Assembly: GCA_963736565.1 (NCBI GenBank)
Contig: CAVTOW010000002.1
Span: forward strand, 807,497 to 871,496
DNA length: 64,000 nt
Reading direction: 5' to 3'
DNA from: an uncultured Alphaproteobacteria bacterium
GTDB lineage: Bacteria; Pseudomonadota; Alphaproteobacteria; Rhodobacterales; Rhodobacteraceae
A program made the position numbers and the translations under genes. The notes beneath the pieces are model-generated. The model was not told the origin of the DNA. It did not search any database and saw only the letters and a list, made by a program, of their open reading frames with translations. Shown here piece after piece: positions 1-64,000 of the stretch. Position 1 is the stretch's first letter; each line of letters starts with the position of its first letter.

Positions 1-723
1 TTCGATCTGGGCGGACCCGTCTTTCCCGGCGGGGTCACGGCGGTCGATTGCGGGGACATTCCGGTCGATCCCGACGATCCGGCGGCAAACCGTGCGGCCC
101 TGCGTGAGGCCGTGTCGCTGGTTCTGGCGCAGGATGCGGTGCCCATCCTGCTGGGAGGCGACAATTCGCTGCCGATCCCGATGCTCGAGGCCTATGCGCG
201 GCGTCAGCGGCCCATCACCATTCTGCAGATCGACGCGCATATCGACTGGCGCGACGAGGTGCAGGGCGAACGCTGGGGCCTGTCGTCGACCATGCGGCGG
301 GCATCCGAGATGGATCACGTGGCGCGGATCGTGCAGGTCGGACAGCGCGGCATCGGCTCGGCGCGGGTTTCGGATGTTGCGGATGCGAGGAACTGGGGTG
401 TGGAGTTCGTGTCGGGGCGCGAGGTGGCGCGCGACGGGATCGGTCGGGCGGTTTCGCTGATTCCGGAGGGGGCCGACGTGGTCGTCTGCCTCGACTGCGA
501 TGCGCTGGACCCGGCGATCATGCCCGCAGTGATCGGCCGGACGGCGGGTGGGATGAGTTACGAACAGGTGCTCGGGCTGGTCGAAGGCGTGGCTGCGAAA
601 GCGCGTATCGTGGGATTCGACATGGTGGAGTTCATGCCCGAGCGGGATGTGGACGGGCAGGGCGCGCTGGTGGCCGCGCAGTTGCTTGCCGCCGTGCTGG
701 GGATCGTCGCGCGGCAGGGCTGA
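1..723 (+). CDS. Agmatinase/arginase (ureohydrolase) family, 5'-truncated by window edge
   Basis: Motifs LGGDNS, QIDAHIDW, CLDCDALDP, DMVEF; the reading frame is open from position 1. Confidence 0.85.
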   Translation, partial: FDLGGPVFPGGVTAVDCGDIPVDPDDPAANRAALREAVSLVLAQDAVPILLGGDNSLPIPMLEAYARRQRPITILQIDAHIDWRDEVQGERWGLSSTMRRASEMDHVARIVQVGQRGIGSARVSDVADARNWGVEFVSGREVARDGIGRAVSLIPEGADVVVCLDCDALDPAIMPAVIGRTAGGMSYEQVLGLVEGVAAKARIVGFDMVEFMPERDVDGQGALVAAQLLAAVLGIVARQG

Positions 724-760
724 GGGCGCGGCGTCGCTTCACATTTCTTCTTGCCGAAGC

Positions 761-786
761 GGAACGGGCTACAAGCGCGCCGCGTT
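761..786 (+). promoter_or_regulatory. Putative sigma-EcfG (general stress response) promoter of dps
   Basis: GGAAC-N17-CGTT about 40-50 nt upstream of dps; matches the alphaproteobacterial EcfG consensus. Confidence 0.6.
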
Positions 787-825
787 GTTGCGCGGTGATG
801 TTCCCGGTGCAAGGGGGCGACAAGG

Positions 826-1308
826 ATGGAGAGAGACATGCCGATCAAGGGTTTGAAAGACAACGCGGTGAAGACGAGTGTGGCGCAGCTGAACGCCCGG
901 CTGGCCGACATGCTGGCGCTGAAACTGGCGCTGAAGCAGGCGCATTGGAACGTGAAGGGACCGGCCTTCATTGCGGTGCACGAGCTGTTGGACGCGGTGG
1001 CGGGTCGGGTGGACGACGCGTCGGACACGATGGCGGAACGCGTGCAGGTGCTGGGCGGCGTTGCGTTGGGAACGGTCGAGACTGTTGCGAAGGCGGCGAC
1101 AGTGAAGCCCTATCCGACCGATCTGGTGAAAGAAACCGATCATGTGCAGGCGATCTGCGCCCGGATCGCCGATCTCGGCGCAAAAATGCGCGAGGCGATC
1201 ACCGATGTGACGGATGCGGGCGATGACGGGACGGCCGACATTTTCGTCGGCGTGTCGCGGCAGCTCGACAAGGACCTGTGGTTCCTGGAAAGCCATTTGG
1301 GCAAGTAG
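826..1308 (+). CDS. dps: DNA starvation/stationary phase protection protein Dps
   Basis: KQAHWNVKGPAFIAVHELLD, DTMAERV, DKDLWFLESH; alternative start at 838. Confidence 0.92.
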   Translation: MERDMPIKGLKDNAVKTSVAQLNARLADMLALKLALKQAHWNVKGPAFIAVHELLDAVAGRVDDASDTMAERVQVLGGVALGTVETVAKAATVKPYPTDLVKETDHVQAICARIADLGAKMREAITDVTDAGDDGTADIFVGVSRQLDKDLWFLESHLGK

Positions 1309-1411
1309 CCGGGCCTTCGGCGGCGGGACGCAGGGCCGTGGCCCTTGGCGTTGCGCCGCCCGTCCCCGCCGTGTATCACCGCGCGAGATTTCGGCAGGGG
1401 CGGGGGAACGC

Positions 1412-2671
1412 ATGCGTCGGGTGGTCGTCACAGGGCTGGGCATGGTCACGCCACTGGCCTGCGGAGTTGAAGAAACATGGACGCGGCTGATTGCCGGGCA
1501 ATCCGGTGCCGGGCCCATCACGCGCTTCGATCCGGTGAACGTCCTGACGCAATATGCCTGCGAAATCCCGCGTGGCGACGGCAGTGACGGCACGTTCAAC
1601 CCCGACGACTGGATGGAACCGAAGGACCAGCGCAAGGTCGATGACTTCATTCTCTACGGGATGACGGCGGCCGTGCAGGCGGTGGCGGATTCGGGCTGGG
1701 TTCCGCAGACGGACGAGGATCGCGAGCGGACCGGCGTGATGATCGGGTCGGGGATCGGCGGGCTGTCCTCGATCGCCGAGACGGCGGTGCTGATCAAGGA
1801 GAAGGGGGTGCGGCGGGTGTCGCCCTTCTTTATTCCGGGCGCGCTGATCAATCTCATTTCCGGTCAGGTGAGCATCCGGTTCGGCTTCAAGGGACCGAAC
1901 CACGCGGTCGTCACGGCCTGTTCCACTGGCGCGCATGCGATCGGGGATGCGGCGCGGCTTATCCAGTGGGGGGATGCCGACGTGATGGTGGCGGGTGGTG
2001 CGGAAAGTCCGATCAGCGAGATCGGGATCGCGGGGTTCAATGCCTGCAAGGCGCTGTCGACCAAGCGTGCCGACGACCCGACCAAGGCGAGCCGTCCCTA
2101 TGACGCCGACCGCGACGGATTTGTCATGGGCGAGGGTGCGGGTGTGGTCGTGCTGGAGGAATACGAGCACGCGCGGGCGCGGGGCGCGAAAATCTATGCC
2201 GAGGTGCTGGGCTATGGCCTGTCGGGCGACGCCTATCACATCACCGCGCCGTCCGAGGATGGCGAAGGCGGGTATCGCAGCATGGCGATGGCGCTGAAGC
2301 GGGCGGGGCTTCAGCCGTCGGACATCGACTATATCAACGCCCATGGCACGAGCACGATGGCCGACACCATCGAACTGGGGGCTGTGGAGCGGCTGATGGG
2401 CAATGCAGCAGCGCAGGCGACGATGAGCTCGACCAAGTCGAGCATCGGGCACCTGCTGGGCGCTGCGGGCGCGGTGGAGGCGATCTTCTGCGTGCTGGCG
2501 ATCCGCGACCAGATCGCACCGCCGACGATCAACCTTGATAACCCGGCGGTTGAGCCGAAGCTCGATCTGGCGCCGAACGCGGCACGGAAGCGCAAGATCG
2601 ACGTGGCCCTGTCGAATTCGTTCGGGTTCGGCGGGACGAATGCCTCGCTGGTTCTGGGGAAAGTCGGCTGA
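1412..2671 (+). CDS. fabF: 3-oxoacyl-ACP synthase II
   Basis: MRRVVVTGLG, TACSTG, NAHGTST, GHLLGAAG, SNSFGFGGTN. Confidence 0.96.
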   Translation: MRRVVVTGLGMVTPLACGVEETWTRLIAGQSGAGPITRFDPVNVLTQYACEIPRGDGSDGTFNPDDWMEPKDQRKVDDFILYGMTAAVQAVADSGWVPQTDEDRERTGVMIGSGIGGLSSIAETAVLIKEKGVRRVSPFFIPGALINLISGQVSIRFGFKGPNHAVVTACSTGAHAIGDAARLIQWGDADVMVAGGAESPISEIGIAGFNACKALSTKRADDPTKASRPYDADRDGFVMGEGAGVVVLEEYEHARARGAKIYAEVLGYGLSGDAYHITAPSEDGEGGYRSMAMALKRAGLQPSDIDYINAHGTSTMADTIELGAVERLMGNAAAQATMSSTKSSIGHLLGAAGAVEAIFCVLAIRDQIAPPTINLDNPAVEPKLDLAPNAARKRKIDVALSNSFGFGGTNASLVLGKVG

Positions 2672-3870
2672 TGTGGCGTTCGCTCGCCTCGAACGCGCTG
2701 ACGCTGTTCGTCGTCATACTGGCGCTGGTGGCGGGCTTGCTCGCCTGGGGGCGGCAGCAGTTCACCGGACCGGGGCCGCTTGCGGAAGCGGTCTGCGTCA
2801 AGGTGGAGCGGGGGGCATCGCTGGCGCAGGTGAGCCGACAGCTTGAGTCCCAGGGCGCGGTGAGCGATGCGCGGATCTTCCGCATCGGGGCGGATTATGC
2901 GGACAGGGCGGCGCAGTTGAAGTTCGGCAGCTACCTCGTGCCGCCTGGGGCGTCGATGAGCGAGGTCCTCGAGATCGTGACGGCGGGTGGCCAGTCGACC
3001 TGCGGGCGCGAGGTGAATTTCAGGATCGGCGTGGCCGGGGCGGATGTGGTGCTGCGCGAGCTGGACCCTGCGAGCGGCGATTTCGTGGAGGTGGTCAAGT
3101 TCGACGCCGCCGGTGTCATCCCGCCAGAGTATCGGGATGCAGCCGAGGAAGGCGACCTGCGCTGGCGCGTGACGCTGGCCGAAGGTGTGACGAGCTGGCA
3201 GGTGGTCGACAGCTTGCGGCGTGCCGAATTCCTGACGGGCGAGATTGCCGAAGTGCCGCCGGAAGGGTCGCTTGCGCCAGACAGCTACGAGGTAGATCGG
3301 GGCGCCGACCGGGCGGTTCTGCTGGCCGAGATGGGGGCGCGTCAGGAGCGTATCCTTGCCGACCTGTGGGCCGCGCGCGAGGACGGCTTGCCCTATGCCA
3401 GCCCCGAGGAGGCGTTGATCATGGCCTCGATCGTGGAGAAGGAGACCGGCGTTGCCGAAGAGCGTCGTGTGGTGGCGAGCGTTTTCGTCAACCGGCTGGA
3501 AGAGGGGATGCGTCTGCAGACCGACCCGACCGTGATTTACGGCATCACGCGGGGCGAGGGTGTGCTGGGCCGAGGGCTGCGGCAGAGCGAGTTGCGCCGG
3601 GAAACCCCGTGGAACACCTATGTCATTGCCGGACTGCCTCCCACGCCGATTGCCAATCCGGGACGGTTGAGCATCGAGGCGGCGCTGAACCCTGACACGA
3701 CGGACTATCTGTTCTTCGTCGCAGACGGAACCGGTGGCCATGCCTTCGCCGAGACACTCACCGAGCACAACGAAAACGTCGCCAAATGGCGCGCGATCGA
3801 GGCGCAGCGTGAGGCCGAGGGGTTGGCCGTGCCGGAAGAGGGAACGGGAACCGGGGTGTCCGCTCCGTGA
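2671..3870 (+). CDS. mltG: Endolytic transglycosylase MltG (YceG)
   Basis: N-terminal TM segment, ASIVEKET, MRLQTDPTVIY, GLPPTPIANPG; coupled to fabF. Confidence 0.93.
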   Translation: MWRSLASNALTLFVVILALVAGLLAWGRQQFTGPGPLAEAVCVKVERGASLAQVSRQLESQGAVSDARIFRIGADYADRAAQLKFGSYLVPPGASMSEVLEIVTAGGQSTCGREVNFRIGVAGADVVLRELDPASGDFVEVVKFDAAGVIPPEYRDAAEEGDLRWRVTLAEGVTSWQVVDSLRRAEFLTGEIAEVPPEGSLAPDSYEVDRGADRAVLLAEMGARQERILADLWAAREDGLPYASPEEALIMASIVEKETGVAEERRVVASVFVNRLEEGMRLQTDPTVIYGITRGEGVLGRGLRQSELRRETPWNTYVIAGLPPTPIANPGRLSIEAALNPDTTDYLFFVADGTGGHAFAETLTEHNENVAKWRAIEAQREAEGLAVPEEGTGTGVSAP

Positions 3871-3898
3871 TCTCCGCCACTCTCGCGACGCGCAGATG

Positions 3899-3914
3899 TT
3901 AACAAAACCATAAC
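3899..3914 (+). promoter_or_regulatory. CtrA-like box in GTA promoter region
   Basis: TTAA-N7-ATAAC (consensus TTAA-N7-TTAAC), a second TTAAC at 3925, and a TTGACT -35-like hexamer at 3955. Confidence 0.45.
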
Positions 3915-4009
3915 GCACAGAGCGTTAACAGGCTGATCTAAAACGATTTTCGGATTGACTTTGCGTTCGGCCTGTGGCATCACTTGTTGCATGCTGGAAG
4001 AAATGGGCG

Positions 4010-4041
4010 AGCGGCGCGGGAACACCCGGGGCCGCTTTTTT
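4010..4041 (+). terminator. Intrinsic terminator in the GTA leader upstream of g1
   Basis: GCGGC-G-CGGG-AACA-CCCG-GG-GCCGC hairpin followed by TTTTTT. Confidence 0.65.
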
Positions 4042-4087
4042 CATTTCAGTCGGATCGCGGAGGTGCTGGGCGTGGGTGCGGCAGTCA

Positions 4088-4414
4088 ATGACAGAGAACT
4101 TCTCTACCGGGGACGAGGCGCCGGTCGATCTTCTTGCGGCGACGGAAGATCTTTACCGGGAGGCGGCGGAAGACCTGGCGCGCGCCCGGCGTGGCCTGCG
4201 GAAAGGAAAGATCGACGAGGCGAAGCTTGCGGTCCAGGCCGTCAAAGACCTGAAGCTGGCGTTCCAAATGGTGATGGATGAAAGGGCCCGCGTTGAAAAA
4301 CTCCGCAAGCAAATCGCAGGCGTCGTCGGCGACCATGCCCTCGATTTTGACGCCGCCCGGACTGAGATCGGGCGCCGCCTGGCTTGCCTCCGCGACGCCG
4401 GAGGTGGTGGATGA
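4088..4414 (+). CDS. GTA small terminase subunit (RcGTA g1-like)
   Basis: C-terminus ALDFDAARTEIGRRLACLRDAG typical of g1; overlaps the large terminase start; follows mltG. Confidence 0.8.
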   Translation: MTENFSTGDEAPVDLLAATEDLYREAAEDLARARRGLRKGKIDEAKLAVQAVKDLKLAFQMVMDERARVEKLRKQIAGVVGDHALDFDAARTEIGRRLACLRDAGGGG

Positions 4415-6791
4415 GTTCCTGTCGGGGCTGGACGACAATGCGCTGCTGGCGCTGCCCTGGATGTTCGAGTTCTGGGCCTTGCCGCATCAACTGCCACCGG
4501 ACGGCGCCTGGAAGACCTGGGTGATCATGGGGGGGCGCGGCGCGGGCAAGACACGGGCCGGCGCCGAGTGGGTTCGTGCCGAAGTCGAGGGCGCTGGACC
4601 CGAAGACCCCGGACGGTCACGCCACGTGGCCCTGGTTGGAGAAACCATCGATCAGGTCCGCGAGGTAATGGTTTTTGGCGAGAGCGGCGTTCTTGCGTGT
4701 TCGCCGCCTGACCGGCGACCGGAATGGGAGGCCGGACGCAAGCGTCTTGTCTGGCCGAACGGGGCCGTCGCGCAGGTGTTTTCGGCGCATGAGCCGGAAA
4801 ATCTTCGCGGGCCACAGTTCGATGCGGCCTGGGTGGATGAACTTGGCTGTCCGGCAGTGGACAAGGGCACGAACGAGCCAAACAAGTTCATTGATCCCAA
4901 ATCTTCTGAGTCACGAGCGCCCAGGTTTTCCAACGGTCGCCGCGATGACCTCATTCAATTGCAATACCTGCGTGCGATGACCGAGTTCTGGTCAACCGAA
5001 GTCAACAACCCGTCTGCTCCGATTCTCGGTGGACGGATGGTGGACATGTCTCGCGCGCATGTCTGGGCGTGGGATGCGAGGCCCTTTCCTGTCTTTCCAA
5101 ACCTTTCTTCCGCCTGGAGCGACGGCGACAACTATGCGCGCGGCCACTGGTTGAACGGTCGCGCCACCGGTCAACTCCTTTCCTCCGTGGTTGGCGATCT
5201 TTGCGAAAGATCGGGCGTGACCGAGTTCGACACGTCACGCCTGTTCGGCTTCCTTCGCGGCTATGCACTTGCAGAGATCGAAACGGCGCGTTCCAGCCTG
5301 CAACCTCTGATGCTTGCATTCGGTTTCGACGCGGTCGAGCGCGATGGTGTGCTGACTTTCCGGTCGCGAGACGCTCGGGTGAATGCCGCCATTGACGCGA
5401 ATGACCTGGCGGTTTCGGACGAGATCGAAGGTTCTATCGAGTTGACCCGTGGGGCCGAGACGGAACTGACGGGCAAGGTGATGCTCGGCTATGTCGAGGC
5501 AGAAGGCGATTTTGCCACGCGGCAGGCTGAGGCCGTTTTTCCGTCGGGAAACACTAGTGCGGTTTCGCAATCAGAAGTGCCGTTGACTCTGACGACTTCG
5601 GAGAGCCGGGGCATTGTGGAGCGTTGGCTGGCTGAGAGTCGGATCGCCCGAGACAGCATTCGCGTCGCCTTGCCTCGTTCACACCTTGCCATAGGTGCGG
5701 GAGACGTCATTTCTTTTGGAAGCGCGCGGTATCGCATCGACAAGGTGGAGCAGTTTGACCAGCAGCTCTTGGATGGAACGAGGATCGAGGCGCAGAGCTA
5801 TCAGGCGAGTGACGCTGTAGAGGAGCGACCGGTCGCGAAACCTGCCATGGCTCCGGTCCCTGTATTCTCCACCTTTCTCGACCTACCGCTCTTGGCTGGT
5901 GACGAAGACCCGCAAGCACCAAGAATTGCAGTAAGCGCGACACCATGGCCGGGTCCCGTGGCGGTATGGAGTTCGGCCAGTGACAACGGTTACGCGCTTA
6001 ATCGGTTGATCTCAGTTCCATCTGTTGTTGGTGTGACCGAAGCGCCGCTCCGCATCGCTCGGCCCGGAATGATCGACCGAGGGGAGCCGCTGCGGGTTCG
6101 GGTTTTTGGTGGAGCGATCAGTTCAGCGGAAGCTCTTGCTGTCCTGAACGGCATCAACGCTGCAGCCATCGGCGACGGGACTGCAGACCGCTGGGAAGTG
6201 TTTCAGTTCACAACCGCCGAATTGGTCGGGCCGCAGACTTATGAGCTTAGCGGCCGGCTGCGAGGGCAGGCAGGAAGCGACGCCGCCGTTCCTGAAACCT
6301 GGCCGGAAGGAAGCCAGATCGTCTTTCTGGATCGCGGTCCGGAGCAGATTGCACTGCCCCTCTCGGCCCGAGGTCTCGAACGGCACTATCGAATCGGCGC
6401 AGCGGCGAGAGGCTATGATGATCAGGCAGTCATGGTCACACGCGCGGCATTCGTTGGTATTGGCCTCCGGCCCTATCGTCCAGGACACCTGCGGTTCGCC
6501 AGGAGTGACGTGGGCGATGTTCACTTGAACTGGATCAGACGCACCCGCATCGACGGTGATGGATGGCAGGCGACCGACGTTCCGCTTGGCGAAGCTACCG
6601 AAGCCTATCTCGTTCGTGTGTGGGTCGGGCCGGTGTTGGCCCGCGAGGCTATCGTGACTGAGGCCAAGTGGACCTACAGCTTCACACACCAAATGTCCGA
6701 CGCGGCGTTGGCGTCATGCGAGATTGAAGTGGCGCAGATTTCTGAACGTTTCGGGCCCGGACCGTTTGCCCGTGTCAGGGTCGCGGGGTAG
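4335..6791 (+). CDS. In-frame fusion: GTA large terminase ATPase N-terminus (about 170 aa) + C-terminal half of GTA g15 megatron/baseplate protein (about 650 aa)
   Basis: LPHQ, Walker A GGRGAGKT and Walker B FDAAWVDE run directly into ELGCPAVDKGTNEPNKFIDPKSSES, WDARPFP, GHWLNGR, WIRRTRIDGDGW and VAQISERFGPG, which are g15-type motifs. Confidence 0.85.
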   Translation: MPSILTPPGLRSGAAWLASATPEVVDEFLSGLDDNALLALPWMFEFWALPHQLPPDGAWKTWVIMGGRGAGKTRAGAEWVRAEVEGAGPEDPGRSRHVALVGETIDQVREVMVFGESGVLACSPPDRRPEWEAGRKRLVWPNGAVAQVFSAHEPENLRGPQFDAAWVDELGCPAVDKGTNEPNKFIDPKSSESRAPRFSNGRRDDLIQLQYLRAMTEFWSTEVNNPSAPILGGRMVDMSRAHVWAWDARPFPVFPNLSSAWSDGDNYARGHWLNGRATGQLLSSVVGDLCERSGVTEFDTSRLFGFLRGYALAEIETARSSLQPLMLAFGFDAVERDGVLTFRSRDARVNAAIDANDLAVSDEIEGSIELTRGAETELTGKVMLGYVEAEGDFATRQAEAVFPSGNTSAVSQSEVPLTLTTSESRGIVERWLAESRIARDSIRVALPRSHLAIGAGDVISFGSARYRIDKVEQFDQQLLDGTRIEAQSYQASDAVEERPVAKPAMAPVPVFSTFLDLPLLAGDEDPQAPRIAVSATPWPGPVAVWSSASDNGYALNRLISVPSVVGVTEAPLRIARPGMIDRGEPLRVRVFGGAISSAEALAVLNGINAAAIGDGTADRWEVFQFTTAELVGPQTYELSGRLRGQAGSDAAVPETWPEGSQIVFLDRGPEQIALPLSARGLERHYRIGAAARGYDDQAVMVTRAAFVGIGLRPYRPGHLRFARSDVGDVHLNWIRRTRIDGDGWQATDVPLGEATEAYLVRVWVGPVLAREAIVTEAKWTYSFTHQMSDAALASCEIEVAQISERFGPGPFARVRVAG

Positions 6792-7037
6792 CTGCCTGAC
6801 CGGCCGCTCCATGATCTGAGGCTGCTCGCGTTGCGACTGCTTCATTATGTCCCCAAATTGGGCCCGCGTAAAAACCAGTGGTCATTTCATGACGTCTAGC
6901 GGGCTCACGATCCTTGCGTTTTGCTCCGAAGGTCATGGGCCATTGCAACGCTTGATCGAAGTCATCAGAAGCTTTTCTTTGTCTCGCCACGCCTCGGGAT
7001 ATATGTTGTCGCAAGACCACGAGCGGAGTCTGACGAA

Positions 7038-7850
7038 ATGGCCGAAACGAAGAAGAAAGTCGCAACCGTCGATCCGGTCTGGCAGCGTATCGCCGAGGAA
7101 GCTGTAGAAGCGATCCGGTCGGAACCGCTGCTGGGAGGGCTCATCCATTCGAGCCTGCTCCATCATCCCAGCATGGAACGGGCTCTGGCCTACAGGTTCT
7201 CGCTGAAGCTCGCGTCGGGCGAGATGAGCGAGCAAATTCTGCGTGAGATTGCTGACGAGGCTTACGCGGTCGATCCTGATCTCGGGCAGGCCGCGCGCGC
7301 CGATCTGGTCGCGGTCTATGATCGCGATCCGGCGTGCCATCGCTTCTTGCAGCCCATTCTGTTCTTCAAGGGCTACCAGGCGGTCCAGGCGTATCGGGTC
7401 GGCCACTGGCTTTGGCGTAGTGGCCGAATCGATCTTGCGTATTTCGTTCAAATGCGGGTCTCGGAAGTCTTTGGGGTCGACATTCATCCCGCCGCCAAGG
7501 TGGGGCGTGGTATCATGATCGACCACGCGCATTCGATCGTCATCGGCGAGACGGCAGTCGTTGGCGACAATGTCTCGATGCTCCACTCCGTCACCCTTGG
7601 CGGAACGGGCAAGGAGGACGGTGACAGGCATCCCAAGATCGAGGACGGTGTCATGATCGGTGCTGGGGCAAAGGTTCTCGGAAACATACGTGTCGGCCAC
7701 TGCAGCCGTATCGCCGCAGGCTCGGTCGTTTTGCAGGATGTTCCGCCATGCTCGACAGTTGCGGGTGTTCCTGCACGTGTTGTCGGCGAGGCAGGCTGCG
7801 CTCAACCATCCGTGACCATGGACCAGTTGATCCATTCCGCGGCGAACTGA
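7038..7850 (+). CDS. cysE: Serine O-acetyltransferase
   Basis: DRDPAC, VDIHPAA, IDHAHSIVIGET, GGTGKEDGDRHPK. Confidence 0.95.
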   Translation: MAETKKKVATVDPVWQRIAEEAVEAIRSEPLLGGLIHSSLLHHPSMERALAYRFSLKLASGEMSEQILREIADEAYAVDPDLGQAARADLVAVYDRDPACHRFLQPILFFKGYQAVQAYRVGHWLWRSGRIDLAYFVQMRVSEVFGVDIHPAAKVGRGIMIDHAHSIVIGETAVVGDNVSMLHSVTLGGTGKEDGDRHPKIEDGVMIGAGAKVLGNIRVGHCSRIAAGSVVLQDVPPCSTVAGVPARVVGEAGCAQPSVTMDQLIHSAAN

Positions 7851-7855
7851 TGTTC

Positions 7856-7884
7856 GGTCCCACCCGCATCGGGCGGGCGGGACC
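7856..7884. terminator. Hairpin between convergent cysE and pdhC
   Basis: GGTCCCACCCGC-ATCGG-GCGGGCGGGACC inverted repeat. Confidence 0.45.
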
Positions 7885-7889
7885 GCTCT

Positions 7890-9212
7890 TCAGGCCAGCA
7901 TCGCCATCGGGTTCTCCAGATTTTCGATGATCGCCTGGAGGAACTCGGCCCCCAGCGCGCCGTCGATCACCCGGTGATCGACCGACAGCGTCATCGACAT
8001 CACCGTCGCCACGCCGATCGTCCCATCCGCCAGCACCACCGGCTTCTTGATCCCGGCGCCGACCGCCAGGATCGACCCATGCGGCGGGTTGATGACGGCG
8101 TCGAAGTTCTCGATCCCCATCATCCCGAGGTTCGAGATCGCGAAGCTGCCGCCCTGATATTCGTGCGGCGCCAGCTTCTTGGTCTTGGCCCGCGCCGCCA
8201 GGTCCTTCATCTCGGCCGACAGCGCCGACAGCGACTTCTCTGTCGGCATCGCGCAGGACCGGCGTGAACAAGCCCGCCCTCGACCGCCACGGCCACCGCC
8301 ACGTCCGACGGCTTCAGCCGCAGCATCCGGTCGCCGGCCCAGACGGCGTTCGCAGTCCGGCACCGCCTGCAGCGCCAGCGCGCAGGCCTTGATGATGAAG
8401 TCGTTGACCGACAGCTTCACGCCGCGCCCTTCCAGCTGCTTGTTCAGCGGCTCGCGGAACGCCATCAGCGCGTCCAGCCGCACGTCGCGGCGCAGGTAGA
8501 AATGCGGGATGGTCTGCTTGGCCTCGGTCAGCCGCGCCGCGATCGTCCTGCGCATCCCGTCCAGCGGCACCTCCTCGTAGGCGCGGTCCGCGATACATCT
8601 TCATCACGGTCTCGGCCGCCATGCCGGTGCGCACGCCGCCGCCGCTGCCGCCGGGGCAGGGGCCGCGGCCGCGGCAGCCGCGGCGCGACGACCGCAGGCG
8701 CCGGCACCGGCCTTGCGCGCCTTCGACATCCGCCTTCACGATCCGGCCATGCGGACCCGAGCCCTGCGACCTGCGCCAGGTCGAGCCCCTTCTCCGTCGC
8801 GATCCGCCGCGCCAGCGGCGAGGCGAACACCCGCGTCGCCGCACCGTTGCCGCTACGGCGGCCGGGGCAGCCGCAACGGGCCGCGGCGACGGTGCGCTGC
8901 GCCGGGGCCGCGGCCTTCGGCGCTGCGGCAGGCGCTGCGGCTGCGCATCGGCGCCGCCGCAGCGTTCTCGCCTTCCTCCAGCAGCACGGCGATCGGCGTG
9001 TTCACCTTCACCCCCGCCGTTCCCTCGGCCACCAGGAGCTTGCCGACGATCCCCTCGTCGACCGCCTCGAACTCCATCGTCGCCTTGTCGGTCTCGATCT
9101 CGGCCAGGATCTGGCCGGACTTGACCGCATCGCCCTCCTTGACCAGCCACTTCGCCAGCGTCCCTTCCTCCATCGTCGGGGACAGCGCGGGCATCAGAAT
9201 TTGAATAGCCAT
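7890..9212 (-). CDS. pdhC: Pyruvate dehydrogenase E2 dihydrolipoamide acetyltransferase (apparent frameshifts)
   Basis: Lipoyl motif [30 protein letters not shown] spread across several frames. Confidence 0.9.
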
Positions 9213-9223
9213 GGCTCTCCTCC

Positions 9224-10613
<1,390 letters not shown>

Positions 10614-10627
10614 GTCGTCTCTCCCCC

Positions 10628-11623
10628 TCAGGCGTAGATGTCGGTCCAAAGCTCGGACAGCGCCGGCTCCGGGCTTTCCTTGGCGAACTCGGCCGCCTCG
10701 TTCACGATCGCCTTGATCTCGCTTGTCGATCGCCTTCAGGTCCTCGTCGCTGGCCAGCCCGCCCTGCAGCAGCAGGTCGCGCACATGCTCGATCGCAGTC
10801 CTTCTCGTCGCGCATCTTCTCCACCTCTTCGCGCGTGCGGTACTTCGCCGGGTCCGACATCGAATGGCCGCGATAGCGATAGGTCATCATCTCCAGGATG
10901 TACGGCCCCTTGCCCGCCCGGCAGTGCGCCACGGCCTTCTCGCCCGCGGCCTTCACCGCCAGCACGTCCATGCCGTCCACCGCCTCGCCCGGGATGCCGT
11001 AGGCCGCGCCGCGCCCATACAGCGTCGTGCGACTTGGTCGACGCGCTTCATGCTCGTGCCCATCGCATACTGGTTGTTCTCGATCACGAAGATCACCGGC
11101 AGGTTCCACAGCTCGGCCATGTTGTAGGTCTCGTAGACCTGGCCCTGGTTCGCCGCGCCGTCACCGAAATAGGCGAAGGTCACGTTGTCATTGCCCAGAT
11201 ACTTGTCGGCAAAGGCCAGCCCGGCGCCCAAGCGGCACCTGCGCGCCGACGATCCCGTGGCCGCCGTAGAAATGCTTCTCCTTCGAGAACATGTGCATCG
11301 AGCCGCCCTTGCCGCGCGAATAGCCGCCCGTCGCGCCCGGTCAGTTCGGCCATCACGCCCTTCGGGTCCATCCCGCAGGCCAGCATGTGGCCGTGGTCGC
11401 GATAGCTGGTGATGCGCTTGTCGCCTTCCTTCGCCGCGGCCTCCAGCCCGACGACGACCGCTTCCTGCCCGATGTAGAGGTGGCAGAACCCGCCGATCAG
11501 GCCCATGCCGTAAAGCTGGCCCGCCTTTTCCTCGAATCGGCGGATCAGCAGCATCTCGCGGTAATACTTCAGCAGTTCGTCCTTCGAGACATTCGACTTC
11601 TCTGGGGCTTTCTTGGTGGCCAT
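10628..11623 (-). CDS. pdhA: Pyruvate dehydrogenase E1 alpha (apparent frameshifts)
   Basis: [38 protein letters not shown]. Confidence 0.92.
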
Positions 11624-11762
11624 CCGGGGCGTCCTCCGATCGCGTCTGGGATAGTTCAACGTTAAACCATCCATACAACATCGGAAAACGCTGGGGAAGA
11701 CGGTTTGATCGGCGACGCCAGTGGGGGCTTGGCGGGGCAGGGACGGCGTGGTTGGTTGGGGC

Positions 11763-13221
11763 ATGCGGCTGACCCGTCCCACCGTGATCCTGCTTGCAGG
11801 CTTCGTCCTTGCACTGGCGCTCCGCCTTGCCACACTCGACCGTCGCGAGGTGTGGATAGATGAGGCGCTGACCCAGTTCGCCCTGTCTCTCGACTGGTCC
11901 GCCCTGATCGCTGACCGGCTGGCTGCGGGACATTCGCCGTTCTACTTCCTGCTGCTCAAGGCAATCGGCTTTGACCCCGCCCATGTCCTGCCGCTGCGCG
12001 CCCTTTCTGCGCTTCTTGACGCGGCGGCCTGCACTTTGCTCGGTGCAGCCGTGCTGCGCAGCGCGGGGATACGGGCCGCACTGTTCGGAATGGTGCTCTA
12101 CGCGGCCAGCCCCGTGCTGATCGCCTGGGGGCAGAATGCGCGACCCTACGCACTGATGATGGCCTTCCTCGCCCTGGGGCTGTTCGGCGCAACTGGCCTG
12201 CTGGGCGTGGCCAACCGCCAGACCCGCGCCGATGCGATCTGCTTCGCCATCGGCCTGACCGGCGCAGCCCTGACCTTGACCGCCGGCGCCATCGCCGCCC
12301 TGATCGTCGCCGCCACGACGTTCTCGGCGACGCCAGCACACCGGCGACGACCGCTGCTGCCGACGCTCGCCGCGCCTCTCGCTGCGCTCGCGGTCATGGC
12401 TGTGATGGTGACCGCCCCTGCGGTTCACAGCCAGTCGCAAACCTATTGGACCGAGCGTGTCGCGCCATTCGGTGCTGACGCGCTGACCGCGCTGTTGCGA
12501 GGGCTCGCCCTTGGGGATCGGCTGTCGCAGCAAGAGCTTCAGCACGTCCTCGGGGTCATTCCGTGGCAAGCCGCAACGGTTTTCACCGTAGCCGCTCTTG
12601 GCCTGACGATTGCAGCCGCTGTTCCCGTGCTGCGCCGCACACCTCCGCTTCTGCCCTTCGCGGCCCTCAGCCTTCTCTACCCCTTGCTTCTGCTTGCGCT
12701 CAGCCTCGGGACAAGCCTGCTGATCCCGCGCTACTTCCTTCCCGCGCTCGGCCCCGCGCTGATGATCGCCGGGATCGGCCTCGCCGCTCTGTCCCGGCGT
12801 CGCTGGGGCAGGGTGCCTGTCGCCGCGATGGCCATGGCCTTCGCCATCCTCGCGCTGCACCACGCGCTGTCGCTTGGCCCCCGCCGCGCCGAGGCGCCGC
12901 GCGCGCTGGCGGCCATCGTCCTGTCGGACGCCCGCACCGGGAACGACGCTGCTCCGGGCGCCCGGCGACTGGGTGGGTTTCGACACGATGGCCGAGGTGC
13001 TGCCCCGCGCACTCGGGCCTTCGCCCAATCCACGGGTGATCGAGGCTGCGCCCGATGCACTCCCCGCTGTCCTTGCCGGGCCGACCTTCCTCGTGCTGCA
13101 CGAAGCCCTGTGGCGCGACCGCTATCGCACCGCACTGCCACGTCCCGATTGCCTGTGGCGATCCGGTCCGGCCGTGCTGGCCTATTGGGGCGCCCCGCGC
13201 CGGGATTGCCTCAGCGAATGA
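11763..13221 (+). CDS. GT-C fold (GT39/PMT-like) integral membrane glycosyltransferase, one frameshift near 12950
   Basis: [27 protein letters not shown] and many TM helices. Confidence 0.65.
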
Positions 13222-13507
13222 CGATCTCGTCCGCGCGGATCAGTCCCAGCACGTCGCGCGCCTGCTCGTCCAGCAGGTCGATGTCGAGAAACTCGTCCGA
13301 CAACCGCAGCGTCTTGTTCGACAGCACCGCAAGTTCCGAGGCCAGCTTGTCCCGCTCCTCGGTCAGCATCTTCGCCTCGGCGTCGATCTGGACCCGGCGA
13401 AAAACGCCATAGTCGCCCTGGACGGCGGCAAAGGTGAAATAGGACCCAAGCGTAAAGGTCGTCAGGAAATAGATCGCCGCGCCAAGCGCCGGCCGCTGCC
13501 TGCTCAT
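13211..13507 (-). CDS. ftsB: Septum formation initiator FtsB/DivIC
   Basis: AVQGDYG, coiled coil, LDIDLLDEQARDVLGL; position upstream of pdhA. Confidence 0.85.
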   Translation of the reverse strand: MSRQRPALGAAIYFLTTFTLGSYFTFAAVQGDYGVFRRVQIDAEAKMLTEERDKLASELAVLSNKTLRLSDEFLDIDLLDEQARDVLGLIRADEIVIR

Positions 13508-13654
13508 CGGTCTCGCCTCATTCAGCCGCACCTCGTTCGCCGGGTGCGATCTGTCAGAATCATGTCACATTGCCAAACGCTTGTGAATCCCAATTCGCAC
13601 GGAAAATCGGGAAGAAACGCGCCCGGAAAACGCCGGGCGCGTCGCGTGGATGCG

Positions 13655-14589
13655 TCAGCCCCGGCCCTTGTAGATCTCGACCAGTTTCGCCAGCATCGCC
13701 AGCGCTTCGGGTCGCGCTGCGCTGGAAGCTGTTGCGCCCGATGATCGACTGCCGTTGCCGCCGCCGTCGCGGATCGCGCGGGCATCGTCATAGACGGCAT
13801 CCGCTCCCTTCGCCGCACCGCCCGAGAAGACGATGATCCGCCGCCCGTTGAAGCTCGCCTGGACGCAGTGCTTCACCCGCGCGGCCAGCGTCGAGATGTC
13901 GATCTTCTGCGCCTCGTAGACCTTCTTCGCCTCGCCCTGCATCAGATGGTCGGTCGACAGCTTGATCTTGATGATATGCGCGCCCAGAAGCGCCGCGATA
14001 TGCGCGGCATAGGCCGACACGTCCATCGCCGTCTCGCCGTCCTTGGTCACCGCCTCGCCGCGCGGATAGGACCAGATCACCGTCGCCACGCCCTTGGCCG
14101 CCGCCTCGCGCCGCATCTCGACGATCTCCTCGAACATGTCGAGCGCCATGTCGAGCCCGGATAGATGGTGAACCCGATCGCCGCACATCCCAGCCGCAGC
14201 GCGTCGTCCACGCTGGCCGTCACCGCCTGGTTCTTGCCCGCCGTGTCGCGTCATCAGGCGAGTTGGCGCTGTTCACCTTCAGGATCGTCGGGATCTGCCC
14301 CGCAAAGGTATCCGCCCCCGCCTCCAGCGGCCCCAGCGGCGCGGCATAGGCGCTCAGCCCGGCGTCGATCGCCAGCTGATAGTGGTAGTGCGGGTCATAG
14401 CCCGTCGGGATTGGGCGCGAAACTGCGCGCCGGCCCGTGCTCGAAACCCTGATCGACCGGCAGGATGATCATCTTGCCGGTGCCGCCCAGCTGGCCCTCC
14501 ATCAGCATGCGGCAGAGGTTCGCCTTCACGCCGGGGGTTTCGCCCTCGTAATTGGCGAGGATCTTCTGAACTACCTTGGTCGCGCGCAT
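13655..14589 (-). CDS. fbaB: Class I fructose-bisphosphate aldolase (apparent frameshifts)
   Basis: ILPVDQGFEHGPARSF, VIWSYPRG, GAHIIKIK, VFSGGA. Confidence 0.85.
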
Positions 14590-14709
14590 GCGATACGTCC
14601 TTTCGTGACTGGTCAAATCAGGCCCCCGAGCCTGCCTCTAGAAGTCCTTTCCGCCCCGCGCAATCGTGGTGGCGCTAACACTGGCCCGATGCGCGGAAAT
14701 TCCCGCCGG

Positions 14710-15911
14710 TCAGTGCATCAGCGCCGCAACGCCGGGCAGTTCCTTGCCTTCCATCCATTCCAGGAACGCGCCCCCTGCGGTCGAGATGAAGGTGAAATCG
14801 TCCGCCGCCCCCGCCTGGTTCAGCGCCGCCACCGTGTCGCCGCCGCCCGCCACCGAGACCAGCTTGCCCGCCTTGCGTCAGCTCCGCCACCGCCCGCGCC
14901 GCGGCATTGGTGCCGCATCGAAGGGCGGTCATCTCGAACGCCCCCAGCGGCCCGTTCCAGATCAGCGTCTTGCGACGCCGCGAACACCTCGCGCCAGCTC
15001 CGCCACCGTCGCAGGCCCGGCATCCAGGATCATCGCATCCGGCGGGCAGGCGCGCACGTCCAGCACCTCGCTTGCCGCGCCCGCCTTGAACTCGCGCGCC
15101 ACCACGACGTCGACCGGCAGATGGATCGTGCAGCCCGCGGCCTTGCGCCTTGTGCCAGGATTTCCAGCGCCGTCGGCGGCCATGTCGCGCTCGGCCAGCG
15201 ACTTGCCGACCTCGATCCCCTGCGCCACAAGGAAGGTGTTCGCCATGCCGCCGCCGATCACCAGATGATCGACCTTGGTCACCAGGTTGCCCAGCAGGTC
15301 CAGCTTGGTCGAGACCTTCGCCCCGCCCACCACCGCCACCACCGGCCGCTCCGGCTTGCCGAGCGCCGCTTCCAGCGCGCGCAGTTCCGCCTCCATCAGC
15401 CGCCCCGCGCCGTGCGGCAGCAGCCGCGCCATGCCTTCGGTCGAGGCATGGGCCCGGTGCGCCGCCGAGAAGGCGTCGTTGAGTAGACATCGCCCAAGTG
15501 CCGCCATCGCCGGCGGCCAGCTCCGGGTCGTTCTTTTCCTCGCCCGGCATGAAAGCGGGTGTTCTCCAGCAGCACCACGTCGCCCGGCCGCATCGCCGCC
15601 ATCGCCGCCGTCGCCGGTCGCGCCGATGCAATCCTCGGCGAAGACCACCTTGCGCCCGCAGCGCCGCCTCCAGCGCGGGCAGGACATGCGCGCAGGCTCA
15701 TCTCCGGCACGACCTTGCCCTTGGGCCGGCCGAAATGCGCCAGCAGCACCAGCTTGCCGCCCTTGGCGAGGATGTCCTCCACCGTCGGCACGATCTTTTC
15801 GATCCGCGTCGCGTCGGTCACCCGGCCGCCTTCCATCGGCACGTTGATGTCGACCCGCATCAGCACCACCTTGCCGTCCAGGTCCATGTCGTCGAGCGTC
15901 TTCCAGGCCAT
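14710..15911 (-). CDS. pgk: Phosphoglycerate kinase (apparent frameshifts)
   Basis: [37 protein letters not shown]. Confidence 0.92.
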
Positions 15912-16052
15912 CGCGTCTCTCCCGTTCGCGTTTGCCCGCTGTTGCCCCCATCGTCACGCGCCGCGTCAACCGATCACGGCTCTTTGCCCTTTCCCTTCGG
16001 CCGCCCGCCGCCATTACGGTTGCGCGCCGAACCAAACGAAGGAGACCCCGGC

Positions 16053-17158
<1,106 letters not shown>

Positions 17159-17211
17159 CCGCTACGCCGGCACCGCGCGCTCCGTAACCCGGGGCGCCGG
17201 CAAATCGTAGT

Positions 17212-17275
17212 ATGAAAGTCATATGATTTTCATCTCGCAAATATCCCGGGGGTCCGGGCGGTCAGGCGCCCCCGA
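17212..17275. repeat. 22-bp near-perfect palindrome abutting a REP-like intergenic element
   Basis: ATGAAAGTCATATGATTTTCAT followed by AAATATCCCGGGGGTCCGGG...GCCCCCG between convergent genes. Confidence 0.45.
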
Positions 17276-17296
17276 GCTGCCTTGGCAATCCCGGCC

Positions 17297-18553
17297 TCAG
17301 CCCATGCACCAGCGCGTGCCGCTTCTTCCCGGCGGTCAGCTTCACCGGCTCGACCAGCTCGCCCGCGCCCGAGCATCAGGCCGGCATCCAGCACGATCTC
17401 GTCGTTCAGCCGCGCCCCACCTTCGGCGATCAGCCGCTTGGCGTCCTTGCCGGATTTCGCCAGCCCGGCCCGCACGAACAGCTGCGCGATCGCGATGCCA
17501 TCGGCCACATCCGCCGGCGTCCAGCGCCAGCGTCGGCAGGTCGTCGCCCGACGCCGCCCTTCTCGAACACCTCGCGCGCCGTGGCTTCGGCCGCCGCCGC
17601 CGCCTCGGCCCCGTGCAGCAGCGTCGTCACCTCATTGGCCAGCACGATCTTGGCCGCGTTGATCTCGGACCCCGCCAGCGCGCCCAGCCGGTCGCATTCT
17701 TCGACCGGCAGTTCGGTGTAGAGCTTCAGGAACCGGCCCACATCGGCATCGGTCGTGTTGCGCCAGAACTGCCAGAACTCGTAGGGCGACAGCATGTCGC
17801 GCGTTCAGCCAGACCGCGCCCGCCCTGCGACTTGCCCATCTTGCGGCCGTCGCTGGTGGTCAGCAGCGGCGAGGTCAGCCCGAAGATCTCGCGCGTCCAG
17901 CACCCGGCGGGTCAGGTCGATGCCGTTGACGATGTTGCCCCACTGGTCCGATCCGCCCATCTGCAACAGGCAGCCGTAGCGGCGGTTCAGCTCAAGGAAA
18001 TCATAGGCCTGCAGGATCATGTAGTTGAATTCGAGGAAGCGACAGCGACTGCTCGCGGTCCAGCCGCGACTTCACGCTTTCGAACGACAGCATCCGGTTG
18101 ACGTGAAATGCCGCCCGATGTCGCGCAGGAAATCGAGGTAGTTCAGCTCGTCCAGCCATTCGGCGTTGTTCAGCATCAGCGCATCGGTCGGCCCGTCGCC
18201 GAAGGTCAGATAGCGGCGCGAACACCCGCTTGATCCCGGCGATGTTGGCGTCGATCTGCGCGGGCGTCAGCAGCGGCCGCTCCTCGGCGCGGAACGACGG
18301 ATCGCCGACCTTGGTCGTGCCGCCGCCCATCAGCATGATCGGCTTGCCGCCGGTCTTCTGCAGCCAGCGCAGCATCATGATTTGGATCAGGTGCCCGACA
18401 TGCAGCGAGGTCGCCGTGGCATCAAAGCCGATGTAGGCCGGCACCACGCCCTTGACCAAAGCCTCGTCCAGCGCCCTGATAATCGGTGCAGTCGGCCAGG
18501 AAGCCGCGCGTCATCATCACGTGCATGAAGTCGGATTTCGGATGGTAGGTCAT
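17297..18553 (-). CDS. tyrS: Tyrosyl-tRNA synthetase (apparent frameshifts)
   Basis: [32 protein letters not shown]-terminal S4 domain. Confidence 0.93.
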
Positions 18554-18613
18554 CGGCCGCTCGTGCTTACATGGCAGGCGGATATACCGGCGCCGGGGGG
18601 CAAGGGGAAGGGC

Positions 18614-19736
18614 ATGTTGAAATCGGGTCCGATCTGGGCGCTTGGCGCGATGTCGGGCACCTCGCTCGACGGGGTCGATGCCGCGATGATCCTGACCGAC
18701 GGCGAGCGCGATCCTCGAATTCGGCGCCACGGCCTACCGCCCCTATACCGCCGGCCGAACGCGAGCGATCCTGCGCGCGGCCCTCGGCCTCTGGCCCGGC
18801 GATCCGGGGGTCGCGGCCGCGGCCGAGGTGGTCGAAACCGCCCATGCCGAGCTGCTGTCCGCTTTCCGGGCGCCGAGATCGTCGGGCTTTCACGGCCAGA
18901 CGCTGGCGCATGACCCGCGCGGGCGCGGCACGCATCAGGCCGGCGACGGGCGCGATCCTGGCCGAGGTTCTGGGCCTGCCGGTGGTCTGGGATTTCCGCA
19001 CGCGCCGATGTGCACGATGGGCGGGCAGGGCGCGCCGCTCGCGCCGTTCTTCCACTTCGCCTGCGCGCGCCGGATCGGGCGCGACCGAGCCGCTGGCCTT
19101 CCTGAACCTCGGCGGCGTCGGCAACCTGACCTGGGTCGATCCGCCGCCAGCCGGCGCCCGAGAGCACCCGGCGCGCTTGCCTGGCCTTCGACACCGGCCC
19201 GGCCAATGCGCCGGTCAACGACCTGATGCGCGCCCGCCTGGGCCTGCGCAGGACGAAGGCGGCGCGCTGGCCGCCGCGGGCACGCGTGGACGAGGCGATT
19301 CTGGACGCAGTTCCTCGCAGCACCCCTACTTCTTCAAGATGCCGCCCAAGTCACTGGACCGGAACGACTTTCACGGCCTTGCTCGATGCGGTCGCGCACC
19401 TTGTCCGACGCCGATGCCGCCGCCACCCTGACCGCCGCCGCCGCCGCTGCCGTGGCGCGCGGGGCCGAGCATTTTCCCACGCCCGGTCACCCGCCTGCTG
19501 GTCACCGGCGGCGGGCGGCACAACGCCACGCTGATGGCAGATGCTGCGCCCGCCATGTCGCGCCTGACGTTCAGCCGGTCGAGGCGGCGGGCCTGAACGG
19601 CGACATGCTGGAAGCGCAGGCCTTCGCCTTCCTCGCCGTGCGGGTGGCGCGCGGCCTGCCGACCTCCGGCCCCGGCGACCACCGGCGTCGCCGGCGCTGG
19701 TCGGCGGCGGGCAGATCAGCCGGCCGGCGAACCTGA
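18614..19736 (+). CDS. anmK: Anhydro-N-acetylmuramic acid kinase (apparent frameshifts)
   Basis: [43 protein letters not shown]; divergent from tyrS. Confidence 0.9.
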
Positions 19737-19741
19737 CGGGC

Positions 19742-20651
19742 CTAGCTGCCGCGCCTGCCGCACCATCGACCAGGTATAGATCGCCAGCGCCGCCCAGATC
19801 ATCGGGAAGGCGATCATCCTGCGCCGGGCCGAACGGCTCGCCGAACACGAAGACCGCCGTCAGGAAGATCATCGTCGGCGCGATGTACTGCATGATGCGC
19901 GATGGTCGACAGCCGCAGCAGCTTGGCCCCGTTGGCATAGATCATCAGCGGCACCGCCGTGACCAGCCCGCAGCCCAGCAACAGCACATGTATCGGCCGA
20001 CGTCCCTGCAAGGAAATGGCTGTCGCCGCTGCGCCTGCAGCCAGACCACATAGCCCAGCGCAGGGACGAACAGCATCAGCACCTCCAGGAAGAAGCCCTC
20101 GTTCGGCCCGATCGGCAGCGATTTCTTGAGGTAGGCATAGACCCCCCAGGTCAGCGTCAGCCCCAGCGCCACGACCGGCAGTCGTCCCGCCTCGACCGGT
20201 CAGGATCACCACCGCCAGCGCGGCCAGCGCCGATCGCCAGCCATCTGCGCGCCGCTCAGCCTCTCGCCCAGCAGCACCGCGCCCAGAAAGATCGCTGAAC
20301 AGCGGGTTGATGTAATACCCCAGGGCCGCATCCAGCGCATGTCCCGACCCGATCGACCAGACATAGATGCCCCAGTTGACCGAGATCAGCGCCGCCGTCA
20401 CCGCGCCCATCGCCAGCATCCGGGGCGAGCGCAGCGCCGCGCGCAGATCCGCCGTGCCGCCCCAGCGACCAGCAGCACCGCCCCGCGATCGGAATCGACC
20501 AGATCACCCGGTGCGCGATCACCTCGGCGGGCGAGATATGCGCCATCGCCTTCATGTAAAGCGGCAGGAACCCCCACAGGAGATAGGCCGTCAGCGCAAA
20601 GCCGAAGCCGCGAAGGGTATCCTCATTCTTTGGTATCGAGATGTCGGCCAT
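19742..20651 (-). CDS. rarD: RarD-family EamA transporter (apparent frameshifts)
   Basis: AYLLWGFLPLY, EVIAHRVIWS, ALGYYINPL, MQYIAPT. Confidence 0.85.
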
Positions 20652-20736
20652 GATCCGTCCTGTCGCGGTCGTCTAACCCAGTCGCAGGCCGGCGGCCAAT
20701 TCATTCTCGTTGGGGCCTGCGCAACGAAGTGGAATG

Positions 20737-21634
20737 TCAGCCGACGCGGCGGGCCAGATACTCGCGGGTGAAGGCAGCGTAACCGTCTGCCGTTACACGC
20801 AGTTCTTCGCGGATATGGTCATGCAGGTCCGGGCAGCCGATGGAACGGCACCTGCGGGTAGACGTGATGCTCGACATGATACGGCATGTTCCAGGCCAGG
20901 AACCGCATCACTGCAGTCGTGAACGTCGTGCGCGTGTTCTCGAACATGTTCGCCACGCGCGGACAGTCGCCATGCTCGGCCAGGAGATAGAGACGAAGCG
21001 CGGGTTGCCCCAGCACCACCGGCATCAGCCAGACCCAGAACAGCAAGGGTGAGACGAAAAGCGAAAGCAGAACAAGAGCATAGAGCAGCAGCATGACCCT
21101 TGCTTCCTGTTCCATGCGGGGAAGGGCGCCTTCGGGCAGGTACGATGCCCGCTCCCGCCCGCGCGCCAGGCGCAGCGTAAGCCTTGCCCCGCTGATCCAG
21201 TAGGGCAGCCCCGAAACATGCCAAAGCCAGGCGCTCAGCGTCTCTGGTTTCCCGCCGTCCAGTTCGGGATCCTTCCCTTCGATGTTCGTCCAGCGGTGAT
21301 GGGCGAGGTGAAAGTAGCGGAACCATTCGAAGGGCAGCAGCAAGAGAAACCCGCAGGCACGTCCGACCCAGTCGTTCAGGCGCTCGGTCGCGAAAGGCGT
21401 CTTGTGGGTCGCCTCGTGCTCGAGGGTGAACAGGAAAACGATCAGCACACCCTGCACCGGCAGCAGCAGCGGCCACCCCGGCACCCGCATGGCGATAAGA
21501 ACACCGCAGAACAGGATCGCCCCCGCGTGCCCTGCCAGATGCCAGAGGCCCGCCGCATCGGACCGCGCCGTCAGCGCAGCCTTGAGCGTCGGGTCCAGCC
21601 TAGCCAGGAATGTCTTGTGGTCCATGCCTGTCAT
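20737..21634 (-). CDS. Membrane fatty-acid desaturase family (one frameshift near 20828)
   Basis: His boxes HEATH, HLAHH, HVEHH; C-terminus continues as LHDHIREELRVTADGY to a stop at 20737. Confidence 0.8.
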
Positions 21635-21717
21635 CTAGCACGCAGCGATGTCTCGCGCATCTGTCGCGACACATTCCAGGCAGCTTCGCGCCGCCTGCCT
21701 GCGAAACACGAAAATTG

Positions 21718-22195
21718 CTACCGAAACAGGGATTTGCCCAACTTTCCACCACCAACCGACGACGTGGTCGTTAAGTCGGGAATGTCAAAGCCGGGCGGCG
21801 CAAGGTCAAACCCGTCGAACGTGAACCCCGGGCTTACCGTGCATCCGACAAGCACCCAGTCACCAAGCGGCCTTGCCGCCTGCCACCATCCTGCCGGAAC
21901 CACCGCCTGCGGTCGATCCCCGGCCAGCACATCCGGCCCCAGACGCAACGTCTCGACAGGGCCGGCGTCGCTCGCCGAAATTGACAGCAGAAGCCCTGCG
22001 CCCGCATGGAAATGCCAGATTTCGTCAGCATCAACGCGGTGCCAATGGCTGCGCTCGCCTGCACGCAAGCAGGAACAGGATTGCGGTTCCCGTGGGCCGC
22101 CCGTCGCCCGCCGCCACCCAGGTCTGCCGATACCAGCCGCCTTCGGGATGGGGCGCGAGGCCGAGCGCGGCGATGATGCGGTCGGCCTCGGTCAT
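21718..22195 (-). CDS. Cupin DUF985-like protein (one frameshift)
   Basis: LGLAPHPEGGWYRQT, SHWHRVDADEIWHFH, VGCTVSPGF. Confidence 0.8.
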
Positions 22196-22197
22196 CG

Positions 22198-23522
<1,325 letters not shown>

Positions 23523-24418
23523 TTACCCTGCGGCGGGCGCGCTGGCTAGGGTTCGCCGCGCCTGAGCGCGTTCCCGCAGCACGGTATAGATCCCCGAGGC
23601 GATGATGAGCGCCGCGCCACCCAGGGTCCAGCCATCCGGTGTTTCATTGAAGACGACGATCCCGATGACCAGCGCGAAGATCAGTCGGCTGTAGCGGAAC
23701 GGCGAGATGACCGAGACGTCGCCCGCCCGCGTCGCCTCGATGATCATCCAGTAGGCACCGATGCCGATGCCGAGAGCGGCGCCTATCTGGACCAGGGCAA
23801 GCGGAGGCGGCGCGACATCGTCATCCTGCAACGCGAAGCAGGCCAAGCCCAGGAGGGTGACAGTCGCAAATCCCCAGGTCGCCACCACGAGGGTCGGCAG
23901 ACCCTTTGGCATCCGCCGTGTGACAAGGTCGCGCCCGGCCAGCCCGATCACCCCGAGAACCGCCCACAAGGCATTGGGATCGAAGCTTTCTCCGGTCGGC
24001 CGCAGGATCATCAGCATGCCCGCAAAACCGGCAAGCACCGCGCTCCAGCGCCGCCAGCCCGACGCGTTCGCCCAGAAACAGCGCCGCTCCGGCGGTGACG
24101 ACGAGCGGCGCTGCCTGAAGGATCGCAGAGGCCGTCGAGATCGGGATCAGCGAAAGCGCCGTCACGATGCCCAGGGTGCCAACCATTTCGCGAGGCGTTC
24201 CGCCACACCAGCGCCCTGTCCAGCGCGAGGGGCGTGAAGATCCTGTGACCCTGGAGCGTCGCGAAAAACGCGAAGGCGGCGGTGCCGCCCACCCCGATCA
24301 GCGCCAGGATCTGGCCGATGGGCACGCTGACCGAGGCCAGCTTTATCAGGGCATCCTCGCAGGCAAAGGCCGCCATGGCGGCGCACATCAGCAGGATACC
24401 GCGAAGATTGGCCGACAT
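23523..24418 (-). CDS. DMT/EamA family transporter (apparent frameshifts)
   Basis: Ten-TM pattern, ISPFRYSRL. Confidence 0.75.
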
Positions 24419-24422
24419 TCCG

Positions 24423-24836
24423 TCAGCCCTTCTTGGACGGCACGCCGTAAAGCTCGAGCCTGTGACCGATCAGCTTGTAACCGAGGCGTTCCGCGATCCG
24501 TGTCTGAAGCGCTTCGATTTCGGGATCGACGAATTCGACGACCTCGCCAGAGTTCATGTCGATCAGGTGGTCGTGATGATCGCGCTCGGCATCCTCGTAG
24601 CGCGCGCGCCCGTCGCCGAATTCCAGCCGGTCGAGGATGCCCGCCTCCTCGAACAACTTGACCGTCCGATAGACCGTCGCAATCGAGATCTTGGGGTCGA
24701 TCCGGCTTGCGCGGTTGTACAACTCCTCGACATCCGGGTGGTCCTCGGCCGCCTGTATGACGCGGGCGACGATGCGGCGCTGGTCGGTCATGCGCAGGCC
24801 CTTGGCCTCGCACCGCGCGATGATGCTGTCTCTCAT
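24423..24836 (-). CDS. fur: Fur-family regulator (Fur/Mur)
   Basis: GLRMTDQR, DHPDVEELY, ATVYRT, HHDHLID. Confidence 0.85.
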   Translation of the reverse strand: MRDSIIARCEAKGLRMTDQRRIVARVIQAAEDHPDVEELYNRASRIDPKISIATVYRTVKLFEEAGILDRLEFGDGRARYEDAERDHHDHLIDMNSGEVVEFVDPEIEALQTRIAERLGYKLIGHRLELYGVPSKKG

Positions 24837-24972
24837 GGCTGTCTCCGCGCGGGAACAGGGGTCGGCGCAGGCTTTATGACATCCGCCCGGGCATCGCCAG
24901 CGGTTTTGGCGCGCGGGTTGACAGCGCCTTGGGCGCGAACGACGGTTCGTGCGGAAACCGACAGGGGATGCC

Positions 24973-25878
24973 ATGCCGCGCAAGGACAGGATGGACGCGG
25001 CGGGAGCGGCGGGGCTGGTGGCGTTCGCTCTTCTGCTGGCGCTGAACCAGGTCATCATCAAGCTGGTGAACGAAGGGTTCCAGCCGGTATTCTTCGCGGG
25101 CCTTCGTTCCGCGCTCTCGGTCCTGTGCATCTATGCCTGGTTGCGCTGGCGCGGCATTCCGGTTCGAACCGCGCCCGGGTCGCTCGGTGCGGGGCTGCTG
25201 ATCGGGCTGATCTTCTCGGCCGAGTTCCTGTTTCTCTTCCTCGCCCTCGACCTGACAACGGTCGTGCGGACGTCGATCATCTTCTACTCCATGCCGGTCT
25301 GGCTTGCCCTGATGGCCCATGTCGGGCTGCCGGGCGAACGTATCACGACGGCAAAGGCCATCGGGCTGACCATGGCCTTTGCCGGGACGGCCTGGGCGAT
25401 TCTCGATCAGGGCAGTTCCGGCGGCGAGGCGAGCCTCTTGGGCGATCTTTGTGCGCTGGCTGCCGCGTTCGGCTGGGCTGGCACCGCCTTCATGGCGCGC
25501 GGATCGGCGATGGTGCGTGAACGTCCCGAGATGCAACTGTTCTGGATGGTCGCCGTTTCCGGTGTCGTGCTGCTGGCCGTGTCACCGATGTTCGGCCCGC
25601 TGATCCGCGATTTGACCGCCATGGCATCTGGCGGGGCTGGCATTTCAGGTCGTCGTCGTCGTCTCGGCAGGCTTCATCTTCTGGCTCTGGCTGCTTTCGA
25701 TCTATCCGGCGGCATCAGTCGCGAGCTTTTCGTTCCTGACGCCGATCTTCGGTCTGACACTGGATGGCTTGTCCTGGGCGAGCCGATCGGGCCGGGGATT
25801 CTCGGCGCGGCAGCGCTGGTGGCGGCGGGAATCGTCCTGATCAACCGGAAACCTGCCGCAAGGGAAAGCAGAAGCTGA
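24973..25878 (+). CDS. DMT/EamA family transporter (compensating frameshifts about 25620-25760)
   Basis: Hydrophobic TM repeats, IFYSMPVW, LPGERI, LGEPIG. Confidence 0.75.
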   Translation: MPRKDRMDAAGAAGLVAFALLLALNQVIIKLVNEGFQPVFFAGLRSALSVLCIYAWLRWRGIPVRTAPGSLGAGLLIGLIFSAEFLFLFLALDLTTVVRTSIIFYSMPVWLALMAHVGLPGERITTAKAIGLTMAFAGTAWAILDQGSSGGEASLLGDLCALAAAFGWAGTAFMARGSAMVRERPEMQLFWMVAVSGVVLLAVSPMFGPLIRDLTAMASGGAGISGRRRRLGRLHLLALAAFDLSGGISRELFVPDADLRSDTGWLVLGEPIGPGILGAAALVAAGIVLINRKPAARESRS

Positions 25879-26112
25879 GTCGACCGCGCTGCGGTGCCGA
25901 TGGCGGAGTGTCAGAGGGCAAGACGAGCGAAGCTCGCCCATGGTTCACATTGCAATTCATCTCCGCCCTCAGCGCCATGGCCCAAGTGTTCGTTGTGCTT
26001 GGGGTAATCGCGCCAACCGCTCGACCATGCGGCAAAGCAGCTCAGCGCGAGCGAAAGCCTCGGCGTGAATCAGGTCGAGATCTACCACCTGTGGCATTGA
26101 TGCACGGTCAAG

Positions 26113-26209
26113 ACCAAAGATGTTGTGGTCCGACAAATTTCGTCGTTGCGAGCGCAGTGCAAATACGACAATTTGACGAAGCAGCCGGGCGACCCACTAG
26201 ATGTAGTGC
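26113..26209 (+). promoter_or_regulatory. Two NrdR boxes upstream of nrdJ
   Basis: ACCAAAGATGTTGTGG (26113-26128) and CCACTAGATGTAGTGC (26194-26209) match acaCwAtATaTwGtgt. Confidence 0.75.
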
Positions 26210-26378
26210 CCACTGGCCGAGACGGAAGATCACCGCAAAAGGCGCCTGTGCAAGGCGCGAAAGCCGTGACTGCAGCTGCAGTCAAGGCACGGTCCTCTTG
26301 TGTCCTCTCGCCACAGGCTGCGCGGGTTTTGGTCGACGGACGGGGCAGCAAGCCTTGCCGGAACAGGAGACGGGGCAG

Positions 26379-29300
26379 ATGAAGATCGAACGCAAATTCA
26401 CCACCGCCGAGACCGGGCGCCTATGGCGCCATCGCTTTCACCACCACCACGTCGGAGATCCGCAATCCCGACGGCAAGGTCGTGTTCCGCAACGAGGCGG
26501 TCGAAGTTCCCGCAGGGCTGGAGCCAGGTCGCCTCGGACGTTCTGGCGCAGAAGTATTTCCGCAAGGCGGGCGTGCCCGCGCGGCTGAAGCGCGTGAAGG
26601 AAAAGGGCGTGCCCGAATTCCTGTGGCGCTCGGTCCCCGACGAAGCGGCGCTCGCCGAACTGCCGGAGGCTGAGCGTTTCGTCGGCGAAACCAGCGCGCG
26701 GCAGGTGTTCGACCGTCTGGCCGGAGCCTGGACCTATTGGGGCTGGAAGGGCGGCTATTTCACCACCGAGGCCGACGCCCGCGCCTATCATGACGAGATG
26801 CGCTTCATGCTGGCCCGCCAGATGGCCGCGCCGAACTCGCCCGCAGTGGTTCAACACCGGCCTGCACTGGGCCTATGGCATCGACGGCCCGGCGCAGGGC
26901 CACTTCTACGTCGACTACAAGACCGGCAAGCTGACCAAGTCGGACAGCGCCTACGAACATCCGCAGCCGCACGCCTGCTTCATCCAGTCGGTCAGCGACG
27001 ATCTGGTGAACGACGGCGGGATCATGGACCTCTGGGTGCGCGAGGCGCGGCTGTTCAAATACGGCTCGGGCACCGGCACCAACTTTTCCTCGCTGCGCGG
27101 CGAGGGCGAGAAGCTGTCGGGCGGCGGCAAGTCGTCGGGTCTGATGGGCTTCCTCAAGATCGGCGACCGGGCGGCGGGCGCGATCAAGTCGGGCGGCACC
27201 ACGCGGCGCGCCGCCAAGATGGTGATCTGCGACATGGATCACCCCGATATCGAGGCCTTCATCAACTGGAAGGTCATCGAGGAGCAGAAGGTCGCCAGCG
27301 CTGGTCGCCGGATCGAAGATCCACGAGACGAAGCTGAACGAGATCTTCGCGGCGATCAAGGCATGGGACGGCGCCGAAGCCGATGCCGTCGATCCGGCGA
27401 AGAACGCCGGCGCTGAAGGCCGCGATCCGGTCGGCCAAGAAGGCGATGATCCCCGAAACCTACATCAACCGCATCCTGCAATATGCCAAGCAGGGCTATT
27501 ACCAGCATCGAGTTCCCGACCTATGACACCGACTGGGATTCCGAGGCCTACATCACCGTTTCGGGCCAGAACTCCAACAACTCGGTCCGCGTGACCGACG
27601 CCTTCCTGCAAGGCCGTGCGCGACGATGCCGACTGGGAGCTGATCCGCCGCACCGACGGCAAGGTCGCGAAGACCGTCAAGGCGCGCGAGCTGTGGGACC
27701 AGATCGGCCACGCCGCCTGGGCCTGCGCCGATCCCGGCATCCAGTTCCACGACACGGTCAACGCCTGGCACACCTGCCCGGAGGACGGGCCGATCCGGGG
27801 CTCCAACCCCTGCTCGGAATACATGTTCCTCGACGACACGGCCTGCAACCTGGCCTCGATGAACCTGCTGACCTTCCACAAGGACGGCAAGTTCGACGCC
27901 GAAGGCTACATGCACGCCACCCGGCTCTGGACGGTGACGCTGGAAATCTCGGTGATGATGGCGCAGTTCCCGTCGAAGGAAATCGCGCAGCTGTCCTACG
28001 ACTTCCGCACGCTGGGCCTGGGCTATGCCAATATCGGCGGGCTGCTGATGAACATGGGTCTTGGCTATGACTGCGACCGAGGGCCGGGCGCTCTGCGGCG
28101 CGCTGACCGCGCTCATGACCGGCGTGTCCTATGCCACCTCGGCCGAGATGGCGGGCGAGCTGGGCGCCTTCCCGGGCTATGCCCGCAACGCGGCCCACAT
28201 GCTGCGCGTGATCCGCAACCACCGCCGCGCCGCGCTAGGGCTGGCCGCACGGGGTACGAGGGCGTGAACGTCACGCCCGGTGCCGCTCGATGCCGCCAAC
28301 TGCCCCGACCAGACGCTGGTGTCGCTGGCGCGCGAGCGCCTGGGACGAGGCGCTGAGCCTTGGCGAGAAGCACGGCTACCGCAACGCGCAGACCACCGTG
28401 ATCGCCCCGACCGGCACGATCGGCCTGGTGATGGACTGCGACACGACCGGGATCGAGCCGGATTTCGCGCTGGTGAAGTTCAAGAAGCTGGCCGGCGGCG
28501 GCTACTTCAAGATCATCAACCAGAGTCGGTTCCGGCCGCGCTGGAAACGCTCGGCTACACCCCCGGCGCAGATCGCCGAGATCATCGCCTATGCGGTGGG
28601 CCACGGCTCGCTCGGCAAGGCGCCGGCGATCAACCACACCTCGCTGATCGGCCACGGCTTCGGCGCGCGCGAGATCGAGAAGATCGAGGCCGCGCTGCCC
28701 TCGGCCTTCGACATCCGCTTCGTGTTCAACCAGTGGACGCTGGGCGAGGAGTTCTGCCAGGGCACGCTCGGCATCCCGGCCGAGAAGCTGACCGATCCGA
28801 CCTTCGACCTGCTGCGCCACCTCGGCTTCACCAAGGCGCAGATCGACGCGGCCAACGACCATGTCTGCGGGACGATGACGCTGGAGGGCGCGCCGTTCCT
28901 GAAGCCCGAGCACTATTCGGTCTTCGACTGCGCCAACCCCTGCGGCAAGACCGGCAAGCGCTATCTGTCGGTCGAGAGCCACATCCACATGATGGCGGCG
29001 GCGCAGAGCTTCATCTCGGGCGCGATCTCCAAGACGATCAACATGCCGAACTCGGCCACCATCGCCGAAACGCTGGCGGCCTACGAGCTGTCCTGGACGC
29101 TGGGCGTCAAGGCCAACGCGCTCTACCGCGACGGCTCGAAGCTGTCGCAGCCGCTGGCGTCGGCGCTGGTCGAGGATGACGAGGAGGCGGAGGAAGTCCT
29201 GGCCTCCGGCACGCCGCACGAAAAGGCGCAGTCGTGCTGGCCGAGAAGATCGTCGAGAAGATCATCATCAAGGAAATCGTCCGCTCCAACCGCGAGAAGC

Positions 29301-30065
29301 TGCCCGAACGGCGCAAGGGCTATACCCAGAAGGCGATCGTCGGCGGCCACAAGGTCTATCTGCGCACCGGCGAGTATGCCGACGGCAGCCTGGGCGAGAT
29401 CTTCATCGACATGCACAAGGAAGGCGCCGGCTTCCGCGCGATGATGAACAACTTCGCCATCGCCGTCAGCGTCGGCCTGCAATACGGTGTTCCGCTTGAG
29501 GAATTCGTCGAAGCCTTCACCTTCACCCGGTTCGAGCCGGCGGGCATGGTGCAGGGCAACGACAGCATCAAGAACGCGACCTCGATCCTCGACTACATCT
29601 TCCGCGAACTGGCGGTCAGCTACCTCGACCGCACCGACCTTGCGCATGTGAAGCCGCAGGGCGCGTCGTTCGACGACCTCGGCCGCGGCGAGGAAGAGGG
29701 CAAGCGCAACATCTCGGAAGTGTCCGACCAGGCCGCCTCGCGCGGGCTGGAGGTGCTGCAAGCAGATCAGCTCGACCGGCTATCTGCGCAAGCGGCTGCC
29801 GCAGGAACTGGTGGTGCTGCAGGGCGGCATGACCACGAGCGGGCTTGCCAGCGACGCGATGGGCTCGCTCAACCTGATGGTGTCGGAAACCAGCTATGGC
29901 GCGACCGCGCTGGCCACCGGCACCGTCGGCATGGACGCCCGCACCAAGGCCAAGATGCAGGGCTACGAGGGCGACCCCTGCGGCGAGTGCGGCAACTACA
30001 CGCTGGTGCGCAACGGCACCTGCATGAAGTGCAACACCTGCGGCGGCACGAGCGGGTGTAGCTGA
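26379..30065 (+). CDS. nrdJ: Vitamin B12-dependent class II ribonucleotide reductase (apparent frameshifts)
   Basis: [32 protein letters not shown]-terminal TSCPD-like domain and CxxC Zn ribbon. Confidence 0.93.
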
Positions 30066-30092
30066 ACCGCACCGAGATCGAGAAGATGAAAT

Positions 30093-30126
30093 CCGCCGCT
30101 GCCCCAAGGGGTTGCGGCGGTTCTTT
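30093..30126 (+). terminator. Intrinsic terminator after nrdJ
   Basis: CCGCCGC-TGCCCC-AA-GGGGTT-GCGGCGG followed by TTCTTT. Confidence 0.6.
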
Positions 30127-30190
30127 AATGGGTCTTCGGCGAGGCTGCGTGGCCATCGCGAAGGAGGAATCCATTCGAACTGGGAAGCAA

Positions 30191-31081
30191 ATGAACTCCA
30201 CCTTCCTGGCCTCGGCAGTCGTACTTCTGACCGGGATCATCTGGGGAGTTTACTGGGTCCCGGTGCGTGCCGTCGCCGAACTGGGGCTAGACGGGGCGTG
30301 GGGCACGAGTGCCGTCACTCTCGCCGCCGCGCTTTTCCTGCTTCCCTTTGTTCTTGCAGACCAAAGCACTCTTCGTGGCAAAGATGTTCTCGGGATCGCC
30401 TCGATCACGCTTGGGGGAGCGGCTTTCGCCCTCTATTCGATCGGTTTCCTCTACGGAAAAGTGGCGCTTGTCGTCCTGCTCTGGTTCTTCAGCCCCGTGT
30501 GGAGCGTGCTGATTGCCAAGTATCTGCTGCATCTGAAGATCCCCCGACTGCGGTTGGTCTCTGTTGGCGTCGGGCTTGCGGGCCTCTTCATCATGCTCGG
30601 AGGCGATGGCGGGATCCCAGTTCCAGGTAATCTTGGAGAGTGGATGGCGTTTGCAGGTGGCCTCATTTGGGCCTTCGCCACAGCAGGCATGCGGCTGAAG
30701 TCGAACGTGAAGCCATTGCCCTCGGCCTTCCTGTTCGCCCTTGGCGCGGCCGTGACGTCGCTTCTGGCTGCGCCTTTTCTGGAGCCTTTCCCAACGATCG
30801 CGCCCGGTGACCTGCCTACGGTTGCGGTGAATGTTCTCTTGACGGGAGGCTTTTGGTGGGTCCTTTCGATTGCCGCCCTCATGTGGGCGACCGTGCGACT
30901 TGACCCCGCCCGTGTCGGCATCTTGTTGATGACTGAGGTGGTTTTCGGAGCAGTGACAGCCGCCGCGTTCGCGGGCGAAAGTCTGTCCATCAACGAGATG
31001 GTCGGCGGTGTGCTCGTGATCCTTTGTGGAATTCTCGAGGTCTGGCCGACCAAAGAAACAACAGGCCATTCTGCGGCCTGA
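30191..31081 (+). CDS. DMT/EamA family transporter
   Basis: WGVYWVPVR, FFSPVWSVL, DPARVGILLMTE. Confidence 0.8.
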   Translation: MNSTFLASAVVLLTGIIWGVYWVPVRAVAELGLDGAWGTSAVTLAAALFLLPFVLADQSTLRGKDVLGIASITLGGAAFALYSIGFLYGKVALVVLLWFFSPVWSVLIAKYLLHLKIPRLRLVSVGVGLAGLFIMLGGDGGIPVPGNLGEWMAFAGGLIWAFATAGMRLKSNVKPLPSAFLFALGAAVTSLLAAPFLEPFPTIAPGDLPTVAVNVLLTGGFWWVLSIAALMWATVRLDPARVGILLMTEVVFGAVTAAAFAGESLSINEMVGGVLVILCGILEVWPTKETTGHSAA

Positions 31082-31224
31082 AACCTGCTGCTGGATCAGA
31101 AGCGATCGGCCCTGGCCTAACCGTGCGCGGTGCTTCACCACCTTGGGGCACTGGCCCGTCAACGCTCCCCGAGCCTCCACTAGCCCAAAGCCCGGCGTCG
31201 CGAGAGGCAGGTCCTGAACTGAGT

Positions 31225-31241
31225 TGGCTGGGGCGCTAGGA
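31225..31241 (-). mobile_element. att site: displaced 3' end of a tRNA (tRNA-Gln-like)
   Basis: Minus strand reads TCCTAGCGCCCCAGCCA (T-arm 3' side, acceptor strand, CCA) about 115 bp before an integrase; no full tRNA present here. Confidence 0.7.
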
Positions 31242-31312
31242 CATTTTTCCAAGATTTTTCAAGGCCTTGTTTTCCCATAACCTATTGACACTTCGTCAGT
31301 AATTCTAGAAAA

Positions 31313-31338
31313 ACTGCTACACACGACTGCTACACACG
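31313..31338 (+). repeat. Tandem 13-bp direct repeat, likely integrase arm-type sites
   Basis: ACTGCTACACACG x2 between the att and the integrase start. Confidence 0.6.
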
Positions 31339-31357
31339 GCGGTCGAAAGTGGGGCAG

Positions 31358-33177
31358 ATGATGACCGGACAGAGCCACCTGACAAGACGTGGCGCAAGCT
31401 ACTCCGCCCGTATTCGCGTCCCGCTCGATCTGGTCGAGATCGTCGGCAAGACGGAACTGACCAAGGCACTCGGAACCAAGGAACTGGCCGAGGCGAAGCG
31501 CAGGCTCTGGCCGCTCTTGGACGCATGGCAGCGCGAGTTCGACGACCTGCGCGCCCGTCGTCGTCTTGACGCCCGCTGACCAGGCGCATGCTGTCTGGGA
31601 CCACTACACCGGCGCTCTCGACCGAGACGAGGCCGAGCGTGCCCAGCTGCCGGGGGAAGAGGAAATCGCCGCCGCTGAGGCGGCCATGATCAGGAACGCA
31701 CAGACGGGCAAGCTGGACGTGTCCAACAAGCTCGCGCTCCTGGCGGCGACACTCGACTACCGCGTCATCAGCGATGCCCTTGCGGTCAGCGCCACAGCGC
31801 GCGCCGCCAAGCTCGCCGATCTGCGCAAGCACTTGGCAAAGGGTGAGACAGCGTTGATCGCCCACGAGGTTGACGCCTACCTGCACAAGAACGGCCTGAT
31901 CGCTGAGCGCGGCACTCCCGGCTGGATAAGCATCGCCCGTGCCATGATGAGGGCCGAGATTGACGCCCTAGAGCGCACCATAGAGCGCGACGGTGGCGAC
32001 TATACCGGCACACCCCGCGACCCTATCGTGAAGCCAGCGAGCGGCACCGCGCGCGAGGTGGCGAAGCCAGGCGAAGGGATCATGGATATCTTCGAGATCT
32101 TCGCGAGTGAGAACCCGCGCGGCGTGGCGACTGGACAGGGTCAACCAGTGCCGCCGCGATATCGCGACCTTCGTCGATATGGTCGGACCCGGGTTCCCGA
32201 TAGCGAAGATCGACAAGGCCGCCGTTCGGGACTGGAAGCAGCTCCTGGTCAAGTATCCGGTCAAGGCGACAGAAACGAAGGCCTTTGAGGGGATGAACAT
32301 CAGGCAGACGGTCACGTCGAACGAGAAAGTCGGCAAGCCGGTGATCGCGGACAGAACCGTAAACCGATATTTGTCGAGCCTGAGTGCGTTCCTGTCTTGG
32401 TCGGAGAACAACGGCTACCTCGATCGAAACCCGGTTGAAGGTCTTATGCTGAAGAAGGAGATCCAAGACACCCACGGTGCCCTTTAAGACTGAGCAGCTC
32501 ATTACCTTGTTCCGCTCGCCGTGGTTCACCGGTTGTCAGAGTGACGCCGAGTGGCGCAACGTCGCCAAACCGGGGAATGTCCTGATCCGGGACCATCGGC
32601 TTTTGGGTGCCGTTGATCATGCTCTTCTCTGGGGCGACGCCCGGTGAGATCGCGCAACTGGCGGTCAGTGACGTGCGGGAGGCGCATGGGCGACTGGATC
32701 TTCCACATCACGACTGAAGGTGATGACTCACGATCAGGGCAAGGCGGTGAAGACCGCCGGTTCCATGCGCGTCGTCCCGGTGCACTCCGAACTGATCCGG
32801 CTTGGCTTCATCGTCGTACCATCAGAGACGTCAGATTAGGGTGGCGTGTCAGCTGTTCACCGGCGCGGTGCGAAATGGTCGCGGCCAGATCATGACGGAT
32901 GTGTCGCGCGAGTTCGGGCGTTACCTCACGAGGATTGGCTTAAACAGGGTAGGGGCCTGTCGCTCTACTAGCTTTCCGGCACGGGGCCGCTGATGCACTG
33001 CGGCGGGCCGGCTTCCTTGATCAGGAGTTCGGTTTCATTCTGGGGCATACCGAGGCGACGATGACAGGCAAGTATGGACAGCTTCCGCAAGGAATGCTCG
33101 ATCAGCGCGTGAAGCTAATCGATGCGATCAACTATCCTGGGCTAAACCTTTCGCATCTCCACCATGTGTGCCGTTGA
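31358..33177 (+). CDS. Tyrosine integrase with DUF6538-like N-terminus (frameshifted)
   Basis: YSARIRVPLDL..ELTKALGT; RPGEIAQL, KTAGSMRVVPVH, YSFRH, ILGH..MTGKYG across frames. Confidence 0.85.
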
Positions 33178-33499
33178 TTGATACGATCGCTCATCGAAGT
33201 GCGAAATGGTGAAGCCTCGATACCAAGGTCGGGGTCGGTTGGGATCTGGGCCAAAGGGCACCGTCTACACTTTCTGCGAGAGCAACGGACTTCCCCCGGT
33301 GCGCAAGCGGTCGCCGTCTTGCTGATCTCGACCTGGCGTCGACGCTGATCGGCAGGCATCGCCTCAAAATGGGCACTTCGAAACAAGCGTAGATCGTAGG
33401 TGCTCAGAAGCGATCCGGTGAGCGTTGCCCAGTTTCTGTAGGACATTTGGGCAGGACTGGGTGAAATGGGCGCTGGCGGCTCGCTAGTGGAGTCTTGGG

Positions 33500-33682
33500 G
33501 CCATTCCCAAGTCATGGCCGGATCGAACTGGATCGTCAGCGAGCCGCGGCGCTGCAGCGCTTGGTTGTCGCTGGGACAGTTCCGGGTCTTATAGGTCGGG
33601 GGTGTCGGTCTGCTCATGCCATCCAGCTATCACGCTCCGATTCACGAGATTAATCTCTCACTGGATTTGTGCAACAGAGCCC
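33500..33682 (-). mobile_element. IS5-family (IS903-like) 5' remnant
   Basis: End GGCTCTGTTGCACAAATC; N-terminus PTYKTRN..NQALQRRGSLTIQFDPAMTW, then truncated. Confidence 0.75.
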
Positions 33683-33837
33683 CTGCAGAATAAAGTCTCG
33701 GCTGATTGCAAAAAATCCGTCAGTCCCGACACCCAACTTGCTATATGTAGAACTAAGGAAAAGACCGGCTTCCTGAAGCCAATACGCTGAAGACGGTCGC
33801 CCTGCCTTACTGAAATCGCAGACCTATGGAGACCGCA

Positions 33838-34609
33838 ATGACGAACACCAAAATCGAAACCGTCCGAACGGCAACAAGAAACCCTTCACGACCGCATCAG
33901 GCCGGAGAACTACGGGTTTTGCGTTAACGCCGCCGATGCCGATGAGCTGTTGCTTGCAATCATTACCGACTACGCGCTGAAGATGAAGCGCTATGGATCG
34001 AACGATCTTCCTTATAATCTGAGTGATATCATTCTGGCTGAAGTTCTGGAAGAAATGGGCGGCGGGCGGATCGATCCTTGGCCGGGTCTTACGCGCGCCG
34101 ATCTTCGGCTTCTGGTGCGTGGTAGGACGCGCGGAATTTCCTGTGTCATCCTGAATGCTATCGGCGAGCTCTATTGGGGCTGGGGCGACCAGTGGGCTAC
34201 GAAGGTGGAACAGCCGCTGAGTTTTGAAGAAAAACTTCATGCGGCACATTTCCGCAAGCTGCTTGAGACGGGCAAGGGCAGCAAGGCAGCGAAGGCTTGG
34301 GCGGCGTTCCCCGGCAACATGTCGAAGGTGGCCTTCACCGTCCCGATGGAAGGCGGAACTGAGTTGAGTGGAGTGTATTGGCTTGAAAGCTATGTGCATT
34401 GGGTCAGTGATAAGGCGCAGGCAGATATCAGGGTCTACGTCAGCAACGGTGAAGGCCGTACCGGGCTTGGCCTTCTCAACGGATCAACTGCAACGGTAGT
34501 TGCCGAGGCCGTACTTCGTCAGATGATGAAGGAGGAAGTCGGTCAGTCTATTGCCGACCTCGATGAAGTTAGCGCGAACAACCTTCGTGCCGAGCTCGCC
34601 AAAATCTAA
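33838..34609 (+). CDS. Hypothetical protein (probable indel near 5' end)
   Basis: GGAG RBS and ATG at 33838; long open frame 33842-34609 with protein-like composition; no family recognised. Confidence 0.55.
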
Positions 34610-34882
34610 CTGCCGCCCGAGGTCTCGACTTGGCGCATGCGATGGGTCGCATGCCGCATGCGCCCAGGAGCGGGCCGCTGGGGTGGCAGCTGGTTTTCGG
34701 AGGCCAAGACGCACGAGTGAGGCGACAAGGGCGCTCATCGAGTCTCTCCGTGAGCCCTGGAGCCCTTGCCGATCGCATGCAGGTCGGAAGCGTCGTCGGC
34801 GATGTGCTTGGCATTCAGTTTATCAGCCAATGCGGCCGCTGAAGAGCGGTAAAAGAAAGCGCCTCGCAAGCGTTCAGAATCG

Positions 34883-35815
34883 TCAGAACCGACCAAAGTT
34901 CGGCAGGCTTTTCATCAGCGCGTCATCTGTACCAAAAGTCGGCTCGGCTGCTGGTTCGACCGACTTCTCAGACCCTCGCTGGTTGAGTACTTGGAATGCC
35001 GCATCAAGGTTCTTACTGGCGACGGGATCAACTGCGAAGCAATCAGCCGAAGAGTGAAACACCTCGGCTGGTTCGGCGTCTACCTCTGCTTGCAGCTCTT
35101 GCCGACGCTGCAGTTCTTCAATCGCACGGAGTCGCGGCTGCCGAACCGATGCTTTCGTCCAGTCACGGTTCCACCCTGTTGCGATCCCACGGTCGTTCGG
35201 TAGCTCCGCGAAATCCCCGCGGCGAAGCTTCTCGTGAAGCGGGTTCTCCGCCAGGACGTCCGCGATTTGCTCGATGATTTCGGCGGCACGATTTTGCCTG
35301 CTCCGCACCGATGCCGCAGACGCAGCTCGCTTGTCACTGGCGAGCCCAGCACTACGCCTGAAGCCTTTTTCTTCGCCAGTCCACGTTTGGTGCCTTCACT
35401 GATCCTCCGAAGCTGAGACTTTCCTATTTCCACAAGGTGATGCATCTCGGAAGAACTTGCACCGGTGGGATCGTTTAGCGCGAGGAAGGGGATATTGAAG
35501 CGCTCCATGATCTCCATCACTTGCGTCAGCTTCTCCGGTTCGCGCGTTGACTCGGAAGACATCAGTGACAACCAATGTAGCCTGCCGGGCTTGCGCGTCC
35601 TTCAAGGCATCTTTCAGACCGGTGCGCTTCGCCATGTCCATCCCAGCACCGGAGGTGACGTCACTGTGGATGCTCAGAAGCTGAATTCCACGACGACGGC
35701 ATTTGACGCGCAGCACTTCTTGCTGGCGTTCGAGGTCACCTACATCCTGCTGCCTGTCAGACGACACACGGACATAGCCCACGCCTTGTATTCGTTCGTT
35801 GGACGTGTCGTTCAT
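34883..35815 (-). CDS. Serine recombinase/resolvase family (two frameshifts)
   Basis: GYVRVSSDRQ..LERQ, SDVTSG, RTGLKDAL, ISEGTKRGLAKKKASGVVLG. Confidence 0.8.
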
Positions 35816-36409
35816 TGAGGCTTTCCTAAGAAGTGGGACGGAATGCATACGGTCGAAGAACAAGACGCAATACTCAACTTGCTCATCGTCCCGAAGCGGA
35901 CGGTTTACAATTGCATCCTCATCGCGGCAAGATGAATTGCGGGCCTTGCAAGTGAAACGAGCTTGGGCGCTGTTGGTGGTCCGAAGCGAAGCTGCGCGCG
36001 CCGGTTGTGGTGTACGTGCTTGGCTACGACAAATGCCATAAAGGACTCACCTACGACTTGCGCGCAGCGAGGTCTAAACTGGAGACGTGGGTTGATGCGA
36101 CATCATCAAACGCGAGGGCCGTCGCCGAAATCAGCCGGGGCCGATGGCATGACGGGATTGCACTTCGACCGGAGGGCGCGACCACGGATGACTGCTTCCG
36201 GACACACGGCCGCGCAGAACGCAGGGAGGTCGAACGGGCGATGGGCCGATAGCGTCGAACGACTTGCTGATCGTCAAGGGCGGAAAGCGGCCGTTCGGCA
36301 CGATCTTTAGTTGCGTGGCCGCGTTCCCGAAAGCGGCCATTCCCTAGAGGGGGATGGGCCTGAAATCCAACCTTATCAAGGTTAAGCCATTGATTTAAAA
36401 TGATCTATC

Positions 36410-36555
36410 TACGACGGCGGGAAGCCGATGAAGAGCATCACCGCCAGACGGATGATCTCGGGGCTTGTCTTGCAGTAACAAAAGGGGGCTGGGGCCGGGC
36501 ATGCGCGAGGCTAAGCGGGAGCTCAGCCCCGCTCAAACGACGTGCTGACAGGCCC
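36410..36555 (-). mobile_element. IS6-family 5' remnant
   Basis: Minus strand translates to PFCYCKTSPEIIRLAVMLFIGFP*; end GGGCCTGTCAGCAC. Confidence 0.7.
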
Positions 36556-36682
36556 TGTGCACGGGTCATTTGCACGTCGCCTGAAATCGCGTCATTTCTG
36601 CTCGTGCTGCGCGCAATCTTTCGGCTGGACTCGGGATCGCTCAGGATGGCTCCTCTCTCTGCCGTAGGGCTCACATGATTTC

Positions 36683-36831
36683 TTGACGGACACGATGGCG
36701 CGTGTAACGTGTGAGTGACGTGGCGTTTGATCTCAATGGCGAGAGAGCCACGTTCTCAAAAACACTCATACCGACAAGGCCGGATGGCAACGTAGCCCCA
36801 AGCGCTGAGGCGCATGGGGCTTGTTCGTTTT
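36683..36831 (+). promoter_or_regulatory. Promoter plus ANTAR-target leader RNA with overlapping terminator
   Basis: TTGACG-N16-TAACGT; hairpins TCTC-AATGGC-GAGA and GGC-AACGTA-GCC; terminator GCCCCA-AGCGC-TGAG-GCGCA-TGGGGC-TTGTTCGTTTT. Confidence 0.75.
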
Positions 36832-36840
36832 GGAGTTGCA

Positions 36841-38001
36841 ATGGGCGCGACATCGATCCCCCTGGGGCTGATTTTCTCGCAAGAGGGCCCCTATGCTGCG
36901 GTCGGCACGACGATGTTTCGTGGCGCGCAACTTGCGGTCAGCGAAATTGCCGATGATCCGGACTATGCCTTTCACTTCGACGTCCAGTCAGTCGAACCCA
37001 AGGGACGGAATGACCGCTATGTAGCGGGTGCACAGGCTCTTTTGTCGAGACCGGGCCTGACGCATGTGGTGGGTTGCTACACCTCCTCCAGCCGCAAGGA
37101 AGTCTTGCCGGTCTTTGAAAAACTGGACGCCGTATTGTGGTATCCATCGCACTACGAAGGCTTCGAGACGAGCGAGAACATCGTCTACACAGGCGCCGCC
37201 CCCAACCAGCATGTGGTGCCGCTGACCCATTACATCCTGTCCGAAGGCGGACGACGGGCCTTCATGGTGGGGTCCAACTACATCTGGGCGTGGGAAAACA
37301 ACCGCATCATGCGCGAGGTTCTGGGCCGCAACGGCGGTCAGGTTCTGGGTGAGCGCTATCTGCCGGTGGGCGAGGTCGATGTGAACGAAATGGTCGATCT
37401 GATCCTTCGGCATCGGCCCGATTTCATCTTTTCCACGCTGATCGGCGAGTCGGCCTACAGTTTCTTCCGCTGCCTGCGCCGCAAATGCAGCGATGCGGGG
37501 CTGGATCAGCCCCGTGACCTGCCAGTGCTGAGCTGCAGTCTGGCCGAGTTCGAACTTCCGCTGATCGGAGATGCCAGTGACGGGCATATATCCTCGAGTG
37601 TCTATTTCTCTTCCCTGCAATCGGACGCCAACGCCCGGTTCGTGTCGGCTTGGGAGCGGCATTACCCCGGCGCGGGGCACACCTCGGCCGATGCCGAAGC
37701 AAGCTACATCGCTGTGCACATGCTGGCCCGCGCGATCAGATACGCAGGTAGCGCCGACGCAGAGGCGGTGTTGCAGGCGCTGAGCGCAGTGTCGTTCGAG
37801 GCGCCCCAGGGCTTGGTGCAGATCGACCCCGACATCCGGCATTCCTACCTGTGGCCCCGCATTGGACGGTCGCGCTCCGACGGGACGTTCGAGATCCTGC
37901 ACGACAGCAGCAAGATGGTGCGGCCCGATCCCTATCTGGTCTGGGAGCCGCTGTCGCCGACCGCGCTGACAGGCGAAAAAATGCTGAGGGTTGTGTCATG
38001 A
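36841..38001 (+). CDS. amiC: AmiC-like cytoplasmic amide sensor/negative regulator
   Basis: VVGCYTSSSRKEV, LWYPSHYEGFE, GAAPNQH, VGSNYIW; no signal peptide; overlaps the ANTAR gene. Confidence 0.8.
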   Translation: MGATSIPLGLIFSQEGPYAAVGTTMFRGAQLAVSEIADDPDYAFHFDVQSVEPKGRNDRYVAGAQALLSRPGLTHVVGCYTSSSRKEVLPVFEKLDAVLWYPSHYEGFETSENIVYTGAAPNQHVVPLTHYILSEGGRRAFMVGSNYIWAWENNRIMREVLGRNGGQVLGERYLPVGEVDVNEMVDLILRHRPDFIFSTLIGESAYSFFRCLRRKCSDAGLDQPRDLPVLSCSLAEFELPLIGDASDGHISSSVYFSSLQSDANARFVSAWERHYPGAGHTSADAEASYIAVHMLARAIRYAGSADAEAVLQALSAVSFEAPQGLVQIDPDIRHSYLWPRIGRSRSDGTFEILHDSSKMVRPDPYLVWEPLSPTALTGEKMLRVVS

Positions 38002-38603
38002 CGACTCCGGTCCGGTCGAATTTCCGTGGCGCGCGAGCCTGGGTTGCCCTGCCAGCAGATCAGAACCGCGAGGTTCTAGCGCGCACTCTGGAGCGTCTTG
38101 GGTTGCAGGTCACCGAACGCGACCCCGACGCCACCGATTTTGTTGCCGGTTCGCAGGATGTGGCCTTTGTCGATTCTGACCAGGATTTCATCGTCCTCGG
38201 TTCTGACATCCCCCACATCGCGTTGATCGGAATGGAAGCCCCGAGCAGGCTCGGGCGCGTGGTACGCCACCGGGCGGCATCGGTGCTGATGAAGCCGGTC
38301 CGCGCAACGGGTGTCTACACGGCACTCTTCCTGGCATTCAACGAACATGCGGTCCGCCAGCGCGAGCTGCTGGACCGCGAAAACCTATCTCGCCGCGCCG
38401 AAGGGCGGCGAGTTGTGGTCAAGGCCATCCTCAAGATCATGAAGGATAACGATCTTTCGGATGACGATGCCTATAGGGAAATGCGCGTTGCCAGCATGGC
38501 ACGACGCATCTCCATCGAAGAATTCGCGGCCCAGATCGTGGCCTCGTCAACGTCCTCCATGCGTCTCGCCGGCACAGCAGCGCATGAGCGGAAAACCAAG
38601 TAA
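37998..38603 (+). CDS. amiR: AmiR-like ANTAR antiterminator
   Basis: Pseudo-receiver domain plus RRVVVKAILKIM..LSDDDAYREMRVASMARRISIEE. Confidence 0.82.
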   Translation: MTTPVRSNFRGARAWVALPADQNREVLARTLERLGLQVTERDPDATDFVAGSQDVAFVDSDQDFIVLGSDIPHIALIGMEAPSRLGRVVRHRAASVLMKPVRATGVYTALFLAFNEHAVRQRELLDRENLSRRAEGRRVVVKAILKIMKDNDLSDDDAYREMRVASMARRISIEEFAAQIVASSTSSMRLAGTAAHERKTK

Positions 38604-38623
38604 CCATGACAAGGAGGACTACG

Positions 38624-39874
38624 ATGCTCAAGGGAAGTCAACTCGGAAAGGCTCTGCGCCTCGGGGTGGCGATTGCCGCTTTGACCGCGTCAGCGGGTCT
38701 GGCGCAGGACGCCATCAAGATCGGCGTGCTGGAGGACCAGTCCGGCGATTTCGCCGCCGCGACCATCGGCAAGGTGCACGCCATCGAGCTCGCGGCCGAG
38801 GAGATCAACAAGGCCGGCGGCATCGCCGGCCGCCCGATCGAACTCGTCGTCTATGACACGCAGTCCGACAACACCCGCTATCAGGAGTTCATGCGCCGCG
38901 TGCTGCAGAAGCGACAAGGTCGACGTGGTCTTCGCCGGCTTCTCGTCGGCCTCGCGCGAGGCCTACCGCCCGATCGTCAACCAGTTCGACGGTCTCGCCT
39001 TCTACAACAACCAGTATGAAGGCGGCGTGTGCGACGCCAACATGATCGTCACGGGCGCGGTGCCGGAGCAGCAGTTCTCCACCCTCATCCCGTGGATGAT
39101 GGAGAAGTACGGCAAGAACGTCTACACGATCGCCGCCGACTACAACTTCGGCCAGATCTCGGCCGAATGGGTGCGCAACATCGTCAAGGAGAACGGCGGC
39201 ACCATGGTCGGCGAGGAGTTCATCCCGCTCGGCGTCTCGCAGTTCTCGCCAGACGATCCAGAACATCCAGACGGCCAAGCCCGACTTCGTGGTGACGCTG
39301 CTGGTGGGCGCCGCGCAGGCCTCCTACTACGAGCAGGCGGCTGCCGCGAACGTGGGCCTGCCGATGGCCTCCTCGGTCAACGTCGGCCAGGGCTACGAGC
39401 ACAAGCGCTTCACGCCGCCGAGCCTCGCCAGACATGTACGTGACCACGAACTACATCGAGGAAGTCGACACGCCCGAGGGCAAGGCCTTCCTCGACAAGT
39501 TCAAGGCCAAGTTCCCGGATGAGCCCTATGTGAACCAGGAAGCGGCGAACTCCTACATCGCCATGAACCTGTACAAGCAGATGGTCGAGCGCGCCGAACG
39601 GCTCGACCAAGCGCGACGACCTCGCGCAAGATCCTGGCCAAGGGCGATGTCTGCTTCGACGGCCCGTCGGGCAAGGTCTGCCTCGATCCGAAGAGCCAGC
39701 ACATGTCGCACACGATCTATCCTCGCCCAGGTCGACGACGGACCACACGATCGAGCTTCCCGAAGGTCTGGGACGGACATCAAGCCCTACTGGCTGGGTG
39801 AGGCCGGCTGCGACCTGACCAAGAACGACCCGAGCGCGCAGTACACGCCGTCCAACCCGCCGCCGAAGAACTGA
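38624..39874 (+). CDS. Urea/short-chain amide ABC substrate-binding protein (UrtA-like, frameshifts)
   Basis: Signal peptide, IKIGVLEDQSG, YNNQYEGG, AADYNFGQ. Confidence 0.82.
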
Positions 39875-39888
39875 TCGGCGCTGACGAT

Positions 39889-39912
39889 CCGGGGGCGGCT
39901 GACCGCCCCCGG
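39889..39912 (+). other. Perfect hairpin after substrate-binding gene (likely mRNA stabiliser)
   Basis: CCGGGGGCGG-CTGA-CCGCCCCCGG with no U-tract. Confidence 0.5.
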
Positions 39913-39985
39913 TCCCATGCCGGCTTCGCCAAGCCGGGCCGATGGCAGGCCCGACACGGGGCAATGCCGACAGGGAGATCGGCGG

Positions 39986-40870
39986 ATGCTTGTCGAGCTT
40001 CGTTTTCGCATCGCTCTACCAGTTCGGCGACGCCTTCGCCTTCCTCGTGCTCGCGGCGATGCGGGCTGGCCGTCATCTTCGGCATGATGGGGGTCATCAA
40101 CCTCGCCCATGGCGAGTTCATCATGTGCGGGGCCTATGTCACCGTCTTCGCCGTGCGCGCGGGCCTGCCGCTTGCCGCTCGCCATTCTCTGCGGCAGCCT
40201 GGTCGCCGGGCTCGTCGGCATCGTGCTCGAGCGGCTGGTGATGCAGGCATCTCTATCACGCGACCGCTCGACTCGATCGTCGCCACCTGGGGCGTCAGCC
40301 TGATCGCCACGCAAGGCATGCTGATCCTGCTTCGGGTCCACCATGCAGGGGGTCGGCACGCCGCTCGGCAGCTTCACCGTCGGCGGGCTATTCCTATTCC
40401 TACCTACCGCGCTGGTGCTGATCGCCGTCGCCGTCCTGCGTGCTGGTGCTGCTCTATCTGCTCTTCAACAAGACGCGCTTCGGCGTCCTCGCCCGCGCCA
40501 CGATCCAGGTGCCGCACATGGCCAGTGCGCTCGGCGTCGACACCGGCCGGGTCTACACCCTGACCTTCGGCCTCGGCGCGGCGCTCGCCGGGCCTGCACC
40601 GGCGGGCTCTATGCGCCGACCATGACGCTGGTGCCGACGATGGGCGCGACCTTCATCGTGGAGAGCCTTCGTCACCGTCGTGGTCGGCGGCGGCGACGTC
40701 TTCCTCGGCACGGCACCGGCGGCCGCCATTCTGGCGGTCGATCAAGGCGGGCCTGACCTCCTGGCAGGGCCAGCTCTTCGGCCAGATCGGCCTGCTCGAT
40801 CGCCGTCATCATCGTCATCCGGGTGCTGCCCGGGCGGCATCTCCGGCTGGATCTTGAGGGACGCAAATGA
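39986..40870 (+). CDS. ABC permease (UrtB/LivH-like, frameshifts)
   Basis: GLAVIFGMMGVINLAHGEFIM, IVATWGVSL. Confidence 0.78.
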
Positions 40871-42007
40871 CGGGCAGGAGGGAATTCGGGCTTGAGCCTG
40901 GGCCGTCGCTGGTCGACTCGACACCGCGTCGCAACGCAGCACCGTCGCGCTGTGGCTGTCGCAGCTCGAGGGCCCGCAGACGATGGGCGGGGGCGGGCCT
41001 TCTGGCTCGCCTTCGGCTCGCCGTGCTGGCGGCGGTGATCTATCCGCTGTTCGTCGACGGCTACACGGTCGGCAACAGCGTCGTACTTCCTTGATCTGGA
41101 CCTTCATGGCCATGGGACTCGCGCTCATCTGGGGCTATGGCGGCTCGCTCTCCTTCGGCCAGACCGCCTTCTTCGGCGCTGGCGGGCTACGGCTACGGCA
41201 TCCTCACGCATCAACTTCGGCGCGGCCTATGGCTTCACGCTCGCTCGCGCGTGGTGCTCGCCGTGGTGATCGCGGCGCTGTTCGCGGCGGTGCTGGGCTA
41301 CTTCCTGTTCTACGGCCGGATCAGCGGCGTCTTCCTCGGCATCGTCACGCTGTCGGTCACGCTGGTCGTTCGAGCGCTTCATGGCGCAGACGGCGGGCCC
41401 GGAATGGGCGGATCGGCACGGCCCGCCTCAACGGCTTCAACGGCATGCGCGGCATGCCGCCGCTCACCATCCCCTGGCCGGCGGCGACATCGTGCTCTAT
41501 GCCGGATGTCGCGCTCTATTACGTGGTGCTGGGCCTGATGCATCGTCGTCTATCTCGGCCTCCGGATGCTTGTGAACTCGCGCTTCGGCAACGTGCTCGT
41601 CGCGATCCGCGAGAACCCCGAGCGGGCCGAGATGCTGGGCTACGACGTGCGCAAGTACCAGCTCGCCGCCTTCGTCATCGGCGGCGCGCTCGCGGGCCTG
41701 TCGCGGCGTGCTCTACACCGCCTGGGGCCAGTACATCACGCCCGTCCACCATGGGCATCACGGCGGCGGCGCTGCCGGTCATCTGGGTGGCGGTCGGCGG
41801 CCGCATCGGACCTGACCGCCACGCTCATCGGCACGCTCTGGTCGTGCTCTCGCTCTTCCAGGCGCTGACCATCTACGGCAGCCAGTATGCGCTCGTGGTC
41901 ATGGGGCTGCTCCTTGTCGTCACGGTGCTGTTTGCGCCCGAAGGGCTCGTCTGCACCTTGGCGCTGGCATCGGCGCGCTCTGAAGCCGGCAGGGGGGCCG
42001 GCCATGA
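40867..42007 (+). CDS. ABC permease (UrtC/LivM-like, frameshifts)
   Basis: IWGYGGSLSFGQTAFFG, AIRENPERAEMLGY. Confidence 0.75.
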
Positions 42008-42738
42008 TCGCTGCTCGAAACCAACGGCCTCAGCAAGCAGTTCGGCGGCCTCCACGTCGCACGCAGACGTCGACTTCACGCGTCGAGGCCGGCGAGATCC
42101 ACTGCCTGATCGGCCCGAATGGGGCCGGCAAGAGTCACGCTTCTTCCGCCTGATCCTCGGCGAGCACCGGCCCGACAGCGGGCAGCATCCTGTTCCGAGG
42201 GCGAGGACATCACCGGCGCTGCACGTCGTTCGAGCGCATCCGCCGCGGCATGAGCGTCAAGTTCCAGGTGCCCGGCATCTTCACGGCGCTGACCGTGCGG
42301 CAGAACCTGGAGATCGCGCTCCAGCACCACTTGCACGGCCACCGATGCTGGACGGCGAGATCGACCGGCGTGCTCGGCCTTCGCCGAGCTGGAGCCGGTG
42401 GCCGACCAGGCAGGCCGGCACCTCAGCCACGGCCATCAAGCAATGGCTGGAGATCGGCATGGCGATCGGCGTCGAGCCACAGCTTCTGCTGCTCGACGAG
42501 CCGACCGCCGGCATGTCGCCGGAGGAGACCCACGCACACGGGCGAGATGCGTGCAGCAGCTCAATGCCGAGGGCATCACGATCCTCGCGGTCGAGCACGA
42601 CATGACCTTCGTGCGGCAGATCGCCCACCGGGTCACGGTGCTGCATTTCGGCGCGATCTTCGCGGAAGGGACGAGTCGACGAGATCGTCGCCGACGAGCG
42701 GCGTCGCCGACATCTATCTCGGGAGCGTCCATGGATGA
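42004..42738 (+). CDS. ABC ATPase (UrtD/LivG-like, frameshifts)
   Basis: IGPNGAGKS, QWLEIGM, LLLDEPTAGMS. Confidence 0.78.
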
Positions 42739-43452
42739 GCGACATCCTCGAACGTCGCAGGACCTGCGCGCCGGCTATGGCGGCAAGCCCGTGCTGCAGG
42801 GCGTGACCTCAGCGTCGGCGAGGGCGAGATCGTCGCCGTCATCGGCCGCAACGGCGTCGGCAAGACGCACGCTGATGAAGACGCTCATCGGTCTGCATGC
42901 GGCACCGTGTCGGGCAGATCAGTTTCGGCGGCCGCGACGTCGACGGCTCGAGCCGCCGACCGGCCCGCGCGCGGCTCGGCATCGGCTACGTCCCGCAGGG
43001 CCGCGACGTCTTCCCGCGCATGACGGTGCGGGAGAACCTGCTGGTCGGCGAGGCGGCATGCGCGGCCGCGCGACGCCGGACTATGACAAGGTCTACGAGC
43101 TCTTCCCGATCCTGAAGGAGCGCGCCCGCCAGCGTGCCGGCACCCTGTCGGGCGGCCAGCAGCAGCAGCTCGCCATCGGCCGCGCGCTGATCGGCGGGCC
43201 CGACGATGATGCTGCTCGACGAGCCGTCCGAGGGCATCCAGCCCTCGATCGTGCAGGAGATCGCCCGCATCATCGAGCGGCTTCAACGCGGAGACCGGGC
43301 ATGACCGTTCTCTTCGTCGAGCAGAACCTCGACCTGATCCGTCGCCATCGCGCAGCGCGGCTACGTCATGGACAAGGGCCGCATCGTCGCCGAGCTCGAC
43401 CCGCATGACATCTGAACGACCGCGACAACGTCGAAAGTATCTCTCCGTCTGA
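42731..43452 (+). CDS. ABC ATPase (UrtE/LivF-like, frameshifts)
   Basis: GRNGVGK, YVPQGRDVFP, LSGGQQQQLAIGRAL, VEQN. Confidence 0.78.
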
Positions 43453-43486
43453 ACAGTTCGTGACAAGAGAAACGAGGAGAAGAGAA

Positions 43487-44487
43487 ATGGGCTGGCTCGA
43501 ACATTCGATCATGGCGCGCAAGGGCGTCGCCAAGGGCAAGGTCACCAAGAGCACACGATCATGACCGAGGCCGACCAGGGCAAGTACCACTACGTCTACG
43601 GCCCTTACGCGAAGCCCGGTGCTGCAGCGTCGATCCCGGCGCGCGAGATCTCGGTCGAGACGCATGACGCCTTCGAGGGCGCGATCAAGAGCGAGAAGCG
43701 ACGAGCCCATCCGAGATCCTGAACTTCCCCTATCCTCAACCCGCAGAACGGCCCGATCTATCGTGAACGGGGCGGAGAAGGGCGACTGCCTCGCCGTCTA
43801 CATCAAGTCGATCAGGCCGCGCGGACCGCAGCCCGTCGGCACCACCTGCCTCATCCCGGAATTCGGCGGCCTCGTCGGCACCGGCGAAACCGCGATGCTG
43901 AACACGCCCCTGCCGGAGATCGTCAAGAAGGTCGACGTCGACCGAGAACGGCGTCAAGTGGATCGACAAGATCACGCTGCCCTACGAGCCCTTCATCGGC
44001 ACGATCGGCACCTCGCCCGGAGATCGAGGCGATCACCTCGCTGCAGCCCGACTATTACGGCGGCAACATGGACCTGCCGGACGTGGCGCCGGGGCCGATC
44101 ATCTATCTGCCGGTGAACGCGCCGGGTGCCTGCTCTATCTCGGCGACTGCCACGCGGCGCAGGGCGACGGCGAGCTCTGCGGCGTCGCCATCGAGCATCC
44201 CGGCCACCGTCGAGTTGCAGGTCGACCTGATCAAGGGCTGGACTATCACCTGGCCGCGGCTGGAGAACGAGAACGTCATCATGACCATCGGCACCGCCCG
44301 CCCGATGGAGGATGCCGCCCGCATCGCCTATCGGGAGCTGGTGCGCTGGATGGCGCCGGAATTCGGCTTCGACGAGCTCGAGGCCTACATGCTGCTCACC
44401 CAGGCCGGCAGGGTACGGCTCGGCAACATGGTCGACCCGAAGTACACGATCGGGACAGGCATCGCGAAAAAGCTCATCGGGCTGTGA
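43487..44487 (+). CDS. Acetamidase/formamidase (FmdA_AmdA) family (frameshifts)
   Basis: NPQNGP, GAEKGDCLAV, YGGNMDLPD, GDCHAAQGDGE-type motif, GNMVDPKY. Confidence 0.82.
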
Positions 44488-44650
44488 CTGCGGCCGGGCT
44501 GCCGTGGACGGATCTCACTGGCAGCTCGGTGCGTGCAGGTACGGCTTGGGCAGTTCAGGCTGAGCGCCTACGGCTATGTGAGAGGAACAAGTTGACTCGT
44601 CTTTTCCCCTAAATCCCTTATCGCACGGGTATAACTATATAATTAGTAGG

Positions 44651-44947
44651 GTGAAAAGCCTTGTAGCGCGCATCGAAGGGGACCAACCGGGCACCGTTGA
44701 GCTAGCAAGCCAGTTTATTCTGACAATGCCCGAGGATTTGATCATTGCCGTGAGCGGTGCCCAGCAGATGGACGACGCGGCGCACGTGGCCTACAGGGAA
44801 CTGATATGCGGGACAGTGTCGGACTACGGCTTTGAGGAAAGCGAGGCCTATTTCCTGTGCACGCAGGCCGGGAAGATGCGCGTGGGCAACATGGTGGACC
44901 CGAAATACTCACTGGGTGCGTCGATGCTGAAAACTTATCTGGGGTGA
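44651..44947 (+). pseudogene. C-terminal remnant of a second acetamidase/formamidase paralogue
   Basis: MDDAAHVAYREL..EAYFLCTQAGKMRVGNMVDPKY aligns with the C-terminus of the upstream gene. Confidence 0.75.
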
Positions 44948-44956
44948 GGGGCTGAC

Positions 44957-45717
44957 ATGGATCTGGGATTGAAGGGGCTGAACGCCCTCGTGACGGGCGG
45001 CAGCAAGGGTATCGGGCGGCACTGTGCGAGATTCTGGCCGCCGAAGGCGCGAACGTGTCGATCTGCGCGCGTGACCAGAAGGGCGTGACCGAGGCGGTCG
45101 AGGCGATGAAGGGGCATGGAACCCAGGTAATCGGTCAATCGGTCAATGTAGCTGACAAGAATGCACTGGAAGTCTGGGTCAAGGACAGTGCGGCGGCACT
45201 GGGTGGGATCGACATCGTCGTCGCCAATGTCTCGGCGCTGGCAGTGGCGGATGACGAAGCCGCCTGGGTCGCGGGCTTTGACACCGACATGATGCATTCC
45301 GTGCGGCTGGTGAATGCGGCAATGCCGTGGCTCGAGCGGTCGAAAGCCGCCTCCATCACGCTCATCTCATCGGTATCGGGGCGCGAGATCGACTTTACCG
45401 GCCCCGCTTATGGTGCGTTCAAGGCTGCTCTGGTGCACTACGCGCAGGGGCTTGCGTACAAGCTGGCAGGCAAGGGCATCCGGGCCAATACGGTGTCGCC
45501 CGGCAACACCTATTTCGACGGCGGCATCTGGCAGTGGATCGAGAACAACAACGCCGACCTGTTTGCCGAAGCGATGCGATTGAACCCCACAGGGCGGATG
45601 GCACGGCCGGAAGAAATCGCGCGGGGCGTGGTGTTCCTGGCCTCGCCCGCCTCGAGCTTCACTACCGGCACAAACCTCGTCATAGACGGCGCGCTTACCA
45701 AGGGCGTGCAGCTTTAG
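44957..45717 (+). CDS. SDR oxidoreductase (one frameshift near 45030)
   Basis: VTGGSKGIG, YGAFKA, RANTVSPG, GTNLVIDG. Confidence 0.85.
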
Positions 45718-45792
45718 GGGTCCGGCAGAGAAAACGGACGTGGGTCTAGGGGCCGGGTAGCGCTCGGGCATGACCCGACGCGGTGCGCGTCA

Positions 45793-46285
45793 TGTGTGGA
45801 CGGCTCCGTTTGTGCAAGGATTGATTTGAGCTTCTGTTGATCTTGCGGGGTGCGGTCATGTGTCCGGCCTGTTGGCGCGGTGCATGTGACCGCTGGCCCT
45901 GATGAAGTCCGCATACCGGGTCCCGATCAGACAATCGAGCTGAGACGCCCTGGCAGCACCTCGGGGTGTCCCGGTAGCGGTCCCGTTTGATCATCATCAC
46001 TCACGTCTGCCCTTGCATTCAGGTGTGACAGCCGATGGCTGCCGCTGTTCGGGTAAGTTCAAGCCATTGCAGAGGCTCGGTAGTCTTCTTGGCGCACCAG
46101 CATGGCCCAGGCGGTGCGCGCGGTCTTGTTGGCAATGGCAACGGTGACGAGCCGGGTCGGTTTGCGCCCCAGGAGGGACCGCACCCAGGCGCCCGTTCGG
46201 GTGTCTGTGGTTTCGGCCCTTCGGGTCACGGAGGTCGCGCCGACGACCAGCAAGCGTCGCAGATAGCCGTTGCCCATCAGCGATG
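45793..46285 (-). mobile_element. IS110/IS1111-family remnant: transposase C-terminus plus long 3' non-coding region and right end
   Basis: MGNGYLRRLLVVGA..VAIANKTARTAWAML (stop at 46059), then about 265 nt ending in TTGCAC..GGAGCCGTCCACACA. Confidence 0.8.
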
Positions 46286-46634
46286 ATTTCGGGGCTCGCT
46301 CTCGAAGTAGCTGAATGTGGAACGTTGGCTGAACAAGGCAGGCTAGCTGGGCGCTATACCGCCTCTCGTCAAGTTTCTGACAGAACCCTCGGCTCAGTCT
46401 GGGCAGGACAGCGACCCCTTCGCTCTCGCTAGTCCTTACACTAATGAGTCCGCGAGCATTTCGGGTTTTGTGGCCTCGTCGGCGCCCCAATGCGCCCATC
46501 GCGCACGAAGACAACCGTAAAACGGGACCGCGGTGCTTTCTGCCGCGATCGCCAGTGCCAAGTTTAGCCTCCCGCTTGCCAAGCCGACTGGCTGTTATTT
46601 GTGCGTACCTTGACCCCAACTAGGGTTCTCAGCG

Positions 46635-47108
46635 CTACGCCTTGCCCAGATGTCGTGGCCAAAATTCCCGGTGGACTTCGGCGGCCTCGTCCTCGAGATC
46701 CGTTGGACCGAAAACCTCGACCACGCGCGCACCGGTCTGGAGCACGTGCCGGCTCGGCACGTTCAATCCGATCCCGGCGATTTCGCCGAGCCGCGTCTCC
46801 GAGCAGGCGAAGACGACCCGCCCGACACCCGACCAGTAGATCGCGCCGGAGCACATCGCGCAGGGCTCGGTGCTTGAATAGAGGGTGCAGTCGATCAGAA
46901 AGGCTGGGTCGCAGTGCTGGGCCGCAAGCTTCACCAAGTTCATCTCGGCATGGTTGGTCATGTCGCGGCCACTGAAGACGCTGTTCTCCGCTCGCAGGAT
47001 GACCTGTCCGTCCTTGACAAGGACCGCGCCAAAGGGCTCGTTACCATGGTCAACCGCGGATTTCGAAAGCGCAATCGCCTCGCGCAGAAAGGTGCCGTGC
47101 TTATCCAT
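46635..47108 (-). CDS. Nucleoside/nucleobase deaminase (CDA-like fold)
   Basis: PFGAVLV, HAE, STEPCAMC. Confidence 0.85.
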   Translation of the reverse strand: MDKHGTFLREAIALSKSAVDHGNEPFGAVLVKDGQVILRAENSVFSGRDMTNHAEMNLVKLAAQHCDPAFLIDCTLYSSTEPCAMCSGAIYWSGVGRVVFACSETRLGEIAGIGLNVPSRHVLQTGARVVEVFGPTDLEDEAAEVHREFWPRHLGKA

Positions 47109-47277
47109 CGGAAGCCTCGAGGTAACCTAGCGACCCTCAGGGTACTGCGAGTATCGGGATTCTCCTAGTGTGCGGGGTCAGGCATCAGCGCCCGAATGCG
47201 GCTTCGCAGGGAGGGCTGATCACCAAAAACCGCATCGCGGTTCGCCCGATCATCTCCTCAACCTTCCGATCGACAGG

Positions 47278-47658
47278 TCACGCAACGATTTTCCAATAGG
47301 AATCCTTCCTGCTCACCTTTCCGTGTTGAAAAGTGTAGAAGTCGCATCCTCGCACACAAACCTTCTGTCCCTGAATTGTCGTGCCAGTCAGCAGCCATTT
47401 CGACATGCCCGTATCGCCACAGACGAAATGCTCGACGTCTCCGTAATGGACGTCTGGCGTCGCGTCGAACCGGGACATGATCCCCCGTCGCACGGCATCG
47501 CGTCCGACGCATCGAGTTCCATGTTCCTCAGGACCTCGGGGCAGATCGAGCCTGCAATCATCAGCAAAGAAAGCCATGATCGCCTCAATGTCATGAGCAT
47601 TGAATTCTCTCGCCAAACCTTCAAGCAACGCCAAGACTTTGTGTTCTTCAGTTTTCAT
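47278..47658 (-). CDS. SnoaL/NTF2-like protein
   Basis: FNAHDIEAIMAFFADD, VRGCDFYTF..KDSYWK; GGAGG RBS. Confidence 0.8.
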   Translation of the reverse strand: MKTEEHKVLALLEGLAREFNAHDIEAIMAFFADDCRLDLPRGPEEHGTRCVGRDAVRRGIMSRFDATPDVHYGDVEHFVCGDTGMSKWLLTGTTIQGQKVCVRGCDFYTFQHGKVSRKDSYWKIVA

Positions 47659-47898
47659 TCTGTCCTCCCAGGTCGTCCCGACGGCTGATCTCAGGTTCCG
47701 AGTGTATCCGAAGCGCGGGCGAGCGCCGAGGTTCAAAGTCGTTCAAGTTGATGCTACGACCATTCCCGTCTCGCTGGTCAACTTGGTCGACCCGCGCCCT
47801 CGATATCTTCGACATCAGTCGCGGGCCGCGGACCGCGGAGATCGGAGGTCGGTCGGACCAGAGTCCACCTCAAACTGGATTCGGCAGAGGGGGCAACG

Positions 47899-48030
47899 TC
47901 AAGGGGACTGTGACTGTTCGGCCTCGAGAGTTGGAAAGAAGCCTTCAAATCTTCCGGGCGTCATCACGATCATCAGCCGGCCCGGCGCATCGCCGACATT
48001 CTGGAAGGGGTGTAGCCCAGAGAAGAGGAA
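47899..48030 (-). pseudogene. Cupin fragment
   Basis: HPFQNVGDAPGRLMIVMTPGRFEGFF with no intact start. Confidence 0.45.
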
Positions 48031-48181
48031 GTGTGGGGCACAGTCTGCTAATCCCGCTCGGCGATCTTGGTTGCGACTTGGCAGTTGTTGCCGGGCGCAT
48101 GTAACGCTCAGCACCACGTTTGAGTGATCTCCGTAGGGATACTGCGAATAGGTGACGGCGGAATTGCTTACGCTCATCACA

Positions 48182-49690
48182 TCACCCGGTTCCTTGAAAC
48201 GACGCCTCTATGCGGCACTCTAGACCCTCGGGCTGGAAATCCAGCGTGGCAGCGCCATTCAGTTCTGAAGCCAGTCCATGTTCGAGCATCACGGTTCCGA
48301 ACCCCCGCCGCGATGGTGTGACAACAACCGGACCGCCGCGTTCCCGCCAAATAATCTCCAATCGCCGGTCAGGCAACGGCGTCCAGAGAAGGGACACAGT
48401 GCCGCCCTCGACCGAGAGCGCACCATATTTCAATGCGTTGGTCTGAAGCTCATGCAGCGCCAGTGCCACGGCCAGCGCCTGCTTCGGCGCCAGGAGAAAA
48501 GCGGGACCATCAATCACGATGCTGCCCAGGCTTGTGGGGACGCTAGTCAGGACATCCTTCGCAAGCTCCTGCAGCTGCGTGCATTCCCAGTTCACGCCGG
48601 ACAAGATGTCATGCGCTCTGGCGAGGACCTGAAGGCGCCCCAGGAACGTTGAGACTGATGCTAGGCCGCGATCGGACCTGAATGTCTGCTGGGCGATCGC
48701 CTGGACAACCGCCAATGAGTTCTTCACGCGATGGTTCAACTCAGCCAGCATAAGCTCGCGCTGGCGGTTGATGCTCTCCTGTTCGGTGATGTCGACATTC
48801 ACCCCGACCATACCGAGGAAGCTGCCATCATGGGCGTATCGCGGTCGCGCTTCCGTTTCCAGCAAACGCCACTCACCGCGCCAGTTGGCATAGCGACCGC
48901 GCAGGTGCACCGGTTCCCCCAGCGCGGCGGCATTTGCCATTTGCGTCAGGACGCGCTCCGCGTCCTCGGGATGTATTGTTGAAGCGAACTCGAATTGGTC
49001 CAGCCCGTCCTCTGCGACGTTCCAGAAATCACGTGCGAGCCGGTTCAGTTGTTCGCAATGCCCCAGCGGATCGCTCATCCAGATCATGATCGGGGCTTCT
49101 TCCGTCATCTGGCGGAACCGGGCCTCGGAGAACTTCAGGTCTGACAGCGCGGCCTGGCGGGAGGCCTCGGCCCTGGCGCGTCCGATACTGAACCCAAGTT
49201 GCCGGGCGATTGTCACCGCCAGAGACCGCGACTCGGGATCAAAGGTGTGCCGCTCGGCATAATAGGTCATGAACTTGCCGATCACCTGGCCTTCCATGGT
49301 CAGTGGCACAAAACCTAGGCTCACGATGCCTTCGGCGCAGATCTCACGCTTGATCCAGTCGGGCTCGTCCGTCTCGTTGATGTCTGAAACAAAGATCGGA
49401 GCGGGATCCCGGTCCCCCGGCCGCCACGGTGTGTGACCAGTCAGTTTTTTGACATAGCGATCCGATAGTCCCCGCCAGGCTACAAACCGCATGACCCCGT
49501 CGTCGTCGAAGAGCAGGATCGATGCCATCTGGCAGCGCAGAGTCCGGGTGATTGCGTCGAGCGCCGAGGCATAAACGTCTTCAACCGACCGGGCGTGATA
49601 GATCGCGTCCGTAAACTCGTAAAGCGCTTGGAGTTCCTCGGAGGTCGAGAACAACTCAACCCGCTGCCGGCGTTCAGCCAATCGAGACAC
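48182..49690 (-). CDS. GAF-PAS-HWE histidine kinase
   Basis: ELNHRVKN, HELQTNALKYGALS, WRERGGP, GFG. Confidence 0.9.
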   Translation of the reverse strand: MSRLAERRQRVELFSTSEELQALYEFTDAIYHARSVEDVYASALDAITRTLRCQMASILLFDDDGVMRFVAWRGLSDRYVKKLTGHTPWRPGDRDPAPIFVSDINETDEPDWIKREICAEGIVSLGFVPLTMEGQVIGKFMTYYAERHTFDPESRSLAVTIARQLGFSIGRARAEASRQAALSDLKFSEARFRQMTEEAPIMIWMSDPLGHCEQLNRLARDFWNVAEDGLDQFEFASTIHPEDAERVLTQMANAAALGEPVHLRGRYANWRGEWRLLETEARPRYAHDGSFLGMVGVNVDITEQESINRQRELMLAELNHRVKNSLAVVQAIAQQTFRSDRGLASVSTFLGRLQVLARAHDILSGVNWECTQLQELAKDVLTSVPTSLGSIVIDGPAFLLAPKQALAVALALHELQTNALKYGALSVEGGTVSLLWTPLPDRRLEIIWRERGGPVVVTPSRRGFGTVMLEHGLASELNGAATLDFQPEGLECRIEASFQGTG

Positions 49691-49713
49691 CTCAGACTAA
49701 AGTTAACTTTTCA

Positions 49714-49739
49714 AACGCGCTGACGTCGGCAACGGTTCC
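49714..49739 (-). promoter_or_regulatory. Putative sigma-EcfG promoter of the HWE kinase
   Basis: Minus strand GGAAC-N17-CGTT about 25 nt upstream of the GTG start. Confidence 0.6.
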
Positions 49740-50068
49740 TATAGATGACTGACCTTTTCTCTGCGGTTGAACGTCTTCTGGAAGATACCCAAACTCGGTC
49801 TGAGGTGCCCTAAGTTTCGTAGACGCCTGCCGCGTCTTATCCACCCCCGCGCCATCGACAACGGCCAGCTCGCCTAACGTGCTAGCGCAGCCAGTCAAGA
49901 ACAACATCGCGTGGCAGACCCTAAGAACCTCGCCTAGCATAATCGAGTTCACTTGAATTTCGGTTCGCCAGTTTCTTTCAATCACGGCACACCTGCTACG
50001 ATTCCGTCAGTAACCGTCTCGACGTCGCGGTTTCGTCTGATGAGACGCAACTGCGGCACGATCATTTG

Positions 50069-51590
50069 TCAATCTTCCGGCGCCACACCGCCGTTCTCGA
50101 TCTGTTTTCTGACATAGGGCGCAAGTCGTTCAGCGGCGCCCACACAGGCGGCGGGAGTGGTGAAGTCTGCCAGCGTTTTCTGCCAGATCGCCGTGGCGCG
50201 CTGATCGGCCCGCAGTGCGCCGTTCTCGGTCCAACGGCCGTAATTGGAGAGATCGGCAACCAGCGGGGCATAGAAGGCGGTCTGATAGCGTTCCATCGTG
50301 TGTTGCGCGGCAAAGAAATGCCCGCCCGGGTGCGACTTCAGCAATGGCATCATAGGCAAGGGCCGCGGTGTCGGCGGCCGCAGGACGGCAGAGTTCGGCC
50401 AGAGTTTGCAGGGCCTCGATATCGACAATGAATTTCTCGTAACCGAAGGTCAGACCGCCCTCGAGCCACCCGGCTGCATGGAGTGTAATCGTGGCTTGTG
50501 CCAGCATGGCGGCCCAGAGCCCATTGACGGTTTCCGTCGCTCCCTGAGCATCAGCAACGTTTGAAGCGGCGCCTGTCGCAGAGCGCCACGGCAATCCGAT
50601 GAACCGCGCCAGCTGACCTGATCCCAGGTTCGCGCGAACATGTTCGGGTGTGCCAAAGGCGGGCGAGCCGGATTTCATGTCGACGTTCGACGAGAAGCCA
50701 CCGTAGGCCACCGGGGCACCGGGACGGGTGAGTTGTGCCAGCGTGATACCTGCCAAGGCCTCGGCATGTTGTAGAACCAAAGCCCCCGCGACGGTCACAG
50801 GCGCCATCGCGCCTGCGAGGCAGAAGGGTGTGATCAGACTCAACTGGCCTGCGCGCGCGAAATCAATGATCCCTCGGGCCATAGGGACGTCCAGCTGTCG
50901 CGGGGAGTTGGAATTGATCACGGTTGTTGCCCAGACCCCGTCTTCAAAACCCGCGTCGTCGAGATCGTGGGCCAGACGGATCATCTCGAAGGATTGCGCC
51001 ACTTGGCCGCGTCCGCGTGCGTAGACGAAAAGGGGTTTGGTGCAGTTGGTGAGTTGGTCCTGCATCAGCGCATAGTGCCGGATATGGCTCGGGACGTCCT
51101 GTGGTTCAGCACTGGGTCCATGCATGTGGATGACGTCGAAGCTTTGCTGGAGGCGCAAAGTTTCGACAAAGCTCTCCCGGCTGCCGGGCCTACGGCCGCG
51201 CAGGGCATCGGTAACGTTCGGACAACCTGATCCCGCCATGAAAAGCGCGGCCCCAGGCTCGAATATCTGCTCATGTGCAGGGTCAGCGGCTCGCAGGCGG
51301 ATGCTACGTGGTGCCGAAGCGAGGGCGGCCGCGACAATGTCGCGCCCTATCCGGACCATTTGGCTGTCGTCGTCACAGCGTGCGCCTGCCGCGCGGAAGA
51401 TCGCCCGCGCCTCGTCCAACAGAATGCGGATCCCGAGGTTCTCCAGCACGCGGAGCGCGGTGTCGTGCATCGCCGCGATTTCGTCGGCTGAGAAACCTTC
51501 CTGCGGTCCAAGGCGATGGCGCAGTTGGGCATAGCCGGCTCGCCTTGCCGAAGGCGGACGGGCGCGACGCTGTCGAGGGAAATCGCTCAA
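50069..51590 (-). CDS. Non-pyrrolysine trimethylamine methyltransferase (MttB) family, one frameshift near 50330
   Basis: INSNSPRQLD, GAMAPVT, NVDMKSGSPAFGTPE, HAAGWLEGGL, PGGHFF. Confidence 0.85.
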
Positions 51591-52006
51591 CTCGGATCCT
51601 TTCGGCTTCGGTGTCGTATGAAGAAATAGGTAACATCACTGCAGCACTTTGGCGCTCCACTTAATGAAACGTCCGCGCGTTCCAGTACCGTCAGAGCGTG
51701 TTTGCGGTCGAACCCCTTTGCCGACTGATCGCCCTAGCTTGTCAGTGCCGGCTGCAAGATATGCGCACCACCCGATAAGAGCGGCGGCCTGCGCGGCCTT
51801 GGAACTTTCGCAGTTTACGAGAGACAGCGCGGCGTCACCTGCACGGAACACCTCGGCTCGGAGTTCGGCAACGTCGAACGTCCAGCCCATGGACCCTGCT
51901 GTCTCAAACTGATCGCAGTAGGCGGTCAGTCGCTGACTTTTCCGAAATGGCGCCAACTCGTCTAGGTGACGGTAGATCCCGCCTACTGGCGAACACCCAT
52001 GAGGAG

Positions 52007-53134
52007 ATGGCTTTGCTTCACATCGATCTGCCTACACGTCCTGAGATCCTTCACGTGGCGAGCGTCCGCGCTACTTCGGCCGTCACGATCTACATCTCGA
52101 CGACCCCGCTGACCGAGGCGACGCAGGTCGACCGGATTGAACTGAAGAACCTCGCGAAGGAAGCGGTGTCTCAACTTCATGCCGCAGGCACTGACAAGCG
52201 CAGCATCTGGCCAATAGAGGCTGCCATCGCTGACATCGAAGGTGACGATGAGTTTTGGGCGCATCAGGCTAACAGCCTTGCCATCTTCGTAACACCTGAG
52301 TTCGTTCGCACTTTCCGCCTGCCATCAAAACTCCAGAGCAGCGTCCATGTCTCGGACCGCTTTCACATCAAGCCGCTATTGCGCGCTATCACCTTCGGGC
52401 AGGACGCCTATGTGCTGGCCATCGGGAAGGGTGCGGTGCGTCTGATTGAAGTATCGCCAGACCTGCCACCCCATTCCGTCTCGGTGCCGGGAATGCCCAA
52501 GGACATGGCTGATGCCATCGGGCGGCGCAGCCACTCTGAACGCAGCGGTCCCGGCCAGAGTGGCGAAGCTACTAGCGAAAACGCCCTGACGACTCGCTAC
52601 GCTCGCGTGGTGGACGAGGCACTGCGCCCTGTCTTGTCAGGCCATGAGCGCCCTCTGATCGTGGCCGCTGCTGAGCCAATGGCCTCGGTTTATCGCTCGG
52701 TGAGCAGCTATGCCTTTACCACGTCCGAAATACTCGGAGGCTCGGCCGATCACACACCTGACCACATTTTGGCTGGCGAAGTCCGGGGAGTGTTGGACCG
52801 CCTCTATGCTGATCAGATCGCAGACCTCGCCACGCTGTTCTCGGAACGCCATAGCCAAGCTCGCACCACCACCGATATCGCAAAGGCTGCCCGAGCAGCG
52901 ACCTTCGGCGTCATCGATACACTGATCGTGGACATCGATACCACAATCCCTGGCAGTGTTGATGACGAAACCGGCGCCGTCACCTTTGCCGACAAGGATG
53001 ATGCCGTGACATACGGTGTGGTCGACGAGATTGTCAGCCGCGCTCTCAAAACCGGCGCGCGGATTATTGCCGCCCGCAAGGAAGATGTACCAGGCAACGG
53101 GCCGTTGGCGGCAATCTTGCGATATTCGTTCTGA
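52007..53134 (+). CDS. Bacterial archaeo-eukaryotic release factor (baeRF)-like protein
   Basis: VTIYISTTP, DDEFW, DRFHIKPLLR, C-terminal AAILRY typical of eRF1-domain-3-like baeRF proteins. Confidence 0.7.
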   Translation: MALLHIDLPTRPEILHVASVRATSAVTIYISTTPLTEATQVDRIELKNLAKEAVSQLHAAGTDKRSIWPIEAAIADIEGDDEFWAHQANSLAIFVTPEFVRTFRLPSKLQSSVHVSDRFHIKPLLRAITFGQDAYVLAIGKGAVRLIEVSPDLPPHSVSVPGMPKDMADAIGRRSHSERSGPGQSGEATSENALTTRYARVVDEALRPVLSGHERPLIVAAAEPMASVYRSVSSYAFTTSEILGGSADHTPDHILAGEVRGVLDRLYADQIADLATLFSERHSQARTTTDIAKAARAATFGVIDTLIVDIDTTIPGSVDDETGAVTFADKDDAVTYGVVDEIVSRALKTGARIIAARKEDVPGNGPLAAILRYSF

Positions 53135-53194
53135 TCATCACATCCAGTCGATCGCTAGACTTTCAACGGTCTGTTCAAGATCGGGGTCATCTAC

Positions 53195-53399
53195 CGCTGC
53201 GGCCCCGGGCAGAGCTTCGGGGCCGTGGAGTACTTCACGTTGGAATGGGTCGACTGGTTCATCAACCGTCGTCTGATTGAGCCGACCGGTAGCGCCTGCC
53301 CCGCTGAAGTCGAGGCCAACTTCTCCACACCTCTGGAACCAGTACCGATGGCCGCCTAGTTAACGACAAACAACCTTCGGTAAACCCCATCCGGTTCAG
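53195..53399 (+). mobile_element. IS3-family 3' remnant
   Basis: EWVDWF..RRLIEP..PAEVEANF..PMAA*; right end AAACCC..CGGTTCA. Confidence 0.7.
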
Positions 53400-53413
53400 T
53401 TAGGGCAAAACGC

Positions 53414-53995
53414 ATGCACGCAGTGTTCTTCGAAATGCGCCCTCGTGCAGGCCATCTTTCCCACTACTTTGAGCACGTAGCTAAGCTCAAGCCCGTTCTG
53501 GCGCGCCATCATGGCCTAGCATTCCTCGATCGCTATTCCTCGCTCGCTGACGCAGACGTGCTGTTGTCCCATCAGCTCTGGGAGAGTGAGGCGGCGATCG
53601 CGGCGTGGCGCGCGGATTTACAACACCGCAGGTCGCAAGCCGCCGGGCGGAAAGTACACTTTGCGGACTACCGGATCCGAGTGGGGAAGAGAGTGTCGCA
53701 CTGGGAAGCAGGGCAGACCGAAGTCGCTGCAACTCCCAAATCGGAGGTGGACACTGAGCACGTGATCGCATTCTACGGTTTGTGTCCAATTGCGGCACCC
53801 TTCTTCACCGCCTTTGAAAGTGTGAACTACCAAGGCAAGTTTATATCCCTAGCAGCGATGCAGGGCTTCTCCTCGGCGCAAGAGAGGTTGCGAGAGCACA
53901 TTGGCGCCAACGGCCTCGAAGCAGCGGCAATCTACGCAATAACGCGCGATTATGGCCAGTTCGATCGTGCGCAGGCTCCGACTCGCTGCTGTTAG
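53414..53995 (+). CDS. Antibiotic biosynthesis monooxygenase (ABM) domain protein
   Basis: WESEAAIAAWRADLQHRRSQAAGR..FADYRIRV, RDYG. Confidence 0.75.
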   Translation: MHAVFFEMRPRAGHLSHYFEHVAKLKPVLARHHGLAFLDRYSSLADADVLLSHQLWESEAAIAAWRADLQHRRSQAAGRKVHFADYRIRVGKRVSHWEAGQTEVAATPKSEVDTEHVIAFYGLCPIAAPFFTAFESVNYQGKFISLAAMQGFSSAQERLREHIGANGLEAAAIYAITRDYGQFDRAQAPTRCC

Positions 53996-54270
53996 ACAAA
54001 TGCGAACTCATCTCTGTTAGGGCTGGACTTGCCCGACTTTTGTAGAGAGCGTTTAGCTCACTTCCCTGGCGTTTCGCTCGAAGGCGAGAGCGACGGTGCG
54101 GCTCAGCTTGAAGATCTCTCGACTGGGAGGGTTACGTTCTTGATTGAAGTGGTTGAACACCGAGGCGTGGACGGAATCGAACTTCTGTGACGTTCCCATG
54201 CGCCGGTGCCCTAGCGTTGCCCGCTCCCGCCTTCAAACCGGCTTGCAAGAATTCTCGTTCGGTTGTCGGT
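53987..54270 (-). mobile_element. IS6-family 3' remnant
   Basis: Minus strand RRMGTSQKFDSVHASVFNHFNQER; end-like GCTGTTAGACAAATGCGAAC overlaps the ABM stop. Confidence 0.65.
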
Positions 54271-54362
54271 TCAGAAAAATTTCTACATTAATGGTCTGCT
54301 GGTCGAAGTTGGTCCCCGCGTCTCGCTACCACGTCAAGGGGAGAGCGTCTCGACCCAACTGA

Positions 54363-56097
54363 ATGGTCGACATGAGCGCGGAGAACGTCCATCGCCGATT
54401 GGCTGCGATCCTTGCTGCGGATGTGGTAGGATATTCTCGGCTGATGGAACTGGACGAGGAGCGCACGCTGGCTGCGCTGCGCAGCCACCGGCGCGAGGTT
54501 TTCGACCTGCTCGTGGCAAAGCACAGCGGGCGCATTTTCAAGGTGATGGGCGATGGCGTGCTGGTGGAGTTCAGTTCCGCACTCAGCGCATCCATCTGCG
54601 CACTCCAGATCCAGGAAGGCATGGCATTGCGCAATGCGGGCATTCCGGAAGACCAAAGAATTGTGTTTCGCATAGGCGTCAACCTTGGCGAGGTCATCGT
54701 TGACGGCACAGACCTACATGGGGACGGGGTCAACGTCGCAGCCCGGCTTGAGGGGTTGGCAGATCCCGGGGGGATCTACCTTTCTGCCAGTGTCCATGGT
54801 CTTGTGAGGCGCCGGCTGAAGGCTCAGTTTGACGATCTCGGGCTAAAGAAACTCAAGAACATGGCCGAGCCACTCAGGGTGTTCCGTGTCCGGTTGCATG
54901 GCGCCGAACCCCCCGTTCTTGCATTGCCCGAGAAGCCCTCAATTGCCGTGCTTCCCTTCACCAATATGAGCTCGGACCCGGAGTATGACTACTTTGTCGA
55001 CGGGTTGACCGAAGACCTGATAACCGACATCTCGCGCCATGCAGGCCTGTTTGTCATCGCCCGAAACTCAGTCTTTGCGTACAAGGGCAAGTCGCTGGAC
55101 GTGCGCCAGATCGCCAAAGAACTCGGAGTGCGCTACGTTCTCGAAGGCTCTGCGCGCCGGTCAGGGGCAAGGGTGCGCATCAACGCGCAGCTGATCGACA
55201 GTCATGGCGGGGGACACGTCTGGGCGGAGCGCTTTGACCGGGATCTCGAAGACATATTTGATTTGCAGGACGAAGTGAGCGCCCATATCCGCGACGCCCT
55301 TGTCGGCCAGCTGGTGGTGCCGCCCCCACGCAATCGCCCCAAGAACACGGACGCCTACGATCTTTGCACGCGCGGACGGGCCTTGCTGGATTTCCTCCTT
55401 TGGCCTTGCTGACGCCATGCGCGAGGCGATGGTCCTTCTCGAGAAGGCTATTGATCTCGATCCCGGCTACGCCGAAGCGTACCGCTGCCTCGCCTTGGTG
55501 CGCAATGACGCCTGGACCCATAGCAACATCCCGGTAGACGACCGGCGCGGCACCGTTCTGGCGCTGGCCGAACGGGCTGTGGCGCTGGACCCGAACAGTT
55601 CCCACTGCCGTGCAACCTATGCTTTGCTGCTGGACTACGCTGGTCAGTGGGATTCCTCGCGTCGCGAACACGAGCTGGCACTGGCGCTTGATCCTAACAA
55701 CGCCGATGCAATGGTGATGTATGCGGACTTCCTTCTTTTTTCTGGACAACATGGCAGATCCGAGGAACTTGTCAGGCGCGCCTTGAGGATCAATCCGTTA
55801 CCGGCAGGGTGGTACTTCATGGCGCAGGGAAAGATTCAATATGCGCTTCGCCGGTACGAAGGCGCCGTCGAGACATTACGCAACCCGGTCACCTATCGCA
55901 CCGCATCACGCCGTTACCTCGCGGCGAGCCTGGCCCAGCTTGGACGGATCGACGAAGCCAAATACGAAGCCGCGCTCTTCATGGCGAGCAATCCCGAGTT
56001 TTCGATCAGCCATTGGGTGTCTTCGACGGAGTTTGAAGACGAGGCGACGAAGGCGCACTTTATCGAAGGATATCGTCTCGCCGGGCTTCCGGAATGA
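54363..56097 (+). CDS. Class III adenylate/guanylate cyclase with TolB-N-like and TPR domains (one frameshift near 55395)
   Basis: ADVVGYSRLM, GDG, GDGVNVAARLE, KPSIAVLPF, TPR helices. Confidence 0.88.
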
Positions 56098-56348
56098 TCT
56101 TGATCTTCGTTGGCAAGCGTGGCCAGGCAAGCTCTCGCCGTCGGCACCTGAATGCGATAGACTTAGTTGCGATGACGCCGCGGTTGCACCGACGCCGATG
56201 GCGGGCCATTTGCTCTTGGCGAACGGGGTAGGGCGCTATCCCCGATCGCCCACACAAACACTTGACCGGCTAGCCTTAGGCACGCGGGTAAGACCCGAAA
56301 CGCCTGTTCGCTCGCGAGTATCTCCCCCCCTACATTTAGGAGGAATGA

Positions 56349-56666
56349 ATGATTTCCCATAGCCAACGCAGAGCCCAGTTGCAGGCGCGCTATGCCGAAC
56401 TGGAAAAGCGCATCGTTGCTATCGATGAAGAACTCGACGCGGAGCATTCGTCTGACTGGGATGAACTTGCTATCGAGCGGGAGGACGACGAGGTGCTCGA
56501 GGGTGTTGGCAACTCGGCTCAGAGGGAAATCCGCCAGATCGAGGCTGCATTGGAGCGGCTCGATTCCGGCGAGTATGGCGTGTGCACAAACTGCGGCGAT
56601 CCGATACCGGAAGAACGACTGACAATTCTACCCTACACGCCGTTCTGCCGGAATTGCGCGCCATGA
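56349..56666 (+). CDS. TraR/DksA C4 zinc-finger protein
   Basis: YGVCTNCGDPIPEERLTILPYTPFCRNC; AGGAGG RBS. Confidence 0.85.
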   Translation: MISHSQRRAQLQARYAELEKRIVAIDEELDAEHSSDWDELAIEREDDEVLEGVGNSAQREIRQIEAALERLDSGEYGVCTNCGDPIPEERLTILPYTPFCRNCAP

Positions 56667-56849
56667 GCCCCGAGACCCCGAGGCCGCCGCTTCCAGATAC
56701 AGTGCGTAGCGATGCGCCGAGACAACCGCAGCCACCATCTACGGAAGCGGGTGACGCCGTCAAACCGCTGTATGTGTTGCCCGTCATGACATCGAAGCCG
56801 AGTTCCACCGAGCGAGGATGACGAGACTTAGGCCGGTTTTGACAATATG

Positions 56850-57198
56850 CCGGTGTGCGGGAGTGGATCACCGCCGTCGGAGCACGAACCGCCTACATCG
56901 AGCCTGGCAGCCCCTGGAAGAACGGCTACTGCGAGAGCTTCAACTCCAAGCTCCGCGACGAACTGCTGAACGGAGAAATCTTCTACAGCCTCGCCGAAGC
57001 AGGGATCGTCATCGTGTCTTGGCGCCGCCACTACAAAACCAAACGCCCGCACTCATGACTCGGGTACCGCCCGCCAGCTACCGAGGTCATCCAGTGGCCG
57101 GCTTCGCCGTCCGGACCCGCTTCGCAAGCCACGCCAGCCGTAGCGCCAAGACTCGTTATACACTAAGTTTGAAGCTGGACCACTTGATCGGGGCAGGG
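56850..57198 (+). mobile_element. IS3-family integrase-core 3' remnant with right end
   Basis: [29 protein letters not shown]; end CTGGACCACTTGATCGGGGCA. Confidence 0.8.
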
Positions 57199-57429
57199 AC
57201 ACCGCGCTGGTCGCCAAGGGCGTGTTCAGGTTTTGGATGTGGAGCCGGTGATCGGCGCGCTGCTGACGCTCGGGATTTCCGCGGTTCATCGACATCAGCT
57301 CGATCCGCCTCTGGCTCCGCCAGTTGTCAACATGACCAAAATTCCACTGAACGTTGTCCCAGCACAACGACGCTGACTGTTAGTACAATCAAATGTTTCG
57401 GACCTGTCTCTAGCTGACTCGGAAGCATT

Positions 57430-57639
57430 ATGAACGAGCCAAATATTGACGACTCCGATCTACCGCTCATGCAGCTGTTCTCGCGCTGGCCTGCAACAGT
57501 GAGCGTATTTCGATCTCATCGAATGCTCTGTTTCGGTTGCCCGATCGTACCCTTCCATACGGTTATTGACGCCTGTGAAGAATACGGGTTGGACGAAGTG
57601 GTGTTTCGCGCTGAATTACGCGGTGCGGCAATGGAATGA
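57430..57639 (+). CDS. DUF1858 (hybrid-cluster-associated redox disulfide-like) protein
   Basis: WPATVSVF..MLCFGCP..TVIDACEEYGLD. Confidence 0.75.
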   Translation: MNEPNIDDSDLPLMQLFSRWPATVSVFRSHRMLCFGCPIVPFHTVIDACEEYGLDEVVFRAELRGAAME

Positions 57640-57727
57640 ATTGTCCTGGAAACCTTACAACACTGCGATGAATTGCACATTCAGGCAGTCTCGATCGGAG
57701 GCCGAAATAGCTGCGGCGGCGAGACTC

Positions 57728-58106
57728 TCAGCGTGCCTTACCGCTTCTGACCGCGACGATCGAGATTGCCACCCAAGTGGCAAGGCGAAGCCCCATGGCA
57801 CCCATCGTTCGCGCTTCGTATGCTGTCCCGCTCCAGACCTGCCAGAGGAAGGTGGCGAACACGATTGCGGTTGCCAGTGCGATGGAAATAGAGAGGCCAG
57901 TCGCCCAAGTGGTGCGATACCAAAGACCCAAGCCTGCGACTGACATAGGCGAACCCGGCGAGGAAGTTGAACCACAGCACGAAGGGCACAACAGCGCCCA
58001 TGTCGGCCCCGCCGAACAGGGCGCGCCCGCCGGAGAAGATCGTCAGAAGCCCGAAGATGACGGCAACAACAGCTGCAATAGTGACGGAACGGGTGCGGGT
58101 AGGCAT
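57728..58106 (-). CDS. Small membrane protein (one frameshift)
   Basis: FGLLTIFSGG, VPFVLWFNFLAGFAY, YEARTMGAM. Confidence 0.6.
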
Positions 58107-58121
58107 GGCCTTCTCCTATGT

Positions 58122-58814
58122 TCAGCTGTCCACGAGGCGACCATCGCGCAGATGGATCAGGCGGTCGAAGCGGTCGAAGATCTTTTCGTCATGGGTGACG
58201 GCAATGATGCAGGCTTCCTGTTCGGTCGCGAGCTTGCGCAAGAGGTCCATAACAAGCTGCGCACGCCCGCTGTCGAGAGCTGCAGTCGGCTCATCTGCAA
58301 GGATGATCCGCGGTCGGTTGGCCAGCGCGCGGGCGATGGCGACGCGCTGCGCCTCTCCTCCCGACAGAAGTGCTGGCTTCACCGATGCGCGATGTCCGAC
58401 TTCGAGGTAGTCAAGCAACTCGCGCGCACGGGCGCGGCCTTTGGCGGAAGGCCAGCCTGCAAGGTCAAGCACGACCGAGACATTCTCTTCGGCGGTCAGG
58501 AACGGAAGCAGGTTGTGCGCCTGAAAGATGAAGCCGATCTTGTCCAGTCGCAGCCGCCGAAGATCGCTGCGCAGCCATTTGCCGTCAAACACCGGGTCAC
58601 CGTCCAGTTCCACCTGGCCCGCTGACGGGGCAAGGATGCAGCCGATGATGTTGAGAAGCGTCGTCTTGCCCGAGCCGGAAGGGCCCAGAAGTGCTATCAC
58701 CTCGCCCGCGCGGACCTGCAGGTCGACGGCGCGCAAGGCATCGACGCGGGTTTCGCCAGAGCCATAGTGCTTTGCCACGCCTTGCACTTTGACCAGAACG
58801 TCGCCCTGCGTCAT
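58122..58814 (-). CDS. ABC ATPase (LolD/MacB-like)
   Basis: GPSGSGKT, LSGGEAQRVAIARA, ADEPT, VTHD. Confidence 0.9.
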   Translation of the reverse strand: MTQGDVLVKVQGVAKHYGSGETRVDALRAVDLQVRAGEVIALLGPSGSGKTTLLNIIGCILAPSAGQVELDGDPVFDGKWLRSDLRRLRLDKIGFIFQAHNLLPFLTAEENVSVVLDLAGWPSAKGRARARELLDYLEVGHRASVKPALLSGGEAQRVAIARALANRPRIILADEPTAALDSGRAQLVMDLLRKLATEQEACIIAVTHDEKIFDRFDRLIHLRDGRLVDS

Positions 58815-58817
58815 GGC

Positions 58818-59954
58818 CTTAGCCTCCAAGCGCGGTGGCAGGGTCGACCTTCATCGCCGCGCGCACGCCAAGGCCCGATGCAACGATGCAGACCACAAGG
58901 ATGATGCCGGCAAGCACCAGCCCGTTGAATGGGCTCAAGCACCACGCGGCGGGGAAAGTTGTCCTTGACCAGCAGGATCAGCGCCAGCCCGATGCCAAGA
59001 CCGGATGCGCCAAGGATCAGGGCCTGCTGCACGATCAGCCCGATGATGGTGCGGTCGGGCGCGCCGATCAGTTTGAGCGTGGCGATCTGTTTCAGCTTCT
59101 CCATCGTCATCGTGTAGATGATGAGGGCGATCACCACCGCGCTGACTGACAGAAGGATTCCAAGGAACAGGCCGATCTGGCGCCGCGCCCTGTCCACGAC
59201 CGAGGCTAGCAGCAACGTCTCCTGTTCGGCCTGGCTGAGCGCGGAGAGGTGCTTCCATTGCCGCACTGTGGCTGTCAGCAGAGCCACGTCAGCGCCGGGC
59301 TCCAGCCGAGCGATGACGGCAGCCACGGTAGGCGGGCGTGCGCCTTCAGCCCCGCGAGCGACCTGAACACGCGCGGCGGCAGGGTCCAGCGCCGTTTGCA
59401 GCGCAAGGGCATCCGCCAGGGTCATGTAGACTGCCGGGTCGCCGCCGGAGTTCATCGCCGCCTCCACCAGTCCAACGACCAGGAAGCTTTTGCGACCCAG
59501 GCGGATCCGGTCGCCGATCACCAGCCCGGTCTTGCGGTCGGCGATCAGTTCGAAATGGCTGGTACCAAATCCGCGCCCTTCGGCGATCGTTTGCGGCCCG
59601 CCGGGACGGCCGGGTTCAAAGCCGATGACGTAAAGCCGCAGTGGTCCGGCCCGCATGGTAGGCCTCGATGGTCTGGAAGGTGACAGCGCCCGCCTCTGCC
59701 ACGCCGGGCATGCGGGCTACGGCATCACGCGTGTCGGCAGGAATGGCCGACGCTTCGGCAAAAGGGCCTTGCGTGCCCGCCTCGACGACCCAGACATCGG
59801 CGGCCGGGGCCTTCACCACGGCCAGCGCATCGGCCACCAGCCCGTTGTAGATGCCGATCATCGCCAGCACGACCGTCATCAGAAGCCCCAGACCAAAGCA
59901 GGTCAGGACAAAGCGGAACAGGCCGTGCCGGATGTCGCGGATGGCAAGGTTCAT
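58818..59954 (-). CDS. FtsX/MacB-like ABC permease (frameshifts)
   Basis: MNLAIRDI.., EKLKQIATLKLIGA. Confidence 0.8.
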
Positions 59955-61099
59955 GGCGCATCCCCGATCCGGGCAAGCCGCCCGTCACTTGCGCCTTGTG
60001 GCGGGCTGGCCACGATCTGCGCGCCATCGGGCAGGCCGCCGGTCACCTCGATCCGGCCACGGTCGTCACGCGCACCGAATGTCAGCTCTGCACGGCCCAG
60101 CCGTCCGTCCTGCACGGTCCAGACCTGGCCGCGAAAGCCGTCAAAACCGGAAATCGCGACTTCAGGCACCATAAGTGCTGCGTCGCGGGTGCCGGTCAGA
60201 ATGCGCACCTCGGCCTGTTCACCCAGAAACATCTCTGCCGGGCAGTCGGAGCAGGTCAGCCAGACGCGGCGCTCTTCGTTAACCCGGTCGCTTTCCAGAC
60301 CGATGCGGGCGATGGTGCCGTGAAATTCGCCAGCGGGCTGCGACCGCAGGCGAATGGTGCCGGGCTGGCCAAGCGCAAGCTGGCCTGCGCGCTCTTCGTC
60401 GATATAGGCCTGTATCCAGATCGTGTCGGGGTCGATGAGGGTGAAGATCGGATCGCCCGCGCGGACCACGGCCCCGACTTCAGCGTGGCGGGCAACGATG
60501 ACCGCGTCAAAGGGCGCAAGGAGCCGGTGATGCGCCAGAAGTGTCTCTTCCAGTTGTAGGGCGGCGGCGGCGTCCTCTGCCTGAGCGCCGATCACGTCGC
60601 GCTCGGCCTCGGCCACGGCCACGTCTGCGCGGGCAACATCCTCGTCCCGCTGGGCCTCTTCGGCGCGCTGAACACTTGCGGCCTCCTGCCGGGTCAGTTC
60701 CAGCAGACGGAGATTTGCTGTCTCGCGCTGCGCCAGAATGGCCTTGGCGCGGACAACGGACGCCTCTGCCTTGGCCTGGTTGGCATGGCTGGCCGCAACA
60801 GCGGCATGCGCACGGGCAACGCGCGCCTCTTGTTCGCCCTGGTGCAGTGCGCCAAGGATCTGCCCCTGTGCGACGCTATCGCCTGCGTCGGCTGAGAGCG
60901 ACAAAAGCGTGGCGCTGACTTCAAAGCCAACCCGCGTCAGCACGCGAGCCTCAACTGTGCCAAGGCCGTAGATCCGCAGGGCCACGTCGGTTTCAGGTTC
61001 CACTACCGTCACTGTCAGCGGTCGCTCTGTCATGAACAGAACGCCTGCGCCGATCGCCAGCACTGCCGCAGCCCCGATGAACCATGCCTTTTGCATCAC
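59951..61099 (-). CDS. Efflux membrane-fusion (periplasmic adaptor) protein
   Basis: GLGTVEAR, coiled coil, LAPFDAVI, GEQAEV. Confidence 0.85.
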   Translation of the reverse strand: MMQKAWFIGAAAVLAIGAGVLFMTERPLTVTVVEPETDVALRIYGLGTVEARVLTRVGFEVSATLLSLSADAGDSVAQGQILGALHQGEQEARVARAHAAVAASHANQAKAEASVVRAKAILAQRETANLRLLELTRQEAASVQRAEEAQRDEDVARADVAVAEAERDVIGAQAEDAAAALQLEETLLAHHRLLAPFDAVIVARHAEVGAVVRAGDPIFTLIDPDTIWIQAYIDEERAGQLALGQPGTIRLRSQPAGEFHGTIARIGLESDRVNEERRVWLTCSDCPAEMFLGEQAEVRILTGTRDAALMVPEVAISGFDGFRGQVWTVQDGRLGRAELTFGARDDRGRIEVTGGLPDGAQIVASPPQGASDGRLARIGDAP

Positions 61100-61696
61100 T
61101 CAGCCCTCCGGCACTCCAAGCAGCCGAAGTTGGACAGCCAGAAGGCGCAATCCTTCGTCGCGCAGGACGAAATCCCGTGTGCCCAGCGACCAGCGGATCG
61201 CCACACCTTGAATGATGGATGTCAGAAGCACAGCCACATCCGCAGCAGCGACATCTTTGACAAAAGTATTGTCCCGCTGGCACTCGACAACTTCACGCAT
61301 CAGAAGCCCGTGCAGTGCGGCCAGACGGTCCCGGAAGGCAGCGCGCAGAGCAGCGTTTTCGACGTTCAGTTCGCGCGAGAACAAGAGCATGGGCATCGCA
61401 GGGTGCGCCGTGATCTGATCCAGCTGCGCGCCCACCAGCGCCTTCAACCGTTCGACCGGTGGCTTGGCTTCTTCCAGCGCTTCGGCCCAGGCCGCCGTGA
61501 GCAGGCCCGCGACATGATCGGCAACCGCCACCCACATCTCGGCCTTGGTCGGAAAATGCCGGAAGATGGCGGCCTGCGTCACCCCGACTTCTGCCGCGAC
61601 GGCGCCGGTCGTCACCCGGTCCGGTCCGATCCTGTCGGCAAGATCAAGGATCACCGCGACGATCTGGGCCTTGCGAAGTTCAGCCGATTTGCGCAT
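61100..61696 (-). CDS. TetR-family regulator
   Basis: HTH AVAAEVGVTQAAIFRHFPTK. Confidence 0.9.
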   Translation of the reverse strand: MRKSAELRKAQIVAVILDLADRIGPDRVTTGAVAAEVGVTQAAIFRHFPTKAEMWVAVADHVAGLLTAAWAEALEEAKPPVERLKALVGAQLDQITAHPAMPMLLFSRELNVENAALRAAFRDRLAALHGLLMREVVECQRDNTFVKDVAAADVAVLLTSIIQGVAIRWSLGTRDFVLRDEGLRLLAVQLRLLGVPEG

Positions 61697-61711
61697 GGGA
61701 TTGCCTGATCA

Positions 61712-61735
61712 TAGTAAGTGATTAAATACTAACTA
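61712..61735. promoter_or_regulatory. Putative TetR operator
   Basis: Imperfect AT-rich palindrome TAGTAAGTGATTAAATACTAACTA just upstream of tetR. Confidence 0.55.
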
Positions 61736-61795
61736 AAGCGGGCGCAAGAGTCAATCCGACTGTGGCAAAACTTTGCAGAGATCAGCGGACCAAAC

Positions 61796-62069
61796 TCAGG
61801 GCGAAGCGCGAGGGGATGACCGTACGGGAAAGCGCGACGTCGTCAGGATCGCGCCAGTCGCGTCGAGGGTGAACCTGCAAGCCCGGTCAGCATGACGAAA
61901 TGTCAGCCGCCAGCGCCCCGCATCTTCGCCCTCTCCGGCTTCGCAAAGTGAGGTGAGCGTGCCGTCGCGCATGGCAAGGCGCACATCGTCCTCGGTCATC
62001 TTGAAGGCTTCGGCCAGAAGGGCGGCCGGAATGACGAAGCCGCTCGCCGTCGCGTTCGATCCGGGTCAT
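61796..62069 (-). CDS. Small DUF6522-like protein (one frameshift)
   Basis: MTRIERDGE..FVIPAALLA, CEAGEGEDAGRWRLTF; start overlaps the Rrf2 stop. Confidence 0.6.
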
Positions 62070-62500
62070 GGCTGACCCACCAAGCCAAGGGGACTTTGCG
62101 GTGCCAGCGCGATATCGGCCAAGGTCGAGCGGTTGAGATCGTCCAGAAATGCCGCTTCTGCCGACCTCAACCGGGCCTTGAGGCGGCATCGCCCATCGAT
62201 CGAACAGGTCCCGGCATCGGTCCCAAAGCATTCGACCAGCGGCTGACCTTCCTCAAGCAGGCGCACGATGTCGCCCAGCCGGATATCCGCCGCCGGGCGC
62301 GCGAGCACCGCACCACCACCGCCACCACGCCGGGTGTCGATGAACCCCGCGCGCGACAGATGCTGCATGATCTTTGCCAGATGGTTGCGTGACAGCCCAA
62401 GATCCTCGGCCAGCTCGGACGTGGAAAACGCCCGCGCGGGATCGCCCGCCATGCGCATCAGCATGCGAAGGCCAAAGTCGGTGAACGAGGTCAGGCGCAT
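62066..62500 (-). CDS. Rrf2-family (NsrR-like) Fe-S regulator
   Basis: MRLTSFTDFGLR, SRNHLAKI, three Cys in VECFGTDAGTCSIDGRCRL. Confidence 0.88.
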   Translation of the reverse strand: MRLTSFTDFGLRMLMRMAGDPARAFSTSELAEDLGLSRNHLAKIMQHLSRAGFIDTRRGGGGGAVLARPAADIRLGDIVRLLEEGQPLVECFGTDAGTCSIDGRCRLKARLRSAEAAFLDDLNRSTLADIALAPQSPLGLVGQP

Positions 62501-62517
62501 GCCGGTCACTTCCCTTG

Positions 62518-62540
62518 AATTGGTATTTACAATACCTATT
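62518..62540. promoter_or_regulatory. Putative Rrf2/NsrR-like operator between divergent genes
   Basis: AATT-GGTATT-TAC-AATACC-TATT inverted repeat. Confidence 0.65.
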
Positions 62541-62576
62541 AGCAGGTCTAAGCCAAAGTGCAAGACGGAGACTCAG

Positions 62577-63032
62577 ATGGAAACGGTCGCTCCACCACGG
62601 AACCCCACCTCTGCACGTCCAGCCGTGACGGCTGCCGTGATGGCGGAAACCGGGCTGGACGAAGAGGTTCTGCGTCAGCTGGTGCACCGCTTTTACGGCA
62701 AGGTCCGCGACGACAGATTGCTGGGCCCGATCTTCGCGGCAAGGATCACCGATTGGCCCCCGCATCTGGAACGCATGGTGACCTTCTGGTCGTCGGTCGC
62801 CCTGATGACGGGTCAGTATCATGGCCGCCCGGTGCCTGCGCACACGCCGCTGCCGATTGATGCGGCGCATTTCGACCGCTGGCTGGCGCTATTCCGTGCC
62901 ACGGCAGAGGAAACCTGCACTCCGGCAGGCGCGGCCCATGTGATGGAGCGCGCCGAACGTATAGCCCAATCCCTGCATATCGCGGTTGCATCCGCCCAGG
63001 CTTGCCCGGCCGCGCCACCCAAGCTGTTCTGA
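62577..63032 (+). CDS. Group III truncated hemoglobin
   Basis: LVHRFYGKVRDDRLLGPIF, WPPHL, FWSS, HFDRWLALF. Confidence 0.88.
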   Translation: METVAPPRNPTSARPAVTAAVMAETGLDEEVLRQLVHRFYGKVRDDRLLGPIFAARITDWPPHLERMVTFWSSVALMTGQYHGRPVPAHTPLPIDAAHFDRWLALFRATAEETCTPAGAAHVMERAERIAQSLHIAVASAQACPAAPPKLF

Positions 63033-63048
63033 TGACAGGAGCATCCCG

Positions 63049-63534
63049 ATGACAAACGTCCCGATCCACGACGCCGCAGCCCTGACCCAACATATCGAGA
63101 CCCGCTATCACGCGCGCCACCGCGAGCAGTTGCCGATGCTGGCTGCCATGGCAGAGCGGGTCGAGGACGTGCATTTCGGCGACGAAGGGGTGCCGGATGG
63201 CCTGTCGGTGCTTCTGCAGAAGATGATTGGCGAGATGGAAGTGCACATGAAGAAAGAGGAGTTGATCCTCTTTCCAGCCATCCGGCGCGGCGGGATGCCC
63301 GGGATCGAGCAGCCGATTGCGGTGATGCGGGCGGATCATGCCGGGCATGACCGCGAGGTGGCCGAGATCCGGCGCCAGACTGCAAACCTGACCCTGCCCG
63401 AAGGGGCCTGTGGCACCTGGACGCGGCTTTATGAAGGTCTGGCCGAATTCATCGACGATCTGACCGAACACATGCGGCTGGAAAACGAGGTGCTTTTCCC
63501 GCAGTTCGAACCCGCCGGGCGTGCCGATGCCTGA
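63049..63534 (+). CDS. Hemerythrin-domain RIC/YtfE-like di-iron protein lacking the ScdA_N domain
   Basis: RYHARHRE, HMKKEELILFP, MRADH, ACGTW, EHMRLENEVLFP. Confidence 0.82.
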   Translation: MTNVPIHDAAALTQHIETRYHARHREQLPMLAAMAERVEDVHFGDEGVPDGLSVLLQKMIGEMEVHMKKEELILFPAIRRGGMPGIEQPIAVMRADHAGHDREVAEIRRQTANLTLPEGACGTWTRLYEGLAEFIDDLTEHMRLENEVLFPQFEPAGRADA

Positions 63535-64000
63535 TCCGGGCCACTATGCTTCGCCACCCTGTCTGGCTGCCGAGATCGCGCCGGATTACTTTGACCCGTT
63601 GGCAACAGACCCCGAACAGGCCCGCGACGTGGCGCGCTGGCGGCGGGCCGAGCGCATCCGCCTGCGGGCTGAACGGGACGCGCTTTCGGTGGCTGACCGG
63701 CAGGCCGCAGGTGCCGCTTTGGCGGGGCATCTGCGGCAGGTCCTGGCGGACAGGTTCGGCGGCGCGGCGGGGATGGTCCTGTCCGCCTATTGGCCGATCA
63801 AGGGCGAACCTGATCTGCGCGGCCTGATGGCCGAGTTGCACGATGCGGGCGTCATCATCGCGCTGCCGGTGGTCGAGGTGCGTGCAAGCCCGCTGGTCTT
63901 TCGCCGCTGGCAGCCCGGTTTGCGGATGGTGCGAGGGGATTGGGATATTCCCGTTCCTCCCACGGACGCCGAACGGCTGGTGCCGGTGATCTCGCTGGCT
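63527..64000 (+). CDS. 5-formyltetrahydrofolate cyclo-ligase, 3'-truncated by window edge
   Basis: WRRAERIRLRAER, SAYWPIKGEPDL, IALPVV, WDIPVP. Confidence 0.8.
   Translation, partial: MPDPGHYASPPCLAAEIAPDYFDPLATDPEQARDVARWRRAERIRLRAERDALSVADRQAAGAALAGHLRQVLADRFGGAAGMVLSAYWPIKGEPDLRGLMAELHDAGVIIALPVVEVRASPLVFRRWQPGLRMVRGDWDIPVPPTDAERLVPVISLA

Follow-up and report, generated by a model that had tools for sequence, protein, structure and literature searches.

A recurrent in-frame deletion joins a terminase codon to a megatron codon in gene transfer agent clusters of Alphaproteobacteria

The collapsed locus

The DNA considered here, termed the window, is a stretch of 64,000 nucleotides from an uncultured member of the Rhodobacteraceae (GenBank assembly GCA_963736565.1, contig CAVTOW010000002.1, positions 807,497 to 871,496 of the forward strand), and the coordinates used are those of the window. 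An initial annotation, made from the sequence alone, had pictured the interval between mltG and cysE as holding only g1 of a gene transfer agent (GTA) cluster and one stop-free ORF of 818 amino acids, and this is borne out by the sequence and by Pfam. The features are as follows.

2671..3870, + strand: mltG (yceG), left flank of the GTA locus (Pfam YceG); the same flank is found in intact congeners
3871..4087, + strand: region upstream of g1, kept (from the sequence)
4088..4414, + strand: g1, small terminase-like, 108 aa, overlapping the start of the fusion
4335..6791, + strand: g2::g15 fusion ORF, 818 aa, stop-free, with alternative starts at 4278 and 4407
4335..4838, + strand: terminase-derived part of the fusion, from the N-terminus to the Walker B Asp (168 residues), with Walker A at 4530-4553
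4839..4840, + strand: crossover, the GA of the Glu codon common to g2 (W-x-D-E) and g15 (F-T-E)
4839..6791, + strand: megatron-derived part, with the last third of the TIM barrel, Phage-tail_3, Rcc01698_C and the normal C-terminus
7038..7850, + strand: cysE, right flank, intact (SATase_N and Hexapep)

A full g1-g15 cluster occupies the same mltG-cysE locus in the congeners G005, G006, G014 and G015, and in three intact congeners the distance between the g2 Glu and the g15 Glu is 11,200-11,347 bp, in keeping with the deletion of roughly 11-12 kb first proposed. The fusion is an in-frame deletion of about 11 kb from an RcGTA-type cluster, with the second half of g2, all of g3-g14 and the first half of g15 gone. 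Retained are g1, which has no Pfam match and is 65% identical to the ORF at the g1 position of G005, and the segment 3871..4087 which, from its position, is likely the promoter of the cluster; GafA binding upstream of g1 is described for R. capsulatus in the available text of PMC6363796. Set beside RcGTA g1-g15 of Rhodobacter capsulatus and its alphaproteobacterial homologues, the locus has the same order and both halves of the fusion are orthologous pieces, but it has lost g3-g14 together with the nuclease of the terminase and two thirds of the barrel of the megatron, and no particle could be built from it.

No second copy of the fusion is present in the genome. A tblastn search of the genome with a congener's g3-g14 gave no match, and family searches for portal, capsid and TIGR02218 came back empty, in line with the initial view that portal, capsid and tail genes are absent; with the genome only 61% complete by markers, the absence of g3-g14 rests mainly on the bridged junction considered below. 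That the missing GTA genes reside on other contigs was rejected on the strength of the same empty searches. A large RcGTA cluster has been defined as at least nine homologues together (PMC5721377, in the text available), and the corresponding test for a functional head-tail cluster, nine or more RcGTA homologues together with portal, capsid and tail genes among them, finds here only g1, the N-terminal part of g2 and the C-terminal part of g15. What the locus does show is the mark of a derived remnant, namely orthologous genes at the mltG-cysE position nested among intact congeners.

The terminase part of the fusion is 83-95% identical to g2 of congeners and has lost the remainder of the ATPase together with the nuclease domain; Pfam gives no Terminase_6C match in the fusion, so that the removal of the nuclease half, with g1 and its upstream region spared, was correctly read from the sequence. 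The junction reads WVDELGC from residue 166, with Glu169 encoded by 4839-4841, and the crossover at 4839-4840 lies at the start of the switch from terminase to g15 originally placed at 4839-4847. Profile searches of the ORF matched all three of the expected families, Terminase_6N at residues 64-170 (only positions 2-105 of the 215 of the profile), GTA_TIM at 160-255 (only 204-299 of 299) and Phage-tail_3 at 314-472, and in addition Rcc01698_C at 564-663. Both the Walker A and Walker B motifs of the terminase are present, with the P-loop region modelled at pLDDT <50. The megatron part matches the RcGTA g15 chain 6tba_8A over an aligned stretch of 638-1302, and the NCBIfam megatron model NF048004 aligns fusion residues 161-815 with profile positions 640-1298 at 749.9 bits, below its whole-protein cut-off of 800 bits (a full megatron has about 1300 amino acids). 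Among the top rows of a fold search all matches were of the baseplate type. A 794-aa form of the fusion protein is present in the protein collection, and proteins with the g2-g15 join carry the database names ‘megatron’ or ‘phage tail protein’, so database annotation is affected, with fused proteins filed under these names.

A genuine junction and a young allele

Could the join have been created by assembly? The genome comes from error-rich long reads, is 61% complete and is rich in frameshifts, with many of the genes adjoining the fusion frameshifted, all of which would suit an artefact. However, short-read contigs from two other studies (X1 and X7, two of the four runs first examined) bridge the junction at 4839 gap-free, one covering 4677-5751 with 14 letters different from the window and the other 4502-4994 with 11, and the same junction is present in isolate genomes, including the complete chromosome L136. 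An artefact is thereby refuted, and its chance is close to nil. In run X8 a contig at 4811-4983 has 0 differences and falls just below the bridging rule. The low GC3 of the g15 half and of cysE had suggested a chimeric contig, a notion rejected since intact congeners show the same trend.

The undeleted allele occurs in the same species (X2 and X9, two runs of one third study), which fits the suggestion in the initial annotation of a recent GTA loss. One contig of the intact allele tracks the window to 4845 and then continues as terminase; a second is identical to the window from 4839 and is preceded by the N-side of g15, there being 0 differences between the window and the intact conspecific allele over 4839-5250. 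The intact conspecific has GAG for the g2 Glu and GAA for the g15 Glu; in the window GAA comes directly after the g2 Asp codon, and the crossover thus lies within the GA. A sister cluster is likewise dimorphic, with one fused protein (P0002) and one whole g15 (P0282) identical at 640 of 650 residues. The coexistence of fused and intact forms within the species and in the sister cluster shows that the fused allele is young.

Recurrence across Alphaproteobacteria

A search of relatives for the same junction covered 400 other genomes of the family, each from a different genus, and found it in 17. Carrier-centred surveys, whose counts include the centre genome, found it in 8/51 genomes for Ruegeria, 7/51 for Roseovarius, 4/18 for Thioclava and 3/41 for Phyllobacterium and relatives. 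A GTDB pattern scan covering 43 of 64 parts gave at least 119 loci, at least 101 of them with both halves, and these include Phyllobacterium, Chelativorans and Mesorhizobium (Rhizobiales) and Rhizomicrobium. The join spans at least three orders of Alphaproteobacteria. A junction-centred protein search, biased by design, had the join in 118 of the best 120 matches, and a junction-blind one, with the terminase N-part alone as query and proteins >525 aa as targets, had it in 115 of the best 120 of 477 proteins, the other five being three different g2-g15 joins, one other fusion and one whole terminase. Two proteins of THAF9, P0085 and P0086, probably represent a single gene whose start was called at two positions.

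There are GTA deletions of other kinds too, with scattered ends. Among 16 genomes of the window's own genus the junction is present in 1, and two others have deletions of their own (G007 and G010). Such other deletions share neither end with the fusion, the exception being G007 whose left end is seven codons upstream.

Many origins rather than one

The initial annotation envisaged a single deletion event, a view that has to be given up, for the same junction arose independently in many lineages. In a tree of the g15 half (147 rows, 70 of them fused; rows <500 aa and duplicates omitted), in which L004 was scored as intact though it is the other fusion of G007, the fused genes are interspersed with those of intact congeners, and 20 state changes are counted. 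A single fused clade is rejected at p-AU 4.55e-93, in a 33-row subset that was picked after viewing the 147-row tree and in which 13 fused rows were constrained. In 8 of 9 pairs a fused gene and its closest intact relative have the same residue after the Glu. Directly past the junction, two fused alleles of Thioclava are equal to two different intact haplotypes, one each. Taken together, the state changes, the rejected clade and the host-type residues at the junction exclude a single inherited gene and make spread across species unlikely. The pairing of a single origin with long-term retention that would mark a ‘domesticated fusion gene’ was not found.

There is an economical variant in which one ancient deletion allele moved between species by homologous recombination through conserved flanks. 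It would require a single illegitimate event only, and each flank ranks with the most conserved motifs of its gene; against this, the bases adjoining the junction are of host type (0 differences at 4839-5250; 8/9 pairs), a pattern search of the viral collection did not find the fused form and no phage record spans the junction. The variant is largely refuted and very unlikely.

Where the crossover falls

The initial annotation attributed the deletion to microhomology at shared Glu-Leu codons. In this species the parents are indeed alike at 6 of 7 bases of the site, as would suit an ordinary one-off microhomology deletion. That account nevertheless fails as a general explanation: a Tyr stands after the Glu in 61 of 110 fused proteins, whereas the terminase has Leu at that place; in nine comparisons the parents share 2-8 nt at the junction, often only GA(R) and frequently a mere 2-3 nt; and one codon is hit repeatedly when each of 12 intact genomes offers between g2 and g15 some 353-862 exact repeats of >=7 nt, hundreds of them better. 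We regard it as very unlikely, its standing being marginally below that of the travelling ancient allele.

When both parents have a Leu after the Glu, the encoded protein would be identical even with the crossover 3' of the wobble base of the Glu codon, and synonymous sites become informative. Leu-after-Glu fused alleles have GAA in 30 of 49 cases, compared with 31/52 for g15 and 26/74 for g2 (p=0.006), and CTG for the Leu in 21/49, with 18/52 in g15 and 51/69 in g2 (p=0.001), tests that count related alleles as independent. A match of >=3 nt lies 3' of the wobble in 8 of the 17 pairs with differing wobble; placing half of the crossovers on that 3' side fits the counts poorly (p=0.036), and placing a quarter there is compatible with them (p=0.17). 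These synonymous sites are suggestive of a crossover inside the GA, 5' of the Glu wobble, and since the fused alleles are g15-like at the wobble and at the Leu codon despite the 3' matches, a cut defined at the level of DNA would seem indicated. Among the proteins compared none has the join at the in-register Trp codon.

Of the properties expected for site-specific excision one is present, a short fixed core, the GA of the Glu codon. Conserved recognition arms were not found, third codon positions being free to vary at both sites; parental sites are no more alike than background in most pairs, and neither a hairpin nor a duplex between the two sites stood out.

Is the fusion protein selected?

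An alternative, which we consider possible if rather doubtful, is that the illegitimate join is rare and the hybrid protein advantageous, so that it re-evolved in soft sweeps in huge populations, for example as a dominant-negative decoy directed at GTA-like phages, at their terminases or their baseplates. The join keeps the frame and lies on a Glu conserved in both proteins, presumably with a catalytic role in each parent. Walker A and Walker B residues are invariant across 115 aligned fusions, fused frames are mostly open (55 of 64 GTDB alleles), one of the two halves is present in 150 phage records, and the C-terminal domains are predicted with high confidence to fold. Broken fused alleles amount to 9/64 in GTDB and 4/24 in metagenomes, counting alleles with full flanks, and some of the breaks may be long-read errors.

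The genes for DUF6456, which we take to be GafA (gafA), and for the GTA holin are kept in 55 of 55 genomes, and that for DUF2793, presumably the tail fibre, in 49 of 55. Their retention favours function or youth alike. Broken copies of the DUF6456 gene were seen in 3 of 32 carriers and in 4 of 8 genomes that have a different deletion (p=0.02), a difference that suits the advantageous hybrid but a young allele as well; among intact genomes 1 of 15 has a broken copy.

The measures of selection on the protein itself are less encouraging to this alternative. The dN/dS to the nearest intact gene has a median of 0.105 for fusions (n=15) and 0.089 for intact pairs (n=46; p=0.07; rows with dS >1.2 omitted), no lower for the former, and remnants of other deletions give 0.055-0.166 (computable in 6 of 7). 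The dN/dS comparison called for by the initial annotation thus returned a value that is low and not near 1, but uninformative, for with the remnants of other deletions equally low it reflects youth and is no proof of the domesticated chimera that the initial annotation set beside recent loss. In 12 of 14 triplets, which share rows, N/S is higher for the branch of the fused gene by a small excess, and the 7 synonymous and 5 non-synonymous changes that separate fused X1 from the window in the g15 part are too few to judge. In the AlphaFold model the C-terminal domains are confident, whereas the P-loop and the stretch past the junction are poorly predicted (pLDDT <50 at 38-71, 170-197, 244-255 and 270-277), and there is no hybrid sheet. 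The one RNA run examined (X16) yielded a contig at 5104-5250 only and none across the junction. Furthermore, the same domains would survive thousands of other in-frame joins, and selection acting on protein cannot fix the position of a synonymous crossover.

A DNA-level route?

The reading we prefer, and to which we would give about an even chance, is that of a GTA-null allele that arises repeatedly through a cut, its place set by an enzyme, at the Walker B codons of the terminase and joining to the g15 Glu codon; the fusion protein itself is most likely a by-product. An enzyme would cut the DNA at the g2 Walker B codons and the broken g2 end would then be joined to the Glu codon of g15, speculatively by annealing to a look-alike stretch there, perhaps aided by selection for an open frame.

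What might cut? A speculative candidate, suggested by sequence comparison, is an HNH nuclease encoded out of frame within phage terminase inteins. Such an arrangement of intein and homing nuclease is already known for terminases (PMC4422536; bioRxiv 10.1101/2025.01.02.630785, in the text available of both). In three GTA-like terminases (P0206, P0210 and P0267) an intein sits at W|C-D-E, two codons ahead of the Glu that is the left breakpoint of the fusion, and viral contigs with the same intein encode an HNH_3 nuclease in a shifted frame, for example at L450:10666-11205. There the likeness ends: homing inserts an intein, whereas the fusion locus has none and an 11-kb host segment is lost. With a matrix built from 47 intein-free phage sites, the host g2 site ranked first in both of the clusters where it was located. 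The g15 site ranked 4-256 of 32,000-40,000, a moderate look-alike, and g15 of the Arg/Tyr type was a poor match (top 2.8%), yet the Tyr type makes the commonest fusions. The terminase intein is rare (8 viral contigs, 4 of them from one family). Searches for megatron inteins had 0 matches for one pattern and 9 chance matches for the other, and 76 of 80 g15 loci in the viral collection have the plain motif. Given a rare intein and no megatron intein found, the intein could define the left end at most. The literature searched holds no link between terminase inteins and GTA loss. As points against an enzyme cut one may list the free wobbles, the want of any standout hairpin or duplex, the moderate g15 look-alike, the fruitless searches for a megatron intein, the other deletions with ends of their own, the rarity of the intein and the mostly open fused frames.

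The fixed two bases bring to mind programmed reciprocal excision, in which a dedicated recombinase with a 2-bp core would release a g2C-g15N circle in some cells, the empty site then being inherited or GTA-carried. Serine and IS110-type recombinases typically work with an overlap of 2 bp, and the collapsed locus (~2.7 kb) would fit one particle when the intact one would not. The reciprocal join is, however, absent from a metagenome scan (0, where the fused join used as control gave 37 matches of which 36 were real), from 27 viral pattern matches (none GTA) and from the best 120 of 1270 long terminase-C proteins, searches that could miss a transient, non-replicating circle. Neither are there conserved arms, and a search of this genome for two recombinase families found no IS110 transposase and two resolvase matches unlinked to the locus. 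RcGTA is moreover said not to excise and to be without att sites (PMC9552610, in the text available). We find such excision improbable. The precision of the right end is accounted for by none of the three: the enzyme cut, the selected chimera or reciprocal excision.

If the allele is formed repeatedly by an enzyme cut, carriers would make no GTA particles but could still receive GTA. Available text of PMC9552610 has cysE1 as needed for optimal GTA receipt, and cysE is kept at the collapsed locus. Recurrent GTA loss and cheaters are discussed in PMC10883770, in the text at hand. The lysis genes are located elsewhere, away from the cluster (PMC6854486, as far as its available text goes), so carriers may not escape lysis and a simple cheater benefit is weakened.

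Comparison with known systems

Precise excision removes prophages at att sites and skin-type gene-interrupting elements. The fusion resembles these in its fixed crossover and very short overlap, but the GTA cluster comes without recombinase, conserved arms or a detected circle, and two different genes are joined with none restored. GTA clusters are known to decay and to be lost (PMC5721377, PMC10883770), and the ‘small’, pseudogenised and lost clusters treated there are alike in the recurrent loss of structural genes in many lineages; the text available of these sources deals with such decay and loss and has neither a base-precise junction that repeats nor a fusion in frame, and the word ‘fusion’ occurs 0 times in their main texts. 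No paper on this junction was met in the literature searched, to which subscription papers are largely external, and the supplements of PMC5721377, in which small clusters are mapped, may hold such loci. PMC11409702 and PMC13236601, in their available text, have no bearing on the junction.

Implications

A deletion of many kilobases that repeats base for base in at least three orders, with neither homology nor conserved arms, matches no mechanism known to us and means either an unrecognised route of precise deletion or repeated convergent births of one chimeric gene. Recurrence at the same two bases likely points to a precise DNA-cutting route rather than to chance decay. A bolder proposal, tentative and held at only slightly more than we allow the selected chimera, is that Alphaproteobacteria possess an as yet undescribed dedicated route, set off by a nuclease that is carried by a phage or linked to the GTA, which deletes the GTA cluster base-precisely from one conserved codon to another, non-homologous one; GTA-null ‘cheaters’ would then be made at high rate in every lineage, the hybrid ATPase-baseplate protein perhaps being a decoy against GTA-like phages.

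The persistence of GTAs despite the death of their producers is a long-standing question, in which cheaters have so far been argued mainly from decayed clusters. Here is one GTA-null allele, typable by PCR, in about 4% of sampled genomes of the family, that arises repeatedly and coexists with the intact allele; being so typable, it makes cheater dynamics measurable in cultured strains and metagenomes.

Other deletions and rearrangements of the gene transfer agent cluster

The fusion of large terminase (g2) to megatron (g15) in the window is not the only one of its kind, and in the congener G007 a further in-frame g2::g15 fusion (L013:5156-7924) has a junction unlike the window's, its terminase part ending at GPQF and its g15 part starting at about residue 547. 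G540 and G555 also hold g2 and g15 pieces in a single open frame. Further deletions, in L015 (congener G010) and in L296-L303, have scattered end points, with g2, g3, g4 or g5 being joined to g12, g14 or g15. In P0121, from a contig of 4 kb, a PF00873 transporter domain is fused to the terminase N-part, perhaps by another deletion or as a chimera. In G521:C1, G532:C4 and G534:C11 a distance of 80-310 kb separates g2 from g15, and the two genes are on opposite strands, which suggests that these clusters were split by inversion.

Neighbours, distant homologues and inteins

Directly 3' of the fused gene in carriers of the usual junction G352, G225, G324, G238, G138, G319, G283 and G087 is a DUF2793 gene. 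G001, G002, G005, G010, G013 and G015 each have a second, distant g15 homologue (34-37% identity), probably residing in a prophage.

In the phage terminases L450 (9923-12160), P0206, P0210, P0267, L590 and L591 the Walker B motif is interrupted by an intein at W|CDE, two codons upstream of the junction Glu. An out-of-frame HNH gene is present in most of them; the intein of L590 is a mini-intein of 149 aa.

Other features of the window and genome

Three window genes look ordinary:

826-1308, ferritin-like (Dps-type) gene, ahead of fabF
48182-49690, GAF-PAS-HWE kinase
51947-53134, baeRF-family protein

A partial resolvase-family match (35549-35782) is about 30 kb from the fusion locus. Frameshifts split the pyruvate dehydrogenase genes and many others at 7890-11400 and onward, and also the DUF6456 gene at G000:C2:926859 in the same genome; these are probably assembly indel errors.
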